Origin: a virus
Direction: 5' to 3' (one strand)
Virus record (IMG/VR): IMGVR_UViG_3300037493_002747
Location: 1-64,000 of that record
Length of the DNA stretch: 64,000 bases
The notes beneath the pieces were generated by a model. That model was given only the letters and a program-made list of their open reading frames with translations, made no database searches and had not been told where the DNA came from. Positions 1-64,000 of the stretch are shown here, in pieces. The position numbers and the translations under genes are program-made. Within the stretch, counting starts at the first letter, position 1, and each line of letters starts with the position of its first letter.

Positions 1-8
1 GATGGAAT

Positions 9-716
9 ATGAATAGGATCGACAGGATTGCAGACATGGTTGCTGCTGACGTGGAGGTCAAGTATCCACGAACTCCTCATTTGCCATGGTCTGAGGGAGC
101 ATCCGAAGACGACATTCAACTTATTAACGCGGAAATGTTTGCAGGCAAGAATGTTGTTGTTACGGAGAAGCTGGATGGTGAAAACACCACAATGACATTT
201 GACCGGGTTCATGCCCGCAGTTTGGACAGCAGAGATCATCCTTCTAGGCATTGGGTGAAATCACTGTGGTCTCAGATGTGCTTTGACATTCCAGCAGGGA
301 TGCGGATTGTTGGTGAAAACCTTTATGCCAAGCATTCGATTTCCTACGAACGGTTGCCGTCTTACTTTTTGGTGTTTGCAGTGTTTGATGGTTCGACTTG
401 TCTGTCTTGGACAGAGACGGAGGAATGGTGTAGACTGTTTGGACTGCATCATGTCCCTGTGATTTATACGGGGCCGTGGGAGCGGACGAGGATCATGCAG
501 TGTTATACTGGACAAAGCAAATGTGGGGGATTACAGGAGGGATATGTCGTTAGAGATATGGGAAGATTTTCTTTCGGCCAGTTCTCGTCCAATGTTGCCA
601 AGTTTGTTCGCAAGGGACATGTGCAAACTTCCGAGCATTGGATGATGCAGAAGATTGTTCCTAACGGATTGATTCGGGTCGAGATTCCAGATTTCGTAGA
701 CCTCAAGGAGGCATAG
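9..716 (+). CDS. ATP-dependent RNA ligase family protein
   Basis: Nucleotidyltransferase motif I TEKLDGEN, KYPRTPHLPWS N-terminus, EGYVVR and AKFVR motifs. Confidence 0.85.
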   Translation: MNRIDRIADMVAADVEVKYPRTPHLPWSEGASEDDIQLINAEMFAGKNVVVTEKLDGENTTMTFDRVHARSLDSRDHPSRHWVKSLWSQMCFDIPAGMRIVGENLYAKHSISYERLPSYFLVFAVFDGSTCLSWTETEEWCRLFGLHHVPVIYTGPWERTRIMQCYTGQSKCGGLQEGYVVRDMGRFSFGQFSSNVAKFVRKGHVQTSEHWMMQKIVPNGLIRVEIPDFVDLKEA

Positions 717-717
717 A

Positions 718-1503
718 ATGTTGATAGTCATGGCAGTATGGAATACGGTTGAGAACAAACGCACGGAGATGACCCGGAAAACATTGGAGTCTCTAGCAAA
801 ACAAGTCAATATGGTAAAACATAGGGTCATTGTCTCTGATAATGGTTCATGTGATGAAACCCAAAAGCTCTATGAGGAAATGGGCGAGTTGATGCCTCTC
901 ACTGTTATCAAGAACCGAGAGAACCTAGGGACGGCAAGGGCGATCAATATCGGATGGAGTTTCAGAAATCCAGGAGAACACGCAGTTAAGATGGATAATG
1001 ACTGCGTGGTGAATTACTCCAATTGGGCGGATGACATGGAGGAAGCATTCAAGTGTGATCCTTCTATCGGAATTTGCGGATTGAAGCGGAAGGACTTGGA
1101 AGAGCGTCCTGACCATACAGTTGAGCATTATCGTTCCACATTGAGGATGTTGCCTCATCAACCAGGACAGAGGTGGATTGTTGTAGAAGAGGTAAGCCAC
1201 GTTCTTGGGACATGTCAGGCATTCAGTTCGGCTCTGTTGGACAAGATCGGTTATCTATATCAGGGAGATTGGAAATACGGTTTCGATGATAGTCTGGCGA
1301 GTCTGCGGGCGCATGTGGCAGGGTTCAAGACTGTGTTTTTGCCAAACATTGATATGGATCATATTGATCCTGGTGGTGATGCATATGCGAAGCAGAAACA
1401 AGACGATGCAGGTCTTGTCATTCAGAGGTATGGGGAAATCGTATTGGAATATAGGATGGGGAAAAGACCGGTATTCTTTGATGGCGGACAAGACATCAAC
1501 TGA
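718..1503 (+). CDS. GT2-family glycosyltransferase
   Basis: VSDNGS, NLGTARAIN, KMDND (DxD-like), YGFDD motifs. Confidence 0.8.
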   Translation: MLIVMAVWNTVENKRTEMTRKTLESLAKQVNMVKHRVIVSDNGSCDETQKLYEEMGELMPLTVIKNRENLGTARAINIGWSFRNPGEHAVKMDNDCVVNYSNWADDMEEAFKCDPSIGICGLKRKDLEERPDHTVEHYRSTLRMLPHQPGQRWIVVEEVSHVLGTCQAFSSALLDKIGYLYQGDWKYGFDDSLASLRAHVAGFKTVFLPNIDMDHIDPGGDAYAKQKQDDAGLVIQRYGEIVLEYRMGKRPVFFDGGQDIN

Positions 1504-2201
1504 TGGAGAAGCATATGAGGATCAACTTTGGCGTAGATTACTACAACGACAAGCATCCTGAGAGACAACGAGAGCTAGAGCATTGTTTGGCTAAAAACAT
1601 CGAGAACTCACACATAGATCATATCTACATGTTTTTGCAGCCTAATTGCGTGGCTCCCGAATTTTCTAAAGTGGACAAGGTCACTATTCTGCAACAGACT
1701 GAGCAGATAACGTATGCCGGTTTTTTCAGGCACACGCAGCAGTTTCCTGATGACATCAACATTGTAGCGAATGCGGATATTTATTTTGATGAGACAGTCA
1801 TACATGCCTTGACTATAAAGAAAGAAGAGGCTTGGGCGATATCAAGGTACAATTTGGACTCCAACAATGTTCCATTTTTACAAGGAAGTGTTGTGGGAGA
1901 ATATCCTACACAGGCTGCGCATGTGTCGCAGGATGTATGGGTCTTCAAGGGTGCGGTGGACCCTGTTGAAGGCAGTGAGATGCATATGGGGACAGGAGGG
2001 TGTGATAATCGGATTGCCTATTTATTGGTAATGGCAGGTTATCAGGTTACAAATCCGTGTGGAAAATTGCGGGCGTATCATTACCACATGACGAATATCC
2101 GTTATTGGACAACCGGTGGCATGCATCCATATCCTCATTTTTTTCCAAGACCAGATGTTGAATGGGATACGAATAACATAGTTAGTTTTCAGAGTCCGTA
2201 A
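1503..2201 (+). CDS. putative GT-A fold glycosyltransferase-like protein
   Basis: IVANADIYFD, SQDVWVF, GCDNRIA motifs; overlaps the upstream stop codon. Confidence 0.5.
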   Translation: MEKHMRINFGVDYYNDKHPERQRELEHCLAKNIENSHIDHIYMFLQPNCVAPEFSKVDKVTILQQTEQITYAGFFRHTQQFPDDINIVANADIYFDETVIHALTIKKEEAWAISRYNLDSNNVPFLQGSVVGEYPTQAAHVSQDVWVFKGAVDPVEGSEMHMGTGGCDNRIAYLLVMAGYQVTNPCGKLRAYHYHMTNIRYWTTGGMHPYPHFFPRPDVEWDTNNIVSFQSP

Positions 2202-2221
2202 CAGAAAGAGGGGGTATAACG

Positions 2222-2920
2222 ATGGGAACGAGATTTATTGACAAAATGGACCTAGTGGACGAGTTCGCGAAGATACACGCGACAGGGGATATTCAGAACG
2301 AGGAGTTCATGGTGGACTTTGCTATGAATCGTATTGGGATATTCTTGGAGTTCGCCAAGTTGAATGACAAGATGAAGAAGGTGAACAGTCCCAACACGGG
2401 TGGCATGAATTGCGTCCAGTACCCAGAAGAGATGGCCAAGTTCCTGATGTTTATCTACAACAACAGGCACAGGATAAACAGCTACTGTGAGATTGGGATT
2501 TTCCACTGTGGAATGATTATGACGATTGATAGTTTGCTGAGAGCCACAAACCCCAACTTCAAGGGAAGCATCGGGGTTGACACGTATATTAGTGGCAGTT
2601 TCTTACAGTACATTCAGAAGTACAAAACAACACGGGCCATGGGTGTATCATCACAAAACTTGAAACTCGATGCGCCTGTTGACATGTGTTTCATAGATGC
2701 TGACCATTCCTACGAATCAGCCAAGCATGATTATGAACTGGCGTGTACGTTTACGAAGGAATTCATCGCGATACACGACATTCATACAAAATCTTTCGGT
2801 CACCAAGGTTATCGACACTGGGATGAATTGAGGGTGAAGAAGATTGAGATATTGAACACAGACTTGGAGAATTTCCCTGACCCAATGGGCATCGGGATAA
2901 TTGACAGGCGAGACGAGTGA
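2222..2920 (+). CDS. class I SAM-dependent methyltransferase (Methyltransf_24-like)
   Basis: YCEIG, FIDADHSYE, IAIHD motifs. Confidence 0.7.
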   Translation: MGTRFIDKMDLVDEFAKIHATGDIQNEEFMVDFAMNRIGIFLEFAKLNDKMKKVNSPNTGGMNCVQYPEEMAKFLMFIYNNRHRINSYCEIGIFHCGMIMTIDSLLRATNPNFKGSIGVDTYISGSFLQYIQKYKTTRAMGVSSQNLKLDAPVDMCFIDADHSYESAKHDYELACTFTKEFIAIHDIHTKSFGHQGYRHWDELRVKKIEILNTDLENFPDPMGIGIIDRRDE

Positions 2921-2978
2921 GTGGACACATGAACAAGGTTCTAACTGCTTATGAAAATCCAACAAAATCAAAAATATA

Positions 2979-3007
2979 TTGACAAAACCTAACCGATAGA
3001 TTATACT
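2979..3007 (+). promoter_or_regulatory. sigma70-type promoter, probably giving a leaderless mRNA
   Basis: TTGACA-17 nt-TATACT; ATG 7 nt after the -10 box; no SD. Confidence 0.7.
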
Positions 3008-3013
3008 GGAAAT

Positions 3014-3775
3014 ATGATAAATCAAGTTATAAAAGGCGACTGCCTAATAGAAATGCCAAAAATACCCGATAAGAGTATTGATATGATTTTATGCGACTTA
3101 CCTTATGGGACGACTGCCTGTAAATGGGACACCATTATCCCATTTGAGCCACTTTGGAAACAATACAAACGAATTATTAAAGATAACGGGGCGATAGTCC
3201 TAACTGCTTCACAACCATTTACCAGTGTTTTAGTGTGTAGCAATCTTGATATGTTTAAGTATTCGTGGATTTACAAAAAGAGATGTGCCTCAAACTTTGC
3301 TCAAGCAAAATATGCACCAATGAAAGAACACGAAGATGTTTTGGTTTTTGCTAAAGGGAGGGTAAATTACCACCCAATAAAAGAGCAACGACAAGGAAGT
3401 GGTAGTGAGAGAGTTAAACATCTATTTAGCGAGGTCACCAGACATAAAAGTGGAGAGTTTGTTGGTGCTATGAGTGGGGAGTATAACGATAAAGCAGACG
3501 AGCTGAGATACCCAAGTTCTGTTCAAGAGTTTAATAATCGGGCAAAAGGGGATAGAGGTTTCCACCCCACCCAAAAACCAGTAGCCCTCTTTGAGTACCT
3601 CATAAAGACCTACACCAACGAAGGAGATTTAGTTTTAGATAACTGTGCGGGAAGTGGCACAACTGGAGTAGCCTGTAAGAACCTAAACAGAAACTACATC
3701 TTAATTGAAAAAGAGCCAGAATATGTGGAGATTATAAATAAAAGATTAAATGAGACACCCGATAAATTACTATGA
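3014..3775 (+). CDS. N6-adenine/N4-cytosine DNA methyltransferase (beta class)
   Basis: DMILCDLPYG, HPTQKP, VLDNCAGSGTTG motifs. Confidence 0.9.
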   Translation: MINQVIKGDCLIEMPKIPDKSIDMILCDLPYGTTACKWDTIIPFEPLWKQYKRIIKDNGAIVLTASQPFTSVLVCSNLDMFKYSWIYKKRCASNFAQAKYAPMKEHEDVLVFAKGRVNYHPIKEQRQGSGSERVKHLFSEVTRHKSGEFVGAMSGEYNDKADELRYPSSVQEFNNRAKGDRGFHPTQKPVALFEYLIKTYTNEGDLVLDNCAGSGTTGVACKNLNRNYILIEKEPEYVEIINKRLNETPDKLL

Positions 3776-4509
3776 ACCAGTCGAATCTAATGGAATTTGA
3801 AAAGGAGGATTGGATTCATGATCTTCCTGAAAAGGGGGTTCACATATATTCACAGGTATGTCAAGATGGGCGTCTCGACTATATTTTTGAAAATGTGGGA
3901 ACCACCAACAAGATTTGTGTAGAATTTGGTTTCAACACAGATGTATTGACGGGTGGTTCCGGGGCCAATACTGCCAACCTAATACTCAACAAAGGATGGA
4001 CGGGGGTATTGTTTGACAGAGATTTTGAAAACCACTCTATCAATCTTTACAAAGAAACACTTACATGTGAAAACATAAGTGAGGTGTTCAAGAGATACGC
4101 CATACCACCCATCTTTGATTACTTATCCATCGACGTTGACAGTATCGATTTGTGGCTGATGAAAGCCGTGTTAAGTGGTGGCTTTAGGCCGAGAGTTATG
4201 ACGGTCGAATACAATTCCGGCTTTGATATAGGCACAAGCTTAACACTCAAAAAGCAAGGGTCGTTGGTTGGTGGTGCGGGGTATGGAGCATCATTACTGG
4301 CATTGGTAAGGGCTGCCGCAGAGTTCAATTATTCTCTGGTCTGTGTTGAAAGCGGACTAGACCTATTTTTTGTAGACAATGCGTTGCTGGCGGATTGCAA
4401 CATTCCAGACATATCCTCCTTTGAGAGCCACACAAAGATATGTTACCACGGGGGATTCACTCAAGAGATTTTGGCAGAATTTGTGGAGTATCCAGTGGTA
4501 GACGAGTGA
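3772..4509 (+). CDS. FkbM-like methyltransferase
   Basis: CVEFG, LSIDVDSID, RPRVMTVEYN, YGASL motifs. Confidence 0.65.
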   Translation: MNQSNLMEFEKEDWIHDLPEKGVHIYSQVCQDGRLDYIFENVGTTNKICVEFGFNTDVLTGGSGANTANLILNKGWTGVLFDRDFENHSINLYKETLTCENISEVFKRYAIPPIFDYLSIDVDSIDLWLMKAVLSGGFRPRVMTVEYNSGFDIGTSLTLKKQGSLVGGAGYGASLLALVRAAAEFNYSLVCVESGLDLFFVDNALLADCNIPDISSFESHTKICYHGGFTQEILAEFVEYPVVDE

Positions 4510-4515
4510 TTCTAG

Positions 4516-4544
4516 CCGTATTTTAGCTCACCTCCGGCAATGTA
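4516..4544 (+). promoter_or_regulatory. CCGTATT-N14-GCAATGTA motif, copy 1
   Basis: Exact bipartite motif repeated 9 times upstream of genes or RNAs. Confidence 0.8.
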
Positions 4545-4565
4545 CTATTACAAGGAGATTGAGCT

Positions 4566-5063
4566 ATGAATACGGAAAACTATAAGGGTCGGGTTGTTGA
4601 GACGGGGACTCATGAGTATCGGATGAGCGACTACAGCGAGTTCGGTCGGTATGCCATCATTCTCTTGAACGATGGTACTTACTTCCGGGTTCAAGGTTAT
4701 GACCTCAAGGTCGAGGTAGATGCCTCTCCTGAGCAGGTTCAGGCGTACAAAGACCATGTTGCGGCTGCAAAGGCTGCTTCTATGGCCAAGATTGCAGCCG
4801 ACAGGGCTGAACTTGAGGCCAAAACTCCCAGAATTGGCAAGCTGGTTCGTGTCGTCAAGGGGCGCAAGGTGGCCATCGGCACGGAAGGTATCCTCTTCTG
4901 GATGAAGGAAATGACCTTCACTCCCCGGTTTCGGAATGGTTACAAGAAGGGTCCGGATACAGTCAAGATCGGGATTGCCTTGGATGATGCCAAGGATGCC
5001 CGTGGCCGGTTCGTCAACGTGGCGTGGAGCTACATCCAGAACATTGAGGTTGTGGCGGCATGA
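4566..5063 (+). CDS. hypothetical protein (KOW/SH3-like segment)
   Basis: SD AAGGAG; GKLVRVVKGRK. Confidence 0.7.
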   Translation: MNTENYKGRVVETGTHEYRMSDYSEFGRYAIILLNDGTYFRVQGYDLKVEVDASPEQVQAYKDHVAAAKAASMAKIAADRAELEAKTPRIGKLVRVVKGRKVAIGTEGILFWMKEMTFTPRFRNGYKKGPDTVKIGIALDDAKDARGRFVNVAWSYIQNIEVVAA

Positions 5064-5278
5064 AGTGGGTTGGGAATACACTTGTTCTATCTGATGGTAG
5101 CCTATTCACAGTCAACGAAGGCAATCTGGAACTTCGGGGGCAAGGCTGGGAGAGGCGGCGGAAGAAGGGTGATACCGAGAACACTGATTTGGCACGAATC
5201 TGTAGGTTTGAAGACGACGGCATGGCACGGAAAATCGCAGAAATGTTGGGGGAAATGGTAGAGGACACCGTATTCTGA
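5060..5278 (+). CDS. hypothetical protein
   Basis: ATGA overlap with the upstream gene; SD GAGG. Confidence 0.55.
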   Translation: MKWVGNTLVLSDGSLFTVNEGNLELRGQGWERRRKKGDTENTDLARICRFEDDGMARKIAEMLGEMVEDTVF

Positions 5279-5296
5279 CGGACTTCCGGCAATGTA
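5268..5296 (+). promoter_or_regulatory. CCGTATT-N14-GCAATGTA motif, copy 2
   Basis: Exact motif. Confidence 0.8.
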
Positions 5297-5850
5297 TGAG
5301 TATGAAAGTCACAGACATCAATCGTTATTACAGGAGTCCCAATACCACAACAGTGACTTGGGCATATCTCGAAAACACACTAGCTAGTTACGCCGATACA
5401 TGCGGTCTTCCTGGATGTCTTGGTCTGAATCTTGACCCAGACTTTCAGCGGGGACACGTTTGGTCTGAAGACAAGCAGATCGCATTTGTCGAGTTTTGCC
5501 TTCGTGAAGGGCAATACTCTCGTACCATTTTGTTCAATCACCCCGGATGGAATGATGACTATGCAGGGGAGATGGTCCTAGTGGACGGGAAACAACGGCT
5601 GGAGGCAGTCCGGAAGTTCATGCGGAACGAATTGCCCATCTTCGGTGGGAATCGGTTGAATGACTTCGATAATCCAAAGAGACTTTTGCGTACGAATGGG
5701 GCACATTTATTGTTCGGCATCAATACCTTGCAGACTCGCCGGGAGATTTTGGAGTGGTACTTGCAGATCAACACTGGTGGTGTTGTCCATACGGCTGAAG
5801 AGATTGCCAAGGTTGAGAGAATGCTTATCTCTGAGAATGGAGTTCAATGA
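5296..5850 (+). CDS. DUF262 (ParB/Srx-like) domain protein
   Basis: PDFQRGHVW and VDGKQRL motifs. Confidence 0.8.
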   Translation: MSMKVTDINRYYRSPNTTTVTWAYLENTLASYADTCGLPGCLGLNLDPDFQRGHVWSEDKQIAFVEFCLREGQYSRTILFNHPGWNDDYAGEMVLVDGKQRLEAVRKFMRNELPIFGGNRLNDFDNPKRLLRTNGAHLLFGINTLQTRREILEWYLQINTGGVVHTAEEIAKVERMLISENGVQ

Positions 5851-6581
5851 AGACGTTACTGTCTGTCGATTGGGACTACTTTGTGCCTGAGCTACAGGAA
5901 TACGATCTTACACATTCTGAGTCACTGATCTTCTTGGACATGATATGGCGTAGTAGGAGTGGTCTACTGGATCACATCAAGACGACTGGGACAGAGGAAG
6001 GCTTCTGGGATCGTCTGGGAGGCTCTATGGACGGGGTAGGGCCAACATACGTTTCTGACTCCCACATGTACGCCTACCGCCTCCTGAGTGTCGTGGATCA
6101 CGTTGTATTGGTAGATGCTCACCATGACTGCTGGAAAGATGGTCGTAAGGACCATGTTTACTGTCACAACTGGTTGAGGGTGTGGTTAGCTGGTGGTAAG
6201 CATCGCAGGGTTACTTGGGTTCAGCCGGAATGGTCGAAAGGGATATTCGAGGTACCCAAGGACTTGCGGAAGCGGGTCATCATCGAAAGCGAGATCAAGG
6301 GCAAGATTGACATGGTTCATGTTTGCCGGAGTGGCTGTTGGACGCCTCCATGGTTGGACAAACAGTTCATTCAATTCGTTGATTCGCGCAAGTCGTTGAA
6401 GATCAACATGCAGGGCGAATTGCCATGGAATCCTATGGCGGAGCGATGGACTGAGGAGGATTTGAAGGAGTTGCGGGATCGTGAGGATCGGATTCAGGAT
6501 GCCATTAGGGGGATCAAGACAGGGGTTATGTCGAGTTCCTCATTTTTGGAAGCTAGGGTGGAATTGGCGGCTTCGGCATGA
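5847..6581 (+). CDS. arginase/UPF0489-like metal-binding protein
   Basis: LSVDWDYF, DSH, VDAHHD, CRSGCWTP motifs. Confidence 0.55.
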   Translation: MKTLLSVDWDYFVPELQEYDLTHSESLIFLDMIWRSRSGLLDHIKTTGTEEGFWDRLGGSMDGVGPTYVSDSHMYAYRLLSVVDHVVLVDAHHDCWKDGRKDHVYCHNWLRVWLAGGKHRRVTWVQPEWSKGIFEVPKDLRKRVIIESEIKGKIDMVHVCRSGCWTPPWLDKQFIQFVDSRKSLKINMQGELPWNPMAERWTEEDLKELRDREDRIQDAIRGIKTGVMSSSSFLEARVELAASA

Positions 6582-6583
6582 AA

Positions 6584-6751
6584 ATGAGGAAAAGGCGTTG
6601 TCGTTGGAGGGCCATTACTAGGGAGTGGAATCATCTGGAAGAACGCATGGGATTCTATTGCAGAAATGAAAGATGTCGTTGTTATCCAGGTCTATGTATT
6701 GAGGATTGGAGGGTGAAGAAGGTATTTTGCGAGCATTATTGCTCTGTGTGA
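6584..6751 (+). CDS. small Cys-rich hypothetical protein (55 aa, not in ORF track)
   Basis: Fills the intergenic gap; hand translation. Confidence 0.35.
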   Translation: MRKRRCRWRAITREWNHLEERMGFYCRNERCRCYPGLCIEDWRVKKVFCEHYCSV

Positions 6752-6757
6752 TTTCAT

Positions 6758-6786
6758 CCGTATTCTGACTGACTTTTGGCAATGTA
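6758..6786 (+). promoter_or_regulatory. CCGTATT-N14-GCAATGTA motif, copy 3
   Basis: Exact motif. Confidence 0.8.
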
Positions 6787-6807
6787 TTGGTGTGAAGGGG
6801 AAGCATT

Positions 6808-7158
6808 ATGAGAATTTCTAGTTTGGATGATAATCTCGTGGCAGCCGATGAGAAAATCGGAGCAGCCAGACAAGCTCTCGACCAGGCTCGCAGGGAGTTG
6901 AAGAGAGAGCGGATACCCGCCGATCATCCCTTGATCCTAGCCTATAACAAGGCATCTCAAGAGTATAATGAAGCTGTGCTGGCATGGAGTGCTGGGAGAG
7001 AAGCGATTGGTTGGCAGGTCAAGGCGGATCACCCGATTCTGGCAAGACCAGATAGGGCTTTCAGAGGAGATGATGCAGAGGCATCGGCAAGGCTTTTTGC
7101 GAAAGACCTTGAAGGTATGGGATTCGACAATATCACGGTGACTCCGATAAAGGCGTAA
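6808..7158 (+). CDS. hypothetical protein
   Basis: SD-like AAGGGG; follows the motif. Confidence 0.65.
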   Translation: MRISSLDDNLVAADEKIGAARQALDQARRELKRERIPADHPLILAYNKASQEYNEAVLAWSAGREAIGWQVKADHPILARPDRAFRGDDAEASARLFAKDLEGMGFDNITVTPIKA

Positions 7159-7182
7159 TCATGGGAAGGACAAGGTGGGAAT

Positions 7183-7488
7183 ATGTCGTTTACGGGATAT
7201 GAGTGGGCCAAATCGGAAGTGCCAGAACATCTTGAAGGACTGCGTGCTGCGTTTCAAGATGGTTCCTGTTACATAGGCGATATTGACGAGGAAGAATACG
7301 CAAGAATAGCCTTCCAACTTCTCAAAATTTCCACTGGGGAAAAGGACTCATTGAAAGAAGTTGCCGAGTATATTCAGAAACAACACCAAGCTTTGAAACA
7401 GGCAAAAGAGCAACACATTGTCTTTGCAAAAGCTGTCTCTTCGTGGCTTTACTGGGCGAAAAACTGGACTGTACGAAAGCCTAGCTAA
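7183..7488 (+). CDS. hypothetical protein
   Basis: Compact packing; SD AAGGTG. Confidence 0.6.
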   Translation: MSFTGYEWAKSEVPEHLEGLRAAFQDGSCYIGDIDEEEYARIAFQLLKISTGEKDSLKEVAEYIQKQHQALKQAKEQHIVFAKAVSSWLYWAKNWTVRKPS

Positions 7489-7491
7489 GAC

Positions 7492-7746
7492 ATGATTACA
7501 AATCGTCTGAATAGGAGAGGTGAGGTAGTTGTAAGGTTATTCGACGGGGAAACAACGATAAAGCCTGGCGATGTCGTTACTGTCGCAAGATTCTGCTGTG
7601 ATAGTCTGGTGGGCAACCGGGGTACAGTGTGGGGCTGGCGGAATACTGCCACTGGGATAAAGATCATCGTTGATTATGGCAAGAATGCAGGTGGACAACG
7701 GCTGTTGAAACCGTATCCGTCTAATGTTCTGCGTCTGGGAAACTGA
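7492..7746 (+). CDS. hypothetical protein
   Basis: Compact packing. Confidence 0.5.
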   Translation: MITNRLNRRGEVVVRLFDGETTIKPGDVVTVARFCCDSLVGNRGTVWGWRNTATGIKIIVDYGKNAGGQRLLKPYPSNVLRLGN

Positions 7747-7752
7747 TTCCAT

Positions 7753-7781
7753 CCGTATTTTGACCGATTTCTGGCAATGTA
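7753..7781 (+). promoter_or_regulatory. CCGTATT-N14-GCAATGTA motif, copy 4
   Basis: Exact motif. Confidence 0.8.
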
Positions 7782-7799
7782 TTGATGGAGGATAAAACG

Positions 7800-8135
7800 A
7801 TGAAGGTGAAGTTTCTTACGAGTGTGGATCGGTCGAAACTCCCGGCTCTTTATGCCACGGAGAATATTCCAGAGTCTGACAAGGTCGTTCAGGTCAAGTT
7901 TTTCAATCCGTATGGTGCGGCAACTTGGTTGGCGATGGAGTTTGACGGAAATGACACGTTCTTTGGGGCGGTCAACCTGTTCGGCGGCAAGGATGACTGG
8001 GAATTGGGTTATTTCAGTCTGGCTGAGTTGATGTCGGTCAAGGCTCGGATTGGTGGGCGGCAATATCCCTTTCAGGGGATTGAGAGGGATCGGTCTTTCA
8101 AGCCGATGAAGTACAGTGAGGCGAAGGCAGCATGA
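7800..8135 (+). CDS. DUF2958 domain protein
   Basis: KFFNPYGAATW and ELGYFSLAEL...IERD motifs; SD GGAGG. Confidence 0.8.
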   Translation: MKVKFLTSVDRSKLPALYATENIPESDKVVQVKFFNPYGAATWLAMEFDGNDTFFGAVNLFGGKDDWELGYFSLAELMSVKARIGGRQYPFQGIERDRSFKPMKYSEAKAA

Positions 8136-8350
8136 AATATGCAGTACAGAGAGAAGACGGCACCTTACTTGAAATCTGTGGCAAGAAAGTAGGGTTCAAT
8201 ACCAAGGAAGAGGCGGTCGAGTGGTTTCGTGAACATTGCCGTCTTCTTGGCGGTCTCGACTGGAGTGTCGGGTTTTACTTCAAGGCCAGGGGAGATCAGA
8301 GTCCATTGAGGATTGTGTGGTCTCGGAGTCTCAAAGAACTGAAGTGGTAG
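8132..8350 (+). CDS. hypothetical protein
   Basis: ATGA overlap. Confidence 0.55.
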   Translation: MKYAVQREDGTLLEICGKKVGFNTKEEAVEWFREHCRLLGGLDWSVGFYFKARGDQSPLRIVWSRSLKELKW

Positions 8351-8353
8351 GCA

Positions 8354-8590
8354 ATGAAACTTCGAGACAAGGTACCGGAATGCTTCATGCTTGAGTTTTC
8401 GGACACTCGGGCGGCGAAGTTCTTGGATGTCGAGGTGGTTAAGGAACATTCACCGGATGAGGATAATGTTCGATGGCCTGGTTCGCATCATCATGTTCAC
8501 ATTTGGTGGGAGATGGCGAATGGGTACGGGGTAGCCTGGAACGAGAATCCGGCTCGTGGATATTCATTTCCTGTCGTCAAAATCGTCTAG
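8354..8590 (+). CDS. hypothetical protein
   Basis: Compact packing. Confidence 0.6.
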   Translation: MKLRDKVPECFMLEFSDTRAAKFLDVEVVKEHSPDEDNVRWPGSHHHVHIWWEMANGYGVAWNENPARGYSFPVVKIV

Positions 8591-8595
8591 TTGAA

Positions 8596-8624
8596 CCGTA
8601 TTGTGACTGACTTTCTGCAATGTA
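8596..8624 (+). promoter_or_regulatory. CCGTATT-N14-GCAATGTA motif, copy 5
   Basis: Exact motif. Confidence 0.8.
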
Positions 8625-8639
8625 GTGGTGGAGGACAAT

Positions 8640-9047
8640 ATGAGCAATGTTAAAGCTATTCGTATTCAGGGGGAGTTGAACACACTGGCGTTGATGTCTG
8701 CTCCGGAATCTACCGACCCTAATTTGGAAGGGTTTAGTTTTGGAGCCAGCGACTTGATTCGGGGACATAACATTCCTGGGGACAAGGTCAATCTTGCGAT
8801 TGAAGCAGCCAAACGTATCAACAAGTTATTGGCGACCACTACGTTCCCGCACAGTGGATTGAAAGTGTATTTCGACAAAGTCCAGTGTCGGGTAGAGAAG
8901 AATGGATACAACGGTCAGATCAACTATTTTCGGTATACTATCGAGGGGCGAGAGGCTGTTTCCTTTAGGTGGTTCGATGAGTTGGTTGCGGCACTTGAAA
9001 TTTTCGGCAAGGTGACTCTTCGGGCTTGCCGGGATATGGATGCATAA
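8640..9047 (+). CDS. hypothetical protein
   Basis: SD GGAGG. Confidence 0.65.
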   Translation: MSNVKAIRIQGELNTLALMSAPESTDPNLEGFSFGASDLIRGHNIPGDKVNLAIEAAKRINKLLATTTFPHSGLKVYFDKVQCRVEKNGYNGQINYFRYTIEGREAVSFRWFDELVAALEIFGKVTLRACRDMDA

Positions 9048-9049
9048 AT

Positions 9050-9244
9050 ATGAAAGTAATTTGTCCAGTATTTGTAGTCGGCAAATGTCCTGTTGAAGCT
9101 TGTGATCACTCCATAGATCATGACCATTCTATTCACTGTACAGGAAACGAGCGTAACGGATTGTGTAAGAATTGTATTCCTACAGAGGAGATGCAAACTG
9201 GAAAGACGGAATCAGAAACCGGAGAAACGGTGGTAATGGAGTAG
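9050..9244 (+). CDS. small Cys/His-rich protein
   Basis: Compact packing; several Cys/His. Confidence 0.45.
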   Translation: MKVICPVFVVGKCPVEACDHSIDHDHSIHCTGNERNGLCKNCIPTEEMQTGKTESETGETVVME

Positions 9245-9245
9245 T

Positions 9246-9437
9246 ATGAGAAAGATGGTGAAATGCGGGTTGGACTTTATTCGGGACAAGAACTGGAATC
9301 CCGTGGTTCGTGATCGTGCCGGGGCGGCTGCGGTTGGTCGTAGGACCATGTCAGAAGACCTGAAGGCTCTAGGGTTTAGTGTGGCGATATTTGAAGCAGC
9401 GGATTACTACCGCGTGAGTTACGGGAGGAAGGCATGA
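9246..9437 (+). CDS. hypothetical protein
   Basis: SD GGAG. Confidence 0.55.
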   Translation: MRKMVKCGLDFIRDKNWNPVVRDRAGAAAVGRRTMSEDLKALGFSVAIFEAADYYRVSYGRKA

Positions 9438-9667
9438 GTGCCAAGTGGGAAGAGAATCATGCTCTTTTGAGGGGGAACTGGGTTAAATCTGACGGTTATA
9501 CTATGCCTGCATACGGCAGGGAAGCAACCAACGGGAAGGCTCAAACTATCATTCAGTTGCCGAATAAGTTGGGCTGGCGTTTGTTTGTGATGGGGAACGA
9601 GGTATTCTTGCACAAGAGTTTGTTTCAAGTGCTTCGACGGGCGAATGAAGAAGGAGTGACGGTATGA
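9434..9667 (+). CDS. hypothetical protein
   Basis: ATGA overlap; SD GGAGG. Confidence 0.6.
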   Translation: MSAKWEENHALLRGNWVKSDGYTMPAYGREATNGKAQTIIQLPNKLGWRLFVMGNEVFLHKSLFQVLRRANEEGVTV

Positions 9668-9984
9668 AGACTCTGAATCAGGCGTTCAAGGCGGCGAACA
9701 AAGGCCCGGTGTCGGTGGATAAACACCTGATGATCGTGGCGGCTGACGGTGACTATCTGGCTCGGATTGATGCCAGTGAAGGCCGAAAGTGGAGGGCTTC
9801 TGCGGGATTGCTGGTTCATGGATTCAACCAACTTCAGGGATCGGAGAGGGTTCTGTGGAATGCTCTTGAAGTCATCAGGGATTGTCAGATGCCAAAGACG
9901 TATCATCGGACCAAGGAAGAGGTTGTTGCGGAGATCGAGGACCAGATTTTGAAACTCAACCAAGTGAAGGAGATTGGAGAATGA
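9664..9984 (+). CDS. hypothetical protein
   Basis: ATGA overlap; SD AGGAG. Confidence 0.6.
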   Translation: MKTLNQAFKAANKGPVSVDKHLMIVAADGDYLARIDASEGRKWRASAGLLVHGFNQLQGSERVLWNALEVIRDCQMPKTYHRTKEEVVAEIEDQILKLNQVKEIGE

Positions 9985-10238
9985 TCTGCGCGAGATTTCT
10001 TCAAAAGGTTAAGGACATCTTCCGCAGGCCAGATAGGGAGATGGAAGTTCCGAAGGTTGAATTGCGATACATCGATGGTGTAGAGTATTCGGAAAGTTTG
10101 GCCAAGTTGAACCCGAATAACTGTGCTGTGATTGAGAGAACGGCGGACGGAAGATGCGTGGGAGCATGTTACTTCCATATGAAAGATGGCAAGACTTGTC
10201 CTCGTCACGGAGTCGTAAAAACCGGAATCGTAAAATAA
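9981..10238 (+). CDS. hypothetical protein (Cys/His C-terminus)
   Basis: ATGA overlap; SD. Confidence 0.55.
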   Translation: MICARFLQKVKDIFRRPDREMEVPKVELRYIDGVEYSESLAKLNPNNCAVIERTADGRCVGACYFHMKDGKTCPRHGVVKTGIVK

Positions 10239-10249
10239 TTCATATTGTC

Positions 10250-10456
10250 ATGCATGTACCATTGCAAAGAAAAAAGAAGTACAGCAAGTTAAAGCACAAG
10301 GTAGTCTGTTCGTGGAGAGGACACATTCTCATTCCGGTTGAGATGAATGAAGAAGCCCACAAGGCAGTATATCTTCAAAGATACATAGGCGATCTTTATG
10401 AATGCGCCTGTTGTCATGGAAGAACGTATCGATTGAGTGTTGTAGGAAAACAATGA
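10250..10456 (+). CDS. small zinc-ribbon-like protein
   Basis: CxxxGH...CxxC pattern; start uncertain. Confidence 0.4.
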   Translation: MHVPLQRKKKYSKLKHKVVCSWRGHILIPVEMNEEAHKAVYLQRYIGDLYECACCHGRTYRLSVVGKQ

Positions 10457-10485
10457 CCGTATTTTGGCACTGAAATAGCAATGTA
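10457..10485 (+). promoter_or_regulatory. CCGTATT-N14-GCAATGTA motif, copy 6
   Basis: Exact motif. Confidence 0.8.
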
Positions 10486-10504
10486 GTATAAAGGAGACCG
10501 GGAA

Positions 10505-10969
10505 ATGAAAAGGGAAATTTTGAAGGCATTGGTTCGTGAAGGTAAGAAGCCCATGGTACGTCTCACGGGCGAACTGTGGGATGAGTCGTTTGGTCAGGAG
10601 GGAATGATTGCTCGGGTGATATCTGCGGTGGATCAACCTGATGATACTCTGGTCGAATTCGTTTTCGACTACAACGAGAAACGGGACCTCAATCTAACGT
10701 TTGATCAACCGAATTGGTTTCTCCGTTGTGGGGATTCCAGCAAGATGGGTACGGCGATTGAGGCAGGGAAATTCAAAGACCCAACGAATCTTACAGAAGA
10801 AGTGGTGTTTGACGAGAATGAACCGGTGCCTGTCGAATTCATTGAAAAGGAAACACCTCTTGGGGAGTATTTGGAGTCTGACAGCAAAGTCGGTTATGTT
10901 GAGTGGTTGGAGGCGAAGTTGGAAGAACTTGTGCCTAACGCCATGAAGACTTGGAAGAATGGTCTATGA
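10505..10969 (+). CDS. hypothetical protein
   Basis: SD AAGGAG. Confidence 0.7.
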   Translation: MKREILKALVREGKKPMVRLTGELWDESFGQEGMIARVISAVDQPDDTLVEFVFDYNEKRDLNLTFDQPNWFLRCGDSSKMGTAIEAGKFKDPTNLTEEVVFDENEPVPVEFIEKETPLGEYLESDSKVGYVEWLEAKLEELVPNAMKTWKNGL

Positions 10970-11397
10970 GCACAAGACTGACGAAAGGGAAGATGGTGTC
11001 TGCAATTCAGGACATGATGCAGGGATTGGGAATTCCATCGGTTGAGTTTGCAGATGAGAACGGCAATGTAAAAGGACGGATTGACGTTCCGAAGCCGAAG
11101 GATGTTGCTTGTAAGGTTCCTGCGTATGGCGGCGGCATGGTTTCGATCAAGCAGGGAGATCATATCCGTTTGTGGTTGAGAGACGAGTACACCGGGATAT
11201 GGAAGCCCGAAGGGGAAAATGGTAGAGAAGCTGTTGGAAAAGTCATGTGTGTCAGGAAGGACAAATTCATGGCTGGGAGATGGTCGTTGGCGTATCTGGG
11301 GGATAACAGAGACAAGACAGATGGTCCGTCTTCGTGTATTGTGCAAAATTTCCCGAGTGGATGGGCAAGGGTAGTGGAGAAACTCAATGGCAAGTGA
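10966..11397 (+). CDS. hypothetical protein
   Basis: ATGA overlap. Confidence 0.6.
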   Translation: MSTRLTKGKMVSAIQDMMQGLGIPSVEFADENGNVKGRIDVPKPKDVACKVPAYGGGMVSIKQGDHIRLWLRDEYTGIWKPEGENGREAVGKVMCVRKDKFMAGRWSLAYLGDNRDKTDGPSSCIVQNFPSGWARVVEKLNGK

Positions 11398-11605
11398 ACG
11401 GAACAAGTTTCAGGCAGAGACGATGGTTGAGAAGTGTAAGCAATTGCGGCTTCACGTCCGGTGTCATTTGGACAGTTGCAAGAAACATAATCATCCAGAG
11501 ACGCCGGAACAGTGTGAGGACAATGATATTGTATTGCACTTGATGTTAATTGCTAGGGAGTTGGAAATCAGTGAGAAGGCATTGAAAGACCTTTCCAGAG
11601 GGTGA
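11387..11605 (+). CDS. hypothetical protein
   Basis: SD GGAG. Confidence 0.55.
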   Translation: MASERNKFQAETMVEKCKQLRLHVRCHLDSCKKHNHPETPEQCEDNDIVLHLMLIARELEISEKALKDLSRG

Positions 11606-11636
11606 GGTCTAACATAGGATCGAACTAGGAGGTAAA

Positions 11637-11993
11637 GTGATGAACTTTGAAGATTACAAGGTGAAGATTCCATATCCAGACAGACCCAGCAAGCCGATCC
11701 TGGCAAGGATTGCTAAGGGGCATGTTTCGTCCAAGGATGCTCGTGCGTATGCGGACGCTCTTGAGCAGTGGGAAAAGGACATGGAGGTATTCCGCGAGGC
11801 AGAAAAGGTATACCGCCAGGCAGATCATCTGCTTCAGGTACAGTTTCAGAACGATGTATTGAAAGAGAACGGTTTGGGAAACCATCCCAAGGCGGACAAA
11901 GTGTATGCTCTGGCTTGGGAAGAAGGCCATGCTAACGGGTACAGTGAAGTCGCTGATTGGGTGGAAAAACTGGCAGAACTGGTAAAAGACTAA
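11637..11993 (+). CDS. hypothetical phage protein
   Basis: SD AGGAGGT; AWEEGHANGY motif seen in phage hypotheticals. Confidence 0.7.
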   Translation: MMNFEDYKVKIPYPDRPSKPILARIAKGHVSSKDARAYADALEQWEKDMEVFREAEKVYRQADHLLQVQFQNDVLKENGLGNHPKADKVYALAWEEGHANGYSEVADWVEKLAELVKD

Positions 11994-12012
11994 CCGTAGT
12001 GGGATAGGAAGT

Positions 12013-12228
12013 ATGAGTCAACCAAACGTAGAGAAGATTAAGACGTTGATCAAAGTTGGAGAAGCCTTCGTTAAAGAGGTCAAGGCATTACTCGGAGGGT
12101 GGGAATGCAATGAAGTCGTTTTGACGCAACAGGATTGGGATAATGCTGAGGTGGTCAACCATGCAGAATCGTTGATTGAGGATGTTGAGGCAACAATCGC
12201 GGTGATGCGGGAAGAGATCGAAAACTGA
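12013..12228 (+). CDS. hypothetical protein
   Basis: SD AGGA. Confidence 0.6.
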   Translation: MSQPNVEKIKTLIKVGEAFVKEVKALLGGWECNEVVLTQQDWDNAEVVNHAESLIEDVEATIAVMREEIEN

Positions 12229-12238
12229 AAAAGACTAA

Positions 12239-12267
12239 CCGTATTCTGGACAGATTTTAGCAATGTA
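12239..12267 (+). promoter_or_regulatory. CCGTATT-N14-GCAATGTA motif, copy 7
   Basis: Exact motif. Confidence 0.8.
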
Positions 12268-12285
12268 TGGATGGAGGGCACAACA

Positions 12286-13176
12286 ATGCTGACAGACATA
12301 CAGAATATGATTGATGAGAAGTTGGTTGAACCGACTGGTGGCAAAATGACCGAATCGAAGCTTTTGAGTGAGTGTGGACCTGTTTTGGTCGTAGATGGTA
12401 CGCCTGGTGAGCAATATCAGGTGGAGATTGAGCCGGGAGACTATCTGGTGATTCGGGCTGGAGCTACGGCGGGTAAGGCATCGGCTCGGTTCAGTCATCC
12501 GAATGTGGCAGCTTCTGGCAAGGTAATCCACGAGTTCAAGCACTATCGGTCTGGAGGAAGCAAGTTCTGGTCGGCACGGGCTGGCGTGGATCACTACTTT
12601 GTGGTTCCTCGTACTGCCGTCAAACTACTCCCGGTGAAGGGTTATTCATACATCCCGGCGGAGATCAATGGCGTCAAGGTTCGATTCAATGTAAGTGGCG
12701 GTACCGCAAATGGATGGACTGATTGGCTGCATACTTCTGTCGTGATCAGTGTGAATCACAAGGTTTCGGACCTGAAGAAGATTGCGGAAGTATCTGTTCG
12801 GAATTCCCCGTTTGAGCCGATTGTCCATAAACCACTGGATGCTGGGGATGAGATTCGTTGGAATCGTCTGGCGTCTCGGTTGTCCAAGGATTTGATCGAG
12901 AAGATTGCAAAGTTGGCGGAGGAGAAGAAGGCTCCAATTGTGAAGTTCCTGCCGGGGTTTGCGGGTAATGAAGGGAGAGTTGTGGAGGTTACTCGCCGGG
13001 CAAAAAAGGTGAATATTGAGACGGAGGCTGGGTTTGTGAAGTCATGGCGCATTGAGTATACTGGGGCCGTGAAGGGGCTGATTCTGGTGATAGACGGTAC
13101 GTGGGGGCGAGTTCGTGCGAAGGTTGGACAGATTGATTGGGCGGCGACGGCTGTCGCCAATGGGATAGCAGCATGA
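12286..13176 (+). CDS. hypothetical protein
   Basis: Long ORF; SD GGAGG. Confidence 0.7.
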   Translation: MLTDIQNMIDEKLVEPTGGKMTESKLLSECGPVLVVDGTPGEQYQVEIEPGDYLVIRAGATAGKASARFSHPNVAASGKVIHEFKHYRSGGSKFWSARAGVDHYFVVPRTAVKLLPVKGYSYIPAEINGVKVRFNVSGGTANGWTDWLHTSVVISVNHKVSDLKKIAEVSVRNSPFEPIVHKPLDAGDEIRWNRLASRLSKDLIEKIAKLAEEKKAPIVKFLPGFAGNEGRVVEVTRRAKKVNIETEAGFVKSWRIEYTGAVKGLILVIDGTWGRVRAKVGQIDWAATAVANGIAA

Positions 13177-13394
13177 AAGCAGCATATGAACGAATAGACA
13201 AGGATGACAAAAAGAAGATTATTTGGGCTGTGGCTGATACATATCGAGAAGCTAGACTTCTTGCATCAAAAAGGGCAACGGGCCATTATGGAGAGAAGGT
13301 AGCCCCCGAATATTTCATGGTTTGTGAGGCTATGCAGGGGTGGGATAAGAAATGTGGCCTTGCCGTGGCAGATTGGAGCATGATTTTTACTTGA
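13173..13394 (+). CDS. hypothetical protein
   Basis: ATGA overlap. Confidence 0.5.
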   Translation: MKAAYERIDKDDKKKIIWAVADTYREARLLASKRATGHYGEKVAPEYFMVCEAMQGWDKKCGLAVADWSMIFT

Positions 13395-13450
13395 GTTTGT
13401 GTCATTTTTTCTTGATATTCCATCCTACTGATAGGACGGGGGATCAATAA

Positions 13451-14200
13451 ATGGACGATTCAAGAATATCAATACTGGCCAATTCTGTTGTCAACGGTAC
13501 ATACCCAAGACTAGAATTGAAGCGGACGATTTTTTGCGAACAAGCTCCAGAGCAGTCTATTCAGGCTTGGGTGGTTGACGGCGAATATGTCCGTACATTC
13601 ATTGATGAAGAGTTTACCAATTTTGGTCAGCACTACCGTTTTCCGTTCATCCCGGAGTATGAGTTCTGGATCGACAAGGAATCGGTTTGCGATGAGACAG
13701 ATTTCTACATAGAGCACCTTAAGGTTGAATGGAATTCGATGCGCCAGGGGAAACCTTACAGTGTGGCGATTGTTGAGGCGGATAATGTCGAAAAGGCGAT
13801 TCGCAGGCTAACAGATGATATCAGCAAGGTGATTGATCCAGTACGCAATGTTGTTGACCCCAAGTTGTTCCGTTTGAGGCTGTTAAAGTCCCTAGAGAAT
13901 GGTGTGAATGTTTGGTTGGTGAATGGTCGTTTGGTTCGGAGCGTACTTCATATTGACTTTACGCAGGGCGGACACCAATATGTCTATGAGTATGTTCCCG
14001 AAGGGGATGTCTGGATTGACAATGATATAGATTGGAATGAGCGAGGGTTCGTGATCTTACATGAACTTCATGAGCGTAATAGGATGGAGCAAGGACTTCC
14101 ATATTCCAAGGCTCACGCAGAATCAAGTGCATTGGAACTGAGTTGCCGGAAACAGATTGATGACTTGCATGATGCGTTGGCGGTAGAAGGCTGGGCGTAA
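13451..14200 (+). CDS. internally duplicated protein with a putative zinc-binding HExxE motif
   Basis: Two similar halves (W.V.G..VR...FT..G.....PE...WID); HELHE...KAH only in the second. Confidence 0.6.
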   Translation: MDDSRISILANSVVNGTYPRLELKRTIFCEQAPEQSIQAWVVDGEYVRTFIDEEFTNFGQHYRFPFIPEYEFWIDKESVCDETDFYIEHLKVEWNSMRQGKPYSVAIVEADNVEKAIRRLTDDISKVIDPVRNVVDPKLFRLRLLKSLENGVNVWLVNGRLVRSVLHIDFTQGGHQYVYEYVPEGDVWIDNDIDWNERGFVILHELHERNRMEQGLPYSKAHAESSALELSCRKQIDDLHDALAVEGWA

Positions 14201-14219
14201 GTTAAGACTGGAGACTTGT

Positions 14220-14681
14220 ATGACTCGTGAATATGCAATTGCTAGCCGGTTGGTTTCTGCTTCGCACCAAAGGAAGGCGGCGACAGTTGACATTGTTCAG
14301 GATAGAATTTCAGAAGCCATAAGGTCTCTGAGTTATCTTCCAGTGGAACACTCTTTCCAGGATAGTCGTCAGGGGAAGATGGCCAAGGATAAGGTCAGCA
14401 AGGCATTGTCTTTATTGGAGGAAGTTCTATCGGACCTGCCGACACCTGTGACATACACGGTATATGGGTTGCCTGGGGTGGGCTCATTCTCCGATGTTCA
14501 GGATTTTGAAAGAGCGTTGGCGGCTAAGGGTATTCGCAAGATTGGTGTGTCAAGAAGCCAGTCTCTCCGTAAAGAATTGCAGGGGCAACCGATGTTTGAT
14601 AGTCTTCTTGGGCCGATGTATGATGGTCCTAAGAAGGTCAGGTATGAGACCTCTGACGTGAATGACACGCTTTCGAGGTAG
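14220..14681 (+). CDS. hypothetical (putative virion-internal) protein
   Basis: SD GGAG; N-terminal IASRLVSA leader. Confidence 0.6.
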   Translation: MTREYAIASRLVSASHQRKAATVDIVQDRISEAIRSLSYLPVEHSFQDSRQGKMAKDKVSKALSLLEEVLSDLPTPVTYTVYGLPGVGSFSDVQDFERALAAKGIRKIGVSRSQSLRKELQGQPMFDSLLGPMYDGPKKVRYETSDVNDTLSR

Positions 14682-14685
14682 GATT

Positions 14686-15558
14686 ATGTCACAGAATGCA
14701 AACGAACGTTCGGGACTGGCCTCAAAGTATCTGCCAGTTACACCACCTAGAAAGAATCTTCATCGCATTGCTATGGACTTATTGGGGATGGCCAAGTCTT
14801 TTCTAGCAGATGATAAATGGGAAGCCCCGGAAGGTGATCGTAAGAATTGGCGGAAACGGAATCAGGATGGCAGTTACGAGTACCGGGAAACTCCGCCAGA
14901 TGGTAATGCCCCAAGTCAGAAGAAGGATGAGTCGCAAGTAAAGATGTCTCCAAAGAATGAGGAGACAGGTGAAAAACCAAAGAAACGAATTCAGTATAAG
15001 TCGTACCTCAAGTTGGATAAACCTAAGCTGCAAGAGATTCTCACAAAGGGACATTATTCGCTAATATCGGCTGGCAAGAATAGTAGTGATCCCAAAGAAG
15101 CACTGATGAAAGCAGATGACGAGTTTTTCCATAAGAGACATGAGGAATTGAGAGGTGAGTTGGAGAAGGCTGGACTTCCTTACACGGAAGTAGTTGGACA
15201 TTATGGCGGAGGAAAGGAAAACACATTCTTGGTGTTTCACGATGATACTGAACTTACTCCGAAAACGGAAAAAGCCATAATGGTACATCATCGAGACGAA
15301 GATGATGCTAAGAAGAATCGGACGATTCTGAATGACATGGGAAAGAAGTTCAATCAAGAGAGCGTCCTACATGCCGGTAATGGTAGGAATGATATGTCTT
15401 TCACAACTGGTCCGAAGGCAGGAGTAACTTGTGGCGGCAATGGGTGGAATGAATCTGATGACGCTCTTGACAATTACACGGATATTGAATTGGAAGGAAC
15501 AAAACACACGAAGTTTCAGTTAGACATACGGGAGTGTTTTGAAAGGGGACTGTTGTGA
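14686..15558 (+). CDS. hypothetical phage protein (DUF3293-like C-terminal domain)
   Basis: ISA...GHY...E.TFLV...GKKFNQESVL pattern. Confidence 0.55.
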   Translation: MSQNANERSGLASKYLPVTPPRKNLHRIAMDLLGMAKSFLADDKWEAPEGDRKNWRKRNQDGSYEYRETPPDGNAPSQKKDESQVKMSPKNEETGEKPKKRIQYKSYLKLDKPKLQEILTKGHYSLISAGKNSSDPKEALMKADDEFFHKRHEELRGELEKAGLPYTEVVGHYGGGKENTFLVFHDDTELTPKTEKAIMVHHRDEDDAKKNRTILNDMGKKFNQESVLHAGNGRNDMSFTTGPKAGVTCGGNGWNESDDALDNYTDIELEGTKHTKFQLDIRECFERGLL

Positions 15559-15881
15559 TGTCTACTCGAATCTCAGAGGAAATTTTGGCGATAGCAGATG
15601 AACTGCAAGCACAGCCAAAGGAGAATCCACCATTCAAGCGGGATGAAGAAGGATATGCCACGGTCACTTTCAAGATCAAAGGTGACGCCCTGAATGAACT
15701 CTTGAAACTCATAAAACAGTGTGAGTATATGGGGAATATAGGGCATTCTTTTTCAATCGTTGTTGATCCCAGAGGTGGTAAAGATCGTAGACGCAATATT
15801 GGGTTCGACGGAGATGGGTCAGATCGAGTGAAGGACATTCTGGTGAATGGTGAGCCTTTACCGGAGAAGTTCGACTGGTAA
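15555..15881 (+). CDS. hypothetical protein
   Basis: GTGA overlap; RISEEILAIADELQA leader. Confidence 0.6.
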   Translation: MMSTRISEEILAIADELQAQPKENPPFKRDEEGYATVTFKIKGDALNELLKLIKQCEYMGNIGHSFSIVVDPRGGKDRRRNIGFDGDGSDRVKDILVNGEPLPEKFDW

Positions 15882-15892
15882 TGGAGGTGAAT

Positions 15893-16219
15893 ATGAGAAT
15901 TGGAAACATGCTCTCTAATATTGCATATGGAATATCTGGTACAAAGGTGTGTTGGGTTCGTGATGGTTCCGCTGTTTCGATTATGGCTATTCTTCCAGAG
16001 TCGAATCGGATGGCAAATAGAGAACAGTCTATTCGACTAGCAGAGAAGGCGGAACGAATAGCAGAACGAGAAGCTTCTCGCATTGGTGTTGTTATTAAGA
16101 CGGGTGCATTTATGGGTGGCGAGGGCAATGGACACATCCAAGCAACCGGCGTTGCTGAAATACCTTGGGCTCCAGACATTGAACATAGGCTATCTCTTGT
16201 CGGAATACATGAAGGTTGA
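15893..16219 (+). CDS. hypothetical protein
   Basis: SD GGAGGTG. Confidence 0.6.
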   Translation: MRIGNMLSNIAYGISGTKVCWVRDGSAVSIMAILPESNRMANREQSIRLAEKAERIAEREASRIGVVIKTGAFMGGEGNGHIQATGVAEIPWAPDIEHRLSLVGIHEG

Positions 16220-16301
16220 TTTTTTTTACAAATACTTCCCTTGTGAGTGTATAATGTTAGTGTTCCCGCAGTAATGGGACTAACACTTAAAGGGAGATAA
16301 T

Positions 16302-16682
16302 ATGAGTCAGACCAAAGCGCAGCGCAAGAAACAACAAAAGTCGAAGTCGCGTGAGAAGCAGATCAAGAAAAACAGGAACATTCTGCGGAATGTTGCTGTA
16401 AAGAGATTCCGTCTTGATGTGCATATGGGGGATGATTGGAAGATTGGAGTACGACAGTGGTCCAATATTCAGCAGGTAGAAGCTCATAGAGTAGAAACTG
16501 AAGCTCGTCGTGCCAAGGGCGAGGAGATTCTGATGGGTCGGGTGGTTGATATGGCCATTGGCAATGGCAAGGTGATCTTGAACATTCCTGGAGCAACGCC
16601 AAAGCCAAAGGGTATGGCACCTGACAAGATCGCAGATGGTGCAAAGGCTTGGGATTGTGAGTACGATTCTGGCACCAAGTAA
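16302..16682 (+). CDS. basic hypothetical protein
   Basis: SD AGGGAG; upstream TATAAT; K/R-rich N-terminus. Confidence 0.65.
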   Translation: MSQTKAQRKKQQKSKSREKQIKKNRNILRNVAVKRFRLDVHMGDDWKIGVRQWSNIQQVEAHRVETEARRAKGEEILMGRVVDMAIGNGKVILNIPGATPKPKGMAPDKIADGAKAWDCEYDSGTK

Positions 16683-16700
16683 GAAACTCTGAAAATTTCT

Positions 16701-16729
16701 CCGTATTTTGCAGGGCGGTTGGCAATGTA
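16701..16729 (+). promoter_or_regulatory. CCGTATT-N14-GCAATGTA motif, copy 8 (head of ncRNA island)
   Basis: Exact motif. Confidence 0.8.
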
Positions 16730-16739
16730 TGGATGTGCG

Positions 16740-16907
16740 GATGTTCTACTGAGGATTCGGGCGTTGTTATAGCAAACCGAGTCATTGGTTTAGCGGCCAA
16801 CAAGACAGGGGCGTAAGGCGACAACGAAAAGTGGTTTAGCGGCCTCTCCCGAGTCTTCAGTAGAGCATCTGAGTGTGAGGCGATAAAGTGGGTTCAATTC
16901 CCATCAG
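16740..16907 (+). ncRNA. structured ncRNA with a 22-bp closing stem plus a T-arm-like hairpin
   Basis: 16740-16761 pairs with 16848-16869 (three G-U pairs, so + strand); duplicated TGGTTTAGCGGCC; GTGGG-TTCAATT-CCCAT. Confidence 0.55.
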
Positions 16908-16970
16908 TAGTAGGGTCAGCCCGAACCTGGGACGGTATGGATCGTGGCTTTACATGTTCTTTGACAATTT

Positions 16971-17327
16971 GAGACGAGTGATGGGTGGTAGGCTCAGAAG
17001 CAGCCATCCATAAAAAGTGAGTCGCTGAGTTCTAATCCGTGAGAGCCGCTGGAAAAGTGGCTAGTCGGATAGGCGAACAGAGATTGGGTAGGCGGGACGG
17101 GACCCGATGTCAGGACTTGTAGTGTTGTAGTCTAAAGCTGTAGATTTTTACGGCATAAAGTCTACTGTAGCTCAGTCTTGAGTGTACTGCTCTGTTGTGC
17201 GGCGTTAGAAGGTTGCGGCTTCCATGGAAGATGTAGAAAGTTCGTGTGGTTGACTTAGTATCTTCCAAGGCCAAACTCAACTGCATGGTGGACTCTTTGG
17301 CGTAATAGCAAACCCATCACAAGTCTT
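16971..17327 (+). ncRNA. ncRNA containing a 23S rRNA H43/H44 (uL11-binding) mimic
   Basis: TGGTAGGCTCAGAAGCAGCCATCCA and GCGTAATAGC closed by a GTGATGGG/CCCATCAC stem. Confidence 0.7.
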
Positions 17328-17421
17328 TTCTGGGATCAGTCGTGGAGCTAAGAATGTTAAAAACATTTGGACTAAGAAGCGACTCAAGTCATGGCTATGA
17401 AAGTGGGCCATGAGATTCCAG

Positions 17422-17610
17422 CGGACCATCAGCGAGCCGAATTACGCTGGGATGAAGCGAGTTGCAAAAGCGGCAAGCGGATTCCGAATAGAGTCGGTGG
17501 GATCGAGATCTGATTGGATTCGGTGGGTTCCTGTTCTGATTAGAGTAGTCTGATTAGATTCGGTGGGTTCCTGTTCTGATTAGAAGATCATCCCGTAAAC
17601 TTGTGGTCCG
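17422..17610 (+). ncRNA. putative structured ncRNA with an internal tandem repeat
   Basis: CGGACCA/TGGTCCG and GGGATGA/TCATCCC long-range stems; followed by a T-tract. Confidence 0.4.
17509..17584. repeat. two 36-nt direct repeats (period 40)
   Basis: TCTGATTRGATTCGGTGGGTTCCTGTTCTGATTAGA at 17509 and 17549. Confidence 0.9.
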
Positions 17611-17639
17611 GTCTTTTTTGAATCTCGTGATAACAGAAG

Positions 17640-18040
17640 TTAAATCTCCTGTAGTATGCCAAGTTGTATAGGTATAGGAGATTCTTATGCGGCAAGACGG
17701 TTTCTAAGCCCGTCTACGAGCATTTTTGTAGCATTGTGTGCAAACCCGACAGGAGAGGCACACGACAAGCGCAGATAGAAAAGGCCGCTCATGGCTCGTG
17801 AATAGGGAAGAGAGAGGTCGTAGGGTGTACAACCGAAAACCCAATCTTGTCTAGCTTAGATGGTGGAGGGTGACGGGGAAACCTGTCGCCCCTGACTCGA
17901 AAGGGCGTTCGTGGAAATCGAACTAGACCTGTGATGGCGACCGTAGCACCACAGAGACGAGTAGCAGGTCGAAATAAACGTGGATCGGTGACAGTCGGGA
18001 GAGTACCGACAACTTTTTTGTTAGGTTTTGCTGTCTGTGG
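17640..18040 (+). ncRNA. putative large multi-branched ncRNA(s)
   Basis: No credible ORF; nested helices and GNRA-type loops. Confidence 0.4.
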
Positions 18041-18084
18041 GTATAATGACTCATGGAGAAAAGAAGTGTGTGATGATTTTTCTT

Positions 18085-18113
18085 CCGTATTTGACACGGA
18101 GTGTGGCAATGTA
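18085..18113 (+). promoter_or_regulatory. CCGTATT-N14-GCAATGTA motif, copy 9 (upstream of tmRNA)
   Basis: Exact motif. Confidence 0.8.
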
Positions 18114-18142
18114 GTGTCAGATTTGATTGTTCTTTGATATAT

Positions 18143-18554
18143 GGGGACGAGTGGTTTCGACGAGTGTTATTGAAACTGGTCGACATGCCGAGGACACAGG
18201 TGGGCCTCGTAAATCATCCTGTAAAAAAACAACTGCCAACACTTTTGGCAAGGTGATTCGTGGTTTCTTTGGAGTGGCTGCTGAGGCTACTCCGATGCTT
18301 GCCGCTGCCTAAACAGGCACACCTCCAAAACTCCGGAGTTTCTATGACAACCGGATGAGGATCAAAGAGAATAGATGACGGTCTGCAAAGACAGGCGATG
18401 CCGGGAATGAGACGCACCGGGGCGGATAGTCGAAGACATCCCTGAAAGAAGGGATAGACCAAGTCCGTGGTCGAGAAACATCGTGACGAAGCATGTGTAT
18501 GTTCAGTTGATTTATTATTCGGACAGGGGGTTCGACTCCCCCTCGTCTCCACCA
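18143..18554 (+). ncRNA. ssrA: tmRNA
   Basis: Acceptor stem GGGGACG/CGTCTCC with G3-U; GGTTTCGAC; T-arm GGGGGTTCGACTCCCCC; ACCA end; tag frame 18235-18312 ANTFGKVIRGFFGVAAEATPMLAAA*. Confidence 0.93.
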
Positions 18555-18588
18555 TTTTCAGAGATAATGAGGAAAGTTTGAAAAAGTG

Positions 18589-18618
18589 TTGAAAACTTAC
18601 TCGTTGTCGGAGTATAGT
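18589..18618 (+). promoter_or_regulatory. sigma70-like promoter
   Basis: TTGAAA-18 nt-TATAGT; predicted start coincides with the next RNA. Confidence 0.5.
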
Positions 18619-18625
18619 GATTTGT

Positions 18626-18831
18626 GAACGAAGTCAGGCTCCTTCAGGACTGGGTTACTTCATTACAAAAGCGAAAAAATCTCGGCGGTCTATGAGGACC
18701 GAAATTGAGATGACGATCTGCAAAGACAGAGTGGAATTCCGGGAAGACGGAATGGAGGCGTGGGAAGACACGCAAATGACAGCTCGGAAAGACGGCTTAC
18801 CTAGGACGAATATCGGAGTTTGATGGAGTTC
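18626..18831 (+). ncRNA. Y-RNA-like ncRNA 1 (with hairpin array)
   Basis: Terminal stem GTCAGGCTCC/GGAGTTTGAT; CCTTCAG..GGGTTACTTC..ACGAATATCGG core shared with the next RNA; upstream of Ro60. Confidence 0.55.
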
Positions 18832-18841
18832 TTGAGTTTTT

Positions 18842-18906
18842 GCTTGATACCTTCAGTTTGGGGTTACTTCTTGGTGAAAAACCCCCAAACGATTATTGGT
18901 GTCGGC
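18842..18906 (+). ncRNA. Y-RNA-like ncRNA 2 (minimal)
   Basis: Stems GCTTGATACC/GGTGTCGGC and GTTTGGGG/CCCCAAAC; same CCTTCAG, GGGTTACTTC and ACGATTATTGG core. Confidence 0.55.
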
Positions 18907-18914
18907 TATATTAT

Positions 18915-18991
18915 TGCGGGGTAGAGCAGCCCGGTAGCTTATCAGGCTCATAACCTGAAGGTCGCTGGTTCAAATCCAGCCCCCGCAACCA
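18915..18991 (+). tRNA. tRNA-Met (CAT), initiator-like
   Basis: Cloverleaf: TGCGGGG/CCCCGCA, A11-U24, anticodon loop CTCATAA, TTCAAAT T-loop, encoded CCA. Confidence 0.93.
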
Positions 18992-18993
18992 AT

Positions 18994-19031
18994 AAAGGCC
19001 GGACATCAATAAAAGGATGTTCGGCTTTTTC
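18994..19031 (+). terminator. Rho-independent terminator
   Basis: AAGGCCGGACATC/GATGTTCGGCTTT hairpin plus T-tract. Confidence 0.7.
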
Positions 19032-19140
19032 TTTGTATCGAATCGTGTAGGTTCAATGTTCTGTGTGGAACATTGGGAATAAGGGTGCCGAAAGGCACAA
19101 AATTGGTGGTAGAGATATCACCTTCAAGGAGGTAAGAGAA

Positions 19141-20895
19141 GTGAATAAGGTAAAGAAGGTCGCAAGGAGTAGGGCTTCGGTAGCAAGTCTGCCGAGCAAC
19201 GCAAAGGCCGCATCGGTAAACCGGGCGGGCGGAGTGGCATTCGAGGTAAATGATCCGGCATTGAAGTTGATCACCATGACTGGTGGGTCTTTCTTCGCCG
19301 AGCCGAGGTTCTATAACGCAGAGGCATGTGTACCTAAGCGTGGGACTGGCGGTAAGTTCGAGAAGCTGGCAGCGAGGCTAGAGATCGTGGATGGCAAGCT
19401 GAAGGGCTTTGTCACCTGTGATGAGCTTCCTGAGACGGCTCGTGAGGTTATCGCAACGGCTATCGATGTCGCCAAGGGTAAGACCCCGGAGGACATGCTG
19501 GCAATCGCCAACTGGCTTCGTAATGAGATGAACATCCGGATGACCCCGCAGATTTTGCTGGTGTTGGCATCTCAGATGGATGGGACTAAGTCACTGGTTC
19601 GGAAGTATGCGACTCACATCGTGAAGCGTCCGGATGAGGTTAAGACCTGTCTGTTGACTCATCGTTTTCTGTTCGGGCTGAAGAATCTCCCGAATGGCCT
19701 AGCGAGTGGATTGGCTGATGCTACGAGTAAGTTCGGTGAGCGTGGGTTGATGAAGTACGACGACTCTGGCTTTCCGACTTGGAAGGACGTTCTTTGCTGG
19801 CTTCCGCGTAAGGCTGGATGGCCGCTGAGTGCTGAGGTCGCCAAGTATTTCATCACCGGCAAGATTGATGACCCGGCTAAGACTCCGATCATCGCGGCTC
19901 GTAAGGAGTTGGTGAAGAAGACTGTGTTCGATACCGAGGCTCGTGACCTGGCAAAGAAGTCCCAAGTCAACTGGGAGGTCTTGCTGTCTCAGTTCGGTAA
20001 GGAGAAGAACAAGGTGTGGTCGTTTCTGATCGACAACGGTCTGATTGGCTACATGGCTCTGCTCCGTAATCTGAAGAACATCTTGGAGGCGAAGGTTTCC
20101 AAGGGTGTCATTCAGAAGGTATCGGATAAGCTCTCGAACAAGGACGAGGTTGCCAAGTCAAAGCAGCTTCCGTTCAGGTTCCTGTCGGCAAAGACGGTAT
20201 TGGATACTATGTCTAGTGGTTTCGATCTTGCGGACTACTCGGAGGTCGTGGCGGCTATTGAGTTGGCGGCAAATGAGGCATGTGCCAATATCCCGGTAAT
20301 GTCGGGTGAGACCATGGTGTTTGCAGACAATTCTGGTTCGATGACGAGTGCAAAATTGTCGGAGAAGTCGGCACGGAACTGTCGTGATGCTGCAAATATG
20401 CTGTCTGGTATCGCCGCCAAGGTATGTGAGAGGCCGTACCTGTTCGCATTTGGATCGAGTCTTCAGGAGATTCGTTTTGCCAAGACGGATACCGTAATGG
20501 GTATCTGTGACAAGGTAAAGCGATCAGGGGACGGTGGTTCTACGAATGGTCACCTGTGCATTGAGCATTTGATCAAGTCTGGGAAGACTCCGGCACGGGT
20601 TATCATCCTGACGGACTGTCAGATGTGGAATGATAACAGTAACGGTGGTGGTCAGCCGTTTGCGAATGCATGGGCGAAGTACCGGAAGTCAAGTAAGGCT
20701 GCGGCGGAGACTTGGCTTCATATCGTTCACCTTTCGGGATACGGGGATAGTCCAGTGGATGTGGGAGAGAGGGTGAATCAGGTCTCTGGGTTCTCAGAGA
20801 AGGTATTCACATCGATCCTCACTGTCGAGGGAGTTATGGGATCTACTCCACTCCCTACGGTGGAGCAGGTAAGGAATGGGTGGACGGTGAAATAG
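19141..20895 (+). CDS. Ro60/Rsr-like TROVE + vWA RNA-binding protein
   Basis: NRAGG N-terminus, RPDE, YMALLRNL, KQLPFRF, MIDAS DNSGSM, IILTD; SD AAGGAGGT before GTG. Confidence 0.9.
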   Translation: MNKVKKVARSRASVASLPSNAKAASVNRAGGVAFEVNDPALKLITMTGGSFFAEPRFYNAEACVPKRGTGGKFEKLAARLEIVDGKLKGFVTCDELPETAREVIATAIDVAKGKTPEDMLAIANWLRNEMNIRMTPQILLVLASQMDGTKSLVRKYATHIVKRPDEVKTCLLTHRFLFGLKNLPNGLASGLADATSKFGERGLMKYDDSGFPTWKDVLCWLPRKAGWPLSAEVAKYFITGKIDDPAKTPIIAARKELVKKTVFDTEARDLAKKSQVNWEVLLSQFGKEKNKVWSFLIDNGLIGYMALLRNLKNILEAKVSKGVIQKVSDKLSNKDEVAKSKQLPFRFLSAKTVLDTMSSGFDLADYSEVVAAIELAANEACANIPVMSGETMVFADNSGSMTSAKLSEKSARNCRDAANMLSGIAAKVCERPYLFAFGSSLQEIRFAKTDTVMGICDKVKRSGDGGSTNGHLCIEHLIKSGKTPARVIILTDCQMWNDNSNGGGQPFANAWAKYRKSSKAAAETWLHIVHLSGYGDSPVDVGERVNQVSGFSEKVFTSILTVEGVMGSTPLPTVEQVRNGWTVK

Positions 20896-20915
20896 TGGCC
20901 TAGAAAGGCTATTTG

Positions 20916-20953
20916 GAGGGGGTGGTGTCGAAAGGCATTGCCCCCTCTTTTTT
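20916..20953 (+). terminator. Rho-independent terminator
   Basis: GC-rich hairpin with GAAA loop plus T-tract. Confidence 0.75.
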
Positions 20954-21065
20954 GTTGTTGTAACAAATCTTTGATAAGCGGATAACAGGTATAGGTAGTG
21001 TAATAATTGTTTGATATTTGATACAAGGGTGTAGGGTAGTGAAAGACAATATGGAGGACAAAGTC

Positions 21066-21302
21066 ATGGGCTACAGGAAGAATCCGACGGATAAGAACCA
21101 GAATGAGATTGAGGGAGCAGCATTTGAGCAAGGCGTTCCGGTTTTTACAGATGATAAGACTCGTGTTGTTGCCAAGGGGTTGCAGACGGCACCTCTGAGA
21201 ACGGCGCATGGTTCTGCACAAGGTGGAGAGCGAAACAACGCTGGTGTTGTGATGCCGCCTAGTGACAAGCCTGGCAAGTTCGAGCAACCTGGGAAGGCGT
21301 AA
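21066..21302 (+). CDS. hypothetical protein
   Basis: SD GGAGG. Confidence 0.55.
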   Translation: MGYRKNPTDKNQNEIEGAAFEQGVPVFTDDKTRVVAKGLQTAPLRTAHGSAQGGERNNAGVVMPPSDKPGKFEQPGKA

Positions 21303-21309
21303 CCCAAAC

Positions 21310-21552
21310 ATGAAAAACGACATCAAAGTCGCAAAGGAACTTGTGGCAGTTGCTCGGGAATTGTCAGCATTGGGGATTGACCCTGATATGATGGTAGACC
21401 AAGATGCTGTTGGCAAGTTGGCTGAAAAGCTTTTATCTCGTCTTGGACCTGCAAAGTCCAGACAGATAAGGACATACGGAGTAGAAATCCGTCCTACTGA
21501 CACGGTTGAGCAATTGGCTCGTGCGTGGTCTACGGTTCTACTCGCGCAGTAA
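21310..21552 (+). CDS. hypothetical protein with KVAKELVAVARELSA leader
   Basis: Compact packing. Confidence 0.55.
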   Translation: MKNDIKVAKELVAVARELSALGIDPDMMVDQDAVGKLAEKLLSRLGPAKSRQIRTYGVEIRPTDTVEQLARAWSTVLLAQ

Positions 21553-21653
21553 ATAGCCTATGCCCAAAAGGCTGGCGTGGACGATGGGTGTCGGATCACG
21601 CTGGGGTTGCTCCGTTGAGTAACCCCCGAAGGGCAAAAAACGGAGGAAGTGTT

Positions 21654-22073
21654 ATGTCTGCAAGTACAACAGCAAGCTGGTGGCAATATTCGGCATGGGT
21701 GAAGAACATCGCTCGTAACATGCGTATTACGCCTCCTACGGACAACAGTTTAGAGGCGCAAATCAAGACGTTTATCAAGTACTTCTGGAATCCTCAGACC
21801 CAGACCGGTACTCGTCCTTGGTTGGCTGAGAAGTTCATGCGTCTTTCTGTGACGGCAGCAGCTTCTAACTATCTTGGAGATATTGATCAGGAGCCCTTTG
21901 CGGTTCAGGACAAGATGTTGGAAGTAATTGGTCGTGATCTGAAGAAGATTCCAATCACGGATGCCGAAAAAGCTCAAGCAGATGCATTGATTGCCTTGTG
22001 TGAGAATCGAAGATATGGTACAGGTCCTTACTTCGGTGGCGTGATTGGATCGACAGTTACAATTCCATCATGA
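21654..22073 (+). CDS. hypothetical protein
   Basis: SD GGAGG. Confidence 0.65.
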   Translation: MSASTTASWWQYSAWVKNIARNMRITPPTDNSLEAQIKTFIKYFWNPQTQTGTRPWLAEKFMRLSVTAAASNYLGDIDQEPFAVQDKMLEVIGRDLKKIPITDAEKAQADALIALCENRRYGTGPYFGGVIGSTVTIPS

Positions 22074-22243
22074 CGGCTAGAGACGACCAGAGAGAAGTCA
22101 ACAATCTACCCAAGTTGCATGAGGAACAGCAACAGGGTAGAATGTTGGTGATTGATGAGGCAAAGGCTGCTAGGATAGCATCCAGAGTAGCAATTGCTTG
22201 GGAGAAGAATTTCAAGTCTAAAGTCCATAGACAATTGGACTAG
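22070..22243 (+). CDS. small protein (57 aa, not in track) with RIASRVA motif
   Basis: ATGA overlap; hand translation. Confidence 0.45.
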   Translation: MTARDDQREVNNLPKLHEEQQQGRMLVIDEAKAARIASRVAIAWEKNFKSKVHRQLD

Positions 22244-22322
22244 ACACAGGTATTTCCGGGAGTACCGGGAAGCGGAGCTGGGGGTTCCAGTTCTGGTAGT
22301 ATTAATAAGTATGGAGGTATAT

Positions 22323-23254
<932 letters not shown>

Positions 23255-23258
<4 letters not shown>

Positions 23259-23554
23259 TCTTCCCGTTTCAGTGTCAAAAATGTAGTAAGAGTTTTGATG
23301 AGGAGTTCCCGATAGGTAAAGCACCTCGCGTGACTCCTTGTCCTCATTGCAAGGGTAATGGCAAACGCATTTACGATGGAATGTGCGTTGCTGTTAAAAT
23401 TGGAGGGGCATTTTGTCATTCGTCAACCTTTGGCGAACAGATGAAGGCCCGGAATATGCAGGCAGCGCAACGGATGAAGGGGCGTAAGGCCCCGGTACGA
23501 CTAGCCGCAATGGATCATGGCGGTGGTGACGTACGTGAGGTGAAAGCAAAGTGA
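23255..23554 (+). CDS. FmdB-family zinc-ribbon protein
   Basis: FQCQKC...CPHC. Confidence 0.7.
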
Positions 23555-24306
23555 TGATATGGACGGCAAGCAAAACCTTCTTTCGAGATTTGACAGGGCA
23601 TCATTACGGGATGCTTGCCGTCCTGTCTTTACATAGCAAGGTGGGTAATTTCAGAAAGTGGAATTGCCGATGTGATTGTGGAACGGAATGCGTTAAGTAT
23701 GGACATCAGATTCGGGCCGGACAAGTAGTATCCTGTGGTTGTGAACAGAAAAGAAAAGCGAAAGAGACCGGCAATAATAATGCGGTTGATTTAACAGGCA
23801 GGAGATTTGGAAGGCTTGTTGTTATTGGAAGGAGTGGGAGTAATAAGCATCAGAAGGCAAGATGGAAGTGTAAATGTGATTGTGGTAAGGAGAAGTTGCT
23901 TGTTGCTGGATCATTGATTTCTGGAAATTCAGAGTCTTGCGGTTGTATTCAGAAAGAGACGATGCACGAGATTCGATGGAATCCAAATCTTTCACAGGAA
24001 GATCGAGAGACGAATCGAAATCGAGAGATTACCATCCCTGGACTCCATCTATGGCGTAAGGCGGTTTACGAACGGGACGGGTATCGGTGTGTCGTTTGTG
24101 GTGGAAGTAAGAGTGGTCGTTTTGTTGCTCATCACATTGCCTCTTGGGCTGCGAATAAAGATGTGCGGTTAGATGTAGAGAATGGGGTTACATCATGTGT
24201 TGATTGTCACAAGGAATTCCATTCGAGATATGGTTGGGGCGGAAACACTCTCGGACAATGGTCCGAGTTTTTGACTATAAAAAGTCGGATCGGAATCGCA
24301 GTATGA
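23551..24306 (+). CDS. HNH homing endonuclease
   Basis: Two DLTG..G.L..W.C.CDCG...SCGC repeats; CVVC, AHHI, NG, CVDCH. Confidence 0.85.
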   Translation: MMIWTASKTFFRDLTGHHYGMLAVLSLHSKVGNFRKWNCRCDCGTECVKYGHQIRAGQVVSCGCEQKRKAKETGNNNAVDLTGRRFGRLVVIGRSGSNKHQKARWKCKCDCGKEKLLVAGSLISGNSESCGCIQKETMHEIRWNPNLSQEDRETNRNREITIPGLHLWRKAVYERDGYRCVVCGGSKSGRFVAHHIASWAANKDVRLDVENGVTSCVDCHKEFHSRYGWGGNTLGQWSEFLTIKSRIGIAV

Positions 24307-24575
24307 GTGATGTAAGTAGTTCTGAATCAAAGAGTAAACTCTATAGGACCTCGGACATTTATTTTTCAGCCTTTCTGTGTTCTTTGGATTTTCCGCTTAA
24401 GACTACGGAGACTACAGGAACAGCGGATGGCGGGAAGAAGGTTGTTTTTGTATTTTCTGTTCCGGACGTTGATTTGGCGAAAGTCAAGGCACTGTACTTT
24501 GGTGGATCGGGGACAGTCAAAGCTCGTGTATTTGTAGATCATCTGCGAAGTTTCAAGCAAATGTGCTTCACCTAG
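24303..24575 (+). CDS. DUF5659-like small phage protein
   Basis: YRTSDIYFSAFL...VVFVF. Confidence 0.55.
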   Translation: MSDVSSSESKSKLYRTSDIYFSAFLCSLDFPLKTTETTGTADGGKKVVFVFSVPDVDLAKVKALYFGGSGTVKARVFVDHLRSFKQMCFT

Positions 24576-24630
24576 AATATGTGCTTTACTTGACACCTGA
24601 TTTGTGGTCTACTTCTTATGGAGGTAGATC

Positions 24631-25269
24631 ATGGATAAGATTTGTACAAGATGTGGTCAGGCCAAATCGGATGATTGTTTTGGGAGAGATAAGAATCGAA
24701 AAGATGGCTTGAATTCTTGGTGCCGTGAGTGTGTGAAGGAAACTTCTAAGGCTCATTATGCGGCGAATACTGAAAAACGTCGGGAAGCTAGTTTAGCCAT
24801 CTATCATCGTAACGCTCAGGACGAAGGATTTCGGGACTCTAGGAATGCTCGTCAGCGGGTGTATTCAAAGGACTATATGCGGCGTCCTCGTACTCGCCAG
24901 TTGGCGAGGGGGTGGATGAAGCGGTACATGTCCAAGATCAAGAATAGAATATCCAAACAGTTGTCGTATCAGGTCTGGTACTCGTTGCGTTTGGTACTGG
25001 ACAAGTCGAGGAGTAAGAACGGGAAGCATTGGCCCGAATTGGTAGGATGGACTGTCGAGCAGTTGATGACTCATTTGGAGTCGAAATTTCAGTCGGGGAT
25101 GACCTGGGACAATTATGGTGAGTGGCACATAGATCATGTGACTCCGAGAAGTTGGTTTCCGATTAAGGTTGTCGGGGATGAGGCATTTCGGTCTTGTTGG
25201 AGGTTGGAAAATCTTCAACCTATGTGGGCAAGGGATAATTCGGCAAAGGGCAATAGGTTTTCTGGGTAG
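24631..25269 (+). CDS. HNH homing endonuclease
   Basis: N-terminal CxxC...CxxC; WDNYGEWHIDH, NLQPMW, NSAKGN. Confidence 0.85.
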   Translation: MDKICTRCGQAKSDDCFGRDKNRKDGLNSWCRECVKETSKAHYAANTEKRREASLAIYHRNAQDEGFRDSRNARQRVYSKDYMRRPRTRQLARGWMKRYMSKIKNRISKQLSYQVWYSLRLVLDKSRSKNGKHWPELVGWTVEQLMTHLESKFQSGMTWDNYGEWHIDHVTPRSWFPIKVVGDEAFRSCWRLENLQPMWARDNSAKGNRFSG

Positions 25270-25329
25270 TGTTTCACCTGATTGTGTGATAATTCTTTGA
25301 TACTCGGTCTACTTGTGAAGGAGTCGGGT

Positions 25330-25722
25330 ATGGACAGAAGAGACAGAATAGCGGGAATAGCCACGAAAGTGGTTTTTCGATTTATCGCAGCGGGGCAGCA
25401 AGAAGAGACAATCTTCGACGCTGCTTTTTCAGTTTTGAGGAAAAAGGCTCGGGAGTACAAGGACAGCCTGGAACAGTCAGCCCGAGATTCCTTACAGGGA
25501 AATTTGATAAAAGACCTTACTGGTAGAGGGTACGATGTAGTATCAGTCGAGATTAGCCTAGGAAAATACCGTGGATCACGGTTTGTTACCTCGGCGAAAG
25601 TGACAGTCAGGATGAAGGATGCTAAGGCTACGAAGAGCCTAGAGAAGGAACTACAACGGTATCATACCCGGTACAATCTCAAGTCGTTTGAAGATGGAGT
25701 GGCGGTATACAACATTAGGTAG
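25330..25722 (+). CDS. hypothetical protein (RIA leader)
   Basis: SD AAGGAG. Confidence 0.65.
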   Translation: MDRRDRIAGIATKVVFRFIAAGQQEETIFDAAFSVLRKKAREYKDSLEQSARDSLQGNLIKDLTGRGYDVVSVEISLGKYRGSRFVTSAKVTVRMKDAKATKSLEKELQRYHTRYNLKSFEDGVAVYNIR

Positions 25723-25733
25723 GGAGAAGCAAA

Positions 25734-26516
25734 ATGAATTGTGTTACAGCAGGTGTACATGAGGACTATGAATGTCCAAACTGTGGGTGGAAAGGCAACA
25801 AGAGTTATATGGACTATGACGATAAAAAGCTTACGCTGAACTGCCCTCAGTGTGGGAAAACAATTATCCGTCATTACCGTGAAGCAAAAATAGTGGATAG
25901 GGTAGTGGCATCAACGATGCACCTGGCATGGGGTGGAACTTCAATAAGACTGCCATTGGATCGTAGTTTCTATCATCCCAAAGATATTGCGATTGAGACG
26001 ATCACTCCCGAAGGTACTGATTTGGACATTAGGGCCTATCAGCAAAATGGGAGATGGATTGGAGTTGCCTTCGCAGGGAAGGCCAATCGTCCATTGTGGA
26101 ATTACTCATTCCGTGATCGTTCCCAATTGGATCGAAAGGTCGCTGAGACAGTTGAAGACCGTAAAAAGAAAATGGAATACAAACAGAACCGGATGGAGGA
26201 AAAGCGGCAATTCACACACAGTCTGAAAGAGGGAGACATCCTGTATGCCAGTTGGGGATATGATCAGACGAATGTTGATTTCTATCAGGTAACAGAAGTC
26301 GGGGCAAAGAGTGTGAAGATCAGGGAGATTGGACAGAAGGTGGTTGGTGGCTCGGTTGGCTCTGATTTGGTTGTTGCAGTACCGAATCATTTTACTGGTC
26401 CGGAACAGATGAAGATTGTGAGTACTGGCAACTCAGTGAGAATCAAATCCTACTCTAGCGCATATCGCTGGGATGGTAAGCCACAGCATCAAACAGCATC
26501 TGGATATGGGCATTGA
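25734..26516 (+). CDS. hypothetical protein with N-terminal zinc ribbon
   Basis: CPNC...CPQC; GDILYASWGYDQTNVDFYQV motif seen in phage hypotheticals. Confidence 0.7.
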   Translation: MNCVTAGVHEDYECPNCGWKGNKSYMDYDDKKLTLNCPQCGKTIIRHYREAKIVDRVVASTMHLAWGGTSIRLPLDRSFYHPKDIAIETITPEGTDLDIRAYQQNGRWIGVAFAGKANRPLWNYSFRDRSQLDRKVAETVEDRKKKMEYKQNRMEEKRQFTHSLKEGDILYASWGYDQTNVDFYQVTEVGAKSVKIREIGQKVVGGSVGSDLVVAVPNHFTGPEQMKIVSTGNSVRIKSYSSAYRWDGKPQHQTASGYGH

Positions 26517-26527
26517 GGGGGTTCAAG

Positions 26528-26905
26528 ATGGACAGAATAACGCGAATAGCAAGTAAGATGGTCGCAGGCACTTCTCTGGATGGAATGAGTAACCAGCGGG
26601 CAAAGAGAAGGATCAATGAGGTTCTAAAGAGACACACGAAGGGATTCTTCTCGGATGAGTATTGGGCTCCGGTGAATGAGACATGGAAGGCTTTGACGGA
26701 TGAGGGCATAGATTGGACTCTTGAAGGAACCAAATACGACCATGATAGGGATAACGTGCCTACCAGTAAGACATGGACGTTCAAAGTGGAATTCCTAAAT
26801 GACCGTGGAAGGCCAACTACGGTATATGGGGTGATTGTGGCTTCAGGATGCGCCTCTGTGAAATCACCACTTGACAGATACGATTTAGTTGCTTATGTGA
26901 GTTGA
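26528..26905 (+). CDS. hypothetical protein (RIA leader)
   Basis: SD GAGGGG. Confidence 0.65.
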   Translation: MDRITRIASKMVAGTSLDGMSNQRAKRRINEVLKRHTKGFFSDEYWAPVNETWKALTDEGIDWTLEGTKYDHDRDNVPTSKTWTFKVEFLNDRGRPTTVYGVIVASGCASVKSPLDRYDLVAYVS

Positions 26906-26915
26906 GGAGTTGATT

Positions 26916-27713
26916 ATGAGCTTTTTCCCTGGAACTTTCATTCCTACAGGGCTAGGTACTACACCAAGGTTCAGTCACCTTGTTGATGATTTGATGACGC
27001 CTCGTTTGATGTCTTTCAGGATGATTCATATAGCAGATGAGCCTTGTGAGTTGAAGCCAGACAGGGTTACATGGAAGACTACATTCGGCAATTGGCTCCA
27101 AGGAGAGAACATCGTCCTTCGCAAGGGCGGAATGATGTTGGATATGAGCACTGAGGTAACTGACATTAGTTACACTTACGGGACATTCAAGGCAGGCATT
27201 CCGGATTTGGATGGTCAGAGGGTATCGAGAGATACCCTAGAAGCGACGTATGTGTTTGATTATTTCCCAGAAGTGGTTTTGGAGGGTTTCATTACGGCTG
27301 CGGTGAGTATAATCAATACGACTGCGGTAGGTCCTCCGACAAGTTACACGGTTGATTCATCCCCAACAAACTGGGAAGGCGTCATTGTAGATGTGGCATA
27401 TGCTATGTGTATGGAGAAACTTCTTTTGGATTATGATCTATGGCGGTACCGTTTGGTATTTGCTATTGGTCCGAATGAGATGGAGGGTGGTGGTGGAGAT
27501 ATTGCCAGTCAGCTCACTACGCTCAAACAGAATGCGGAACAGCGGGCGGAGAAGGCCATGGACAACCCGAAGTTCAAGACTGGTAACTACTTATCACCTC
27601 CGACGGGTATTTACTTCAGTTCAATACGGGGATTTGGTAGTTCGATGGGAGGGCATGGAGTGCCATTCGTGACAGGAAGGCTTCGCGGATGGAAACCTAA
27701 CAAGTGGATTTAG
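26916..27713 (+). CDS. putative virion neck/head-completion protein
   Basis: SD GAGGAG; position before tail genes. Confidence 0.45.
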   Translation: MSFFPGTFIPTGLGTTPRFSHLVDDLMTPRLMSFRMIHIADEPCELKPDRVTWKTTFGNWLQGENIVLRKGGMMLDMSTEVTDISYTYGTFKAGIPDLDGQRVSRDTLEATYVFDYFPEVVLEGFITAAVSIINTTAVGPPTSYTVDSSPTNWEGVIVDVAYAMCMEKLLLDYDLWRYRLVFAIGPNEMEGGGGDIASQLTTLKQNAEQRAEKAMDNPKFKTGNYLSPPTGIYFSSIRGFGSSMGGHGVPFVTGRLRGWKPNKWI

Positions 27714-27728
27714 TCTGTGAGGTAAGTT

Positions 27729-28103
27729 ATGGCTAATGAGATACAATACAGTTTCAACATTGGACTGACTAATGGCTTGCTTTCAGACAAGTACAATACT
27801 GCTTCAAAGGCAAACCAGAGCAATGCCAATATGGTTAGGAATACTCAGACTCTCCTATCTGCTTCGGCTCAAGGAGATCAATTGGATGTTGGAGGTGTGC
27901 TTGTTCCTGGGCTTGCAGTTTTCACTAATCTTGATTCGACGAATTTTGCAGAGATTGGGATAATAGTTTCAGGGACTTTTTATCCATTTTTGAAGTTGTT
28001 GAGTGGTCAGAGTAGTGGACCATTATTCCTTGGTGCAACGGCAATTTATGGACGGGCTAACACTGGTAATGTCAAGTTGTTCTACATCATTTACGATACG
28101 TGA
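27729..28103 (+). CDS. putative virion protein
   Basis: SD GAGGT; beta-rich composition. Confidence 0.55.
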   Translation: MANEIQYSFNIGLTNGLLSDKYNTASKANQSNANMVRNTQTLLSASAQGDQLDVGGVLVPGLAVFTNLDSTNFAEIGIIVSGTFYPFLKLLSGQSSGPLFLGATAIYGRANTGNVKLFYIIYDT

Positions 28104-28106
28104 CAT

Positions 28107-28403
28107 ATGGACTATTCACAAGAAATTGAAGAGATTGGCAGTTTGATTGTTTCGGCGGCATTGATTCTTGAAATTCGCCGAGAGGTCGCCACAGTAATGC
28201 GCGAAGGTTTTGTAGTTTCTGATGGGAATCATCATCCTCTTGGAGAAGGTTATGATGTAGTGGTAAAGTGTGGTAATACAGATCGTCCAGATGTATATCG
28301 GCGACTTCGAGGGAATATACAGGATGTTCATGTTGAGAAGATAGCTGAAGGTGTATTGGGGATTCGTTCGGCTCGAAGGATGCGTGGAATGAAGGGGATT
28401 TGA
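28107..28403 (+). CDS. hypothetical protein
   Basis: Compact packing. Confidence 0.55.
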   Translation: MDYSQEIEEIGSLIVSAALILEIRREVATVMREGFVVSDGNHHPLGEGYDVVVKCGNTDRPDVYRRLRGNIQDVHVEKIAEGVLGIRSARRMRGMKGI

Positions 28404-28404
28404 A

Positions 28405-29184
28405 ATGAGTGATATTAGCCCTAGCACTGGAGAGCAGTTTTACAGTGGGTCATGGCAGGACATTCAAGATGTATTGAGGGTTCTGAACATTGGTGAAGGC
28501 AAGATGTCTCAGGTCACTCAGCCGATGGTGAATCGGTATCAGGAGATGGTTGACCGGGATATTGATGCTCTTCTTAATGATACGTACCATACCCCGATTC
28601 GTTCGTTCAACATGGTGCAACCGACGATCAGTAGTACACCTGCTGTACCGGGCGGTTCGGTGAGTGGAGTGATTGCAATAACATCTGGAGTCAATTCTAT
28701 TACTGTATCTGGGGCGGGGTGGGTCTTTACCCCTACAACGGTTGTAGTTACGGTTACCATGCCTGCTGGCGGGGATCATATTTTTGCCACGGTGGATGAG
28801 AGTACGATTACAATGAATGGGTTTACGGCGCATTTGTCTGCTCCTACACCGGCATCTGGATATTCTTTGTCTTACATTGTTACGGCTGAAGCTATTCCTG
28901 GGTCATCTGTTCCAAGTACGGGAACACAGGTTCGGGTATTTCCGGGAGATGTTCGTAGGGCAGCTCGGTATTGGACGGCTGGACAGCTCTTAGTTAATGA
29001 GTTTCAACAGCTTGAATCCAATCTTACGGAACAGGCGACTCAGATGGTATCGGATGCTAGGATGCAGGTATATGCGTTTAGTCGTCCGAATCACAGGATT
29101 CCGGGACAAAGGAGAAAGAGTAATATATCACATTTTCTTCCGGCATCGTTGCAGCCATCAGCTTTTCCAGAGAGACCATCGTGA
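28405..29184 (+). CDS. head-tail connector-like protein with an inserted beta-domain
   Basis: IDALL..Y..P and P..VR.AA.Y..A helices flank a T/S/V-rich insert. Confidence 0.5.
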   Translation: MSDISPSTGEQFYSGSWQDIQDVLRVLNIGEGKMSQVTQPMVNRYQEMVDRDIDALLNDTYHTPIRSFNMVQPTISSTPAVPGGSVSGVIAITSGVNSITVSGAGWVFTPTTVVVTVTMPAGGDHIFATVDESTITMNGFTAHLSAPTPASGYSLSYIVTAEAIPGSSVPSTGTQVRVFPGDVRRAARYWTAGQLLVNEFQQLESNLTEQATQMVSDARMQVYAFSRPNHRIPGQRRKSNISHFLPASLQPSAFPERPS

Positions 29185-29194
29185 GGATTAACAT

Positions 29195-29524
29195 ATGAAT
29201 AGGATAGCCAGAGATATCCTTCAGGTTGCATCGGAACTTTTACCAAGGCTCAAGGTAACGTTCACTCGTACACCGAAGATTGAGGAACGAGATTTGACTT
29301 CTATTCATATCGACATTCAGAGATTCGTGACAACGCTGAGGAAGAATGAGGATTTGGAATGTCTTGTGTCGCGGAGGGATGATGACAAGGTTATGGAGAT
29401 CACCATTGGTTTTACGGATCATGAGGAGATGAAGGGCATCGTAGACAGTATGGAAGAAATGATCAAAAAACTTGGCAAGAAATCCAAAATAGATGTGAAT
29501 ATCGAACGGTCTTGCAAAAAGTGA
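29195..29524 (+). CDS. hypothetical protein (RIA leader)
   Basis: SD GAGG. Confidence 0.6.
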   Translation: MNRIARDILQVASELLPRLKVTFTRTPKIEERDLTSIHIDIQRFVTTLRKNEDLECLVSRRDDDKVMEITIGFTDHEEMKGIVDSMEEMIKKLGKKSKIDVNIERSCKK

Positions 29525-29669
29525 AGAAAAATCTGTAGAAAATGTACACTAGTTTGTATATCAATCACTATTGTCTGTGGTTTATGGATTAGGGGAATTC
29601 GACAATGGAGCAATGGGAACAATATAAGACAGAGATGAGAGGTGTTTTATCTATACAAATCCCTCAAAT

Positions 29670-30218
29670 TTGATTCAGACGCTGATTGGTCTTCTTGATC
29701 GTAATTCACCATCAATTAATCAGGTGGTCCGTGCATATCAAGGCAATCGTAAGTTGATGGTATTACCGGGGATGCGTAGGGTAGTACCTGCGGATGCCTA
29801 TCCTGTATTGGAGATTGAGCCTGGGGATGTCCCTAATCAGTGGGCAACGACTAGGGCACAGAGACCAAGATATCAATTTCGGTGTACTTTGACGGTGAAA
29901 GTGGATAAGGAGCAGTATGGGGTAGAGTATATTTGCACCTTGGGGACGACCATTGTGGAGATAATGACCAGTCCTGAGAATCTTCAAATGCCAGTGGTGA
30001 ATGAGACGAAGTGGGATTTAGTGGGAGGGCTCTGTCAGACATTTATATTGGACAGTTTGGTGGATTCGGCGAATTATTCGGCAGACAAGCAGGGATCGAT
30101 CAGAAAGGCAGAGTTCAATTGGTTTGCTTTAATCCATGAACCGTACCCGGAATCAAAGTGGAAAGTCAATAGTTCAAGTACTCCTACGGTGATTCGACCG
30201 ATCATTCTGTCATCGTAA
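29670..30218 (+). CDS. putative tail terminator/completion protein
   Basis: YPVLEI motif and position; true start may be further upstream. Confidence 0.45.
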   Translation: MIQTLIGLLDRNSPSINQVVRAYQGNRKLMVLPGMRRVVPADAYPVLEIEPGDVPNQWATTRAQRPRYQFRCTLTVKVDKEQYGVEYICTLGTTIVEIMTSPENLQMPVVNETKWDLVGGLCQTFILDSLVDSANYSADKQGSIRKAEFNWFALIHEPYPESKWKVNSSSTPTVIRPIILSS

Positions 30219-30251
30219 TAATTCTTTGATATTCAGACTATAGGTAGAGAC

Positions 30252-30479
30252 ATGAAAATAAGCAGTAGAACACTTAGGGATGAGATGACCCAGATCATCA
30301 AGACTGGTGATATCCCATACCAGTCTAATAGAAGGGCTGTAGAAGCATTTGACATTTATCGTGATGATGAGGAAGGTCGTCAAGAGTTGATTGCGATGCT
30401 TGAAGGGTTGGATGTTTTCATCATGAATTTGGAGATTATGGGATATGACTTCGAGACGGTTGCAAGGACGAGTGGGTAA
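30252..30479 (+). CDS. hypothetical protein
   Basis: Follows a TTCTTTGATA motif. Confidence 0.5.
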   Translation: MKISSRTLRDEMTQIIKTGDIPYQSNRRAVEAFDIYRDDEEGRQELIAMLEGLDVFIMNLEIMGYDFETVARTSG

Positions 30480-30510
30480 TCCATTCGTCAGACAAGGAAC
30501 GATACGGGAT

Positions 30511-30750
30511 ATGGCAGCCGTTGCGAAGAAACTCGCAATGATCCGTTCTGCCGTAGAAGAGGTTGAAAAGGCTGAAGACATGATATCGTCGTCGAATAAG
30601 GGATCGCGGGAGTGGAGCAAGGCGGTTGAGAAAATGAACTTGTCCGGTAAGAAGGGGCAGGAATGGTGTGGTGAGGCAGTTGCGATTTTGAATGGAGTAA
30701 AGAGGAAGTCCGAAGGGTATTTGAGGGGATTGCAGAATGCCGCTTATTGA
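30511..30750 (+). CDS. hypothetical protein
   Basis: Compact packing; start uncertain. Confidence 0.45.
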   Translation: MAAVAKKLAMIRSAVEEVEKAEDMISSSNKGSREWSKAVEKMNLSGKKGQEWCGEAVAILNGVKRKSEGYLRGLQNAAY

Positions 30751-31534
30751 TACAACTACGTTGTTGAAGGTTGCAGATAGGGCTGCTTATCAGTATGGCC
30801 AGCTTCAGGATACTTGTACCGCAATTCAGGCGGAAGGCAATGGGTATTACTTCGATATCGTTTCGGCTACGGAAGACCCCGATGTTGAAATCCCTTGTGA
30901 TTCTGAGTATTACGACGTTGATGAGGATTTTAACGTTGGATTCATGGTTGCGTATGGCACAAGATTGTCGAATATTTTGGGTGCAATGGAGGCTCATTTC
31001 AGCCGGGATAATGGGTCGGGATTACCATTACAGGTAGGTGGTTGGGATGGTTACCTGACAGCGAAGAATAAGCGTGTAAGCTACTACTTTGCTCAGTTGT
31101 TTTTTGCAACACATGGGTTTTATATGCTTGCGAATGATGTGTTTTCGGAGAGTGTGGACCAGTTTGCTAGGTTACAGGTTACTACTGGACCTGTTTTGAC
31201 ATATACAGATGGAGTGAATTACGGAACTGGGGCAGCGGCAAACCCCGCGAATGGAACATTCTATGCTGCTACGCAATTGAAAGTGGTCGTGACAACGATG
31301 GGAGCGACACAGTTGGATGTTCGTTTATCCGTAAAGGACCTCAACAACAACTTGGCGACTATTGATGTTACGATTCCAGGAGGATCACTGCCGGGAGCAG
31401 AGATTCCTATTGGTACGACGACTGATCGGTTTCTTGATGTGACTGCGGCGATTTTCAAGCCAGCGGGTTCAACAGGGACGGTCGGAGATGATATAAATGT
31501 GATGAACTTAAAAGAGCGACAGATTGCTTTGTAA
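30737..31534 (+). CDS. putative virion structural protein
   Basis: SD GAGGGG; context. Confidence 0.55.
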   Translation: MPLIDTTTLLKVADRAAYQYGQLQDTCTAIQAEGNGYYFDIVSATEDPDVEIPCDSEYYDVDEDFNVGFMVAYGTRLSNILGAMEAHFSRDNGSGLPLQVGGWDGYLTAKNKRVSYYFAQLFFATHGFYMLANDVFSESVDQFARLQVTTGPVLTYTDGVNYGTGAAANPANGTFYAATQLKVVVTTMGATQLDVRLSVKDLNNNLATIDVTIPGGSLPGAEIPIGTTTDRFLDVTAAIFKPAGSTGTVGDDINVMNLKERQIAL

Positions 31535-31633
31535 TCCCGTCATTATTCCTTTATATTCTATCATGTATAGAGTGGCAGGAGTTAGATCGGAAAGAAACCG
31601 AGATGTTGCTGAGGAACAAAGGAGGATACTAAT

Positions 31634-32972
31634 ATGGGTATGGGTTAAGATTAGCCCATCTTAAATCTTCTCTGATTGACTCGGAAGGCCAAGAGTGGGC
31701 TGACGAGGCGGAAGGCGAAAGCCACCGTGAACGACTGAGCGAGAAGACCGTCTACGGACGGATGCAACAGTCTGCTCTCCCGCAATAACTCAAGATGAAA
31801 CGGGAGAGGGAAATCCGAAGAGATTTCCCCGCCATCGAAAGATGGTCAGTAGGTCGCAAGACTGAAGTAACAGCAATAGGTATCAAGGCTACGCGAAATT
31901 TTACAAGACTGGTCCATCAACTGATCCACTGGTTGTGTTGGCAACTGGCGCAAGCGTCAATCTGGTGTTGGAGCCAATTATGTCAACGGCAGTGTGGGGT
32001 GCTGGCTGGTATAACGCGGCAGATGCTGCGCACTATGCTGACAACGCGGTGCGTTATGAGGGAAGTATTGATCTTGAACTTCAGATGGGTGCTTCAGGAA
32101 ACTTCTGGAATTTCTTGCATCAGTTCATTGTGACAAATCGGGCATATCCTAGGTCATTGGAAATCAGTCCGGATGGAGCACACGTTTACAAGTATCTGAC
32201 GACTGGTGCCTATGATGCCAACTATGACACGAAGGGTGCATGGTGTCGTTCGGCTAACTTCTCGACATCGGAAGGTTCGTTTGTTACTTGCTCTCTTGGT
32301 GTTGTGGCTATTTTCAGAACTGAGGGCGATCCAGCAGGTGGAACAAGCTATTCGAGTTACAGTTACATCAAGCAGGTCAAGGGCGTAATTGCGTCTGACT
32401 GCACGGTGTTGTCTAAAACGAATCCGTTAAACCCGTCTGGTAACAATGTTGATCCAATCCCTTACTGGAGGTCTAATGCTCAGTTGGGTGTTGGTACATA
32501 TCCGGGGCCTTTTGGAAGTGTGACACTGCCTCAGACTGGAACGGAGACGGTCGATTGGAGTATTGATGTCTCTAACAATGAGAAGATTCTGTACACTTGC
32601 TCTGGCAGTCGTCTGCCTCGTGCGGTGTTGATGGGTGCTATGAGTGTTGATGGAAACGTGACTCTCTATCACCCGAATGGTGTGTTCGACCCGATTCTTG
32701 GACCTTCTGGTACAGGAACAATTACTTCTCCGTACTCCAGAGCTGAGAATACATGGTTCCAAGTGGGTATCAACTATGGTTCGGGAACGGCATACATCGA
32801 AATTCCAGCAGCCCTTATCAGCAGTGATACATACAACATTCAGGGAGCCGATTCGATTACGAATCGTGCGTTCTCGATCAAGGGGTTGGGTGGAAGGTGC
32901 GACGGAACGACGACACTTCCTCCATGTATCATCTCTGACTACGCTGGTGCATTGCCAACTCCTCCAACCTGA
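31634..32972 (+). CDS. tail tube-like protein, spliced join(31634..31645,31881..32972), 367 aa
   Basis: SD AAAGGAGG; splicing gives MGMGYQGYAKF, matching paralog MALGYEGYVKI. Confidence 0.75.
31646..31880 (+). mobile_element. group I intron (235 nt, no ORF)
   Basis: P1 ATGGGT/GCCCAT with U-G at the 5' splice site; P7 GACTG/CAGTC in R/S-like elements; terminal G; removal restores the frame. Confidence 0.85.
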
Positions 32973-32984
32973 TATGGGGGCAAG

Positions 32985-33872
32985 ATGGCTCTTGGATATG
33001 AGGGGTACGTCAAAATTGGCGACAAGTATGCTCTTGGGACGGGAACAGCCGTTCCAAGGGCACGTACCCGCATAACTTCTCAGGGTGCTTACGGCGGCGA
33101 GATAAATACACCTGTTGATGAAATAGGGCTATGGGGTCCTAGAGTATATGACTGGGAGGTCTTTGACGGATCAGTGAATTTCGAGATTACCAAGGATATG
33201 TTCTCCTTGCTCAAGGCGTGGGTACTGGACAGGGATAGTCAGAAGGATATCCTGTTTTCGACCCGGAAGGACAATGAACAAAAGTTCGTTGATACATTCT
33301 GGAATTCCATATCGATTTCAGCCGCTGAAGGTTCCTTATTGGATGGTTCTCTTGGGTTCGTGGCTATGGATCGGGACACTTACTCCTATGGGGCGCAAGG
33401 CATAGATAGTTATCCTGGGAATGTGAAAGGCAAGGGGTTGTTATGTACGTTGGCGACGGGAATGCCAGCTCCATTAAATGTTAGTGGTGAAAATTACAAT
33501 CCGATTCCTTCATGGTATTCTAAGATTACACTGGGTGTAGAGGTATACGACTTTCTTGCTTGGACGTTGAATTTCTCACAAGACGTGGTGAAATTTTTTG
33601 CTTGTACCGGGGTACAAGGGCCACAGGCACCTGCGTATGTTGGGGTGGGGCCGATGTCGGTAACATTTGGTGGGTCTTGGATGTGGTTAGACAAAGATGC
33701 TCAAACCAGTTTCCCGGCTGATGATGTTACCGATTTGAAGGTAGAGGTGGCGGATACGAGTATGAGTTTCAAGACTTTGGAGTTACAGAGTATTTCTGAT
33801 GATGTACAATCTATGGATTCGACAACGCCGGTACAGATGGAGTATGCTATCTACGAGTTGCAGTCTACATAG
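32985..33872 (+). CDS. tail tube-like protein (paralog 2)
   Basis: LGYxG start; GSVNFE and EGS motifs shared with neighbours. Confidence 0.55.
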   Translation: MALGYEGYVKIGDKYALGTGTAVPRARTRITSQGAYGGEINTPVDEIGLWGPRVYDWEVFDGSVNFEITKDMFSLLKAWVLDRDSQKDILFSTRKDNEQKFVDTFWNSISISAAEGSLLDGSLGFVAMDRDTYSYGAQGIDSYPGNVKGKGLLCTLATGMPAPLNVSGENYNPIPSWYSKITLGVEVYDFLAWTLNFSQDVVKFFACTGVQGPQAPAYVGVGPMSVTFGGSWMWLDKDAQTSFPADDVTDLKVEVADTSMSFKTLELQSISDDVQSMDSTTPVQMEYAIYELQST

Positions 33873-33998
33873 TCGAAGACGAATTCGGGCGAAAGCTCGG
33901 TAGTATGGAAAAACCGAAGATGAAAGATGGGCGCAGATGCACGGGTGTTTTTTGATACCATTGGTGTACTGCGTTTTTTGTTTTAATGGAGACGTTTT

Positions 33999-34490
33999 AT
34001 GGCGATAGTACAAGCAAAACAGCAAGATAGTCAGAAGACTGCCGGTACAGAACAGTCTCGTGTCGACGAGAGATTGATGAAGCCGGGAAAGTTTGAAATC
34101 ACCAAGGAAACGACTTTTACGGTTATGATTCATGCTAAGGAGAAGGATGGTCGCTGGATCATAATGAATGGTCCGGGTAAGGGTATTGAGAGCAATAGCA
34201 TAATCTTCAGGATGTGGACTTACGACGAGATGATAGAAATGCGCAAAATGGCGACAAACTATGATTCTCAAAAGAGAGTTCACATGATTGATAACGATGT
34301 CTTGAACAGACTAAAGATACAGAGGCTTATGGTGTCTTGGACATTCGATACTGACAACCCGAGACTAAGGATACAGCATGTGAATGGAGTAATGACAGAT
34401 GAGAGCTGGAAGGCTTTTGCGAGTCTACAGCCAAACATTTCTTCATACATAATTGACGAGATCAACAAGGTTTATGAATTCAACGGCTGA
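33999..34490 (+). CDS. putative tail assembly chaperone
   Basis: Lies between tube and tape-measure genes; L.SW motif. Confidence 0.5.
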   Translation: MAIVQAKQQDSQKTAGTEQSRVDERLMKPGKFEITKETTFTVMIHAKEKDGRWIIMNGPGKGIESNSIIFRMWTYDEMIEMRKMATNYDSQKRVHMIDNDVLNRLKIQRLMVSWTFDTDNPRLRIQHVNGVMTDESWKAFASLQPNISSYIIDEINKVYEFNG

Positions 34491-35232
34491 ACAGAATGCT
34501 CGCAAGAATTGTGCGGAGTTGTATGACCCTAACCGTGTTATGGTTCGGGTTAGGACTTCACGACGTTATGGATGTTGTTTACCGGACGAGGGTGGGAATG
34601 AAGAGCATGTTGCTGTTTTCGCTACGATGACATTTGGAGATAACTATGCCATCGATAAGGCGATAACCTATGAGGTAGAGGTTGGAGAAGCGTTCGGTAC
34701 TGGCAGGAAGATCAAGGCACATGTAACAGACATCAATGAGTACAAGCGATTGGTAGTAAAAAAGAACCTTCTTTCGTGGAGTTTGGATGTGCCGATTGAG
34801 AGAGATCCGTCAGGATGGATGACGCCAGAAAGTTATGCGCGGGTATCATCTGTTCCAGGGCCTCTTATGGAAGCATTTGTTAGGAAGTACGAGGAATCGG
34901 TGGAGGTATCAGACGAAGAGGAAGAGCGCATATCGAGACAGTGTGCGGTATTATTCTCGAAGACCTCACATGGCGTATCAGATGCTTGTGAGGCTGTTAG
35001 CAGATTTTGTACGTTGGGAAATTTCTCTGAGAAGTTTGGTATCAACAGGGAGGCTTTGCCAAGGATGCCTTACAAGGAGTTCTTGCTGTTGAAGATTATG
35101 ATCGCAAAGGAGTCAGATTCGTTGAAGTCTTCACAGCCTAAGACAAGCCCTAGTAGTGTCATAGGAGCTGGTGGAAGGGCAAAGCCTAGTCGTGGGATAA
35201 GGATTCCGATGCCAGGATCGGATGGTGGATAA
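34474..35232 (+). CDS. putative tail assembly chaperone-like protein
   Basis: LLSWSLD motif; context. Confidence 0.45.
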   Translation: MNSTAEQNARKNCAELYDPNRVMVRVRTSRRYGCCLPDEGGNEEHVAVFATMTFGDNYAIDKAITYEVEVGEAFGTGRKIKAHVTDINEYKRLVVKKNLLSWSLDVPIERDPSGWMTPESYARVSSVPGPLMEAFVRKYEESVEVSDEEEERISRQCAVLFSKTSHGVSDACEAVSRFCTLGNFSEKFGINREALPRMPYKEFLLLKIMIAKESDSLKSSQPKTSPSSVIGAGGRAKPSRGIRIPMPGSDGG

Positions 35233-36020
35233 TGATATCTGTAAAGAAAAAGTTGGGTTATGGTGGTTCGGCAACTATCGGTACCCACCAAGTGTTGATA
35301 ACATCTGGTGGGTTTGAAAAGGCAGTTTCCATACCATACCTCAACATGATTAACACTCCACCGGATACTACATTCGCTGGCAGGGTAAAGCACGCTGATG
35401 GAACTAATGGTTATACTGGTTCGTTGTCATTTGATGTTTACGATGATACACTATCTCTTTTCGAGACTACGGACGGTCTTTTGGAGCGGTATTACGAGTT
35501 CGATATTGGGATTAATGACGGAGAGAATGATTGGAAGATGGAGGCTTGTAAGCTGACTTCGATGACGATTTCAGGATCGGCGGGTGGGTTGGTGAGTGCT
35601 CAGATTTCATTTTTGGCCAAGAGTGGGAAGGTTGCGGGATCGACGACGAATGATTTTATCAGGGATGATGCTCCTCTAGGGTATTGGTATACTGGAACAG
35701 GTGATGCTAATGACAAGGTGAAGGATTGGAGTCTGGCGATGACTCAAGAGGCAAGCATAGTCTACAAGAATGAAGACAGTATGGAACCGGCCTATATTAA
35801 GGTGGGACTGGTGATATATGTTCTTTCGATAACATCATTTACTGAAATAACGACACCAAGTCAGATAAAGATATCTACAAAGAATTTCACGTTGACGGGA
35901 GACACAACGGGAATGGGGTACGCTCCTGGCGGACTCACAGATCTAGGGACGTATAGTTATACGTTCGAGACAAGTGCTCAGAGTAGTGATGCGGTATCGG
36001 ATGCTCTCGTGATAACATAA
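35232..36020 (+). CDS. tail tube-like protein (paralog 3)
   Basis: LGYGG start; GSLSFD. Confidence 0.5.
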   Translation: MISVKKKLGYGGSATIGTHQVLITSGGFEKAVSIPYLNMINTPPDTTFAGRVKHADGTNGYTGSLSFDVYDDTLSLFETTDGLLERYYEFDIGINDGENDWKMEACKLTSMTISGSAGGLVSAQISFLAKSGKVAGSTTNDFIRDDAPLGYWYTGTGDANDKVKDWSLAMTQEASIVYKNEDSMEPAYIKVGLVIYVLSITSFTEITTPSQIKISTKNFTLTGDTTGMGYAPGGLTDLGTYSYTFETSAQSSDAVSDALVIT

Positions 36021-36042
36021 TCGCGAGGGGGAAAAGGATAAT

Positions 36043-36654
36043 ATGGACAATGACACAGTAGGAACGGATAAAGAGGTAGTAGTGACAGTTCAGCCAGTGG
36101 TTGATCCAGATGCTGAGAAGCGTAGTGGAGTTCAGGAAATGGTTCAGAATGCTGAGGCGATTGTGGTTGCGAAGGAGAAGCCGGAGACGGAGAAGCCTGC
36201 TGCTAGACCTTCATTCTTCGTAAATAAATCAGTCAGACATATCGTGAAGATGGATGTTTTGACGGGTAAGGACGATGGTCGGGTAGTCAGTGTGTCGAAG
36301 TCTGGACTGGGGATCAACTTTGAGGCAGATTTCCCGTTCATGGTTCATACAGAGTTGATTTTCGAGTTTTCCATACCAAACTATGAAGATATGAGCACAT
36401 ATCGGCAGCGTAGTTCAGTGTATCGTCGGGAATCAGAGAAGATGATGGTGGACAAGCTCCAGCTCAGGAATTTCATGTTGATATGGCATCTGAAGGATTG
36501 GAATCTGACGGATGAGAATGGTAAGAAGATTGTTCTGTCGTTTGATTCAAATGGATCTATGTCAGAGGAATCTATTGCCGTGGTATATGCAATGTCGCCT
36601 ACATTGCTGGATGTCGTGATGACGGTATACGAAAAAGACATCCTGCTGACCTAA
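36043..36654 (+). CDS. putative tail assembly chaperone
   Basis: LKDWNLTDENG motif; directly before the tape measure gene. Confidence 0.55.
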   Translation: MDNDTVGTDKEVVVTVQPVVDPDAEKRSGVQEMVQNAEAIVVAKEKPETEKPAARPSFFVNKSVRHIVKMDVLTGKDDGRVVSVSKSGLGINFEADFPFMVHTELIFEFSIPNYEDMSTYRQRSSVYRRESEKMMVDKLQLRNFMLIWHLKDWNLTDENGKKIVLSFDSNGSMSEESIAVVYAMSPTLLDVVMTVYEKDILLT

Positions 36655-36673
36655 TAGGTGGTAGGAGGGGAAA

Positions 36674-39600
36674 ATGCCCTTTAGTACAGAAGAACTTGCC
36701 AAGAAGTTTGGCGATAGTGCCGAAGACGTTAAGAAGAGCCTTGAGGGAATGCTCGGGGCTGCTGACGACGTTGACAAGGTATTTGAAAAGATGACAGAGC
36801 GACAGGAAGCTGCCGCTCAGATTCAGGACAAGTTTGCGAAGGCTTTGGCTTCATCGTCAAAGTCTTTGACTGGCATTGGGCATTCTGGGATATCGGCGGC
36901 ACGGGGAATAAAGACCATTGATTCTGTATCTAGGTCTGCTGCATCATCTTTGGGTTCTCTGGGTATTGGAGCAGTCTCCGCTGTCGCCGGGTTCAAGGCA
37001 TTATCATCTGGTGCATCATCTTTCTCGTCAGATATTGAGAACACTGAGAAAAGCATTGCTGGTCTCGTTAAGGGTATAGGAGGTCTGGAAGCGAAACTCG
37101 GTGGCCTCAAGGCGGCATCTGTCTCGGTTGATGTTGTGATTGGAAGTCTTTCAGCATTGGATGACTTTGAGAAAAGAATCAAGGCGTTGCCTCAGAACGT
37201 GTCTGTAAATGTTTCTACTGGAGCTGCGGCTAAAACCGGGGCAGGAGCGGCATCGGCATCGGCAGGAGCGGCATCGGCGAAAGCAATGGCTAATGCGGCG
37301 GCTAAAGCAATGGCATCCAGAAAAACTCCTGCCTCAGCGGGAACATTGAGTGCGGCGATGTGGGGTGGACCTAATGCTGCCAAGAAAGCGGGGAGACTTT
37401 CCGGTGAATATGGAGGAAAGGCATTCGCAGAAAATTATGCTGAACAAGTAGCTAAGAACATTCGGAGTAAGTCGATCAAGTCAATGAAGGATAAGATGAC
37501 TTTGATGGCAGACGATACCGAGAAAATTAAGACTCCTGAAGGGAAGAAGAAGTATGTCGAATTGGCGGTAAAGATTGGCAAAAAGGGAGAAGTGTCGGAA
37601 ATTTTGGACGAGCTGAGTGACAATCAATCTAAGCTCTTCAAAAGGAATGTTGGCAAGATGGGCATGGAAAAGGCGATAGACAGTCTTATCGCCAAAACTC
37701 CAATTTTGGCTCTGCGTGTGAAGAAGGCGATGTCGGAAGCGGCGGAGGCTGCGGAAGAGGCAATTTCTCCATTTAAGAGACTTGAGGATCAAGTCAACAG
37801 TGAAGCAAAGACTTTCAAGGAGTTCATTTCACAAAATGTTGCTAAGGGTGGGGTGGAGTTCGGAGAGTTCGCAGGAGGATTGACGAAGAGTGCAACAGGG
37901 ATGTTTGCGGTTGGACTCGCTGCTGCATTTGTGGCAACGAAGATTTCTGAAATGGCTGAGAAATATGCGAATTACGCTTCTGAACTTGCCAAATATCGGG
38001 TAGAGACATCCGCATTGGAAGATACGATTGCCGGATTGGGTAAAAACGGGTTAGAGCCGTTACGTAAAGAACTTGGTCTTACTCGTGACCAAGCTGCTGA
38101 TTTCTACCAAGTTCTCAAGACTGGTGTGAATGAGCTTGGAATGAGTCCAGGGAAAATCATGGAGGTTTCCAAGGCACTGAGTGATACTTTTGGTGGAGAC
38201 CAAACAGCAAGGTTGAAGCAGTATGTTGATTTGCTCAAGGAGATTCCAACTATTGATGCGGACTTGAGCATTACGGCCAGCATGGATGATCAGGCAGCAT
38301 CGATTTACGCTTTGGCCAAAAGTGGTAAGATGGATGTGGTAATGGATTTACAGTCTGCTGGATTGTTTGGAGGGAAACAGGAAAGGAAAGAAGGAGCGGA
38401 CCTCGCTGATTCCAATCAAGCAGTTGCAAAAAACACAGAGGCCATTAAGGATTTCTTAACTGGATCATTATTTGGAACATGGACTCCGTATCTTGTTGCA
38501 TTGACGCAAGGTGTTTCTGCTCTTGTTGCAGCATTTGTGTCAGGATTAGCGATATGGGGAGGAATGAAAGCAGTACAGGGCGTATTCAAAACAGCTAGTA
38601 TTGCTACGATGTGGGCAACATGTAAAGCGATGGTTGCTGCAATACTTAGTTCTAAATCTGGCGGTAGGGGAAGAACTGGCAAGGGAGCTGTCAAGGGGGC
38701 TGTCAAGGGGGCATCGACGACAGCGGCCAAGGCAGCGGCCAAGGCAGTAGGGAGTAAGGCTGCGGCTACGGTGGCTACAACAGCTTCTAAAAAGGTTGCG
38801 ACGACAGCAGCTAAATCCGCCATATCACTTTCAAAATTTGGAGGTATCGCAGCTAAAATTGGTCCAAAATTGTTAGGAATTGGTCTTGCAGTAGTTGGAG
38901 TCGAGTTGGCTTGTGGTATGGCAGCAGACAAACTGGAAGAGACTGGTAAAACAGCAGCAGCGGCTGGAACTAGGATCGCTGGCAGTGCGGCAAGTATCGC
39001 AGGATTTGCACTTACCGGGGCTACTATTGGTGGGGCTATTGGGCTACTCGGAGGTCCCTTGGCGGCAGTTACTGCCACGGCTGGAGCAGTAGTTGGTGCA
39101 TTGGTTGGATTGGCAGTTGAGGCTAAAACTCTGTATAAGTCATTCAAGACTTTGGGTGTGTCGGCTTGGGAATATATTAAGAAATTCGGGTCGAGCAAGA
39201 AGTCTGAACCGACAACAGCATTGGGAAAGGCAGCAATTGAATTAAACGCGCAACTAATAGAAGAGCATGCGAAGATGGCTAAGTCTGGGATGGCCCTAGA
39301 ACAGTCTATGAACAGATTGAAGGCGGCTGTTAATAGTGCCAAGTTTGAATTCCTAGAGTTGAGTGCAAGACTTTCTAAGATTCAACTAAAAAACATTGGA
39401 GAAATTGGCGGTTCAATGGCGGGATTCACAAGTGCGATGCAGAAAGGTGAAGATGCCGCCAGGAAGATATTTAACGAGAAAAAGGCAGTAAATGAAGCAG
39501 AGCGTAAGAGAATCATGGGTAGTACGGATATGCAACCGGACCAGCGTCAATCTGCATATGATACTGTTCGAGAAGCAGAATTGAAGGCAGCCAATGATTT

Positions 39601-42600
39601 CGCAGAGGCATTGAGTGATCTTGCGACTACCTTGTATCAGACTCCTGAACTCATACAGAATGGATTGAAGCGTGAAATCGCAGGGACTACTCTTGGGCAA
39701 GCACAAGATACTGGAGCTTTCACAAGAGAATACAAGGATGTTGCTGAATCTAAAGATATTGGTTTGGCGAAAGAAGCCGTAACGAAGACTCAAGAAGCCA
39801 TGGTGAAATCATCAAAAATGGTTAGTGATTCTGTCAAAGCATATGAGGAAGCAAAGGTTGCGGCAGTTGCTAGTGGCAATGATTTGCTCAAAAAATATGA
39901 TGAAGAACTCCTTAATGATAAGATGGATGGGGCCAAGAGATTGGCCATGCAAGAGGAAAGGAACAGACTGAAGGCACTTCAGGATTCTAAGGCATTCGGT
40001 ACGGATGCTTCTAAAGAGTTGGTTGCAGCAAAAGGGAGACAGGGAAAGAAGAAAGCTGAAATTGAAATTCTGGAAGATAAACGAAAGGGAGAGTTTGAAA
40101 TAAAGCCGATGGCTGATGCAGCTAGTTCTAAGAAAGAACTTGATATCTATGGCAAGCAGAAGAAGAAGCTGGAAGAAAAACGTGATATAAAACAAAAAGA
40201 ACTTACAGATGTTGGTGGTAGCGATGAAAAATCGGAGGAGGCTCTTAAGGAAGTAGACAAGTTGAAAGGTGAGATAAAAGAGTTGAATGAGAAGATGACT
40301 CCTCTCATGAAAACAGTTTCCGAAGTTTCTTCTGATTTAAGTATAAAGATAAAAGCAATAAAGCCGGATTTGCCTACCGAGAAGATAACAGAAGCCGTAG
40401 AAGCGATTATGAACTCAGGCGGCGACATTGACAAAATGAGTAAGGCTCTAGAAGGATTCGGTCTTGCGGAGGTAGTAAAAGAAAGTATCAACAAGACAAA
40501 AGAGATTACTAAGGAGATAGGTGCTCTGAAAGACCAGAAGGGAGTTATTGACCAGGTTGTTGTACAGCATGAGTCGGTAGTCTCTAAAGAAGATGGGGTT
40601 ACAACGACACTGAAGGCGCAACTTGAGGCTGTTAAGAAGCATAGTGATGCTGTCAATGAATTAGTAAATTCTTACAAAAGATCTCTTGAGGGTGATTACA
40701 AAGAACTTCGCGTTAAGAGAGAGTCAGTTACTGCAACACAAGAGCAGGTAGCAATAGCCGGGCTTCATGGTTCTGCAACTGCGGAGTTGGCAAAACTTGG
40801 AGAGGAAGAAGGTAATTTAGCCAGAGAAGAATATGCTTATGCCAAGTCCAGTGTTAAACAGTTAGAAGGCATAATTGCAGAACATCAGAAAGCTGTTGAT
40901 TTAGCAAAACAAGTATCAGATGCGAACCCGAAAGATTTGTCTTTGAAGAAAGTATATGAGAGGGCATTAATCGAAATGGCAGGATATGAGACTCTGGCTT
41001 CTAATGCTAAAGATAGTTCGGAGAGAGCTATTCGCAAGTTGAAATTGGCAGGAGAGGGTGTGGATGAAGGATTGCAAGGATTTGCAAAGAGTATTACTGG
41101 AATCAATCTGACGAATATATCAGATTTGGCTAGTACACTGGCAGAGAGTGCTGAGTATACAGGAGATGTAGGAAAGGCTTCAGCGGAAAGTTTCAGGTTA
41201 GCTAAATATGCGTCTGATGAATGGTTGAAGAATGAGAAGGAGATTATCAAGGCGAGGATTGCTACTGCTAAAGCCAATATTGAAGCTGAAGCTGAAATTG
41301 TAAAACAGGATGCTCTGACCAAGAACAAGGATATGTCTCCGGAAGCAGCAGAGGCATTGAAGCAGCAGACGATAGCAGATATGAAGTCGGCGGTAGCGAA
41401 TAAGGAGAAACTTGCGTATGCCCAGGCGGAACTCAAACACAAGAAAGATGTTGTAGGAGCCGCAAAGAGGTCCAAGGAACTGAAGGAGGGTGAGCTTAAT
41501 ATTCAGCAGGGTTTGATTGATGACGCTATGTCGTTTGCGTCGGAGTTCGGCGGGTCTTTCGCATCAATCAATGCATTGCAGAATTTGAGTGTTGGTGTTG
41601 CCAGACAACAGTTGGATGTTGCCAAGGAATTCAGAGACAATATTCAGCAGGCATTCGAGGCTGCGGCAGGTGATGCTAATAAGCAGGCTGAGGTCGGCAA
41701 GGCATTGTTTCAGGCTCAAGCGGATGTGGCTACGCAGACTCTTAATCTTCGCAGGAAGGAGCTTGGCGTTCAGAAGAATATGATGGAGCAAATGCTTGGA
41801 GGTGTGTTTGGAGAGATGAGGAGCAATTTTGGAGCACGTCGTCAGATGGGTTCGGACGTGTCGATGATGGGCATAAATGCTACTCGTATGAAGTCAGCTT
41901 CTGGAATGTATGTCAATACTCCTGGTGGTAAGCCCGGAACAATCGAAGAACGGCGTAATAGACGGATGTTGGGTGGGGCTGGTGGGGCCGGTCCTTTGGA
42001 TGAATTGGCGAAGATGGGTGGGCCGATGGCTGAGGTTGCCAAGGCGATGAACAAGTCTCCTTCACGAGAACAGCAGGCGAAGTTGTTGGAGGAAGCAAAT
42101 GCTACTAGTAAGAACACGAAGGACGTGGCGAACTCAACTAGTCGAGGAGATCAGCCGGGATCATTTTACACGCATGATACGACAGCAGAGGGATTACTTG
42201 GAGGTATTCTCGGGGTATTGAGGGAGCTTACGGTAGGCATGTTGGATTCAGCGTTTACATCAAAATCAAAAGATGCAGGAGTAGTTGGAAAGAGATTGGA
42301 CGATGTTATTGCTGGGGCAGCTAAGACAGCGGCATCGGTAAAGGCGACTACGACACAAAAAGAGGATACGACTGCCGGTGTAGAGACAATTAAGAAGAAT
42401 TCTGAAAAGGTGGCTGGTCTGGAAGATGCTATAAGGATTCGGGAAAATGAGAATCCGATAGCAACAGGTGTTGAAGACCATAACAGGGTTCGGGCAGGCA
42501 GACCAATGACGGCAGATGGGGCCAATAAGGCATACATGGAGGCTTACCAGAAGTTTGGGGAAGGCTCTAAGGAAGTTGAAGCTGCAAGGAAGGACTATGA

Positions 42601-43219
42601 GATTGCTTCAAGCAATTCAGTGGAGGCGAATAAGGCATCAGTGGGTGAGAATAGGGCTAGCCCAGTTTCGGCTGCGAAAAAAGCCAGAAATATGTCTAAA
42701 ATGGTTGGGATTGGTGGTCGTTCAAGTTTGATGGGTACAATGCTTGGTGGGATGAGGACTGGAATAAAAGAGATGGGTGGTTTGGGGAACACCAAAGAGA
42801 TGAGTGGTTTGGGCAGCATGAAAGAGATGCGTGGTTTGAAGCCTCTTGGTGGTGTGACGAAGCAGGGTGGAAACACATCGGGTGGGGTTAAGACGGTTGG
42901 CGGTGCGACTGCAACTGGACTTGGCATGACTAAGGCGGGATATGCAGCGAATACCGCAGGTGGGGATACAATGGCTAGTAGGGCTGCGGGAACGGAAGTA
43001 GCACCACCGTCAGTTGGTATGACAGCAGCAAGGGCTCCTGGTGGTTCTACAGGAGGTGGCGGGATAGAGGCTGGGTCGAGTATCACTGTAAAAGGAGAGA
43101 TGATGGTCAAGTTTGACAACAAAATGTTCCAGCAGCAGATGACGGCTGTAGTATTGACCATCATGAACAATAGTCAGGCGCAGAAGCAGATTCAAAACGC
43201 CGTCTTGAAGAAGTCTTGA
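36674..43219 (+). CDS. tail tape measure protein
   Basis: 2181 aa, A/K/E-rich and helical, with central hydrophobic G/A segments; position. Confidence 0.85.
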   Translation: MPFSTEELAKKFGDSAEDVKKSLEGMLGAADDVDKVFEKMTERQEAAAQIQDKFAKALASSSKSLTGIGHSGISAARGIKTIDSVSRSAASSLGSLGIGAVSAVAGFKALSSGASSFSSDIENTEKSIAGLVKGIGGLEAKLGGLKAASVSVDVVIGSLSALDDFEKRIKALPQNVSVNVSTGAAAKTGAGAASASAGAASAKAMANAAAKAMASRKTPASAGTLSAAMWGGPNAAKKAGRLSGEYGGKAFAENYAEQVAKNIRSKSIKSMKDKMTLMADDTEKIKTPEGKKKYVELAVKIGKKGEVSEILDELSDNQSKLFKRNVGKMGMEKAIDSLIAKTPILALRVKKAMSEAAEAAEEAISPFKRLEDQVNSEAKTFKEFISQNVAKGGVEFGEFAGGLTKSATGMFAVGLAAAFVATKISEMAEKYANYASELAKYRVETSALEDTIAGLGKNGLEPLRKELGLTRDQAADFYQVLKTGVNELGMSPGKIMEVSKALSDTFGGDQTARLKQYVDLLKEIPTIDADLSITASMDDQAASIYALAKSGKMDVVMDLQSAGLFGGKQERKEGADLADSNQAVAKNTEAIKDFLTGSLFGTWTPYLVALTQGVSALVAAFVSGLAIWGGMKAVQGVFKTASIATMWATCKAMVAAILSSKSGGRGRTGKGAVKGAVKGASTTAAKAAAKAVGSKAAATVATTASKKVATTAAKSAISLSKFGGIAAKIGPKLLGIGLAVVGVELACGMAADKLEETGKTAAAAGTRIAGSAASIAGFALTGATIGGAIGLLGGPLAAVTATAGAVVGALVGLAVEAKTLYKSFKTLGVSAWEYIKKFGSSKKSEPTTALGKAAIELNAQLIEEHAKMAKSGMALEQSMNRLKAAVNSAKFEFLELSARLSKIQLKNIGEIGGSMAGFTSAMQKGEDAARKIFNEKKAVNEAERKRIMGSTDMQPDQRQSAYDTVREAELKAANDFAEALSDLATTLYQTPELIQNGLKREIAGTTLGQAQDTGAFTREYKDVAESKDIGLAKEAVTKTQEAMVKSSKMVSDSVKAYEEAKVAAVASGNDLLKKYDEELLNDKMDGAKRLAMQEERNRLKALQDSKAFGTDASKELVAAKGRQGKKKAEIEILEDKRKGEFEIKPMADAASSKKELDIYGKQKKKLEEKRDIKQKELTDVGGSDEKSEEALKEVDKLKGEIKELNEKMTPLMKTVSEVSSDLSIKIKAIKPDLPTEKITEAVEAIMNSGGDIDKMSKALEGFGLAEVVKESINKTKEITKEIGALKDQKGVIDQVVVQHESVVSKEDGVTTTLKAQLEAVKKHSDAVNELVNSYKRSLEGDYKELRVKRESVTATQEQVAIAGLHGSATAELAKLGEEEGNLAREEYAYAKSSVKQLEGIIAEHQKAVDLAKQVSDANPKDLSLKKVYERALIEMAGYETLASNAKDSSERAIRKLKLAGEGVDEGLQGFAKSITGINLTNISDLASTLAESAEYTGDVGKASAESFRLAKYASDEWLKNEKEIIKARIATAKANIEAEAEIVKQDALTKNKDMSPEAAEALKQQTIADMKSAVANKEKLAYAQAELKHKKDVVGAAKRSKELKEGELNIQQGLIDDAMSFASEFGGSFASINALQNLSVGVARQQLDVAKEFRDNIQQAFEAAAGDANKQAEVGKALFQAQADVATQTLNLRRKELGVQKNMMEQMLGGVFGEMRSNFGARRQMGSDVSMMGINATRMKSASGMYVNTPGGKPGTIEERRNRRMLGGAGGAGPLDELAKMGGPMAEVAKAMNKSPSREQQAKLLEEANATSKNTKDVANSTSRGDQPGSFYTHDTTAEGLLGGILGVLRELTVGMLDSAFTSKSKDAGVVGKRLDDVIAGAAKTAASVKATTTQKEDTTAGVETIKKNSEKVAGLEDAIRIRENENPIATGVEDHNRVRAGRPMTADGANKAYMEAYQKFGEGSKEVEAARKDYEIASSNSVEANKASVGENRASPVSAAKKARNMSKMVGIGGRSSLMGTMLGGMRTGIKEMGGLGNTKEMSGLGSMKEMRGLKPLGGVTKQGGNTSGGVKTVGGATATGLGMTKAGYAANTAGGDTMASRAAGTEVAPPSVGMTAARAPGGSTGGGGIEAGSSITVKGEMMVKFDNKMFQQQMTAVVLTIMNNSQAQKQIQNAVLKKS

Positions 43220-43220
43220 T

Positions 43221-45737
43221 ATGAGTAACCCAGTAGTAACATTTACGAACAGCATTGATGAGCCGTCTGATCCTCAAACGGTTCGCAAGACGTACACTAT
43301 GAAGGTGTTTGATTCGATCAACTTCTTCCTCTATAACGAAGGAGAGGATTCCTCTAATTTCACTCCAGGGGATATGGGAATGGAGTTTTATCTGTGGTAT
43401 CGTGTAAGTGGCGCACAAGGTCCACAAGGGTTTACCCAGAAGCCAAATTTTATAACGGATACTAGTTGGACAAGTATGAAGGCGGCTCCTTCAGGATTCA
43501 TTACTCCGAATAAGTCGGTTATGCCCAAACTTCTTGGTCCATCGACGCTTCTGGTCGATAATGGATTAAGAACAACAGTAGGAGTGTTTCAAGCATTGCG
43601 TTGGGATGCTGTAACGAGTACTTGGTATGACGGATTTAACTGGAATATGGACAAGTTTAACAATTTGTCTATTCCTTCTGATAAATGGTTTAAGTTTGGA
43701 CAAGTAGGTTCTACCTTCGGTGCTCAATATGTTTCAATCAAGGCCAAGGATGATAATCTTGGCACCAATAAGATGGAGATGTATTTGGAAAGTCCTAACC
43801 CTCCTTTAATCCCAGGTGATTGGGATAATACGACTTTGGTAGTGGGAGGGGCTTTCACATTAATGTTGAACATTGTAGGAATCACTCCTGGGAAGGCAGG
43901 AGCAACGAATACAGATTTGAGCCGGTGGAAGATTACGATCAAGTTCGGCGACGTAACGATGACGATTGCTGATGCTAGTACGATGAATGTCAATATTGCA
44001 GGGGATGGTCCTCTTGGTAATGACACAATGGTAAATTTGGCAGAAGGTGCGGCTAAGGAAGGGCCACCGCAACAGAGTTTTATTGCAGATAAGCCTCCTT
44101 TACTTATCAATGTGATTCCGTGTTGGAATGGGGTTATCGTATCTACGGGGCAGCAGGAAACTCGTGAAGTCGTTAGGTCTGCGCCAACATTCTGTCGCAA
44201 GTTGAAGAATTCATCGATCCAAATGGCTCCTTATTCCACATGGTTTGACCCTATGAACCCGGCAGATGTTGAGGTTGGAACGGATTCGGGGGCGGTAATT
44301 GTGGATTTCGGAACACGGATGGATGTGGTTGCTGAAAATTGTAGATTTGAGATCGCTTATTTGCCCAAATTTTTCGTAAAGGCTATGGCGTTTGATGGAT
44401 GGTTATTGCTGTCAAAAGATACGGATGACATTACTTATGATTACAACATCTACACTATTTACACCTATAATGACGATAGTGATTGGGTAGTTGCCCTACC
44501 GACGGTTACTGACTCGGGGACAGCAGGAACGCCTGACAATAGTTCTTATTTCTATATTCCTTGGTCTATGGCGACTACTTCTGAGAAGCATAAAAGGTAT
44601 GCAGGTGAAATCTTTGCATACATCTTGGAAACAAAGGAGACTAGGACAACTAGCATCAAAAATGGGAATGGCAATTTTGACATAACATGGTCCGGCGGAA
44701 CAGCAGGAGATTCTGAAGTTACTGATGATACTGATTGGGAGAAGTATATCAAGAATGTCAGTGTTACTATTGGATTAGATGGTTCGAGTGGTACGATGAC
44801 GGTAGATAAGTATGGTGTGGCTGGACAGGACGCTATTGCAGATCAGAGTATTGGAGCCGTTGTTCTTGAAGTTACGGGCGGAATCAGCACAAAGGAAGGA
44901 ACGATTTTCAAGGGACTTGGGATGGGGATATCGAATGCAGAAACTTCGGGAGACTCAGTCTGGACAGTTCCGCTGCTAGGATTAGAGAAGAAGCTTGAAG
45001 ATATAGCTCTCATCAATCCGCCATATATGGATGGAGAAACTTTAGCTACGGCATTGGATTACTTGTGTCGTAGTGCAGGTATAATACATGATATGTCGGC
45101 AGCAGATGGAACAGTAACCCTTTCAGCTTCGGAGGAAATAAATACAGCAAGATTTGATTGGAAATCAGGAACATCTATCAAGACTGCATTGGACGATGTA
45201 ATGGGCGATACGAAACATGTGTATGTTGTCAGAGATGGTAAAATCTTCTTTTACGAATTAGGGACAGATGGACTTCCAACTACGTTGGGAGATGATCAGT
45301 CTACGGGATATGATTTTACCAACATGGTGGCGATAGATAAGACTCCGGATTTTGATGATCTTCGTAACTATGTCGTTGCAATGGCAATGCAGAAAGTTCC
45401 TGAAGGACAAGGAACGGAAATCCAACAAGTTCCAACATGGCCAATGATCGAAACCAGAACGAAGACAACGACACCGGATGTTCCATGGGCCAAATGTATG
45501 GTTGCAGTATATTCTGGCTTATTGGACCCTGCGACTCTAGCAGATATTGCAGATAAGTTGGATAATCAAACTTCCACTTACGAATTAAGTGGAAGGATTA
45601 CAATTCCTGGGAATGCGGAGATCAAGCCGTATGACCAGTGGGGCACTGACTATGTGATTATGTCTGTGACACACAATGTAGATCTTGACGCGAAGACGTG
45701 GACGACGGATTTGGAATTTATGAGGAAAGCGTTGTAA
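43221..45737 (+). CDS. baseplate hub/tail tip protein
   Basis: C-terminal GRITIPGN.EIKP...YVI.SVTH...WTT.LE hub signature. Confidence 0.6.
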   Translation: MSNPVVTFTNSIDEPSDPQTVRKTYTMKVFDSINFFLYNEGEDSSNFTPGDMGMEFYLWYRVSGAQGPQGFTQKPNFITDTSWTSMKAAPSGFITPNKSVMPKLLGPSTLLVDNGLRTTVGVFQALRWDAVTSTWYDGFNWNMDKFNNLSIPSDKWFKFGQVGSTFGAQYVSIKAKDDNLGTNKMEMYLESPNPPLIPGDWDNTTLVVGGAFTLMLNIVGITPGKAGATNTDLSRWKITIKFGDVTMTIADASTMNVNIAGDGPLGNDTMVNLAEGAAKEGPPQQSFIADKPPLLINVIPCWNGVIVSTGQQETREVVRSAPTFCRKLKNSSIQMAPYSTWFDPMNPADVEVGTDSGAVIVDFGTRMDVVAENCRFEIAYLPKFFVKAMAFDGWLLLSKDTDDITYDYNIYTIYTYNDDSDWVVALPTVTDSGTAGTPDNSSYFYIPWSMATTSEKHKRYAGEIFAYILETKETRTTSIKNGNGNFDITWSGGTAGDSEVTDDTDWEKYIKNVSVTIGLDGSSGTMTVDKYGVAGQDAIADQSIGAVVLEVTGGISTKEGTIFKGLGMGISNAETSGDSVWTVPLLGLEKKLEDIALINPPYMDGETLATALDYLCRSAGIIHDMSAADGTVTLSASEEINTARFDWKSGTSIKTALDDVMGDTKHVYVVRDGKIFFYELGTDGLPTTLGDDQSTGYDFTNMVAIDKTPDFDDLRNYVVAMAMQKVPEGQGTEIQQVPTWPMIETRTKTTTPDVPWAKCMVAVYSGLLDPATLADIADKLDNQTSTYELSGRITIPGNAEIKPYDQWGTDYVIMSVTHNVDLDAKTWTTDLEFMRKAL

Positions 45738-45738
45738 T

Positions 45739-45942
45739 ATGAAAATGGCAGTACAATGGTTTGCAAAACATACTCAGCAGGCGGTTATGGCTAGGACTTC
45801 TGTTTTGCCAGTAATTGCAAGGACAGGTCCGTCTAATAGGAAGTCATCTTCTCCCATAAAGACGAAGAAAAATGGAGAAGGTGTCTTTATTGTGGGGCAA
45901 TCAGAGGTCGGCGGAGATCATCGAGTAGGAGGAACACCATGA
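45739..45942 (+). CDS. hypothetical protein
   Basis: Compact packing. Confidence 0.5.
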   Translation: MKMAVQWFAKHTQQAVMARTSVLPVIARTGPSNRKSSSPIKTKKNGEGVFIVGQSEVGGDHRVGGTP

Positions 45943-46838
45943 ATAAGAACATGTATAAGCAGACAACCAAATATTTCGGGATTCCCGTTCCTGGGTGGGG
46001 AGATGGCATTTGGCCAGAGATTGAACTACTGAAGTGGCAGATGATTGAAAATATGCTCATGGCAGCAATGCGTGGGAATGTTAATGCGGTATTCCGTGAA
46101 GGTGATATGCAGTTGAAACGAGAAACTAATGGCACATTTTCAGCACTGCTAACATCGGCAGGGAATGAGCCGTCCATTCAGGGTTCTGTGGGCGGGGCTT
46201 ACTTCGATCCATCTAAATCAGTGATATGGACAGGCTTAGAGGCTGGATCGTCGTACTACTTGTACATTAAGGGTTCAGAAAATACCTTTCAGGATGCAAC
46301 GGCGGTTATTCCGATTGCGTCACAAACGAGGTTGAATACAAAGTATGCGACACTCGTAGCCAAGGCGGATTTGACGGGAGACAAGTATACAATCGACCGA
46401 AACCCACCCGGAAAAGTTAATGCTAGAGACTTGGCACAGCATGTTCTTGACTATGATAACCCTCACGGTGATAAGATAGTTCAGGACGAATTACTCGTTA
46501 GGAATCATCTGGCGATAGGAGATGATAACGATGCAGACTTGGAACTCAATGTGAATGGGGTTGCCCACCACTTTCCAGTGTCAAAATTGGTATCAGTTCT
46601 ATCGAGGACGATTTTGGATTTCACCTCTGAAGGCTTGGAGGGGAAGATATTGACAGGAACTGGCAAAGTGGTATTTGCAAATGTTGTACGAACGACTTAT
46701 GATGTTGGGGTGGTTGCAGGAGAGATCATAATCGGATTCTACGGAATTGACCCAGATGTTAAGTCTCCAAATCAAATCATAGTTCGCAACAATGGCGGTG
46801 TTGGCATTGCGATGCGGGCGATGATTTCAAGCGAGTAA
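45939..46838 (+). CDS. putative tail/baseplate protein
   Basis: SD AGGAGG; HV...DNPHG fibre-type motif. Confidence 0.5.
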   Translation: MNKNMYKQTTKYFGIPVPGWGDGIWPEIELLKWQMIENMLMAAMRGNVNAVFREGDMQLKRETNGTFSALLTSAGNEPSIQGSVGGAYFDPSKSVIWTGLEAGSSYYLYIKGSENTFQDATAVIPIASQTRLNTKYATLVAKADLTGDKYTIDRNPPGKVNARDLAQHVLDYDNPHGDKIVQDELLVRNHLAIGDDNDADLELNVNGVAHHFPVSKLVSVLSRTILDFTSEGLEGKILTGTGKVVFANVVRTTYDVGVVAGEIIIGFYGIDPDVKSPNQIIVRNNGGVGIAMRAMISSE

Positions 46839-46841
46839 ATC

Positions 46842-49800
46842 ATGTCGGATTGGACCAGTTACGAAAAAGAGCGATTCTATCATATCGCTCGACAAGCAGA
46901 AATCGTGGTCATCAAGGACCGTGATGTCATCGCGTTTATCCCCGAAGCCATAGGGCTTGCAGCTACACAGGGGATTGATCTTTATCGTAAAAGTGATGAG
47001 ACATATTCCATGTGGAAGTCTACTCCGCCTGTTGCAGTAGAAGCTTCCGAAAGATTGCTTTGTTGGACTAGAGTTTCAGGAACAGAGATGGTGTCGGGTT
47101 ATAGATGGGTTCCTTATATTACTTCCGACAACCCGGACACTACAAAGATATTGCCATTGCGGGAAGTGTTTTCCCCACGAGTAACCTATGACAGAACTAG
47201 CAATATGTTACATCTGTGGTTCTGGACGAATGTCAAATGGGATTACACGGGAACGGAATATTCCGAGGACAATATTTTCAAGATTGGGTACAAAGACTAC
47301 AAAAGCTTTTTTGACAATGCCGCTAACAAGATGACGTGTAAACGAGTCTTGTGTTATGCGGTAGGACAGTTTGGAAATTACTGGATAAAGGGCGGATTGA
47401 TTGATGGTTATCAAGGATTTTTGGGGCTACAAGGTGTCCAGAATGATCAGTATGACATTATTCCTGTTTTCACTCGACCGACGATCATTACAAATTTTTC
47501 GGTAACGAGTTTGGATGACGCTCCCGGACTTATTACTGATGGATGGTACGAGATTCAGGGTATCCAAAGTGGCTTTCAAGGATTCCAAGGCTTTCAGGGA
47601 TTTCAAGGCTTTCAGGGTTTTCAGGGCTTTCAAGGATTTCAGGGTTTTCAGGGATTTCAAGGATTTCAGGGATTTCAAGGATTTCAGGGATTTCAAGGAT
47701 TTCAGGGATTTCAAGGCTTTCAGGGCTTTCAAGGATTTCAGGGGTATCAGGGTTTTCAAGGATTCCAAGGCTTTCAGGGATTTCAAGGATTTCAGGGTTT
47801 TCAGGGATTTCAAGGCTTTCAGGGTTTTCAGGGATTTCAAGGCTTTCAGGGTTTTCAGGGATTTCAAGGCTTTCAGGGTTTTCAGGGTTTTCAGGGATTT
47901 CAAGGCTTTCAGGGTTTTCAGGGATTTCAAGGCTTTCAGGGTTTTCAGGGATTTCAAGGCTTTCAGGGTTTTCAGGGATTTCAAGGCTTTCAGGGTTTTC
48001 AGGGATTTCAAGGCTTTCAGGGTTTTCAGGGGTATCAGGGCTTTCAAGGATTTCAGGGGTATCAGGGATTTCAAGGCTTTCAGGGATTTCAAGGCTTTCA
48101 GGGTTTTCAGGGATTTCGAGGCTTTCAGGGTTTTCAGGGATTTCAAGGATTTCAAGGTTTTCAGGGCTTTCAAGGCTTTCAGGGTTTTCAGGGATTTCAA
48201 GGATTTCAAGGTTTTCAGGGCTTTCAAGGCTTTCAGGGTTTTCAGGGGTATCAGGGTTTTCAGGGGTATCAGGGCTTTCAAGGATTTCAGGGGTATCAGG
48301 GTTTTCAGGGGCTTCAAGGATTTCAGGGTTTTCAGGGGCTTCAAGGATTTCAGGGTTTTCAGGGGCTTCAGGGTTTTCAAGGGTTTCAGGGTTTTCAAGG
48401 AAATCAGGGATTTCAGGGGAATCAGGGTTTCCAAGGGAATCAAGGATTTCAGGGGAATCAGGGATTTCAGGGGAATCAAGGTTGGCAGGGCAATCAGGGA
48501 TTTCAGGGGAATCAAGGTTGTCCGGCGTGCATGACTGCCAGCGATATCTATCTACCAACATCAGGGTCGGGGTATGCATACCCCGACGTGAATAGTGATT
48601 GTTGGTCAGCAGGAGAGATAATTTGCATATCGGTTAGTGGGAAAGTAGATCAAGGCACCATCTCGTACATTAATGAGGGTTCTATTCGATTTACACTTGA
48701 TACTAATCCTTCGACGGGGGGGTACTATTCAAATGGAACCATATGTCATGGTGGTTGTGCTATCGGAATGCAGGGTTTTCAAGGAAATCAGGGATTTCAA
48801 GGCAATCAGGGATTTCAAGGGAATCAGGGATTTCAGGGGAATCAGGGATTTCAGGGAAATCAGGGAAATCAGGGAAATCAGGGCAATCAGGGCAATCAGG
48901 GAAATCAGGGAAATCAAGGGAATCAAGGGAATCAAGGGAATCAAGGGAATATGGGGTGGCAAGGTCCGCAAGGTTTTCAGGGATTTCAAGGGAATCAAGG
49001 ATTTCAAGGGAATCAAGGAAATCAGGGATGTTCGGCGTGTGTTAAGGGTGAGTTCAATGATCAGGGATCAGGCAATATCTTTATCAGGGTCTTTACACCT
49101 GATTCGGCAGATTGTTTCATTACTGGAGAAACGATTTGTATTTCTGATAATAGTAGTGGAGTAGTTTTATGTTCCGCAACAGTTACCAGCATTTATTTGG
49201 AGAACAACGGTTTCTACGGCAATAATACTAATCCTTCGACGGGGGGGTACTATTCAAATGTAACTGTATGTCATGGTGGTTGTGCTATCGGGAATCAGGG
49301 ATTTCAGGGGAATCAGGGATTTCAGGGGAATCAGGGGAATCAGGGATTTCAGGGCAATCAGGGATTTCAAGGGAATCAAGGGATACAAGGGAATCAAGGT
49401 ATTCAGGGATTTCAAGGATTTGCAGGATGTGCGGCATGTGAGCAGACGCACAGCTCTTCTCAGGGCATCAGCATACCAACATCGGGGACTGGTAGTGCCC
49501 AGTTGGATTATACTCACAAAGATTGTTGGACTGTAGGAGAAACAATATGCGTATCGGTTAATGGGGGGGTATCATATCAATGTTCCCTTACGAGTAAGAG
49601 TGAGATTGGCGGGTTTGATATCTATTTTACACCTAATACTTATCCTTCTGTCGCCATAAGCAATGCTGGTGGAATGGTATGTCATGGTGAATGTGTAACC
49701 CAAGGACTTCAGGGATTTCAGGGGAATCAAGGTTGGCAAGGGAATCAAGGATTTCAGGGGAATCAGGGCTGGCAAGGAAATCAAGGTTTCCAAGGAAATC

Positions 49801-50126
49801 AGGGATTTCAGGGGAATCAGGGTTTCCAAGGGAATCAAGGCTGGCAAGGGAATCAAGGATTTCAGGGGAATCAAGGCTGGCAAGGGATACAGGGGCTACA
49901 GGGATTTCAGGGCTGGCAAGGAATACAGGGTCCGCAAGGGATACAGGGGATACAGGGGCTACAGGGATTTCAGGGCTGGCACGGAATACAGGGAAATCAA
50001 GGGCCACAAGGGTACCAAGGCCCTGAGATGACATTTGCAACGATTGGAACACCTGTGTATATTCTTGGCAAGGATGCGGGCGGGAACATAGGATGGGTTG
50101 CAGTACAGACATTTACATGTCCATAG
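46842..50126 (+). CDS. collagen-like (Gly-X-Gln)n fibre protein with three Cys-rich modules
   Basis: Four G-X-Q tracts separated by GCxAC...DC...GE.IC.S...CHG.C modules. Confidence 0.8.
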   Translation: MSDWTSYEKERFYHIARQAEIVVIKDRDVIAFIPEAIGLAATQGIDLYRKSDETYSMWKSTPPVAVEASERLLCWTRVSGTEMVSGYRWVPYITSDNPDTTKILPLREVFSPRVTYDRTSNMLHLWFWTNVKWDYTGTEYSEDNIFKIGYKDYKSFFDNAANKMTCKRVLCYAVGQFGNYWIKGGLIDGYQGFLGLQGVQNDQYDIIPVFTRPTIITNFSVTSLDDAPGLITDGWYEIQGIQSGFQGFQGFQGFQGFQGFQGFQGFQGFQGFQGFQGFQGFQGFQGFQGFQGFQGFQGFQGYQGFQGFQGFQGFQGFQGFQGFQGFQGFQGFQGFQGFQGFQGFQGFQGFQGFQGFQGFQGFQGFQGFQGFQGFQGFQGFQGFQGFQGFQGFQGFQGYQGFQGFQGYQGFQGFQGFQGFQGFQGFRGFQGFQGFQGFQGFQGFQGFQGFQGFQGFQGFQGFQGFQGFQGYQGFQGYQGFQGFQGYQGFQGLQGFQGFQGLQGFQGFQGLQGFQGFQGFQGNQGFQGNQGFQGNQGFQGNQGFQGNQGWQGNQGFQGNQGCPACMTASDIYLPTSGSGYAYPDVNSDCWSAGEIICISVSGKVDQGTISYINEGSIRFTLDTNPSTGGYYSNGTICHGGCAIGMQGFQGNQGFQGNQGFQGNQGFQGNQGFQGNQGNQGNQGNQGNQGNQGNQGNQGNQGNQGNMGWQGPQGFQGFQGNQGFQGNQGNQGCSACVKGEFNDQGSGNIFIRVFTPDSADCFITGETICISDNSSGVVLCSATVTSIYLENNGFYGNNTNPSTGGYYSNVTVCHGGCAIGNQGFQGNQGFQGNQGNQGFQGNQGFQGNQGIQGNQGIQGFQGFAGCAACEQTHSSSQGISIPTSGTGSAQLDYTHKDCWTVGETICVSVNGGVSYQCSLTSKSEIGGFDIYFTPNTYPSVAISNAGGMVCHGECVTQGLQGFQGNQGWQGNQGFQGNQGWQGNQGFQGNQGFQGNQGFQGNQGWQGNQGFQGNQGWQGIQGLQGFQGWQGIQGPQGIQGIQGLQGFQGWHGIQGNQGPQGYQGPEMTFATIGTPVYILGKDAGGNIGWVAVQTFTCP
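47571..48515 (+). repeat. 9-bp-period coding repeat, 105 Gly-X-Y triplets (mostly GFQ)
   Basis: GGN TTT CAR units. Confidence 0.95.
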
Positions 50127-50140
50127 TGGGAGTTTATTAG

Positions 50141-50362
50141 ATGGCTGGACCATATTTTATATTTTCCAATTCAAGCTTTCCGGTACAGGGCGGCGTTCCC
50201 GTGTTAATAACTCAGGCAGAATTCGAGGCTTGTTGTTGCGGAGCAAGGGGCGTGTCTCCAAATGTCCGATCTTTACAATTACCACGCATTGAAAAGGGGA
50301 AAGCATCTAGGACTCCCCCTGTTGCATGTTGTGGTGGAAAGATTACAGAAGCAGGAGAGTGA
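50141..50362 (+). CDS. small Cys-rich protein
   Basis: SD GGGAG; CCC and CC motifs. Confidence 0.5.
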   Translation: MAGPYFIFSNSSFPVQGGVPVLITQAEFEACCCGARGVSPNVRSLQLPRIEKGKASRTPPVACCGGKITEAGE

Positions 50363-50365
50363 GTG

Positions 50366-50830
50366 ATGCCAATCGTACTTTTTGATGCATCGAAGTTGCA
50401 CCCTGACGATTTAACGGGGATACTTCAATATGAGACGCAGTTGTGTGGAATTGTGAACAATTATCCCGTAGGGAGGTCTGCCGTGCCTTATGAACCAATG
50501 GACATCTATGCTAATAACGACCGGACTCTTCGTGTATACATAAAGACGCCGGAACTAAACATTGTGAATTTGACTGGTGCGCAAGGACTTCTGTCAGTAA
50601 AGACAGACAAGGATGCCACTTCGCCGGTAATAACGAAGTCTACGGACATCGGGTCAGAGGGAGCCATTGGATCGCCGGATCAAGGTGAGATGTTTTTCTA
50701 CCTTGTTCCTTTGGATACTGCGTCGTTGTCTATTAGACAGTATGTCTATGATGTTAAGGTGACTTTGACGACGGGGAAGAAGTATACAGTACTGGAAGGT
50801 GTCATTAATTTGCTTGAACCAGTAGGATAA
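50366..50830 (+). CDS. BppU N-terminal-like baseplate domain protein
   Basis: VNLTGA...YVYDVKV...TVLEG pattern. Confidence 0.55.
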   Translation: MPIVLFDASKLHPDDLTGILQYETQLCGIVNNYPVGRSAVPYEPMDIYANNDRTLRVYIKTPELNIVNLTGAQGLLSVKTDKDATSPVITKSTDIGSEGAIGSPDQGEMFFYLVPLDTASLSIRQYVYDVKVTLTTGKKYTVLEGVINLLEPVG

Positions 50831-50885
50831 TTCCACAAGACCTGACGCATTGGTATATAATGAGGTGGTATTGCTGGAGGTCTAT

Positions 50886-53800
50886 GTGGCTTTTGTAAGT
50901 ATTGATTTGTCGAATTCTTTGGTTGTGCATGATGCCTACGAGCAAAGGACGGCTATTGCCGATCTTGGTGGGTATTGGGACGCCCAAAACAAGGCTTGGC
51001 GTATCGTATTCACGATTGCCAATTTGGAAGCACTCCTTGACGCTATTCCCGACATTTCAACATCGGAAGACTTGGCTGTAAAGGTCAAGGATCAGATGGA
51101 TAAGGAAGCCAAGCTGGAAAAACTTCGGGTGATGTCAAAGCAGGATACGCAGGTGTGTCTGCGTATTCCGGGTATGAAGCTTTCACTATACAACTACCAG
51201 CGGCTTGGCGTTATGTATGCGGCAACTAATCGTGTAGGACTATTGCTGGCGGATGAAATGGGACTAGGGAAAGGGACAACCATTGATAGCCAAGTATTTA
51301 CGACTTTTGGAAAGGTTAGAATCGGATCGTTGAAGGTGGGCGACGAGGTAGTAGGCAAGGATGGAAAACCTCATAACGTGATTGGAGTTTACCCCCAGGG
51401 AATGCGAGAAGTTTACCGTGTGTGGTTCAACGATGGGTTCTATCTTGACGTGGACAGTTCTCACTTATGGGAAGTAAGGTCTAACAACCAGCACAGCAAG
51501 GTGAGGAAAACGTCTGGGGTCGTCCTTTCGATGGAACAACTTCTGGACAAGGACGGTGTTGCGGAACGTGTCGGTGAAGGAAGGAATAGCGGTAAGACCT
51601 ACAAGTTCAAAACCTACTACAAGAAAACGAACGGGAACAACTCATGGGGAATACCGATGGTTGACCCCATCCAGTTCGTACACCGCACCATAGACATAGA
51701 CCCGTACCTCCTCGGAGTCTGGCTTGGCGATGGACATATTATGAAAACAGGGTATGTAAACCTAGTAATGCTAAAGGCAGACCTTGCTGATATGAATGTT
51801 GGAGGCAAGATTGGAAGAGTAGACGCATCACACATGGAAGCTCGTCTTTTCAATACACATAAACAGGAGTTGGTCAATCTTGGTTTGAACGGAAAGAGAG
51901 CTTGGGAGAAGTTTATACCTGATGACTATAAATACAATTCCGAAGAAGTTAGACTTGCGGTGATTCAAGGATTGATGGACACAGACGGACACGCATCGGA
52001 TTGTGCGACCGAGTATTCGACCAGTTCTAAGCAGTTGTGCGACGATGTGGTTGAGATTGTGCAGACGCTTGGTGGTATCGCAAGGGTCAGGTCCAGGATT
52101 CCACGTTACTGGTATAAGGGAGTAAAGAAGACGGGAAGGACGAGTTACAGTGTCAATATCAAGTTGCCTCCTAGTATTGTTCCGTTCCGTCTACCAAGAA
52201 AGGTTGTGGACTATGATAAGTGTGACAAGTATAGTCCCGAGCGATACATTTGTAATATAGAAAAACTCGCAGAAAAGAAAGAAACGGTTTGCATCTCAGT
52301 CGATGCTCCTGACAATCTTTATGTCACGGAACATTGTATCGTTACCCACAACACCCTCCAGGCCATTGGTACAGCAATGTTCTTAAAGGCTTCGGATGGG
52401 GCGAAGAAGGCACTTATTGTTACGCCAGCATCACTCAAGTTTAACTGGCCATTGGAGATCGAGAAGTTTACAGATGAGAAGTACGTGGTCATTGATGGTA
52501 CGCCGGATGAGAGAGTTGCGCAATGGCTTCGGGATGATGTGTTTTTCTATGTCGTCAATTTCGAGCTGTTACTGGAAGATTTGTTTGGAGGCAGGAAGTT
52601 CAGGGAGAAGAAGGGTGAGTCCGATGAGGACAGGCAGAGAAGGTTGGACAGGCATGAAAAGATTTCTACTAAAGCGAAACAGAGGCGGGGGATACTGACG
52701 ACAGTTAGGAATAGGGTATGGGATGTAATAGCGGTGGATGAATGTTTTCCGTATGGAACGATGATCGAAACGGATAAAGGACGGATGAGTATTGGAGATG
52801 TCGTATCTCAAAAATTGCCAGTGTCCGTTTTGTCTTGTGATTTTTCAAGGAATGTGTCATCGTATCGACGTGTTGTTAGATGGATGGAAAAATCTATGTC
52901 TGGACACCTCGTGGAGGTGACGCATGAAAGAGGAAGTTTTGTCTGTACTTGGAATCACAAAATCTGGACAGATGAATGGGGATATATCAAAGCGGGTGAA
53001 GCCACGAAGTATGGTGAAGCGCATTTGCGAGTTTTGCCATCACGAGTTCGATGCACCTCGCAAGGGGAAGTCAACACCGAGATTTTGTTCGGTGGTTTGT
53101 TCCGGAAGATTCAGACAGATGTGTCAGGACACCGTGGCGAAACAAGTGGCAGCAAGAACGATGCCAAAGATAGTGTTCAATTGTATGGAATGCGGTCGAG
53201 AGTTTGTGGTCAGGACGACAAAAGAGCAGGAGAGGAGATTTTGTTCGAGGAGGTGTGTGGCGATCTGGAGGTCAAAAACAGAGGATCGGAAAGACAGAAT
53301 GTTGAAGATGCAGGTGGCCTGCGGGTTAGTAACGAAGGGAAAGCCGAATCTGAGATTCTCCAAGTTTATGACAGAGAAGAATCAAGACCCGGTATTCCGA
53401 CAGAAGGTGATGGAGGGGGCAGCAAAGTGGAGGGAGACACATCCATCATTTCTTGTGAGGGGCGGGAAACCATTCATAACGAAGCCGCAGAGATTGTTGG
53501 CGGAAGCTCTTGGAGAAGAATGGGAGATGGAATACAAGGTCTCCGACAAGAGAATGGCAGATGTGTTGGTGAGTCCACCTCGGTTCTATCAGATAGACAT
53601 TGCAAATGTGGGAATGAAGATTGCTGTAGAGGTGGACGGAAGAACCCACAGGATGACGAAGTGGAAGATAATCGATGCTCGGAAGGAGAAGGCTTTGTCT
53701 TATCTCGGTTGGAAAGTATTAAGGTTCTGGAACGAAGAGATTTTGAAAGACTTGGACTTGGTAGTCCGGAAAATCTCCGAGTCTATAATCTCGAAGTAGA

Positions 53801-54842
53801 AGCTGATACGGACGACGATCATTGTTATGTTGCTGATGGTGTCCTAGTTTCTAATTGTCAAGCACTCAAGCATCATTCGTCCACCCGGACTCAGAATGTG
53901 CTGAACTTAAAGGCCAAGTGTCGTATGGCTTTAACAGGGACTCCGATGGATGGAAGGCTTGAGGAATTGCACAGTTTGATGCAGTTTGTGGCTCCCGGAC
54001 TTCTCATGTCCAAGACTCGGTTTTTTCAGAGGCATGTTGAGACGGACTTTTGGGGTAGGGTGACTGGGTACAAGAGAATGGGAGAGGTATCTCAGAAGAT
54101 TCAACAGTTCTTTCTTCGCAGGTTGAAGAGGGACGTTTTGAAGGACTTACCGGACAAGGTTTATGAGAATCGGCTAGTGTCCTTGACGGCTGAAGAACAC
54201 AAAATTTACAAGGCTCTGGCGGAGCAAGGGCATGAGGCGACAGAAGATGTTTTGGCAGTAGTTTCAGTTATTCGTTGTAAGCAGTTTTGTAATTATCCTC
54301 AGATGGTGGATGCGTCGTGTACGACAACGTCAAAGATGGATTCCTTCAGAGAGGTTCTGGATGAGGTTGTGGTCCAGAATGGTCATAAAGCATTGGTGTT
54401 CAGTCAATACAAAGAAATGCTGAATATCCTTGTCCCTGAATTGGAGAAGATGGGTATAAAGTACATGAGGATCGACGGAGACACTCCTCCAATAGAGCGG
54501 GCTTCGATGCAGAAGAAGTTCAATGAGGATAAAAGTCTTGATGTGATGATTGGAACTGAGGCTATGTCAACAGGGCTGAATTTCCAGTCAGCGGATTATG
54601 TTATCAACTATGATGACAATTGGTCTCCGGCTATTATGGCGCAACGTGAAGATAGGTGTCACAGGAATGGGCAGAGGAATGTGGTTACGGTAGTGAACTT
54701 CATTTGTAGAGACACGATTGAAGAACGTATCCGTGGAGTCATCTACGCGAAGAACAGGGTTACGGCACAAGTCCTTGGAGATGAGACTGATGATATGGTC
54801 TTGAGAAGACTTGGTCCAAAAGATGTTTGTCAGTTGTTGTGA
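50886..54842 (+). CDS. SNF2-family helicase with two inteins
   Basis: LADEMGLGK|T, VDE|CQ, LTGTP, VFSQY, QREDRCHRNGQ; SD GGAGG before GTG. Confidence 0.9.
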   Translation: MAFVSIDLSNSLVVHDAYEQRTAIADLGGYWDAQNKAWRIVFTIANLEALLDAIPDISTSEDLAVKVKDQMDKEAKLEKLRVMSKQDTQVCLRIPGMKLSLYNYQRLGVMYAATNRVGLLLADEMGLGKGTTIDSQVFTTFGKVRIGSLKVGDEVVGKDGKPHNVIGVYPQGMREVYRVWFNDGFYLDVDSSHLWEVRSNNQHSKVRKTSGVVLSMEQLLDKDGVAERVGEGRNSGKTYKFKTYYKKTNGNNSWGIPMVDPIQFVHRTIDIDPYLLGVWLGDGHIMKTGYVNLVMLKADLADMNVGGKIGRVDASHMEARLFNTHKQELVNLGLNGKRAWEKFIPDDYKYNSEEVRLAVIQGLMDTDGHASDCATEYSTSSKQLCDDVVEIVQTLGGIARVRSRIPRYWYKGVKKTGRTSYSVNIKLPPSIVPFRLPRKVVDYDKCDKYSPERYICNIEKLAEKKETVCISVDAPDNLYVTEHCIVTHNTLQAIGTAMFLKASDGAKKALIVTPASLKFNWPLEIEKFTDEKYVVIDGTPDERVAQWLRDDVFFYVVNFELLLEDLFGGRKFREKKGESDEDRQRRLDRHEKISTKAKQRRGILTTVRNRVWDVIAVDECFPYGTMIETDKGRMSIGDVVSQKLPVSVLSCDFSRNVSSYRRVVRWMEKSMSGHLVEVTHERGSFVCTWNHKIWTDEWGYIKAGEATKYGEAHLRVLPSRVRCTSQGEVNTEILFGGLFRKIQTDVSGHRGETSGSKNDAKDSVQLYGMRSRVCGQDDKRAGEEILFEEVCGDLEVKNRGSERQNVEDAGGLRVSNEGKAESEILQVYDREESRPGIPTEGDGGGSKVEGDTSIISCEGRETIHNEAAEIVGGSSWRRMGDGIQGLRQENGRCVGESTSVLSDRHCKCGNEDCCRGGRKNPQDDEVEDNRCSEGEGFVLSRLESIKVLERRDFERLGLGSPENLRVYNLEVEADTDDDHCYVADGVLVSNCQALKHHSSTRTQNVLNLKAKCRMALTGTPMDGRLEELHSLMQFVAPGLLMSKTRFFQRHVETDFWGRVTGYKRMGEVSQKIQQFFLRRLKRDVLKDLPDKVYENRLVSLTAEEHKIYKALAEQGHEATEDVLAVVSVIRCKQFCNYPQMVDASCTTTSKMDSFREVLDEVVVQNGHKALVFSQYKEMLNILVPELEKMGIKYMRIDGDTPPIERASMQKKFNEDKSLDVMIGTEAMSTGLNFQSADYVINYDDNWSPAIMAQREDRCHRNGQRNVVTVVNFICRDTIEERIRGVIYAKNRVTAQVLGDETDDMVLRRLGPKDVCQLL
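51273..52352 (+). mobile_element. intein 1 (360 aa; class-3-like, LAGLIDADG endonuclease) in Walker A
   Basis: Ends VTHN|T; LLGVWLGDG and IQGLMDTDG motifs; W-C-T triad. Confidence 0.85.
52743..53855 (+). mobile_element. intein 2 (371 aa) in Walker B
   Basis: CFPYGT start, CTWNHKIW block B, VYNLEV...VLVSN|C end. Confidence 0.85.
52924..53799 (+). CDS. DUF559/Vsr-like endonuclease with zinc-finger repeats, nested in the +1 frame within intein 2
   Basis: SD GGAGGTG; two CxxC...FCSxxC fingers; IDIA...IAVEVDG.TH...D...GWKVLRFWN. Confidence 0.85.
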   Translation: MKEEVLSVLGITKSGQMNGDISKRVKPRSMVKRICEFCHHEFDAPRKGKSTPRFCSVVCSGRFRQMCQDTVAKQVAARTMPKIVFNCMECGREFVVRTTKEQERRFCSRRCVAIWRSKTEDRKDRMLKMQVACGLVTKGKPNLRFSKFMTEKNQDPVFRQKVMEGAAKWRETHPSFLVRGGKPFITKPQRLLAEALGEEWEMEYKVSDKRMADVLVSPPRFYQIDIANVGMKIAVEVDGRTHRMTKWKIIDARKEKALSYLGWKVLRFWNEEILKDLDLVVRKISESIISK

Positions 54843-54849
54843 GGTATTT

Positions 54850-56550
54850 ATGTCGAGCTTCCATGACACAGTAGAACTTGAACGTGCCTTTCTTCGTGCG
54901 GTTACGAGTGGCATCATTATGGCCCGTACCTACATAAATCAAGGCAGGGAGGAGATGTTCACATCCGATCCTCGAAGATTCATATTTGCCATAGCGGTTA
55001 TGACTTTGAATGAGTCGAACTCTCTTTTATCTAAGCAGATATACGAATATGAGGTGAGTTCAAGACTGGGTGAAAATGATGCGGCAGACTTCATTGGCGA
55101 ATGGAACATGATTGATGGGGTGGCGTCATATGATTCACCAGAGGTACTTTTGGCGAAGATTCGTGATGCGGAGATTGGCCGTAGGGCATTGAGGTTGTCT
55201 GAAAATGTTGTCGATATGCTGACAAAGGGCAATATCAAGGATGCCGTTTCATTTCTAAAGCGTGAGGCGATGATGATTGGTGGTGGTCCAAAGGATGACC
55301 GCCCGGTAATACCATTGTCAGACATTTCCATTCGACTGAAATTGTATCAGGATAGGAAGGAAAACCCGGAGAAGTACCAAGGATTGAAGATTGGATTCAA
55401 GACATTCGATCAGTGGACTGGTGGTTTGTTTCCTGGTGAGTTGACCCTGATTGCTGGCGTTACTGGATTGGGCAAATCGACTCTTTGTCGTTCGATTGCC
55501 AAGGGGATTGTGACGCTCAATGGGGCGAAGAATGTTCTTCATGTCGCTAATGAGGAATATCTGGAACAGGTTCAGTATAAATATGATGCCTTGTTTATGG
55601 GGATTCCGTATACAGACTTCAAGTATGCTAGACTTACGGACGATGCCTTGGACCGATGGCAGAAGCAGATGCAGAAGGGAATGCAGGAATCCGGGATGGG
55701 GCAGATTTTCACGAAGGAGGTTCCGGCGTTTACGGATGTGTCTTTGGTGGAGCAGCAATATCGTATCTTGGAGAATCGTGGGATACCTATTCATGCTATC
55801 ATTATTGACCATCTTCCCCATGTGAAGCCGATTCAACAGTCGTGGGGAGAGAATGATGAGCGGTTTAAGGCGGCGGCAGATTGTAAGGAGTTGGCTCGTA
55901 GTCTTCGGGTGCCGGTAGTCACTCCTACTCAGGCGGCTACAGAGGTGGAGAAGAAACAGGCTAAGGGTCAGAGAGCCAGCAAGATGGATGTTTACGGGTC
56001 CAAGGGGCAAGTCCATGTAGCGAACACGTTTCTTATCATAACGTACAAGGGGACGGATGATACGCAACAGGATATACCCGACTATCTTCGGGATGTCTAC
56101 TGGTTGTGTGATGCTAAGAAGAATCGTGATGGACCTCCGTTCTATTTCATGGCGAAGCATCAGGTAAAGGATGGTCAGGTAACAGAGATCGCTGATCCGA
56201 GCAAGAAACCCAGCAAGGAGGCCAAGGATGGGGTAGAAAAGGCTCTGAATGAGGCGGAAGGTACTGGTAAGCCTCCAGTGGCGAAGACGGCTTCTGTGGT
56301 TGATCAGACGCCTGTGGTTCTCAATACTGGTCTTAGGGACGCTCAAATGGACTATGTTGAGGCTATTGATGGTGGAGGGGACAATGAAGATGTTCCCTCA
56401 GTTTCTGGACAAGAGGTCCAGGGTATTGATTCGGTCATATCGGAAGCGGAGCAGGATACTGTAAAGGAAAGGCCAGAATCTGCGAATTCCGCACCGAAAT
56501 CACTAATGGATAGAATTCGTGCCTCAAAGATTGCAATCCCCGGTGTATAA
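54850..56550 (+). CDS. DnaB-like replicative helicase
   Basis: GELTLIAGVTGLGKS, IIIDH, PTQA, KNRDG. Confidence 0.85.
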   Translation: MSSFHDTVELERAFLRAVTSGIIMARTYINQGREEMFTSDPRRFIFAIAVMTLNESNSLLSKQIYEYEVSSRLGENDAADFIGEWNMIDGVASYDSPEVLLAKIRDAEIGRRALRLSENVVDMLTKGNIKDAVSFLKREAMMIGGGPKDDRPVIPLSDISIRLKLYQDRKENPEKYQGLKIGFKTFDQWTGGLFPGELTLIAGVTGLGKSTLCRSIAKGIVTLNGAKNVLHVANEEYLEQVQYKYDALFMGIPYTDFKYARLTDDALDRWQKQMQKGMQESGMGQIFTKEVPAFTDVSLVEQQYRILENRGIPIHAIIIDHLPHVKPIQQSWGENDERFKAAADCKELARSLRVPVVTPTQAATEVEKKQAKGQRASKMDVYGSKGQVHVANTFLIITYKGTDDTQQDIPDYLRDVYWLCDAKKNRDGPPFYFMAKHQVKDGQVTEIADPSKKPSKEAKDGVEKALNEAEGTGKPPVAKTASVVDQTPVVLNTGLRDAQMDYVEAIDGGGDNEDVPSVSGQEVQGIDSVISEAEQDTVKERPESANSAPKSLMDRIRASKIAIPGV

Positions 56551-56602
56551 TGGGGCAAGAAGTAATGCTATTGGGGCTTACGGAAATAATAAGGAGACTA
56601 GA

Positions 56603-57601
56603 ATGACACAGGCAAGTGCAGAGCACGCATTGATACAGCATCAGGAAATCGGGACAGCATTTGAGAGCGTTTATTACGTTGAGAGTGCGTTCATCCGGCA
56701 GACGGTCCAGAAGAAGGATTTCACAGACTTGATTCTGAGGGACAGGTCAGGATCGCGGAATGTCAAGTACTGGGGACGAGTTGACGGGTTAGTAAAGGGG
56801 GAATACGTCTTTATTGCAGCCAATGTTGAGGAGTACATGGGTAATCCCAGCATTGTTGCGAAGAATATCGAGAGGGTGGACGTTCCTGACGACTTATCTG
56901 ATTTCATTCCCGTCTACGATGATTCTGGTTCTAAGAACAATGCATCGAAGTTCGATGATATTCGGGCTGTGTTGTCGGAAATTGAGAAGGGTATTGGGGA
57001 TACCACGGCTGGCCAGATTGTGGATGAGGTATACAAGAACTCTTCGTTCTTCGCCAGATTTGTTGTGGCACCTGGAAGTGGTCGTCCGCATTATGGTCGG
57101 CAGGGTGGTTTGCTCGCAAACACGGTTCGTGTGGCAATGGCAAGTCTTATCGGGGCTGAGTCGTATGGGCTGAACGATCAGGAGAAGGCAGTTCTTCTAG
57201 CTTCGGCTCTGTTGGCCAGAATTGGAGCCATTGAGTCGTTCGAGTTTAAGGATTGTATGCCCATTGTCACTAAGAAGGGCATACTGTTGGGGATCAACAA
57301 CTTGACGATGAATCGGATAACGTCAGCATTGAAGAGGGCTGTTGCGACACTTAATAGTGAAAACAAGACGGTCAACAATGATACGATCATTCGTATTTTG
57401 CATGCCGTAGCATCGCATGATGGAATTTCTGTGAAGCCTATGACGAAAGAAGCGATGGTTCTTCATGCGGCATTTAAGACAGACTCCGAGATTGTGGATG
57501 CGATGGACTTCATTGAATCCGACAAGAATAAGACAGAAGAGTTCACGGCATGGGACTCGTCAATGGGTCGTAAGTATTACATAGGCGGCGTTCCGGCTTA
57601 G
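56603..57601 (+). CDS. YhaM/Cbf1-like OB-fold + degenerate HD-domain protein
   Basis: L.LRDRSG..W OB-fold; AP...H...GGLL; PMTKEA. Confidence 0.7.
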   Translation: MTQASAEHALIQHQEIGTAFESVYYVESAFIRQTVQKKDFTDLILRDRSGSRNVKYWGRVDGLVKGEYVFIAANVEEYMGNPSIVAKNIERVDVPDDLSDFIPVYDDSGSKNNASKFDDIRAVLSEIEKGIGDTTAGQIVDEVYKNSSFFARFVVAPGSGRPHYGRQGGLLANTVRVAMASLIGAESYGLNDQEKAVLLASALLARIGAIESFEFKDCMPIVTKKGILLGINNLTMNRITSALKRAVATLNSENKTVNNDTIIRILHAVASHDGISVKPMTKEAMVLHAAFKTDSEIVDAMDFIESDKNKTEEFTAWDSSMGRKYYIGGVPA

Positions 57602-57622
57602 TCGCCAAAGTGGAGACAAACA

Positions 57623-57910
57623 ATGGGTGATCTTTCCAAAGACTCTGCGGAAATGTTCGGAGGGTTTGATCCTGAAGAGCATGCCCTTATGACGATGGAC
57701 GGATATGATGACTGCATTGTGGGTGTGGTTGAACAGTTCGGTAGACCACCCATTGTTTGTTACTCCAAGCCTATGGTGATTGCCAAACTGATGAAAGATG
57801 GTATGTCGGAAGAAGAGGCAGAAGAATTCTGGTCTTTCAATCAAATCGGGGCATATTGGGGTGAAAACACTCCATGCTTCTTGTCTCCGAATCCACTGGC
57901 AAGAACCTGA
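57623..57910 (+). CDS. conserved phage hypothetical protein
   Basis: DGYDDCIVG...EEAEEF..FN..GAY.GE.TP. Confidence 0.7.
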   Translation: MGDLSKDSAEMFGGFDPEEHALMTMDGYDDCIVGVVEQFGRPPIVCYSKPMVIAKLMKDGMSEEEAEEFWSFNQIGAYWGENTPCFLSPNPLART

Positions 57911-57950
57911 TTCCTTTGAATGATTTGGTTCATGGTAGATATGGGACCTC

Positions 57951-59036
57951 ATGGAAGCTGGAATCAGAGAGCGTAATAGGTACAAAGACATATCTTGGTT
58001 GATGCCTAGCATTGATTTAGACAAGGTCTTTGAACAGCTTGGTATTCTGGTGGATCATAAGTCTGGCGACCAGATCAGGGCATTCTGCCCGGATCATCAT
58101 TTGTTTACTGGAAGGAAGTCGTCAGACGCAAATTGGACAATCAACACGGAAACTGGCGAGACGTTCTGTTTCACAGAGGCAAGAGGCAGCAACCTTGTTT
58201 TCACGATATGTCGTTTGCTCAAGAAGGAGCCGGATGATGCTGCAAAGTATTTGACAGGAAATTTGACGGGACCAGAATTTGAAGAATTGAAGATTTCGGC
58301 TGTCAAGATCAAGGCGTCAAAAATATGGAAGACGAAAGAGGAAGAGGATAGGAAGCAACCACCTATAAGGGGGTTGGATGCTATTGCCAAGGATGCTTTG
58401 GCTCCTAAGATGTCAGAACGTGCGTATCAGTTCTTCATTCATCCTCCGGGCAAGAAGTATCCTACGAATATCAGTCGTGAAACGGTAGATCGGTATCATG
58501 TGTTTGAAAGGACATGGGGATTTTATGCTAATCGTGTTGTCATTCCGTACTTTATGCGGAATGAGATTGTCGGATTTTGTGCCATAGACTTGCTGGGTAA
58601 AGAGGCGTGGGTTCAGGCACATCCAACACAGGACGATAAACAGTATCGTAAGGTTCGGTATCCAGAGAATTTCCAATCTACAGAGTGTTTGTTTGGTTTT
58701 GATGATTGTCCAAAGGGGGCGGAGTACATCATTGTCACGGAGGGTGCTCGTGAGGTGATGAAGCTAAATCAGGAAGGATTCCCGGCAGTAGCGATTTTGG
58801 GGGCGTATATCAGTCAGACTCATAGGACTTTGTTGTCGGAATTACATCCTAAGAGGATCATTTTGATGTTTGATGGAGATGATGCGGGTGTGGCGATTAC
58901 GACTCGTGCGGCGAATGCTTTGACTGGTGGTGGGGTGTACTCAAAGGCGACGGTTCAGAAGTGTTTTGTACCGAGAGGGAGAGACCCGAAAACTTTGGAC
59001 AGGGAGGCTCTCAAACTTCTCGTTGAAAAACCTTAA
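57951..59036 (+). CDS. DNA primase (Zn-binding + TOPRIM)
   Basis: CPDH; VTEG; FDGDDAG; RDP. Confidence 0.85.
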   Translation: MEAGIRERNRYKDISWLMPSIDLDKVFEQLGILVDHKSGDQIRAFCPDHHLFTGRKSSDANWTINTETGETFCFTEARGSNLVFTICRLLKKEPDDAAKYLTGNLTGPEFEELKISAVKIKASKIWKTKEEEDRKQPPIRGLDAIAKDALAPKMSERAYQFFIHPPGKKYPTNISRETVDRYHVFERTWGFYANRVVIPYFMRNEIVGFCAIDLLGKEAWVQAHPTQDDKQYRKVRYPENFQSTECLFGFDDCPKGAEYIIVTEGAREVMKLNQEGFPAVAILGAYISQTHRTLLSELHPKRIILMFDGDDAGVAITTRAANALTGGGVYSKATVQKCFVPRGRDPKTLDREALKLLVEKP

Positions 59037-59134
59037 AATATGTATTGACGATGTTCGTTGCGAATGATAGTGTACACTTTGTTTTAGGCCATATTGGCCA
59101 TATATGTCGATTTTCGACGAAAACAAGGAGGCGT

Positions 59135-60331
59135 ATGATTGGGCAAACTGGGCAAAATTTAGGCATTTCTGTTCGCGACAAGATTCAAGCAATCAAATCT
59201 TCTGGTAAAAGTTCAGAACCTTATTCCTCTGCATCTGCAATCCTAGCGATTCGAGCAATCAGGAATGACGTACTTAAAGGTTCAAAACCTTGTTCTGTCA
59301 TAGGTGTTACTGATCCACCTGTAGTCATTTCCGTTCGTGATAAGATTAAAGCAATCACTGCTGCTGGCAAAGGTTCAAAACCTTCTGATTTTCCTGTATG
59401 TGTTTCCATCATAGACGGTATTCGATCACTCACGAATACTGTGATCAAAGGGTCAAAACCTTGTGCTGTTGTACCTCCAACTGTCAATACGCATAAGGTT
59501 ACTGTAGCTCCTCCAACTCCTCCAACTGTCAATACGCATAAGGTTCCAGATAGTCAGAAGCTTGAACTTGTTAAGCAACTTGGCAAGTCGAATGCGGACA
59601 ATCTTGGGACTGTAATTGTTGCGACTCCATTGGCAGATGACGATAAGGATGTCGAACTAACGCGGGACCAGATGGCAGTAGCTGTGGCTCGTGATATGTC
59701 TGGAGTCAAACCTCTTTCAGAAAAGGATCGTATTCGGTACAACCGGATGTTGTATGATTCGATTCATGACTTGGTCTATCAGCGGGCGTCTCGATACCAT
59801 ACGACTTGTCCCGACGAGTCTGTTGATGACCTTTCGCAAGAGTGTATGTATCAACTTATGAGGAAACTACACGGATTCGATCCTAAGAGAGGTGCCTTCT
59901 CGACTTGGTCGTGGCATGTCTGCAAGGCAACGTTGAATAGGAAGTATCGAAAAGGCAAGCGAGATAGAAACGTCATTGTGAGTGGCCATTTTGTGAATGA
60001 AGATGGTGAAAGCACGCTGGAGAACAATCCTAAGCAACTTATTGAGGGTGTACAGACACACGAATGCCCTGGAGTTCTGGCATCAGAGATGATGACTGCT
60101 GTAAGGGAGTTAGTTGAAAAACACCCTAGGGAGAAGCATCTTCTCTTAGAGATATTCGGAAACCCAGATTCGGAAGATTTTGTTATGCCGAGCTATGTCT
60201 GTGTGGCAAAATCTGCAAAGGCTGTTGGGATGAAATACAGTCAGGCTCAGTTCTTTTTCAAAAAGGTAGTCCGACCGTTCATGTGGAGTAAGTTTATGGG
60301 GGGTGATAATGACAACGACATTGTGGACTAA
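59135..60331 (+). CDS. sigma70 region 2-like factor with repetitive N-terminus
   Basis: DDLSQE...FDPKRGAFSTW; C-terminal HTH-like segment; SD AAGGAGG. Confidence 0.7.
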   Translation: MIGQTGQNLGISVRDKIQAIKSSGKSSEPYSSASAILAIRAIRNDVLKGSKPCSVIGVTDPPVVISVRDKIKAITAAGKGSKPSDFPVCVSIIDGIRSLTNTVIKGSKPCAVVPPTVNTHKVTVAPPTPPTVNTHKVPDSQKLELVKQLGKSNADNLGTVIVATPLADDDKDVELTRDQMAVAVARDMSGVKPLSEKDRIRYNRMLYDSIHDLVYQRASRYHTTCPDESVDDLSQECMYQLMRKLHGFDPKRGAFSTWSWHVCKATLNRKYRKGKRDRNVIVSGHFVNEDGESTLENNPKQLIEGVQTHECPGVLASEMMTAVRELVEKHPREKHLLLEIFGNPDSEDFVMPSYVCVAKSAKAVGMKYSQAQFFFKKVVRPFMWSKFMGGDNDNDIVD

Positions 60332-60743
60332 ACATCAGTACGCCAGATGTTATGGACACTGGGTCGTATCTGATCCAGAATGTGTCAAGTGTGCTCTCTC
60401 GGATGGTTGTGAGAAGAGGACAAAGGCTAAGGTTTCGGAAGTTGATCACGCGAAAGAAGTGGAAGTTGACAGTGGTCCAGAAGATGTAAAGACGGTTTTG
60501 CCTCTCGATTATTTACTTCAGAGTCTTGGGGGAAAGTTCGATCAAGAGACAGAAGAGAAGGAGAAGGAGCGGGCGACAATTCACAAGTTTCATGATGTTA
60601 AGACCAAAAAGGCTATGATTGCTGTAATTGTTGGATCTTCTGGGAGAGTCAAGATCGTCTCTGTTCCTAGGAACATTTCCAAGGTGTTAGAAGGAATAGA
60701 TAGCATTGAACAGGTTGAGTTGGTTTTGGCGGAGATATTGTGA
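60303..60743 (+). CDS. hypothetical protein with an N-terminal Cys cluster
   Basis: CYG...ECVKC....C. Confidence 0.55.
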   Translation: MIMTTTLWTKHQYARCYGHWVVSDPECVKCALSDGCEKRTKAKVSEVDHAKEVEVDSGPEDVKTVLPLDYLLQSLGGKFDQETEEKEKERATIHKFHDVKTKKAMIAVIVGSSGRVKIVSVPRNISKVLEGIDSIEQVELVLAEIL

Positions 60744-61642
60744 ATACTATTGACTATCCTTGGTATCACCCTCCTTTCCCGGAGTATAATGAGGCACAGA
60801 CGGCTGTTATACCTTTCATAGACAAGGACTTGAACTTGGTAATCTCTTTTGCTACAGCGGTAGGTAAGACAGTTCTGGCAGAGTGTTGTTTCGGTTATCA
60901 CTTGGCAAATAGAGAGGACTGTAGGGTGGCATACATTTGTCCGTTCAAGAGTCTGGCATCGGAAAAGTTCAAGGCTTGGACGGATGACTCGCAACTCGGG
61001 CAATATGGAGTTGTGCTATGGTCTAGCGATAGTAATGATGATAGAAGGGATGGAAGACTGATTGTATCTACGCTGGAATCATTCGATATGAAGACTCGGT
61101 CAAAGGGATGGGATGATTGGATTAGCAGTTTTGATGTGGTCGTTTTTGACGAAGCACATATTATCGGTGATGAATCGAGAGGCGGGGCAATGGAGGCAGC
61201 AGCCATTAGGCTGGCAGATAAAAATCCAAAGGCGAGGATTGTTTTCTTATCAGCGACAATGGGGAATGCCGGAGATTTAGCAAAGTGGGTCAAGACGCTT
61301 AATGGTAAAAACACGAAGTGTATTACGAGTTCATGGAGGCCGACGAAGGTACGAACGGAATACCATATCGTGGATGGTCACGACGAGAAGACAGCCAAGG
61401 CCGTGGAGCTGGCAACACAATCTGCATTCCAGAAGACATTGGTGTTTGTGCATTCTAAGGTGACTGGTGGTAAAATAGTCAAGAGTTTGAGATCATCAGG
61501 AGTTCGATCCGTATTCCACAATGCCTCCTTATCGGCGGCAAAGAGGAGAAAGATCGAGGAGGCATTTAACAACCCAACATCGGGACTAAACGTTTGTGTG
61601 AGTACATCGACGTTGGGTGCCGGGGTCAATATGGGGAATTGA
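60740..61642 (+). CDS. Ski2/Hel308-like helicase, N-terminal part (motifs I-V)
   Basis: TAVGKT, DEAH, LSAT, STSTLGAGVN. Confidence 0.85.
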   Translation: MNTIDYPWYHPPFPEYNEAQTAVIPFIDKDLNLVISFATAVGKTVLAECCFGYHLANREDCRVAYICPFKSLASEKFKAWTDDSQLGQYGVVLWSSDSNDDRRDGRLIVSTLESFDMKTRSKGWDDWISSFDVVVFDEAHIIGDESRGGAMEAAAIRLADKNPKARIVFLSATMGNAGDLAKWVKTLNGKNTKCITSSWRPTKVRTEYHIVDGHDEKTAKAVELATQSAFQKTLVFVHSKVTGGKIVKSLRSSGVRSVFHNASLSAAKRRKIEEAFNNPTSGLNVCVSTSTLGAGVNMGN

Positions 61643-61669
61643 CTCGTTTTCATAATTTAGGAGGATGAC

Positions 61670-62263
61670 GTGGATAAGACAGCGCAGCTTACAGCATTGA
61701 AGGCAGAATGTTTGGCGTGTCGGCGTTGTGAGATCGGTGGACAGATGATTGGAGATAAGTTCTTGGGGAATGTGTTCTCCAATATGAACTGTACGGCAGA
61801 GTACATGGTTGTAGGGCAGAACCCCGGCAAGGAGGAGACGGAGAGGGAAGAGCCGTTCGTTGGTATTTCAGGAAAGATGTTCGACCAGCTTGTTGAAGAA
61901 ATCCTTGGCATGAAGCGATCTATGTTCTACATCTCCAATACCGTTCATTGCTACACTCCTGGCAATAGGAAGCCAACAATGGGAGAGGTGTATAACTGCA
62001 AGTATTTTATGGATTTGGAAGTTAGGGCTCTCAATCCCAAGGTGGTTATATCCCTTGGAGGTCCGGCATTTGAGCAGTTGACGGGGATACATGGAATTAT
62101 GAAGCATCATGGTAACCCGGCATTCTCTCCACGGTATAAGGTACCTGTGTTTCCATTGTTGCATCCTAGTCCGATCAACCTGAATGACCCGGCGAAGCTG
62201 GAGTTGTTTGTAGCTGACTTGGTTAAGTTGGAGGAGTTCATCAAGAAAGGGTGTGTGATGTGA
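61670..62263 (+). CDS. family 4 uracil-DNA glycosylase
   Basis: CLACRRC Fe-S motif, GQNPG, PFVG, HPS. Confidence 0.9.
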   Translation: MDKTAQLTALKAECLACRRCEIGGQMIGDKFLGNVFSNMNCTAEYMVVGQNPGKEETEREEPFVGISGKMFDQLVEEILGMKRSMFYISNTVHCYTPGNRKPTMGEVYNCKYFMDLEVRALNPKVVISLGGPAFEQLTGIHGIMKHHGNPAFSPRYKVPVFPLLHPSPINLNDPAKLELFVADLVKLEEFIKKGCVM

Positions 62264-62529
62264 GATTCAAGGACTCCCTTCATCTGTACCAAGATGTTGA
62301 AGACTTCTTAGGAGACATGCGTGATGGAACATTGAAGGAAGGGTTCATATTTTCACAAGAAGTGTGGAATGGATTGATGGAAAAGGTAAATACCGATCCG
62401 GTATTCGCGGGCGACATTATTGACAATGGGATCTTATTGCTCATGGCGGCTGATTCCAAGTCAGAGATTGATGGATTGATGGTACTGGCAGAGGTATGTC
62501 GTGAAAATACTGTAAAGACAGGTGATTGA
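62260..62529 (+). CDS. hypothetical protein
   Basis: GTGA overlap. Confidence 0.5.
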   Translation: MRFKDSLHLYQDVEDFLGDMRDGTLKEGFIFSQEVWNGLMEKVNTDPVFAGDIIDNGILLLMAADSKSEIDGLMVLAEVCRENTVKTGD

Positions 62530-63551
62530 TGTCAGATGTGGTTATAGTGGTAGGGACTAAGCGTGGTAAGGAGAATGTCTCCACGATAGAACTCAAGCAG
62601 ATGGTGGGTCGGGCTGGTAGGAAGCATGGTGGTGAAACGGCATTGGCTCATGTTCTGGTAGAGGATGATCGAGTCGCTGAAGTTCAAGATGGCCTAGACC
62701 ATGGCACCAATATGGAAGTTCATTCCACATTTGGGGCAGGAGACCGATTGATTTTCCATTTGATGCCAGAGATAGTATCGGGAAGGGTTGTGAATGCAGC
62801 TACGGCACATAAGTGGTATTCCAGAAGTTTGGCGTCTTATCAGGGTGACAATGTTGACTTCTTAAGGCTCTTTGACAAGATGAGTAAGATGGGGGCGGTA
62901 GAGTTGGAGTCTTCCGACGAGGTCCGTCCGACTAAGATTGGAAAGATTGCATCTGATTTGTATTTTCATCCGGGAGATGTTCAAGCTTGGAAGGACAATT
63001 TCACCAAGTTGTTTGAGATGGGATTGGAGAATGATAATGCGGCGATAGCCTGGGCATTAGGAACGAGGACACATACGAAGTGTTATGGGGATTTTGGGGA
63101 TTCGAGGTTCATCATTGGAGAATGTAAGAGTGCTTTGCCATTGGGATTAGAGATGGAGGCTGGAACGGTTACGCAGGTTGTGTTGTGGTGGTGCGCTATG
63201 GGTGGGCCTCCTGCTGGTAAAATGAGAAACCAGATGCTTACACTCCGGGAAGACATTGGAAGGATCAAGAGGGCATTGGTGAGGATTGACCGGGAAGAGG
63301 CTGGATGGAATAGGGGCAGTTTCTTTGACGATGTTGAGTTAATGGTTAGTAAGGGGATAGGCGTCAACTTGATTGATTTATGCAAACTTCCCGGAATTAC
63401 GAAAGGAAGAGCGGATTTCTTGTATAATGCAGGAGCAAGGGGTGCCGACAGTATTGCAGACATTATCCAGAACATAGAGGACGATATTGACGAACCTTTT
63501 AGAATGGCATTGAAGGAGATAGCAAGTGGGATTCGCAAACAGAGCCGTTGA
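62526..63551 (+). CDS. Ski2/Hel308-like helicase, C-terminal part (motif VI, winged helix, HhH)
   Basis: QMVGRAGR, PTKIGKIASDLY, LPGITKGRA. Confidence 0.8.
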   Translation: MMSDVVIVVGTKRGKENVSTIELKQMVGRAGRKHGGETALAHVLVEDDRVAEVQDGLDHGTNMEVHSTFGAGDRLIFHLMPEIVSGRVVNAATAHKWYSRSLASYQGDNVDFLRLFDKMSKMGAVELESSDEVRPTKIGKIASDLYFHPGDVQAWKDNFTKLFEMGLENDNAAIAWALGTRTHTKCYGDFGDSRFIIGECKSALPLGLEMEAGTVTQVVLWWCAMGGPPAGKMRNQMLTLREDIGRIKRALVRIDREEAGWNRGSFFDDVELMVSKGIGVNLIDLCKLPGITKGRADFLYNAGARGADSIADIIQNIEDDIDEPFRMALKEIASGIRKQSR

Positions 63552-63981
63552 AGTATGTCTTCGGGATTGGTCAGTTGGAAGGGTTGATGAAGGACATATC
63601 CGGGATGTCCTCAAATGCAGGAATGTGGATGTGAATGGGATGGAAGAATTTCTGAATGATAAATATCCTACGGAAATTCGATGGGCTGCGGCAAGGGTCT
63701 TGATGGATAAGGGTCAGGCGAAAGAGGTGGTTGCTGCGGCAATGTTGTCTCAGGACCGTGAATCCATATTGGCTTTGTTAAGTTTGATGGGGAGGAACAA
63801 GCAGGGAATAGAAGTTTTGGAAGGACTGGTCTCATCCGAGGATACAATGATTCGAGATGCGGCGGTTGAAATGTTTAGAAAGGCAGGAAAGGTGGATGCT
63901 ATCTTTCCGCTGATCTTTGACAGAGATGACATTGTCGTAAAAAGGATTAAACGGTACATAGATGAAGCGGGACAGCGTTGA
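63526..63981 (+). CDS. HEAT-repeat-like protein
   Basis: IRWAAARVL and IRDAAVEMF helical repeats. Confidence 0.5.
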   Translation: MGFANRAVEVCLRDWSVGRVDEGHIRDVLKCRNVDVNGMEEFLNDKYPTEIRWAAARVLMDKGQAKEVVAAAMLSQDRESILALLSLMGRNKQGIEVLEGLVSSEDTMIRDAAVEMFRKAGKVDAIFPLIFDRDDIVVKRIKRYIDEAGQR

Positions 63982-64000
63982 TAGGCATGCAGTTCCAGAG

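What the first reader, a model, noticed from the sequence alone, without database searches (positions are those of the whole stretch)
16701..20895. Phage RNA island: several structured RNAs + tmRNA + Y-like RNAs + tRNA-Met + Ro60
Seen: ~2.4 kb without credible ORFs in an otherwise dense genome, with three candidate promoters, terminators and at least six structured units, ending at a TROVE/vWA gene; an RNA ligase lies in the same window. Known: bacterial Ro60 (Rsr) binds adjacently encoded Y RNAs and is often linked to RNA repair; tmRNA rescues stalled ribosomes. Inference: a coordinated system that protects or takes over translation against host RNA-cleaving or translation-arrest defences, using RNA mimics as well as proteins.
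Basis: partly seen in the sequence, partly recalled or inferred. Interest (0 to 1): 0.8.

Follow-up and report, generated by a model that had tools for sequence, protein, structure and literature searches.

The report
Phage RNA-gene island around Ro60
A large uncultured phage packs about ten non-coding RNA genes in front of its Ro60 RNA-binding protein: a ribosome-rescue tmRNA, an initiator tRNA, two partner "Y" RNAs with a lineage-specific handle, and a copy of a ribosomal RNA site. This is an enlarged, unusual version of a known phage system.

Summary
Window 16683-19140 is 2.46 kb with no conserved ORF, lying in a fragment of a jumbo phage. It holds a tmRNA (18143-18554) and an initiator-type tRNA-Met (18915-18991), and it ends at a Ro60 gene (19141-20895).

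The two "Y-like" RNAs are real (18626-18831 and 18846-18903). They share a two-helix handle, C-UUCA-G / UUACUUC / C-GAUUAUU-GG. This handle covaries strongly and occurs 53 times in 49 relatives' loci, always upstream of Ro60 and on the Ro60 strand. Its architecture is that of YrlA/YrlB, but it lacks the published CGAA motif, and in this window it lacks the tRNA-like domain. Rfam YrlA does not detect it.

Upstream lie:
- a mimic of the 23S rRNA GTPase-associated centre (16972-17326);
- a permuted tRNA-like element;
- a degenerate twister ribozyme;
- other conserved structured RNAs that match no Rfam family.

A phage promoter motif and a leader motif (GTTCTTTGA, 43 copies on the + strand against 3 on the - strand) tie the units together.

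The anti-defence "coordinated system" reading is untested. Only Y RNAs plus Ro60 (often with tRNA-fMet and tmRNA) travel together widely.

This scan has already noted the rRNA mimic in at least 32 other genomes, and a similar Ro60/Y/tmRNA island in a salt-lake phage.

Verdict: a new variant of a known kind.

The parts
16700..16730 (+). Phage-type promoter motif (CCGTATTnTG...GGCAATGTAT) in front of unit A
   Evidence: There are five copies in the window, all on the + strand: three before protein genes, one here, one before the tmRNA. GGYAATGTRK gives 5 hits against 0.98 expected, reached by 0 of 100 shuffles.
16739..16870 (+). Unit A1: long irregular hairpin carrying two hairpins with UUAGCG hexaloops
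   Evidence: z = -3.9. It is 77% identical to L002, with pairs kept. The hexaloop stems covary against L003 (GG/CC to CC/GG; read). No Rfam match.
16873..16955 (+). Unit A2: closing stem around three hairpins in the order T-arm-like (16888-16904), acceptor-like, D-like. This is a permuted tRNA-like fold without a Ro handle.
   Evidence: RNAalifold of window plus L002. The T-arm-like stem has two compensatory changes. The 3' half is 100% conserved. ARAGORN and Rfam do not call it.
16956..16964 (+). Leader motif GTTCTTTGA before the rRNA mimic
   Evidence: 43 copies on the + strand against 3 on the - strand in 374 kb of window plus relatives (chance about 1.4 per strand). It always lies 5-25 nt 5' of an RNA gene.
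16972..17326 (+). Unit B: mimic of the 23S rRNA GTPase-associated centre. H43 core at 16986-17010, H44 hexaloop motif at 17300-17309, 15-bp closing stem at 16972-16986/17312-17326. A ~255-nt insert (17025-17280) is closed by GAGUC/GACUC.
   Evidence: blastn-short against E. coli rrlH: 17/18 to positions 1062-1079. L003 matches 21/21 (E 1e-5) and L046 19/20. GCGUAAUAGC equals positions 1091-1100. Pairs 1057-1058/1080-1081 are changed compensatorily. The closing stems of window, L002 and L003 differ in sequence but all pair.
17330..17421 (+). Unit C1: Y-shaped structured RNA
   Evidence: MFE fold. It is conserved in L002, and both of its hairpins carry compensatory changes (alignment A1).
17422..17617 (+). 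Unit C2: stem-closed RNA (CGGACCAU/GUGGUCCG) holding three copies of a 36-40-nt repeat, followed by a U-run. Seen only in this genome.
   Evidence: Repeat family D1 and fold. No homologue in relatives. A scan for the repeat found only chance-level matches.
17632..17714 (+). Unit D1: degenerate twister (type P5) ribozyme
   Evidence: It is homologous to the Rfam Twister-P5 hits in L002 (48.6 bits) and L003 (38 bits). In the window, cleavage-site UAA has become UUA and two of the four CGCA/UGCG pairs are lost. No Rfam hit even at E<=10 in 241 nt.
17735..18017 (+). Unit D2: structured RNA ending in a terminator (17994-18010 plus U-run)
   Evidence: The 3' domain is conserved in L002, L005 and L017, with 7 covarying pairs. 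Terminator.
18018..18139 (+). tmRNA control region: sigma-70-like promoter 18018-18047, phage-type promoter 18084-18114, leader GTTCTTTGA 18129-18137
   Evidence: The leader lies 5-7 nt before tmRNA G1 in six lineages.
18143..18554 (+). tmRNA. 25-aa tag ending MLAAA, G3-U70 acceptor, CCA encoded.
   Evidence: Rfam RF00023 117 bits (cut-off 47) and ARAGORN. tmRNA is present in relatives L002, L003, L005, L006, L010, L015, L016, L019, L023, L024, L033, L035.
18589..18618 (+). Sigma-70-like promoter (TTGAAA-18-TATAGT) of the Y RNA / tRNA-fMet operon
   Evidence: It is conserved in L002, L050, L010 and L003.
18626..18831 (+). Large Y RNA: Ro handle plus four hairpins with CAAAGA, GGAAGA (twice) and GAAAGA loops
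   Evidence: R1 hits its 5' half (21.9 bits). RNAalifold of window/L003/L005/L010 gives 43 pairs, 8 with compensatory changes, with loops conserved and stems covarying. A 22-nt stretch is 21/22 identical to part of the tmRNA (repeat D4).
18846..18903 (+). Mini Y RNA: bare Ro handle (YrlB-like hairpin), 11 nt before the tRNA
   Evidence: R1 63 bits, E 1.7e-14. It belongs to alignment A3, where 93.5% of cells pair against 67.4% in shuffles.
18915..18991 (+). Initiator-type tRNA-Met (CAU)
   Evidence: ARAGORN and Rfam. Gapless alignment with E. coli initiator metZ; 89.5% identity to the best E. coli tRNA-Met genes, whose type is not annotated. A11:U24 is present. Position 1:72 is U:A here and a U-U or C-U mismatch in most relatives.
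18994..19029 (+). Intrinsic terminator ending the Y / tRNA transcript
   Evidence: 14-bp stem plus T-run.
19141..20895 (+). Ro60 orthologue (TROVE ring plus vWA domain), 584 aa. Terminator at 20915-20948.
   Evidence: Pfam TROVE 1.6e-21 and vWA_Ro60 1e-7. PHROG 850 'RNA-binding protein' 5.8e-38. The only PDB sequence hits are Thermus phage phiLo Ro60, 9KOP/9L5Y, E 1.3e-10. 25-29% identical to annotated Ro-like proteins of cultured phages.

Best explanation
This is a mosaic RNA-gene island of a jumbo phage. Its conserved core is a phage Ro60 ribonucleoprotein module.

Shown here: a sigma-70-like promoter is followed by a large Y RNA, a mini Y RNA and an initiator-type tRNA-Met, then by a terminator and the Ro60 gene. 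Both Y RNAs carry one handle: an outer helix with a bulge, an asymmetric internal loop (5' UUCA, 3' GAUUAUU), an inner helix, then UUACUUC. This handle covaries and accompanies this Ro60 clade everywhere. A phage tmRNA with its own promoters lies just upstream. Further upstream lie a copy of the 23S rRNA GTPase-associated centre, a permuted tRNA-like RNA, a twister relic and other structured RNAs, driven by a phage promoter and separated by one shared leader motif.

Inferred: the handle binds the outer face of the Ro60 ring, as in YrlA/YrlB and the Thermus phage phiLo Yrl RNAs. The variable head (here four hexaloop hairpins) tethers a partner, most likely a host exoribonuclease such as PNPase. 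RNase P cutting at the tRNA releases the mini Y RNA. The tmRNA (with host SmpB) and the initiator tRNA support phage translation. The rRNA mimic acts away from the ribosome as a decoy for something that binds that site.

The units are co-expressed cargo, not a proven single machine.
For: Identity of the parts.

Handle:
- Alignment A3 has 23 copies. 93.5% of cells pair against 67.4% in shuffles, and 87 cells have changes on both sides against 26.5. None of 500 shuffles reached either value. Slid controls give 37-49%.
- Model R1 finds 2 sites in the 64-kb window. It finds 53 sites in 312 kb of 49 relatives' loci, all on the Ro60 strand and upstream of Ro60.
- In the reverse direction, R1-confirmed handles from a pattern scan lie on 5 contigs. 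Four of these carry Ro60; the fifth is a fragment estimated 9% complete.

Link to known Y RNAs:
- Some relatives' copies carry a T-arm followed by a D-arm, as in YrlA.
- Cultured-phage YrlA-like RNAs next to Ro60 share UACUUC and the 4-nt/7-nt internal loop. One unit in CcrColossus is intermediate in sequence.
- Published precedent: Chen 2014 (PMC4201824) and phiLo Ro60-Yrl-PNPase (PMC12135203).

Large Y fold. Initiator tRNA. rRNA mimic. Shared promoter and leader motifs. Island conserved in relatives.
Against: - There are no transcription, binding or processing data.
- Rfam YrlA gives no hit in this genome even at E<=10.
- The published GNCGAAN0-1G/CGAA motif is absent from the 5' strand.
- The window's two Y RNAs have no tRNA-like domain.
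- No SmpB or PNPase gene was found on this contig, which is estimated 23% complete.
- The rRNA mimic lies within 7 kb of Ro60 only in the nearest relatives.
- In the 253-kb relative G002, three further handle RNAs lie 37 kb from Ro60, so adjacency is not obligatory.
- The partner of the hexaloop hairpins is a guess.
Confidence: 0.8

Rival explanations
1. One reading: the whole block (structured RNAs, tmRNA, Y RNAs, tRNA-Met, Ro60 and the RNA ligase) is one coordinated counter-defence system. It would protect or take over translation when the host cleaves RNAs or arrests ribosomes.
For: The units are co-oriented, with a shared promoter motif and a shared leader motif. All identifiable units relate to translation or RNA surveillance. 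Jumbo phages are reported to combine tRNAs, RNA ligases and TROVE proteins as RNA-repair kits (PMC7824862). A 21/22-nt hairpin is shared by the tmRNA and the large Y RNA.
Against: Linkage is modular. The rRNA mimic accompanies Ro60 only in the closest relatives; elsewhere it sits in tRNA arrays without Ro60. tRNA-fMet is present in only about half of the loci. The RNA ligase is 16 kb away. There are no functional data of any kind.
Confidence: 0.2
2. The handle elements are not trans-acting Ro60 partners. They are cis-acting parts of the tRNA-fMet/Ro60 transcript: processing signals, stabilisers, or an autoregulatory leader that controls Ro60 expression.
For: They lie directly upstream of the tRNA and Ro60 on the same strand. 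The mini Y ends 11 nt before the tRNA, and the short linker is conserved (ends in ..GAU or ..UAU) in many relatives.
Against: There are up to five or more copies per locus, at variable distances. A terminator separates them from Ro60 in the window. Three copies lie 37 kb from Ro60 in G002. Some copies carry full T/D tRNA-like heads as in YrlA. The architecture is shared with RNAs shown to bind Ro60 in other systems.
Confidence: 0.07
3. The rRNA-like unit B is a dead fragment of host 23S rRNA picked up by the phage, and the rest of 16700-18015 is non-functional spacer.
For: Sequence identity to 23S rRNA is confined to about 35 nt. Unit C2 has no homologue. The twister copy is degenerate.
Against: In 85 distinct phage sequences the pair 1058-1080 covaries (UA 27, GC 24, AU 20, CG 5; 93% paired) around an invariant H43 core. 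The closing stems of window, L002 and L003 differ in sequence but all pair. Units A, B, C1 and D2 are conserved with compensatory changes. None of 12 family members examined is part of an rRNA gene.
Confidence: 0.04
4. The stretch hides small protein genes, for example the 68-codon frame 18617-18823.
For: tblastn of that frame matches L003, L010 and L005 at 39-49% identity.
Against: Its start codon lies inside the -10 box of the promoter. L005 and L010 carry 22- and 19-nt insertions that break the frame, and L005 matches in two different frames. The same DNA folds into hairpins with compensatory changes. No Pfam or PHROG support was found for any neighbouring small frame.
Confidence: 0.03

Closest known systems
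Bacterial and phage Ro60 (Rsr) with YrlA/YrlB Y RNAs (Rfam RF02553; Chen et al. 2014, PMC4201824), and Thermus phage phiLo Ro60 with Yrl1/Yrl2 and host PNPase (PMC12135203)
   Same: The Ro60 gene has two or more small RNAs just upstream on the same strand. The 5' and 3' ends pair into a stem with an asymmetric internal loop. A YUAY (UUAC) element and the start of a V-arm follow. One RNA is a plain hairpin (YrlB-like). The RNAs are processed from one precursor. Relatives' copies carry T, AS and D arms.
   Different: The internal-loop letters differ: C-UUCA-G / C-GAUUAUU-GG in place of GNCGAAN0-1G (CGAA). The window's two RNAs have no tRNA-like domain; one carries four hexaloop hairpins instead. 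A real initiator tRNA follows the mini Y RNA. The Rfam model does not detect them.
Phage-encoded tmRNA (Rfam RF00023) and phage initiator tRNAs
   Same: The tmRNA is a full-length one-piece molecule with alanine identity and a degradation tag. The tRNA aligns without gaps to E. coli tRNA-fMet.
   Different: The tag is long, 25 aa. Two hairpins in the pseudoknot region have the same loop type as the Y RNA hairpins. The tRNA has U1:A72 here (U-U in relatives) in place of C1-A72, and two rather than three G-C pairs at 29-31/39-41.
GTPase-associated centre of bacterial 23S rRNA (H42 tip, H43, H44; E. coli 1051-1108)
   Same: The H43 core matches 17/18. The H44 motif GCGUAAUAGC is identical. The lower H43 pairs are kept by compensatory change. 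The ends are closed by a helix in the place of H42.
   Different: It is a free-standing RNA of about 355 nt with a 255-nt insert between H43 and H44. The H44 stem is shortened. U1066 is C. I found no description of it in Rfam 15 or in the paper library. This scan has noted the family in at least 32 other phage genomes, there mostly inside tRNA arrays.
Type-P5 twister ribozyme (Rfam RF02684)
   Same: It is homologous to bona fide hits in L002 and L003. The P4 stem and AAGCCC loop are kept, with a compensatory change in the stem.
   Different: The adenine at the cleavage site is replaced (UAA to UUA) and half of the first helix is lost. It scores below any Rfam threshold and is probably inactive.

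Membership tests
tmRNA (RF00023) | Covariance-model score above the curated cut-off over the full model | tested here: met
   117 bits against 47, model positions 1-374.
tmRNA (RF00023) | tRNA-like end with G3-U70 and CCA, and a tag reading frame with a stop | tested here: met
   GGGGACG...CGUCUCCACCA read. ARAGORN tag of 25 aa ending MLAAA.
tmRNA (RF00023) | SmpB partner | tested here: inconclusive
   PF01668 is absent from the 75.8-kb contig, which is only about 23% complete. Host SmpB could serve.
Bacterial initiator tRNA | CAU anticodon, A11:U24, and close similarity to tRNA-fMet | tested here: met
   Gapless alignment with E. coli metZ, which is annotated as initiator. 89.5% identity to the best E. 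coli tRNA-Met genes.
Bacterial initiator tRNA | No Watson-Crick pair at 1:72, and three G-C pairs at 29-31/39-41 | tested here: inconclusive
   The window has U1:A72 (a weak pair) and two G-C pairs. Most relatives have a U-U or C-U mismatch, and some have three G-C pairs.
Ro60 / TROVE | TROVE HEAT-repeat ring plus a C-terminal vWA domain | tested here: met
   PF05731 77.4 bits (cut-off 23) and PF25045 32.5 bits (cut-off 27.7). PDB hits 9KOP/9L5Y.
YrlA (RF02553) | Match to the Rfam covariance model | tested here: not met
   No hit at E<=10 in the region or the whole contig. The same model hits next to Ro60 in Gordonia phage Neville (44 bits) and CcrColossus (42 and 30 bits).
YrlA (RF02553) | GNCGAAN0-1G motif near the 5' end | tested here: not met
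   The same position reads N-C-UUCA-G in all 23 aligned copies.
YrlA (RF02553) | Terminal stem with internal loop, then YUAY opening a V arm | tested here: met
   Two covarying helices, invariant UUACUUC, and a CUUC..GAA hairpin.
YrlA (RF02553) | Internal tRNA-like domain (T arm, AS, D arm) | tested here: not met
   It is absent from both window copies. It is present in relatives' copies such as L033 6141-6292 and L056 1868-2006.
YrlA (RF02553) | Encoded within about 4 kb of Ro60 on the same strand | tested here: met
   238 and 310 nt upstream of Ro60 in the window. All 53 hits in relatives are upstream and co-oriented.
YrlA (RF02553) | Bound by Ro60 | not testable with these tools
   Needs EMSA or RIP.
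Phage mimic of the 23S GTPase-associated centre | H43 core and H44 hexaloop sequences of 23S rRNA, in the right order, closed by a helix | tested here: met
   17/18 match to 1062-1079. GCGUAAUAGC equals 1091-1100. 15-bp closing stem.
Phage mimic of the 23S GTPase-associated centre | H43 lower helix kept by covariation across the family | tested here: met
   85 phage sequences: pair 1058-1080 is 93% paired with four pair types. The window has G-C, G-C and U-A.
Phage mimic of the 23S GTPase-associated centre | Binds uL11, thiostrepton or translation GTPases | not testable with these tools
   Needs binding assays.
Twister-P5 ribozyme (RF02684) | Covariance-model score, and conserved cleavage-site UAA | tested here: not met
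   No hit in a 241-nt search at E<=10. UAA is replaced by UUA, and two pairs of the first helix are lost.

The most novel reading that the evidence does not exclude
The Y RNAs of this phage clade may be display scaffolds. On one Ro60-binding handle they would present interchangeable mimics of translation-machinery RNA: tRNA-like heads in some copies, and arrays of hexaloop hairpins in others. In relatives these hexaloops read GUAAUA or GUAAGA, the loop of 23S helix 44; in this window they read GGAAGA, GAAAGA or CAAAGA. Together with the free-standing copy of the GTPase-associated centre in the same island, they would capture a factor that docks on that ribosomal site (uL11, a translation GTPase, a stringent-response or ribosome-targeting defence protein) and hand it or its RNA to the Ro60 ring and an exonuclease.
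Probability: 0.1. Interest if true: 0.85.

Novelty: new variant of a known kind. Interest (0 to 1): 0.6.

Why it matters
Phage Ro60 particles have only just begun to be studied; there is one structure, from 2025. This clade supplies more than 50 natural Y RNA variants with one handle and swappable heads. That gives a ready-made series for asking what Ro60 recognises and what the heads recruit.

The handle also shows that the published CGAA motif is not universal, so catalogue searches miss whole lineages.

The island places an undescribed mimic of the ribosomal factor-binding site, a tmRNA and an initiator tRNA under the same promoter and leader signals as the Ro60 system. This gives testable hypotheses on how large phages manage translation and RNA surveillance.

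Tried and rejected
- **Rfam search.** Rfam at the gathering threshold and at E<=10 found only the tmRNA and the tRNA in the island. The weak 'permuted tmRNA' match (20.8 bits) is just the tmRNA 3' end plus the next RNA.
- **YrlA model.** No hit in this genome.
- **Other rRNA mimics.** A 12-mer match of the twister region to 23S 2046-2057, and 17/18 matches of L003 to 23S 240-257 and 1917-1934, are at noise level. A similar 17/18 hit falls on a ribosome-binding site, and plain 13-14-mers score as well in coding DNA. The second L003 match is better read as a D-arm-like sequence.
- **E. coli blast.** Blastn of the island against E. coli genomes found nothing because of database size.
- **Hidden ORFs.** Rejected.
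- **Hexaloop strand asymmetry.** It is confounded by purine-rich coding strands; a control motif shows the same bias. It is therefore not used as evidence.
- **Handle pattern scan.** The scan of viral contigs for the handle returned mostly chance matches. Only 6 of 23 loci are real by R1.
- **Unit C2 repeat.** Chance-level matches only.
- **Syntenic upstream protein.** The 126-aa protein at 16302-16682 has no Pfam, PHROG or Atlas lead.
- **Literature.** Searches for a described phage rRNA-site mimic found none.

Full report
**Context.** The window is the first 64 kb of a 75.8-kb IMG/VR virus record that CheckV estimates to be 23% complete. Relatives lie on contigs of up to 338 kb, so this is a fragment of a jumbo phage. 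Genes are dense and almost all on the + strand.

**The observation.** ORF 16302-16682 ends 2,458 nt before the Ro60 start. That start is GTG at 19141 with an AAGGAGG ribosome-binding site, and relatives align from this codon. No + strand ORF in between exceeds 68 aa.
- I translated the six longest frames on either strand and compared them with 19 relatives' loci. The two flanking control ORFs gave E 1e-35 to 1e-55.
- The internal frames matched only where a conserved RNA or the antisense of Ro60 explains the match.
- The best internal frame (18617-18823) starts inside a promoter -10 box. It is broken by 22- and 19-nt insertions in L005 and L010.
- ARAGORN and Rfam agree on a tmRNA at 18143-18554 (117 bits against a cut-off of 47) and a tRNA-Met(CAU) at 18915-18991.
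- The 584-aa protein has a TROVE domain and a Ro60-type vWA domain. It hits PHROG 850. Its only sequence relatives in the PDB are the two entries for Thermus phage phiLo Ro60.

**Relatives.** The Ro60 protein retrieved 8 loci from viral contigs and 49 from metagenomes, at 43-83% identity.
- ORF-poor islands of 3-5 kb precede Ro60 in L002, L003, L005 and L006.
- A tmRNA lies upstream in many lineages. A tRNA-Met lies directly before Ro60 in about half of the loci.
- Segment by segment, the stretch between the tmRNA and the tRNA is the most widely conserved. Units A and B are shared with L002 and L003. Unit D2 is shared with L002, L005 and L017. Unit C2 is shared with none.

**The Y RNAs.** One module recurs in front of the tRNA and Ro60 in nearly all relatives.
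- Its layout is: an outer helix with a bulged base, C-UUCA-G, an inner helix ending GGG, UUACUUC, a variable head, the inner helix, C-GAUUAUU-GG, the outer helix, then a U-rich tail.
- Covariation:
  - Twenty-three short copies align with invariant CUUC, UACUUC and GG.
  - On the two helices, 93.5% of cells pair against 67.4% in shuffles.
  - 87 cells carry changes on both sides against 26.5.
  - None of 500 shuffles reached either value, and slid controls give 37-49%.
- A covariance model (R1) finds exactly two sites in the 64-kb window. One is 18843-18911 (63 bits). The other is the 5' half of a larger RNA at 18635-18707, whose closing strand lies at about 18806-18831.
- R1 finds 53 sites in 312 kb of relatives' loci, all on the Ro60 strand and all upstream of Ro60.
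- In the reverse direction, a pattern scan of viral contigs gave R1-confirmed handles on five contigs. Four of them carry Ro60, and the fifth is a fragment estimated 9% complete.
- In the 253-kb relative G002, three further handle RNAs cluster 37 kb from Ro60. Adjacency is therefore usual but not obligatory.

**Are they YrlA?** Chen et al. 2014 define YrlA by four features: a 5' GNCGAAN0-1G motif, a YUAY that opens a V loop, then T, AS and D arms, and a position within 4 kb of Ro60 on the same strand. They also describe hairpin-like second Y RNAs (YrlB, Yrn2) and processing of both RNAs from one precursor.
- The Rfam YrlA model finds nothing in this genome at E<=10. It does find sub-threshold hits beside Ro60 in Gordonia phage Neville and Caulobacter phage CcrColossus.
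- Those canonical copies read GGUGG-CGUA-G, stem, UACUUC ... stem, UUGUUCC-CCACC.
- They have the same architecture as mine (a 4-nt and a 7-nt loop strand, followed by UACUUC) but different loop letters. One CcrColossus unit (CGACAG / CGAUAAUU) is intermediate.
- Several relatives' copies carry a T arm followed by a D arm inside the handle.

I conclude that these are divergent members of the bacterial and phage Y RNA superfamily. [quoted passage not shown]
- The mini Y (18846-18903) is YrlB-like.
- The large Y (18626-18831) carries four hairpins with CAAAGA, GGAAGA, GGAAGA and GAAAGA loops. Their stems covary among window, L003, L005 and L010 while the loops stay fixed.
- One of these hairpins is 21/22 identical to a stretch of the tmRNA. 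Similar hairpins occur in the tmRNAs of several relatives.
- In other relatives the Y heads carry GUAAUA or GUAAGA hexaloops. GUAAUA is also the loop of 23S helix 44. I record this but cannot assess its significance.

**Expression signals.**
- A sigma-70-like promoter (TTGAAA-18-TATAGT, 18589-18618) is conserved in four relatives. It places the transcript start at the foot of the large Y stem.
- The terminator at 18994-19029 follows the tRNA.
- The mini Y ends 11 nt before the tRNA, and the short linker is conserved across the clade. RNase P cleavage would therefore release it; this step is inferred.
- A phage-type promoter motif (CCGTATTnTGAC...GGCAATGTAT) occurs five times in the window, always on the + strand. 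Three copies precede protein genes, one precedes unit A and one precedes the tmRNA.
- The 9-mer GTTCTTTGA occurs 43 times on the + strand and 3 times on the - strand in 374 kb, where chance predicts about 1.4 per strand. It always lies 5-25 nt before an RNA gene (the tmRNA in six lineages, Y RNAs, the rRNA mimic, some Ro60 leaders), often 6-8 nt after a -10 box. It is a clade-wide leader of RNA genes. Whether it is a start-site element or a processing signal is unknown.

**tRNA and tmRNA.**
- The tRNA aligns without gaps to E. coli initiator metZ, and it is 89.5% identical to the best E. coli tRNA-Met genes.
- It has A11:U24. It has U1:A72 and two G-C pairs in the anticodon stem.
- Most relatives have a U-U or C-U mismatch at 1:72, which is the initiator hallmark.
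- The tmRNA has the G3-U70 alanine determinant and a 25-aa tag ending MLAAA.
- No SmpB gene lies on the contig.

**The upstream 1.3 kb.** An earlier first-stage note on this window (e1-6031384) proposed that 16971-17327 copies the GTPase-associated centre of 23S rRNA. I tested this against E. coli rrlH fetched from RefSeq.
- Window 16991-17008 matches 23S 1062-1079 at 17/18. L003 matches 1057-1077 at 21/21 (E 1e-5). L046 matches 19/20.
- GCGUAAUAGC at 17300-17309 equals 23S 1091-1100.
- Pairs 1057-1058/1080-1081 are changed compensatorily.
- A 15-bp stem closes the ends. Its sequence differs completely in L003 yet still pairs.
- A 255-nt insert sits between the two helices.
Only three look like real rRNA.
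- In 85 distinct phage copies the pair 1058-1080 is UA 27, GC 24, AU 20 and CG 5.
- Of twelve such loci searched, at least seven carry the copy inside a tRNA array, and no Rfam family covers any of the twelve.
- Two literature searches found no description.
- This scan has reported the family in at least 32 other genomes, so it is not new to the scan.
- Within 7 kb of Ro60 it occurs only in the window, L002, L003 and L046.

The other upstream units are as follows.
- **Unit A1** is a long hairpin with two UUAGCG hexaloop hairpins. They covary against L003, and the same motif sits in the head of L002's mini Y.
- **Unit A2** is a permuted tRNA-like fold with a covarying T-arm-like hairpin.
- **Unit C1** is conserved in L002, with compensatory changes.
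- **Unit C2** is a stem-closed RNA with three repeats, and it is unique to this genome.
- **Unit D1** is homologous to genuine Twister-P5 hits in L002 and L003. It has lost the cleavage-site adenine and half of a helix, so it is probably a relic.
- **Unit D2** has a conserved 3' domain and a terminator.

**Mechanism.**
- Shown: the gene content, the folds supported by covariation, the strand and position rules, and the shared signals.
- Inferred from the Deinococcus, Salmonella, Mycobacterium and phiLo systems: the handle binds Ro60, the heads tether a partner such as host PNPase, and the particle acts on structured RNAs.
- Inferred from general knowledge of the families: the tmRNA and the initiator tRNA support phage translation.
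- Speculative: the rRNA mimic acts as a decoy off the ribosome, and the units cooperate in any way.
The conserved core is Ro60 plus handle RNAs. The rest behaves as exchangeable cargo that shares expression signals.

**Verdict.** This is a real, well-organised RNA island. Its Ro60/Y part is a new variant of a known phage system. Its tmRNA and tRNA are ordinary for large phages. Its rRNA mimic belongs to a family that appears undescribed in print but has been seen repeatedly in this scan.

Noticed in passing
window 16956-16964 and 18129-18137; 41 further + strand sites in L002-L057: A clade-wide 9-mer leader, GTTCTTTGA, lies 5-25 nt before RNA genes. There are 43 copies on the + strand and 3 on the - strand. 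It may be a start-site element or a processing signal.
   Followed up: partly
window 5267-5297, 6757-6787, 7752-7782, 16700-16730, 18084-18114: Phage-specific promoter-like motif CCGTATTnTGAC-N9-10-GGCAATGTAT. It is shared by three protein genes and two RNA units, and all copies are on the + strand.
   Followed up: partly
window 16302-16682: A 126-aa protein with no family match sits immediately upstream of the RNA island in at least 10 relatives (tblastn E down to 1e-35). Its function is unknown.
   Followed up: partly
window 18373-18394 and 18708-18729: A 22-nt stretch including a CAAAGA-loop hairpin is 21/22 identical in the tmRNA and the large Y RNA. Hairpins of the GRAAGA type recur in the tmRNAs of L002, L006, L010, L016 and L050.
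   Followed up: partly
L002 1690-2150 and L003 2700-3200: Relatives carry a further large RNA of about 480 nt between the rRNA mimic and the twister. It is absent from the window, and no Rfam family matches it.
   Followed up: no
L002 2182-2270 and L003 3436-3512: Intact Twister-P5 ribozymes (48.6 and 38 bits) lie inside the relatives' RNA islands. They may act as RNA-processing elements.
   Followed up: partly
L002 2650-4830: A cluster of small protein-coding ORFs is inserted into the RNA island of the closest relative.
   Followed up: no
L003 1056-1293, L015 127-357, L031 4733-4953: These handle RNAs have heads that begin with a conserved GGUUCUAAGGUAGCUCAGGUC, which is D-arm-like. It is also 17/18 identical to 23S 1917-1934, which I judged to be chance.
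   Followed up: partly
G002 (253-kb relative) 106984-109141: A second cluster of handle RNAs lies 37 kb from that phage's Ro60 gene.
   Followed up: partly
L182 3585-3800 (Gordonia phage Neville) and L183 2700-3900 (Caulobacter phage CcrColossus): Cultured phages carry unannotated YrlA-like RNAs beside Ro60: about seven tandem units in CcrColossus. In Neville they overlap annotated 'hypothetical protein' genes gp88-gp90.
   Followed up: partly
window 9-716: An RNA ligase (PF09414, 1.5e-33) lies 16 kb upstream. It is followed by glycosyltransferase, methyltransferase, DNA methylase and GmrSD-like genes.
   Followed up: no
window 19030-19140: The Ro60 5' leader holds three small hairpins, one with a GAAA loop. 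It is conserved at the nucleotide level in L002. It is a possible regulatory element.
   Followed up: no

Follow-up and report, generated by a model that had tools for sequence, protein, structure and literature searches.

An intein of a viral SNF2-family helicase with a predicted homing nuclease gene nested in the +1 reading frame

Can an intein carry its homing nuclease as a separate gene, nested in another reading frame between the two halves of its splicing domain? The question was raised by an initial annotation of the window, i.e. the whole 64,000-nucleotide stretch of DNA analysed (positions 1 to 64,000 of IMG/VR virus record IMGVR_UViG_3300037493_002747), for the second intein of a helicase gene. 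Our answer is a fairly confident yes: intein 2 would be a non-canonical but complete mobile intein, whose splicing, independent translation of the nuclease and DNA cleavage we infer. The host gene is organised as follows (arrows in motifs mark insertion points).

50850–54842, plus strand: SNF2-family helicase gene with two inteins (Pfam SNF2-rel_dom, 6e-30; Helicase_C, 2e-24)
50886, plus strand: GTG, likely the true start of the SNF2 gene, with GGAGG upstream at 50876–50880
51273–52352, plus strand: intein 1, at the P-loop site GLGK↓T, with an in-frame LAGLIDADG domain (Pfam LAGLIDADG_3, Hom_end_hint)
52743–53855, plus strand: intein 2 (371 codons), inserted as VDE↓C in helicase motif II (Walker B / DExH box), contiguous and with no host-frame stop
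52743–53042, plus strand: N-terminal HINT half of intein 2, aa 1–100, blocks A and B (AF2 pLDDT >90)
53043–53696, plus strand: host-frame "shadow" linker, intein aa 101–318, stop-free and predicted disordered (pLDDT about 45)
53800–53855, plus strand: blocks F and G of intein 2, ending in VSN, then Cys at +1

The boundaries of intein 1 were set by comparison with two SNF2 orthologs, L002, which has both inteins, and L082, which has neither; its residue 1 is Gly and, judged by eye, it resembles class 3 inteins, a point outside the present finding. A megablast search of a phage collection gave no match to the host gene.

That intein 2 has normal splicing blocks, as first proposed, is borne out by its relatives. 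C1, directly after VDE, the histidine of block B (TxxH, T69..H72) and the terminal N371 are invariant across 69 aligned family members; at +1, where this copy has Cys, 62 of 68 relatives have C and 6 have S. Besides, both host-frame HINT halves are modelled by AF2 with pLDDT >90, and Foldseek matches them to the DnaE, DnaX and RecA mini-inteins (E 2e-6 to 1e-5). The penultimate residue is indeed Ser (VSN↓C), so that the usual—not universal—His is missing; on the other hand this is not the oddity of one copy for which it had been taken, as the 68 family members have H in 36 cases, S in 29, G in two and K in one. The penultimate Ser is a trait of the clade, not a private defect. Two other changes are private to this copy: a 4-aa insertion in block F (about 53802–53813) and a Cys in place of the Asn beside the block-F His. 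Because of both, the splicing competence of intein 2 is less certain than that of its relatives.

Where, then, is the endonuclease? The middle of intein 2 had been described as motif-free, stop-free and rich in R, G, E, D and S, and so we find it in the host frame: no Pfam match, no stop, and 54% of these five amino acids among the 218 residues of the shadow linker (53043–53696). The +1 frame of the same DNA reads quite differently.

52913–52919, plus strand: Shine-Dalgarno-like GGAGGTG, 4 nt upstream of the nested ATG at 52924
52924–53799, plus strand: nested +1 gene starting with ATG and encoding a 291-aa predicted homing nuclease (DUF559 match, 1.6e-13)
52972 and 53011, plus strand: ATG codons, in-frame alternative starts of the nuclease
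53026–53100, plus strand: zinc finger 1, CxxC..FCSxxC, nuclease aa 35–59 (motif; family profile)
53182–53256, plus strand: zinc finger 2, nuclease aa 87–111 (C87, C90, C107 and C111 invariant in 69 sequences)
53476–53796, plus strand: DUF559 / EDxHD (Vsr-like) catalytic domain (Pfam; PDB profile; Foldseek)

The +1 ORF scores 50.9 bits with DUF559, for a cut-off of 20.6. The profile of the nuclease family matches PDB entries 3hrl (1e-13) and 3r3p (9e-4), and the FCS zinc finger 2l8e (8e-3); residues E236, D238, H242 and D251 are invariant in 69 sequences including the window copy. The structure model has a pLDDT of 88.5—only 46–66 for aa 1–30—and its top Foldseek match is 3r3p, i.e. I-Bth0305I (target TM-score 0.72), with 3hrl (DUF559) and 1vsr (Vsr) also found. 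Motifs, Pfam, PDB profile and Foldseek thus agree with the initial annotation that this frame holds two FCS-type zinc fingers and a full DUF559/Vsr-like nuclease.

Within intein 2 the host frame has no stop, the +1 frame 5, all outside 52921–53799, and the +2 frame 29. The openness of the host frame is not due to chance. A T is present at none of the 94 junctions where it would create a host-frame stop, i.e. before nuclease codons starting with AA, AG or GA, as against 49 of the 196 non-risk sites; and 20,000 synonymous resamplings of the nuclease gave a mean of 23 host-frame stops and never fewer than 10. The 876 nt are therefore dual-coding, as had been claimed, and selection keeps both frames open. 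Could an assembly or sequencing artefact, with two compensating indels displacing an ordinary in-frame endonuclease domain, give the same picture? Indel errors are possible in a single metagenomic contig, but they would not leave 291 host-frame codons without a stop where 23 ± 4 are expected, nor would every one of 80 independent viral contigs, and 61 genome loci besides, show the identical frame relation. We rejected a sequencing frameshift on both grounds, and give the artefact a negligible probability; the compensating indels named at the outset as something that would refute the nested gene do not agree with a host frame held stop-free by selection.

The frame-specific dN/dS comparison in homologs that had been suggested was carried out on 9 close pairs. 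Substitutions at the three nuclease codon positions number 230, 216 and 460, and pN/pS is 0.29 in the nuclease frame, 1.20 in the host frame and 1.15 in the third frame. Over the shadow DNA, purifying selection thus acts in the nuclease frame only, and the shadow linker, with a host-frame pN/pS (1.2) like that of the third frame, shows no constraint at the amino-acid level. It is very unlikely that the shadow peptide has a role of its own that depends on its sequence, e.g. in regulating splicing. Such a role might be read from the frame being always kept open and from the clear selection on the host-frame segment 53697–53729; however, this segment is an ordinary HINT strand outside the linker, the host-frame pN/pS equals that of a non-coding frame, the pLDDT is low (about 45), Pfam gives no match, and over the same DNA the identity to L002, the closest relative, is 37% for the shadow and 58% for the nuclease.

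At the 3' end of the nested gene the situation changes.

53697–53799, plus strand: double-constraint zone, folded conserved protein in both frames (pLDDT; codon fixation)
53697–53729 (33 nt), plus strand: core of this zone, first strand of the C-terminal HINT half, intein aa 319–329 (pLDDT 95)

The HINT strand of the core overprints the most conserved motif of the nuclease, aa 258–270, where synonymous codons are fixed: Gly262 is GGG in 59 of 69 sequences, Leu266 is TTG in 53 of 67 and Lys264 is AAA in 35 of 37. This fixation shows selection in both frames at 53697–53729. Three regimes follow one another along the overlap: at the 5' end the host frame dominates, HINT block B lying over the unstructured leader of the nuclease; in the middle the nuclease frame dominates, the host frame having only to avoid stops; near the 3' end (53697–53729) both are selected. 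We also note that, from 52924 onward, the N-terminal HINT half shares its DNA with the leader of the nuclease ORF, which is poorly conserved.

How is the nuclease translated? The +1 ORF does have a Shine-Dalgarno sequence and an ATG of its own, GGAGGTG and ATG 52924, as the initial annotation had indicated, and these would allow independent initiation. A TGA at 52918–52920 closes the +1 frame just upstream. Among 71 unique viral loci of the family, 17 have an ATG in a suitable place with a strict SD core before it, compared with 3.1% when ATG sets are random. Where the nuclease really starts is nevertheless uncertain, because aa 1–30 are poorly conserved with a low pLDDT and no SD stands before the equivalent ATG of L002. 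A promoter and terminator scan of 50500–55200 gave sites no commoner than in shuffled sequence, with nothing convincing before the nested gene. A programmed +1 ribosomal frameshift might instead fuse the N-terminal HINT half to the nuclease, the intein half possibly aiding DNA binding as in some canonical inteins. The first 30 nuclease residues are unconserved, a strong SD is found in only about a quarter of the family members and is absent in the other three quarters, and the +1 frame, opening only at 52921, leaves about 100 nt for a shift; all three would suit a fusion. By contrast no conserved slippery site was seen, an ATG stands just before the first zinc finger in most loci with SD cores about 8-fold enriched there, and free-standing relatives of the nuclease exist (loci L117 and L131), so that it can act alone. 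We hold the frameshift to be improbable.

That the nuclease is a separate gene, nested in the intein, is also what comparison with relatives supports. A search of viral contigs with the single nuclease sequence found no relatives; these were found by an alignment-based DNA scan. A +1 nuclease is nested in the host frame in all of the 80 closest viral loci, within open frames of 660–2900 aa, and both intein junctions are visible in 77 of the 80, mostly as DE↓CF.. and ..(S/H)N↓C. The same nesting is found in 61 of 80 bacterial or archaeal genome loci. As a control, free-standing DUF559 genes mostly have stops in the corresponding frame. A predicted-protein search gave 7 nuclease matches among 5.8 billion proteins versus hundreds of loci by DNA scanning, and we attribute these few matches to gene callers dropping nested ORFs rather than to rarity. 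A split intein or fractured gene (Dassa 2009) was considered and rejected: the host gene is not broken, with no host-frame stop across the nested nuclease in the window or in any of the 80 viral relatives.

The host genes of the element include SNF2, clamp-loader-like and DEAH-type genes. In L082, whose C-extein is 69% identical, an empty site reads VDE-AQ, and its lack of inteins fits mobility of the element. That the nested nuclease no longer homes, being a domesticated or decaying passenger of an intein inherited only vertically, is unlikely, all the more as its frame has a pN/pS of 0.29, its catalytic and zinc-binding residues are all intact in the window copy, its presence is sporadic among close orthologs (L082 being empty) and the element resides in unrelated host genes; the private block-F insertion of intein 2 would speak for decay. 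Altogether the nesting in 80 of 80 viral relatives, the selection on the nuclease frame, the disordered shadow between folded HINT halves and the confident EDxHD-like model uphold the nested-gene reading. Going further, we lean slightly towards the idea that the HINT shell and the +1 zinc-finger/EDxHD nuclease inside it are one old composite element. In phages and many bacterial phyla it would have spread over DE↓C(H) Walker-B sites in P-loop NTPases that are unrelated to one another, among them SNF2, clamp loaders, DEAH helicases and giant phage proteins, without a change of its frame relation; the overlap would then be more than a tolerated read-through, both frames being selected near the 3' end.

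For this nested gene we propose the following cycle. Ribosomes in the SNF2 frame would read through without a stop and make a disordered linker of about 218 residues, around which the HINT halves would fold; the intein would splice out with the linker, restoring motif II as VDE-C. Other ribosomes would initiate at the internal GGAGGTG/ATG and make the 291-aa zinc-finger EDxHD protein. By analogy with I-Bth0305I, this protein may cleave alleles that lack the intein, close to the DE↓A/C site, and during repair the element would be copied whole into the empty allele.

A large and widespread family of phage and prophage inteins thus carries its predicted homing nuclease as an overprinted gene. As annotation pipelines miss this gene, surveys restricted to in-frame domains would likely class these inteins as "mini-inteins" or "degenerate". 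The three selection regimes found along 876 nt make the element a clean natural case for the constraints on overlapping genes; its splicing halves would tolerate a disordered linker of about 220 residues, and its nuclease is a candidate site-specific enzyme for a conserved helicase motif. The layout also supports the idea that inteins acquire endonucleases by capturing free-standing nuclease genes, and would be intermediate between a fractured gene and an endonuclease domain lying fully in frame.

The nested out-of-frame nuclease is not the unprecedented layout that it first seemed: its kind is already described, by Gorbalenya 1998 as cited and in two preprints of the Gogarten laboratory from 2025–2026. 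An out-of-frame intein endonuclease was first proposed by Gorbalenya 1998, as cited in bioRxiv 10.64898/2026.09.14.751524. A literature search found no paper on a same-strand +1 EDxHD intein-nuclease family. Among the closest systems is the dnaX intein of cyanobacteria, whose LAGLIDADG homing endonuclease is out of frame (Phillips, DeSimone & Gogarten, bioRxiv 10.64898/2026.09.14.751524): like intein 2 it is contiguous, interrupts a P-loop ATPase at a Walker-B-type site and has a disordered in-frame middle, with a same-strand overlapping endonuclease frame that has its own SD and frame-specific selection (low omega in the endonuclease frame of dnaX). However, its nuclease is a LAGLIDADG enzyme in the +2 frame, in cellular cyanobacteria, whereas we find EDxHD with zinc fingers in +1, in phages and many phyla.

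The non-canonical inteins of actinobacteriophages have their endonuclease outside the extein frame, including VSR-like/EDxHD enzymes, and are proposed to originate from the invasion of a mini-intein by a free-standing nuclease gene (bioRxiv 10.1101/2025.01.02.630785). They share with intein 2 the full intein, the unstructured in-frame middle and a VSR-like/EDxHD nuclease out of the extein frame, but there the VSR-like nuclease is antisense, the sole same-strand case being endonuclease VII-like in frame 3, and the hosts are terminase, polymerase, capsid and ThyX genes, not the DE↓C sites of helicases and clamp loaders. In fractured genes a free-standing Vsr-like homing endonuclease gene lies between the halves of a split intein (Dassa et al. 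2009, PMC2677866). The nuclease family, its position between intein halves and the phage DNA-metabolism hosts are the same; there, overlaps are short (3' end of the nuclease gene with the downstream intein part), the host is in two ORFs and splicing is in trans, whereas here the host frame is stop-free and the whole nuclease gene is overprinted.

The nuclease itself resembles I-Bth0305I, the prototype EDxHD homing endonuclease (Taylor et al. 2011, PMC3239194; PDB 3r3p), in its catalytic fold, its E/D/H/D residues, a multidomain structure with an N-terminal DNA-binding part (predicted here) and its phage origin; I-Bth0305I, on the other hand, belongs to a group I intron of recA and has NUMOD-like N-terminal motifs, instead of an intein and FCS zinc fingers. 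Lastly, the ShiLan insertion hides an HNH endonuclease, encoded out of frame, in a phage methylase (Arsenault et al. 2025, PMC11855218). As here, the host frame runs stop-free through the insertion with the homing nuclease in an alternate frame; but the nuclease is HNH and there is no splicing domain, so that the host protein keeps the off-frame peptide.

The intein element with a nested nuclease, found here in intein 2 of a phage SNF2 helicase gene, is real, selected, widespread and overlooked by annotation. The features of this gene and of the nested frame are the following:

50850..54842, + strand, SNF2-family helicase ORF (Pfam SNF2-rel_dom 6e-30, Helicase_C 2e-24)
51273-52352, intein 1, within the P-loop (between GLGK and T), with an in-frame LAGLIDADG domain
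52743-53855, intein 2, 371 aa, directly after the DE of motif II
52913-52919, GGAGGTG, ahead of ATG 52924

The gene, whose start is likely GTG 50886 with GGAGG ahead of the codon, is thus interrupted twice. It lies in a phage replication module (DnaB-like helicase, Toprim primase, sigma-like protein), on an IMG/VR source record of 75.8 kb, about 23% complete by CheckV, of which the window forms part. Intein 1 begins with Gly, the ortholog of the closest viral relative listed (L002) having Ala at the same place; judged by eye, it has the “WCT” signature of class 3 inteins, with a Trp following the block B His, a Cys in block F and a Thr preceding the terminal HN, and it is absent from another ortholog, L082.

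The host frame, i.e. that of the helicase and intein, runs through intein 2 with 0 stops, and no Pfam family matched its middle part. There are 29 stops in the third frame. The +1 frame stays open across 52921-53799, with a closing TGA immediately upstream, and its 291-aa product matches DUF559 (1.6e-13, Pfam). These data bear out the initial annotation, which had described a stop-free host frame with a motif-free middle and, in the +1 frame, a complete nuclease with its own SD and ATG. A host-frame stop arises when a T at the third position of a nuclease codon is followed by AA, AG or GA. Such starts make 94 of the 291 nuclease codons at risk, and the codon preceding them ends in T in 0/94 cases, vs 49/196 elsewhere. 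When synonymous codons were resampled according to the window's own codon usage (20000 trials), the nuclease produced on average 23 host-frame stops, and never less than 10. For these two reasons, selection holds the host frame open. This rules out two compensating indels in intein 2, the possibility that had been put forward against the nested reading.

The models of both frames agree with the nested arrangement. That of the nuclease has a mean pLDDT of 88.5, poor only at residues 1-30 (69-sequence alignment), and its top PDB matches are the catalytic domain of I-Bth0305I (3r3p, target TM-score 0.72), a DUF559 protein (3hrl) and Vsr; the family profile matches 3hrl (1e-13) and 3r3p (9e-4), plus an FCS zinc finger. 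For the host-frame product of intein 2, pLDDT exceeds 90 at residues 1-100, falls to about 45 at residues 101-315 and is high again from 319, the folded part resembling the DnaE, DnaX and RecA mini-inteins.

Selection in homologs was frame-specific. Between the members of nine close viral pairs, 230, 216 and 460 substitutions fell on the first, second and third positions of nuclease codons; pN/pS was 0.29 for the nuclease frame, and for the same nucleotides 1.20 when read in the host frame and 1.15 when read in the third. Compared with L002, the closest among the best 80 of at least 294 viral relatives, the same DNA is 58% identical when read as nuclease and 37% when read as the off-frame host peptide. 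The catalytic residues E236, D238, H242 and D251 never vary, nor do the four Cys of finger 2, and the window's copy keeps them all.

The overlap is not uniform along intein 2, and three regimes can be distinguished:

52924-53042, 5' regime, HINT block B over an unconserved nuclease leader
53043-53696, middle regime, constraint on the nuclease only
53697-53729, double regime, a HINT beta-strand (pLDDT 95) over the most conserved nuclease motif, L-G-W-x-V-L-R-F-W-N

In the double regime the nuclease synonymous sites are nearly fixed: Gly262 is GGG in 59/69 sequences, Lys264 AAA in 35/37, Leu266 TTG in 53/67 (TTG makes 30% of all Leu codons), and the Val265 codon ends in G or A in 64/67. The host frame therefore reads an alternating R-V-E-S-(V/I)-E-(V/I)-L-E strand. 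Judging from codon choice, both frames are under selection within 53697-53729.

To examine the layout family-wide, an alignment of the nuclease and 7 database homologs was used to scan IMG/VR, which gave at least 294 relatives, the best 80 being kept. In these best 80, the frame equivalent to the host frame has 0 stops in 80/80 loci and is part of an ORF spanning 660-2900 aa, the other frame having 6-37 stops, and both intein junctions are plain in 77/80. Among the 68 unique inteins of this set, the N-junction is DE followed by CF in 56, and the C-junction is (S/H)N followed by Cys (62) or Ser (6). The penultimate Ser of intein 2 (VSN, then C), pointed out by the initial annotation, is indeed present; it is no peculiarity of this copy, being found in 29 of these 68. 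The exteins of the 80 viral loci include SNF2-type genes, others resembling clamp loaders or DEAH/UvrB proteins, and giant ORFs. Unrelated P-loop NTPases thus carry the element at their Walker-B/DExH site. The same nesting was found in 61 of 80 loci on bacterial and archaeal contigs (one genome per species), in many phyla. In 16 of the remaining 19 the match is short and confined to the DUF559 domain; many of these are alphaproteobacterial and most have stops in that frame. One (L102) resembles a nested copy that has degraded. Two longer relatives, L117 and L131, are free-standing, with 13-16 stops in the would-be host frame, and are candidates for the kind of form that could have invaded a mini-intein.

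A strict SD core 4-16 nt ahead of an ATG, itself at most 30 codons from the first zinc finger, occurs in 17/71 unique viral loci from the best 80, vs 3.1% for equal-sized random-ATG sets; the window's signal is among the strongest of these loci. ATG 52924 is a candidate, not a certain, start codon of the nuclease, 52972 and 53011 being others. In L082 the orthologous SNF2 gene (C-extein 69% identical) is free of inteins 1 and 2, with VDE-AQ at the insertion site; that of L002 has both. Sporadic presence among orthologs and occupation of unrelated genes are the signature of a homing element, and we infer that intein 2 is probably such a mobile element. Altogether the initial observation is confirmed, and its interpretation, an independently translated nuclease in a selfish intein, is supported in outline. 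Intein 2 also carries, in block F, an insertion of 12 nt or 4 aa (53802-53813) private to this copy, and a Cys in place of the Asn beside the block-F His; neither occurs in any of its 11 nearest relatives among the best 80, and this may affect splicing efficiency.

Other genes of the window deserve mention. The 1094-aa protein encoded at 46842-50126, probably tail-fibre-like, has collagen-like (G-F-Q)n repeats encoded over about 1 kb (core about 47560-48590; Pfam Collagen, 5.6e-94); as the repeat keeps five of six frames open, ORFs of 340-360 aa are stacked there. The phage also encodes a Ro60-like protein (19063-20895; Pfam TROVE 1.6e-21, Ro60 vWA 1e-7), and two very large ORFs, 36674-43219 (2181 aa) and 43221-45737 (838 aa), have no Pfam match.

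Endonucleases outside the intein frame have been described in two Gogarten-lab preprints, both of them citing Gorbalenya 1998. One reports a +2 LAGLIDADG ORF with SD motifs and frame-specific omega in a cyanobacterial dnaX intein (bioRxiv 10.64898/2026.09.14.751524), the other antisense LAGLIDADG, antisense VSR-like and frame-3 endonuclease VII-like genes in actinophage inteins (bioRxiv 10.1101/2025.01.02.630785). The nuclease family found here, whose prototype I-Bth0305I was characterised by Taylor et al. 2011 (PMC3239194), is known between split-intein halves (Dassa et al. 2009, PMC2677866), and a read-through insertion concealing an HNH gene has been reported (Arsenault et al. 2025, PMC11855218). 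In the literature we found no account of a contiguous intein holding an EDxHD nuclease gene in the +1 frame of the same strand, nor, in the papers compared, of a non-uniform overlap; the one paper found to combine “intein” with “DUF559” in its full text was unrelated. The dnaX ORF is a LAGLIDADG in +2 and the actinophage VSR-like gene is antisense, whereas the nuclease of intein 2 is an EDxHD enzyme in +1 on the same strand. Out-of-frame intein endonucleases are thus already known; the novelty is a different nuclease family in a different frame, and a large family of such elements.
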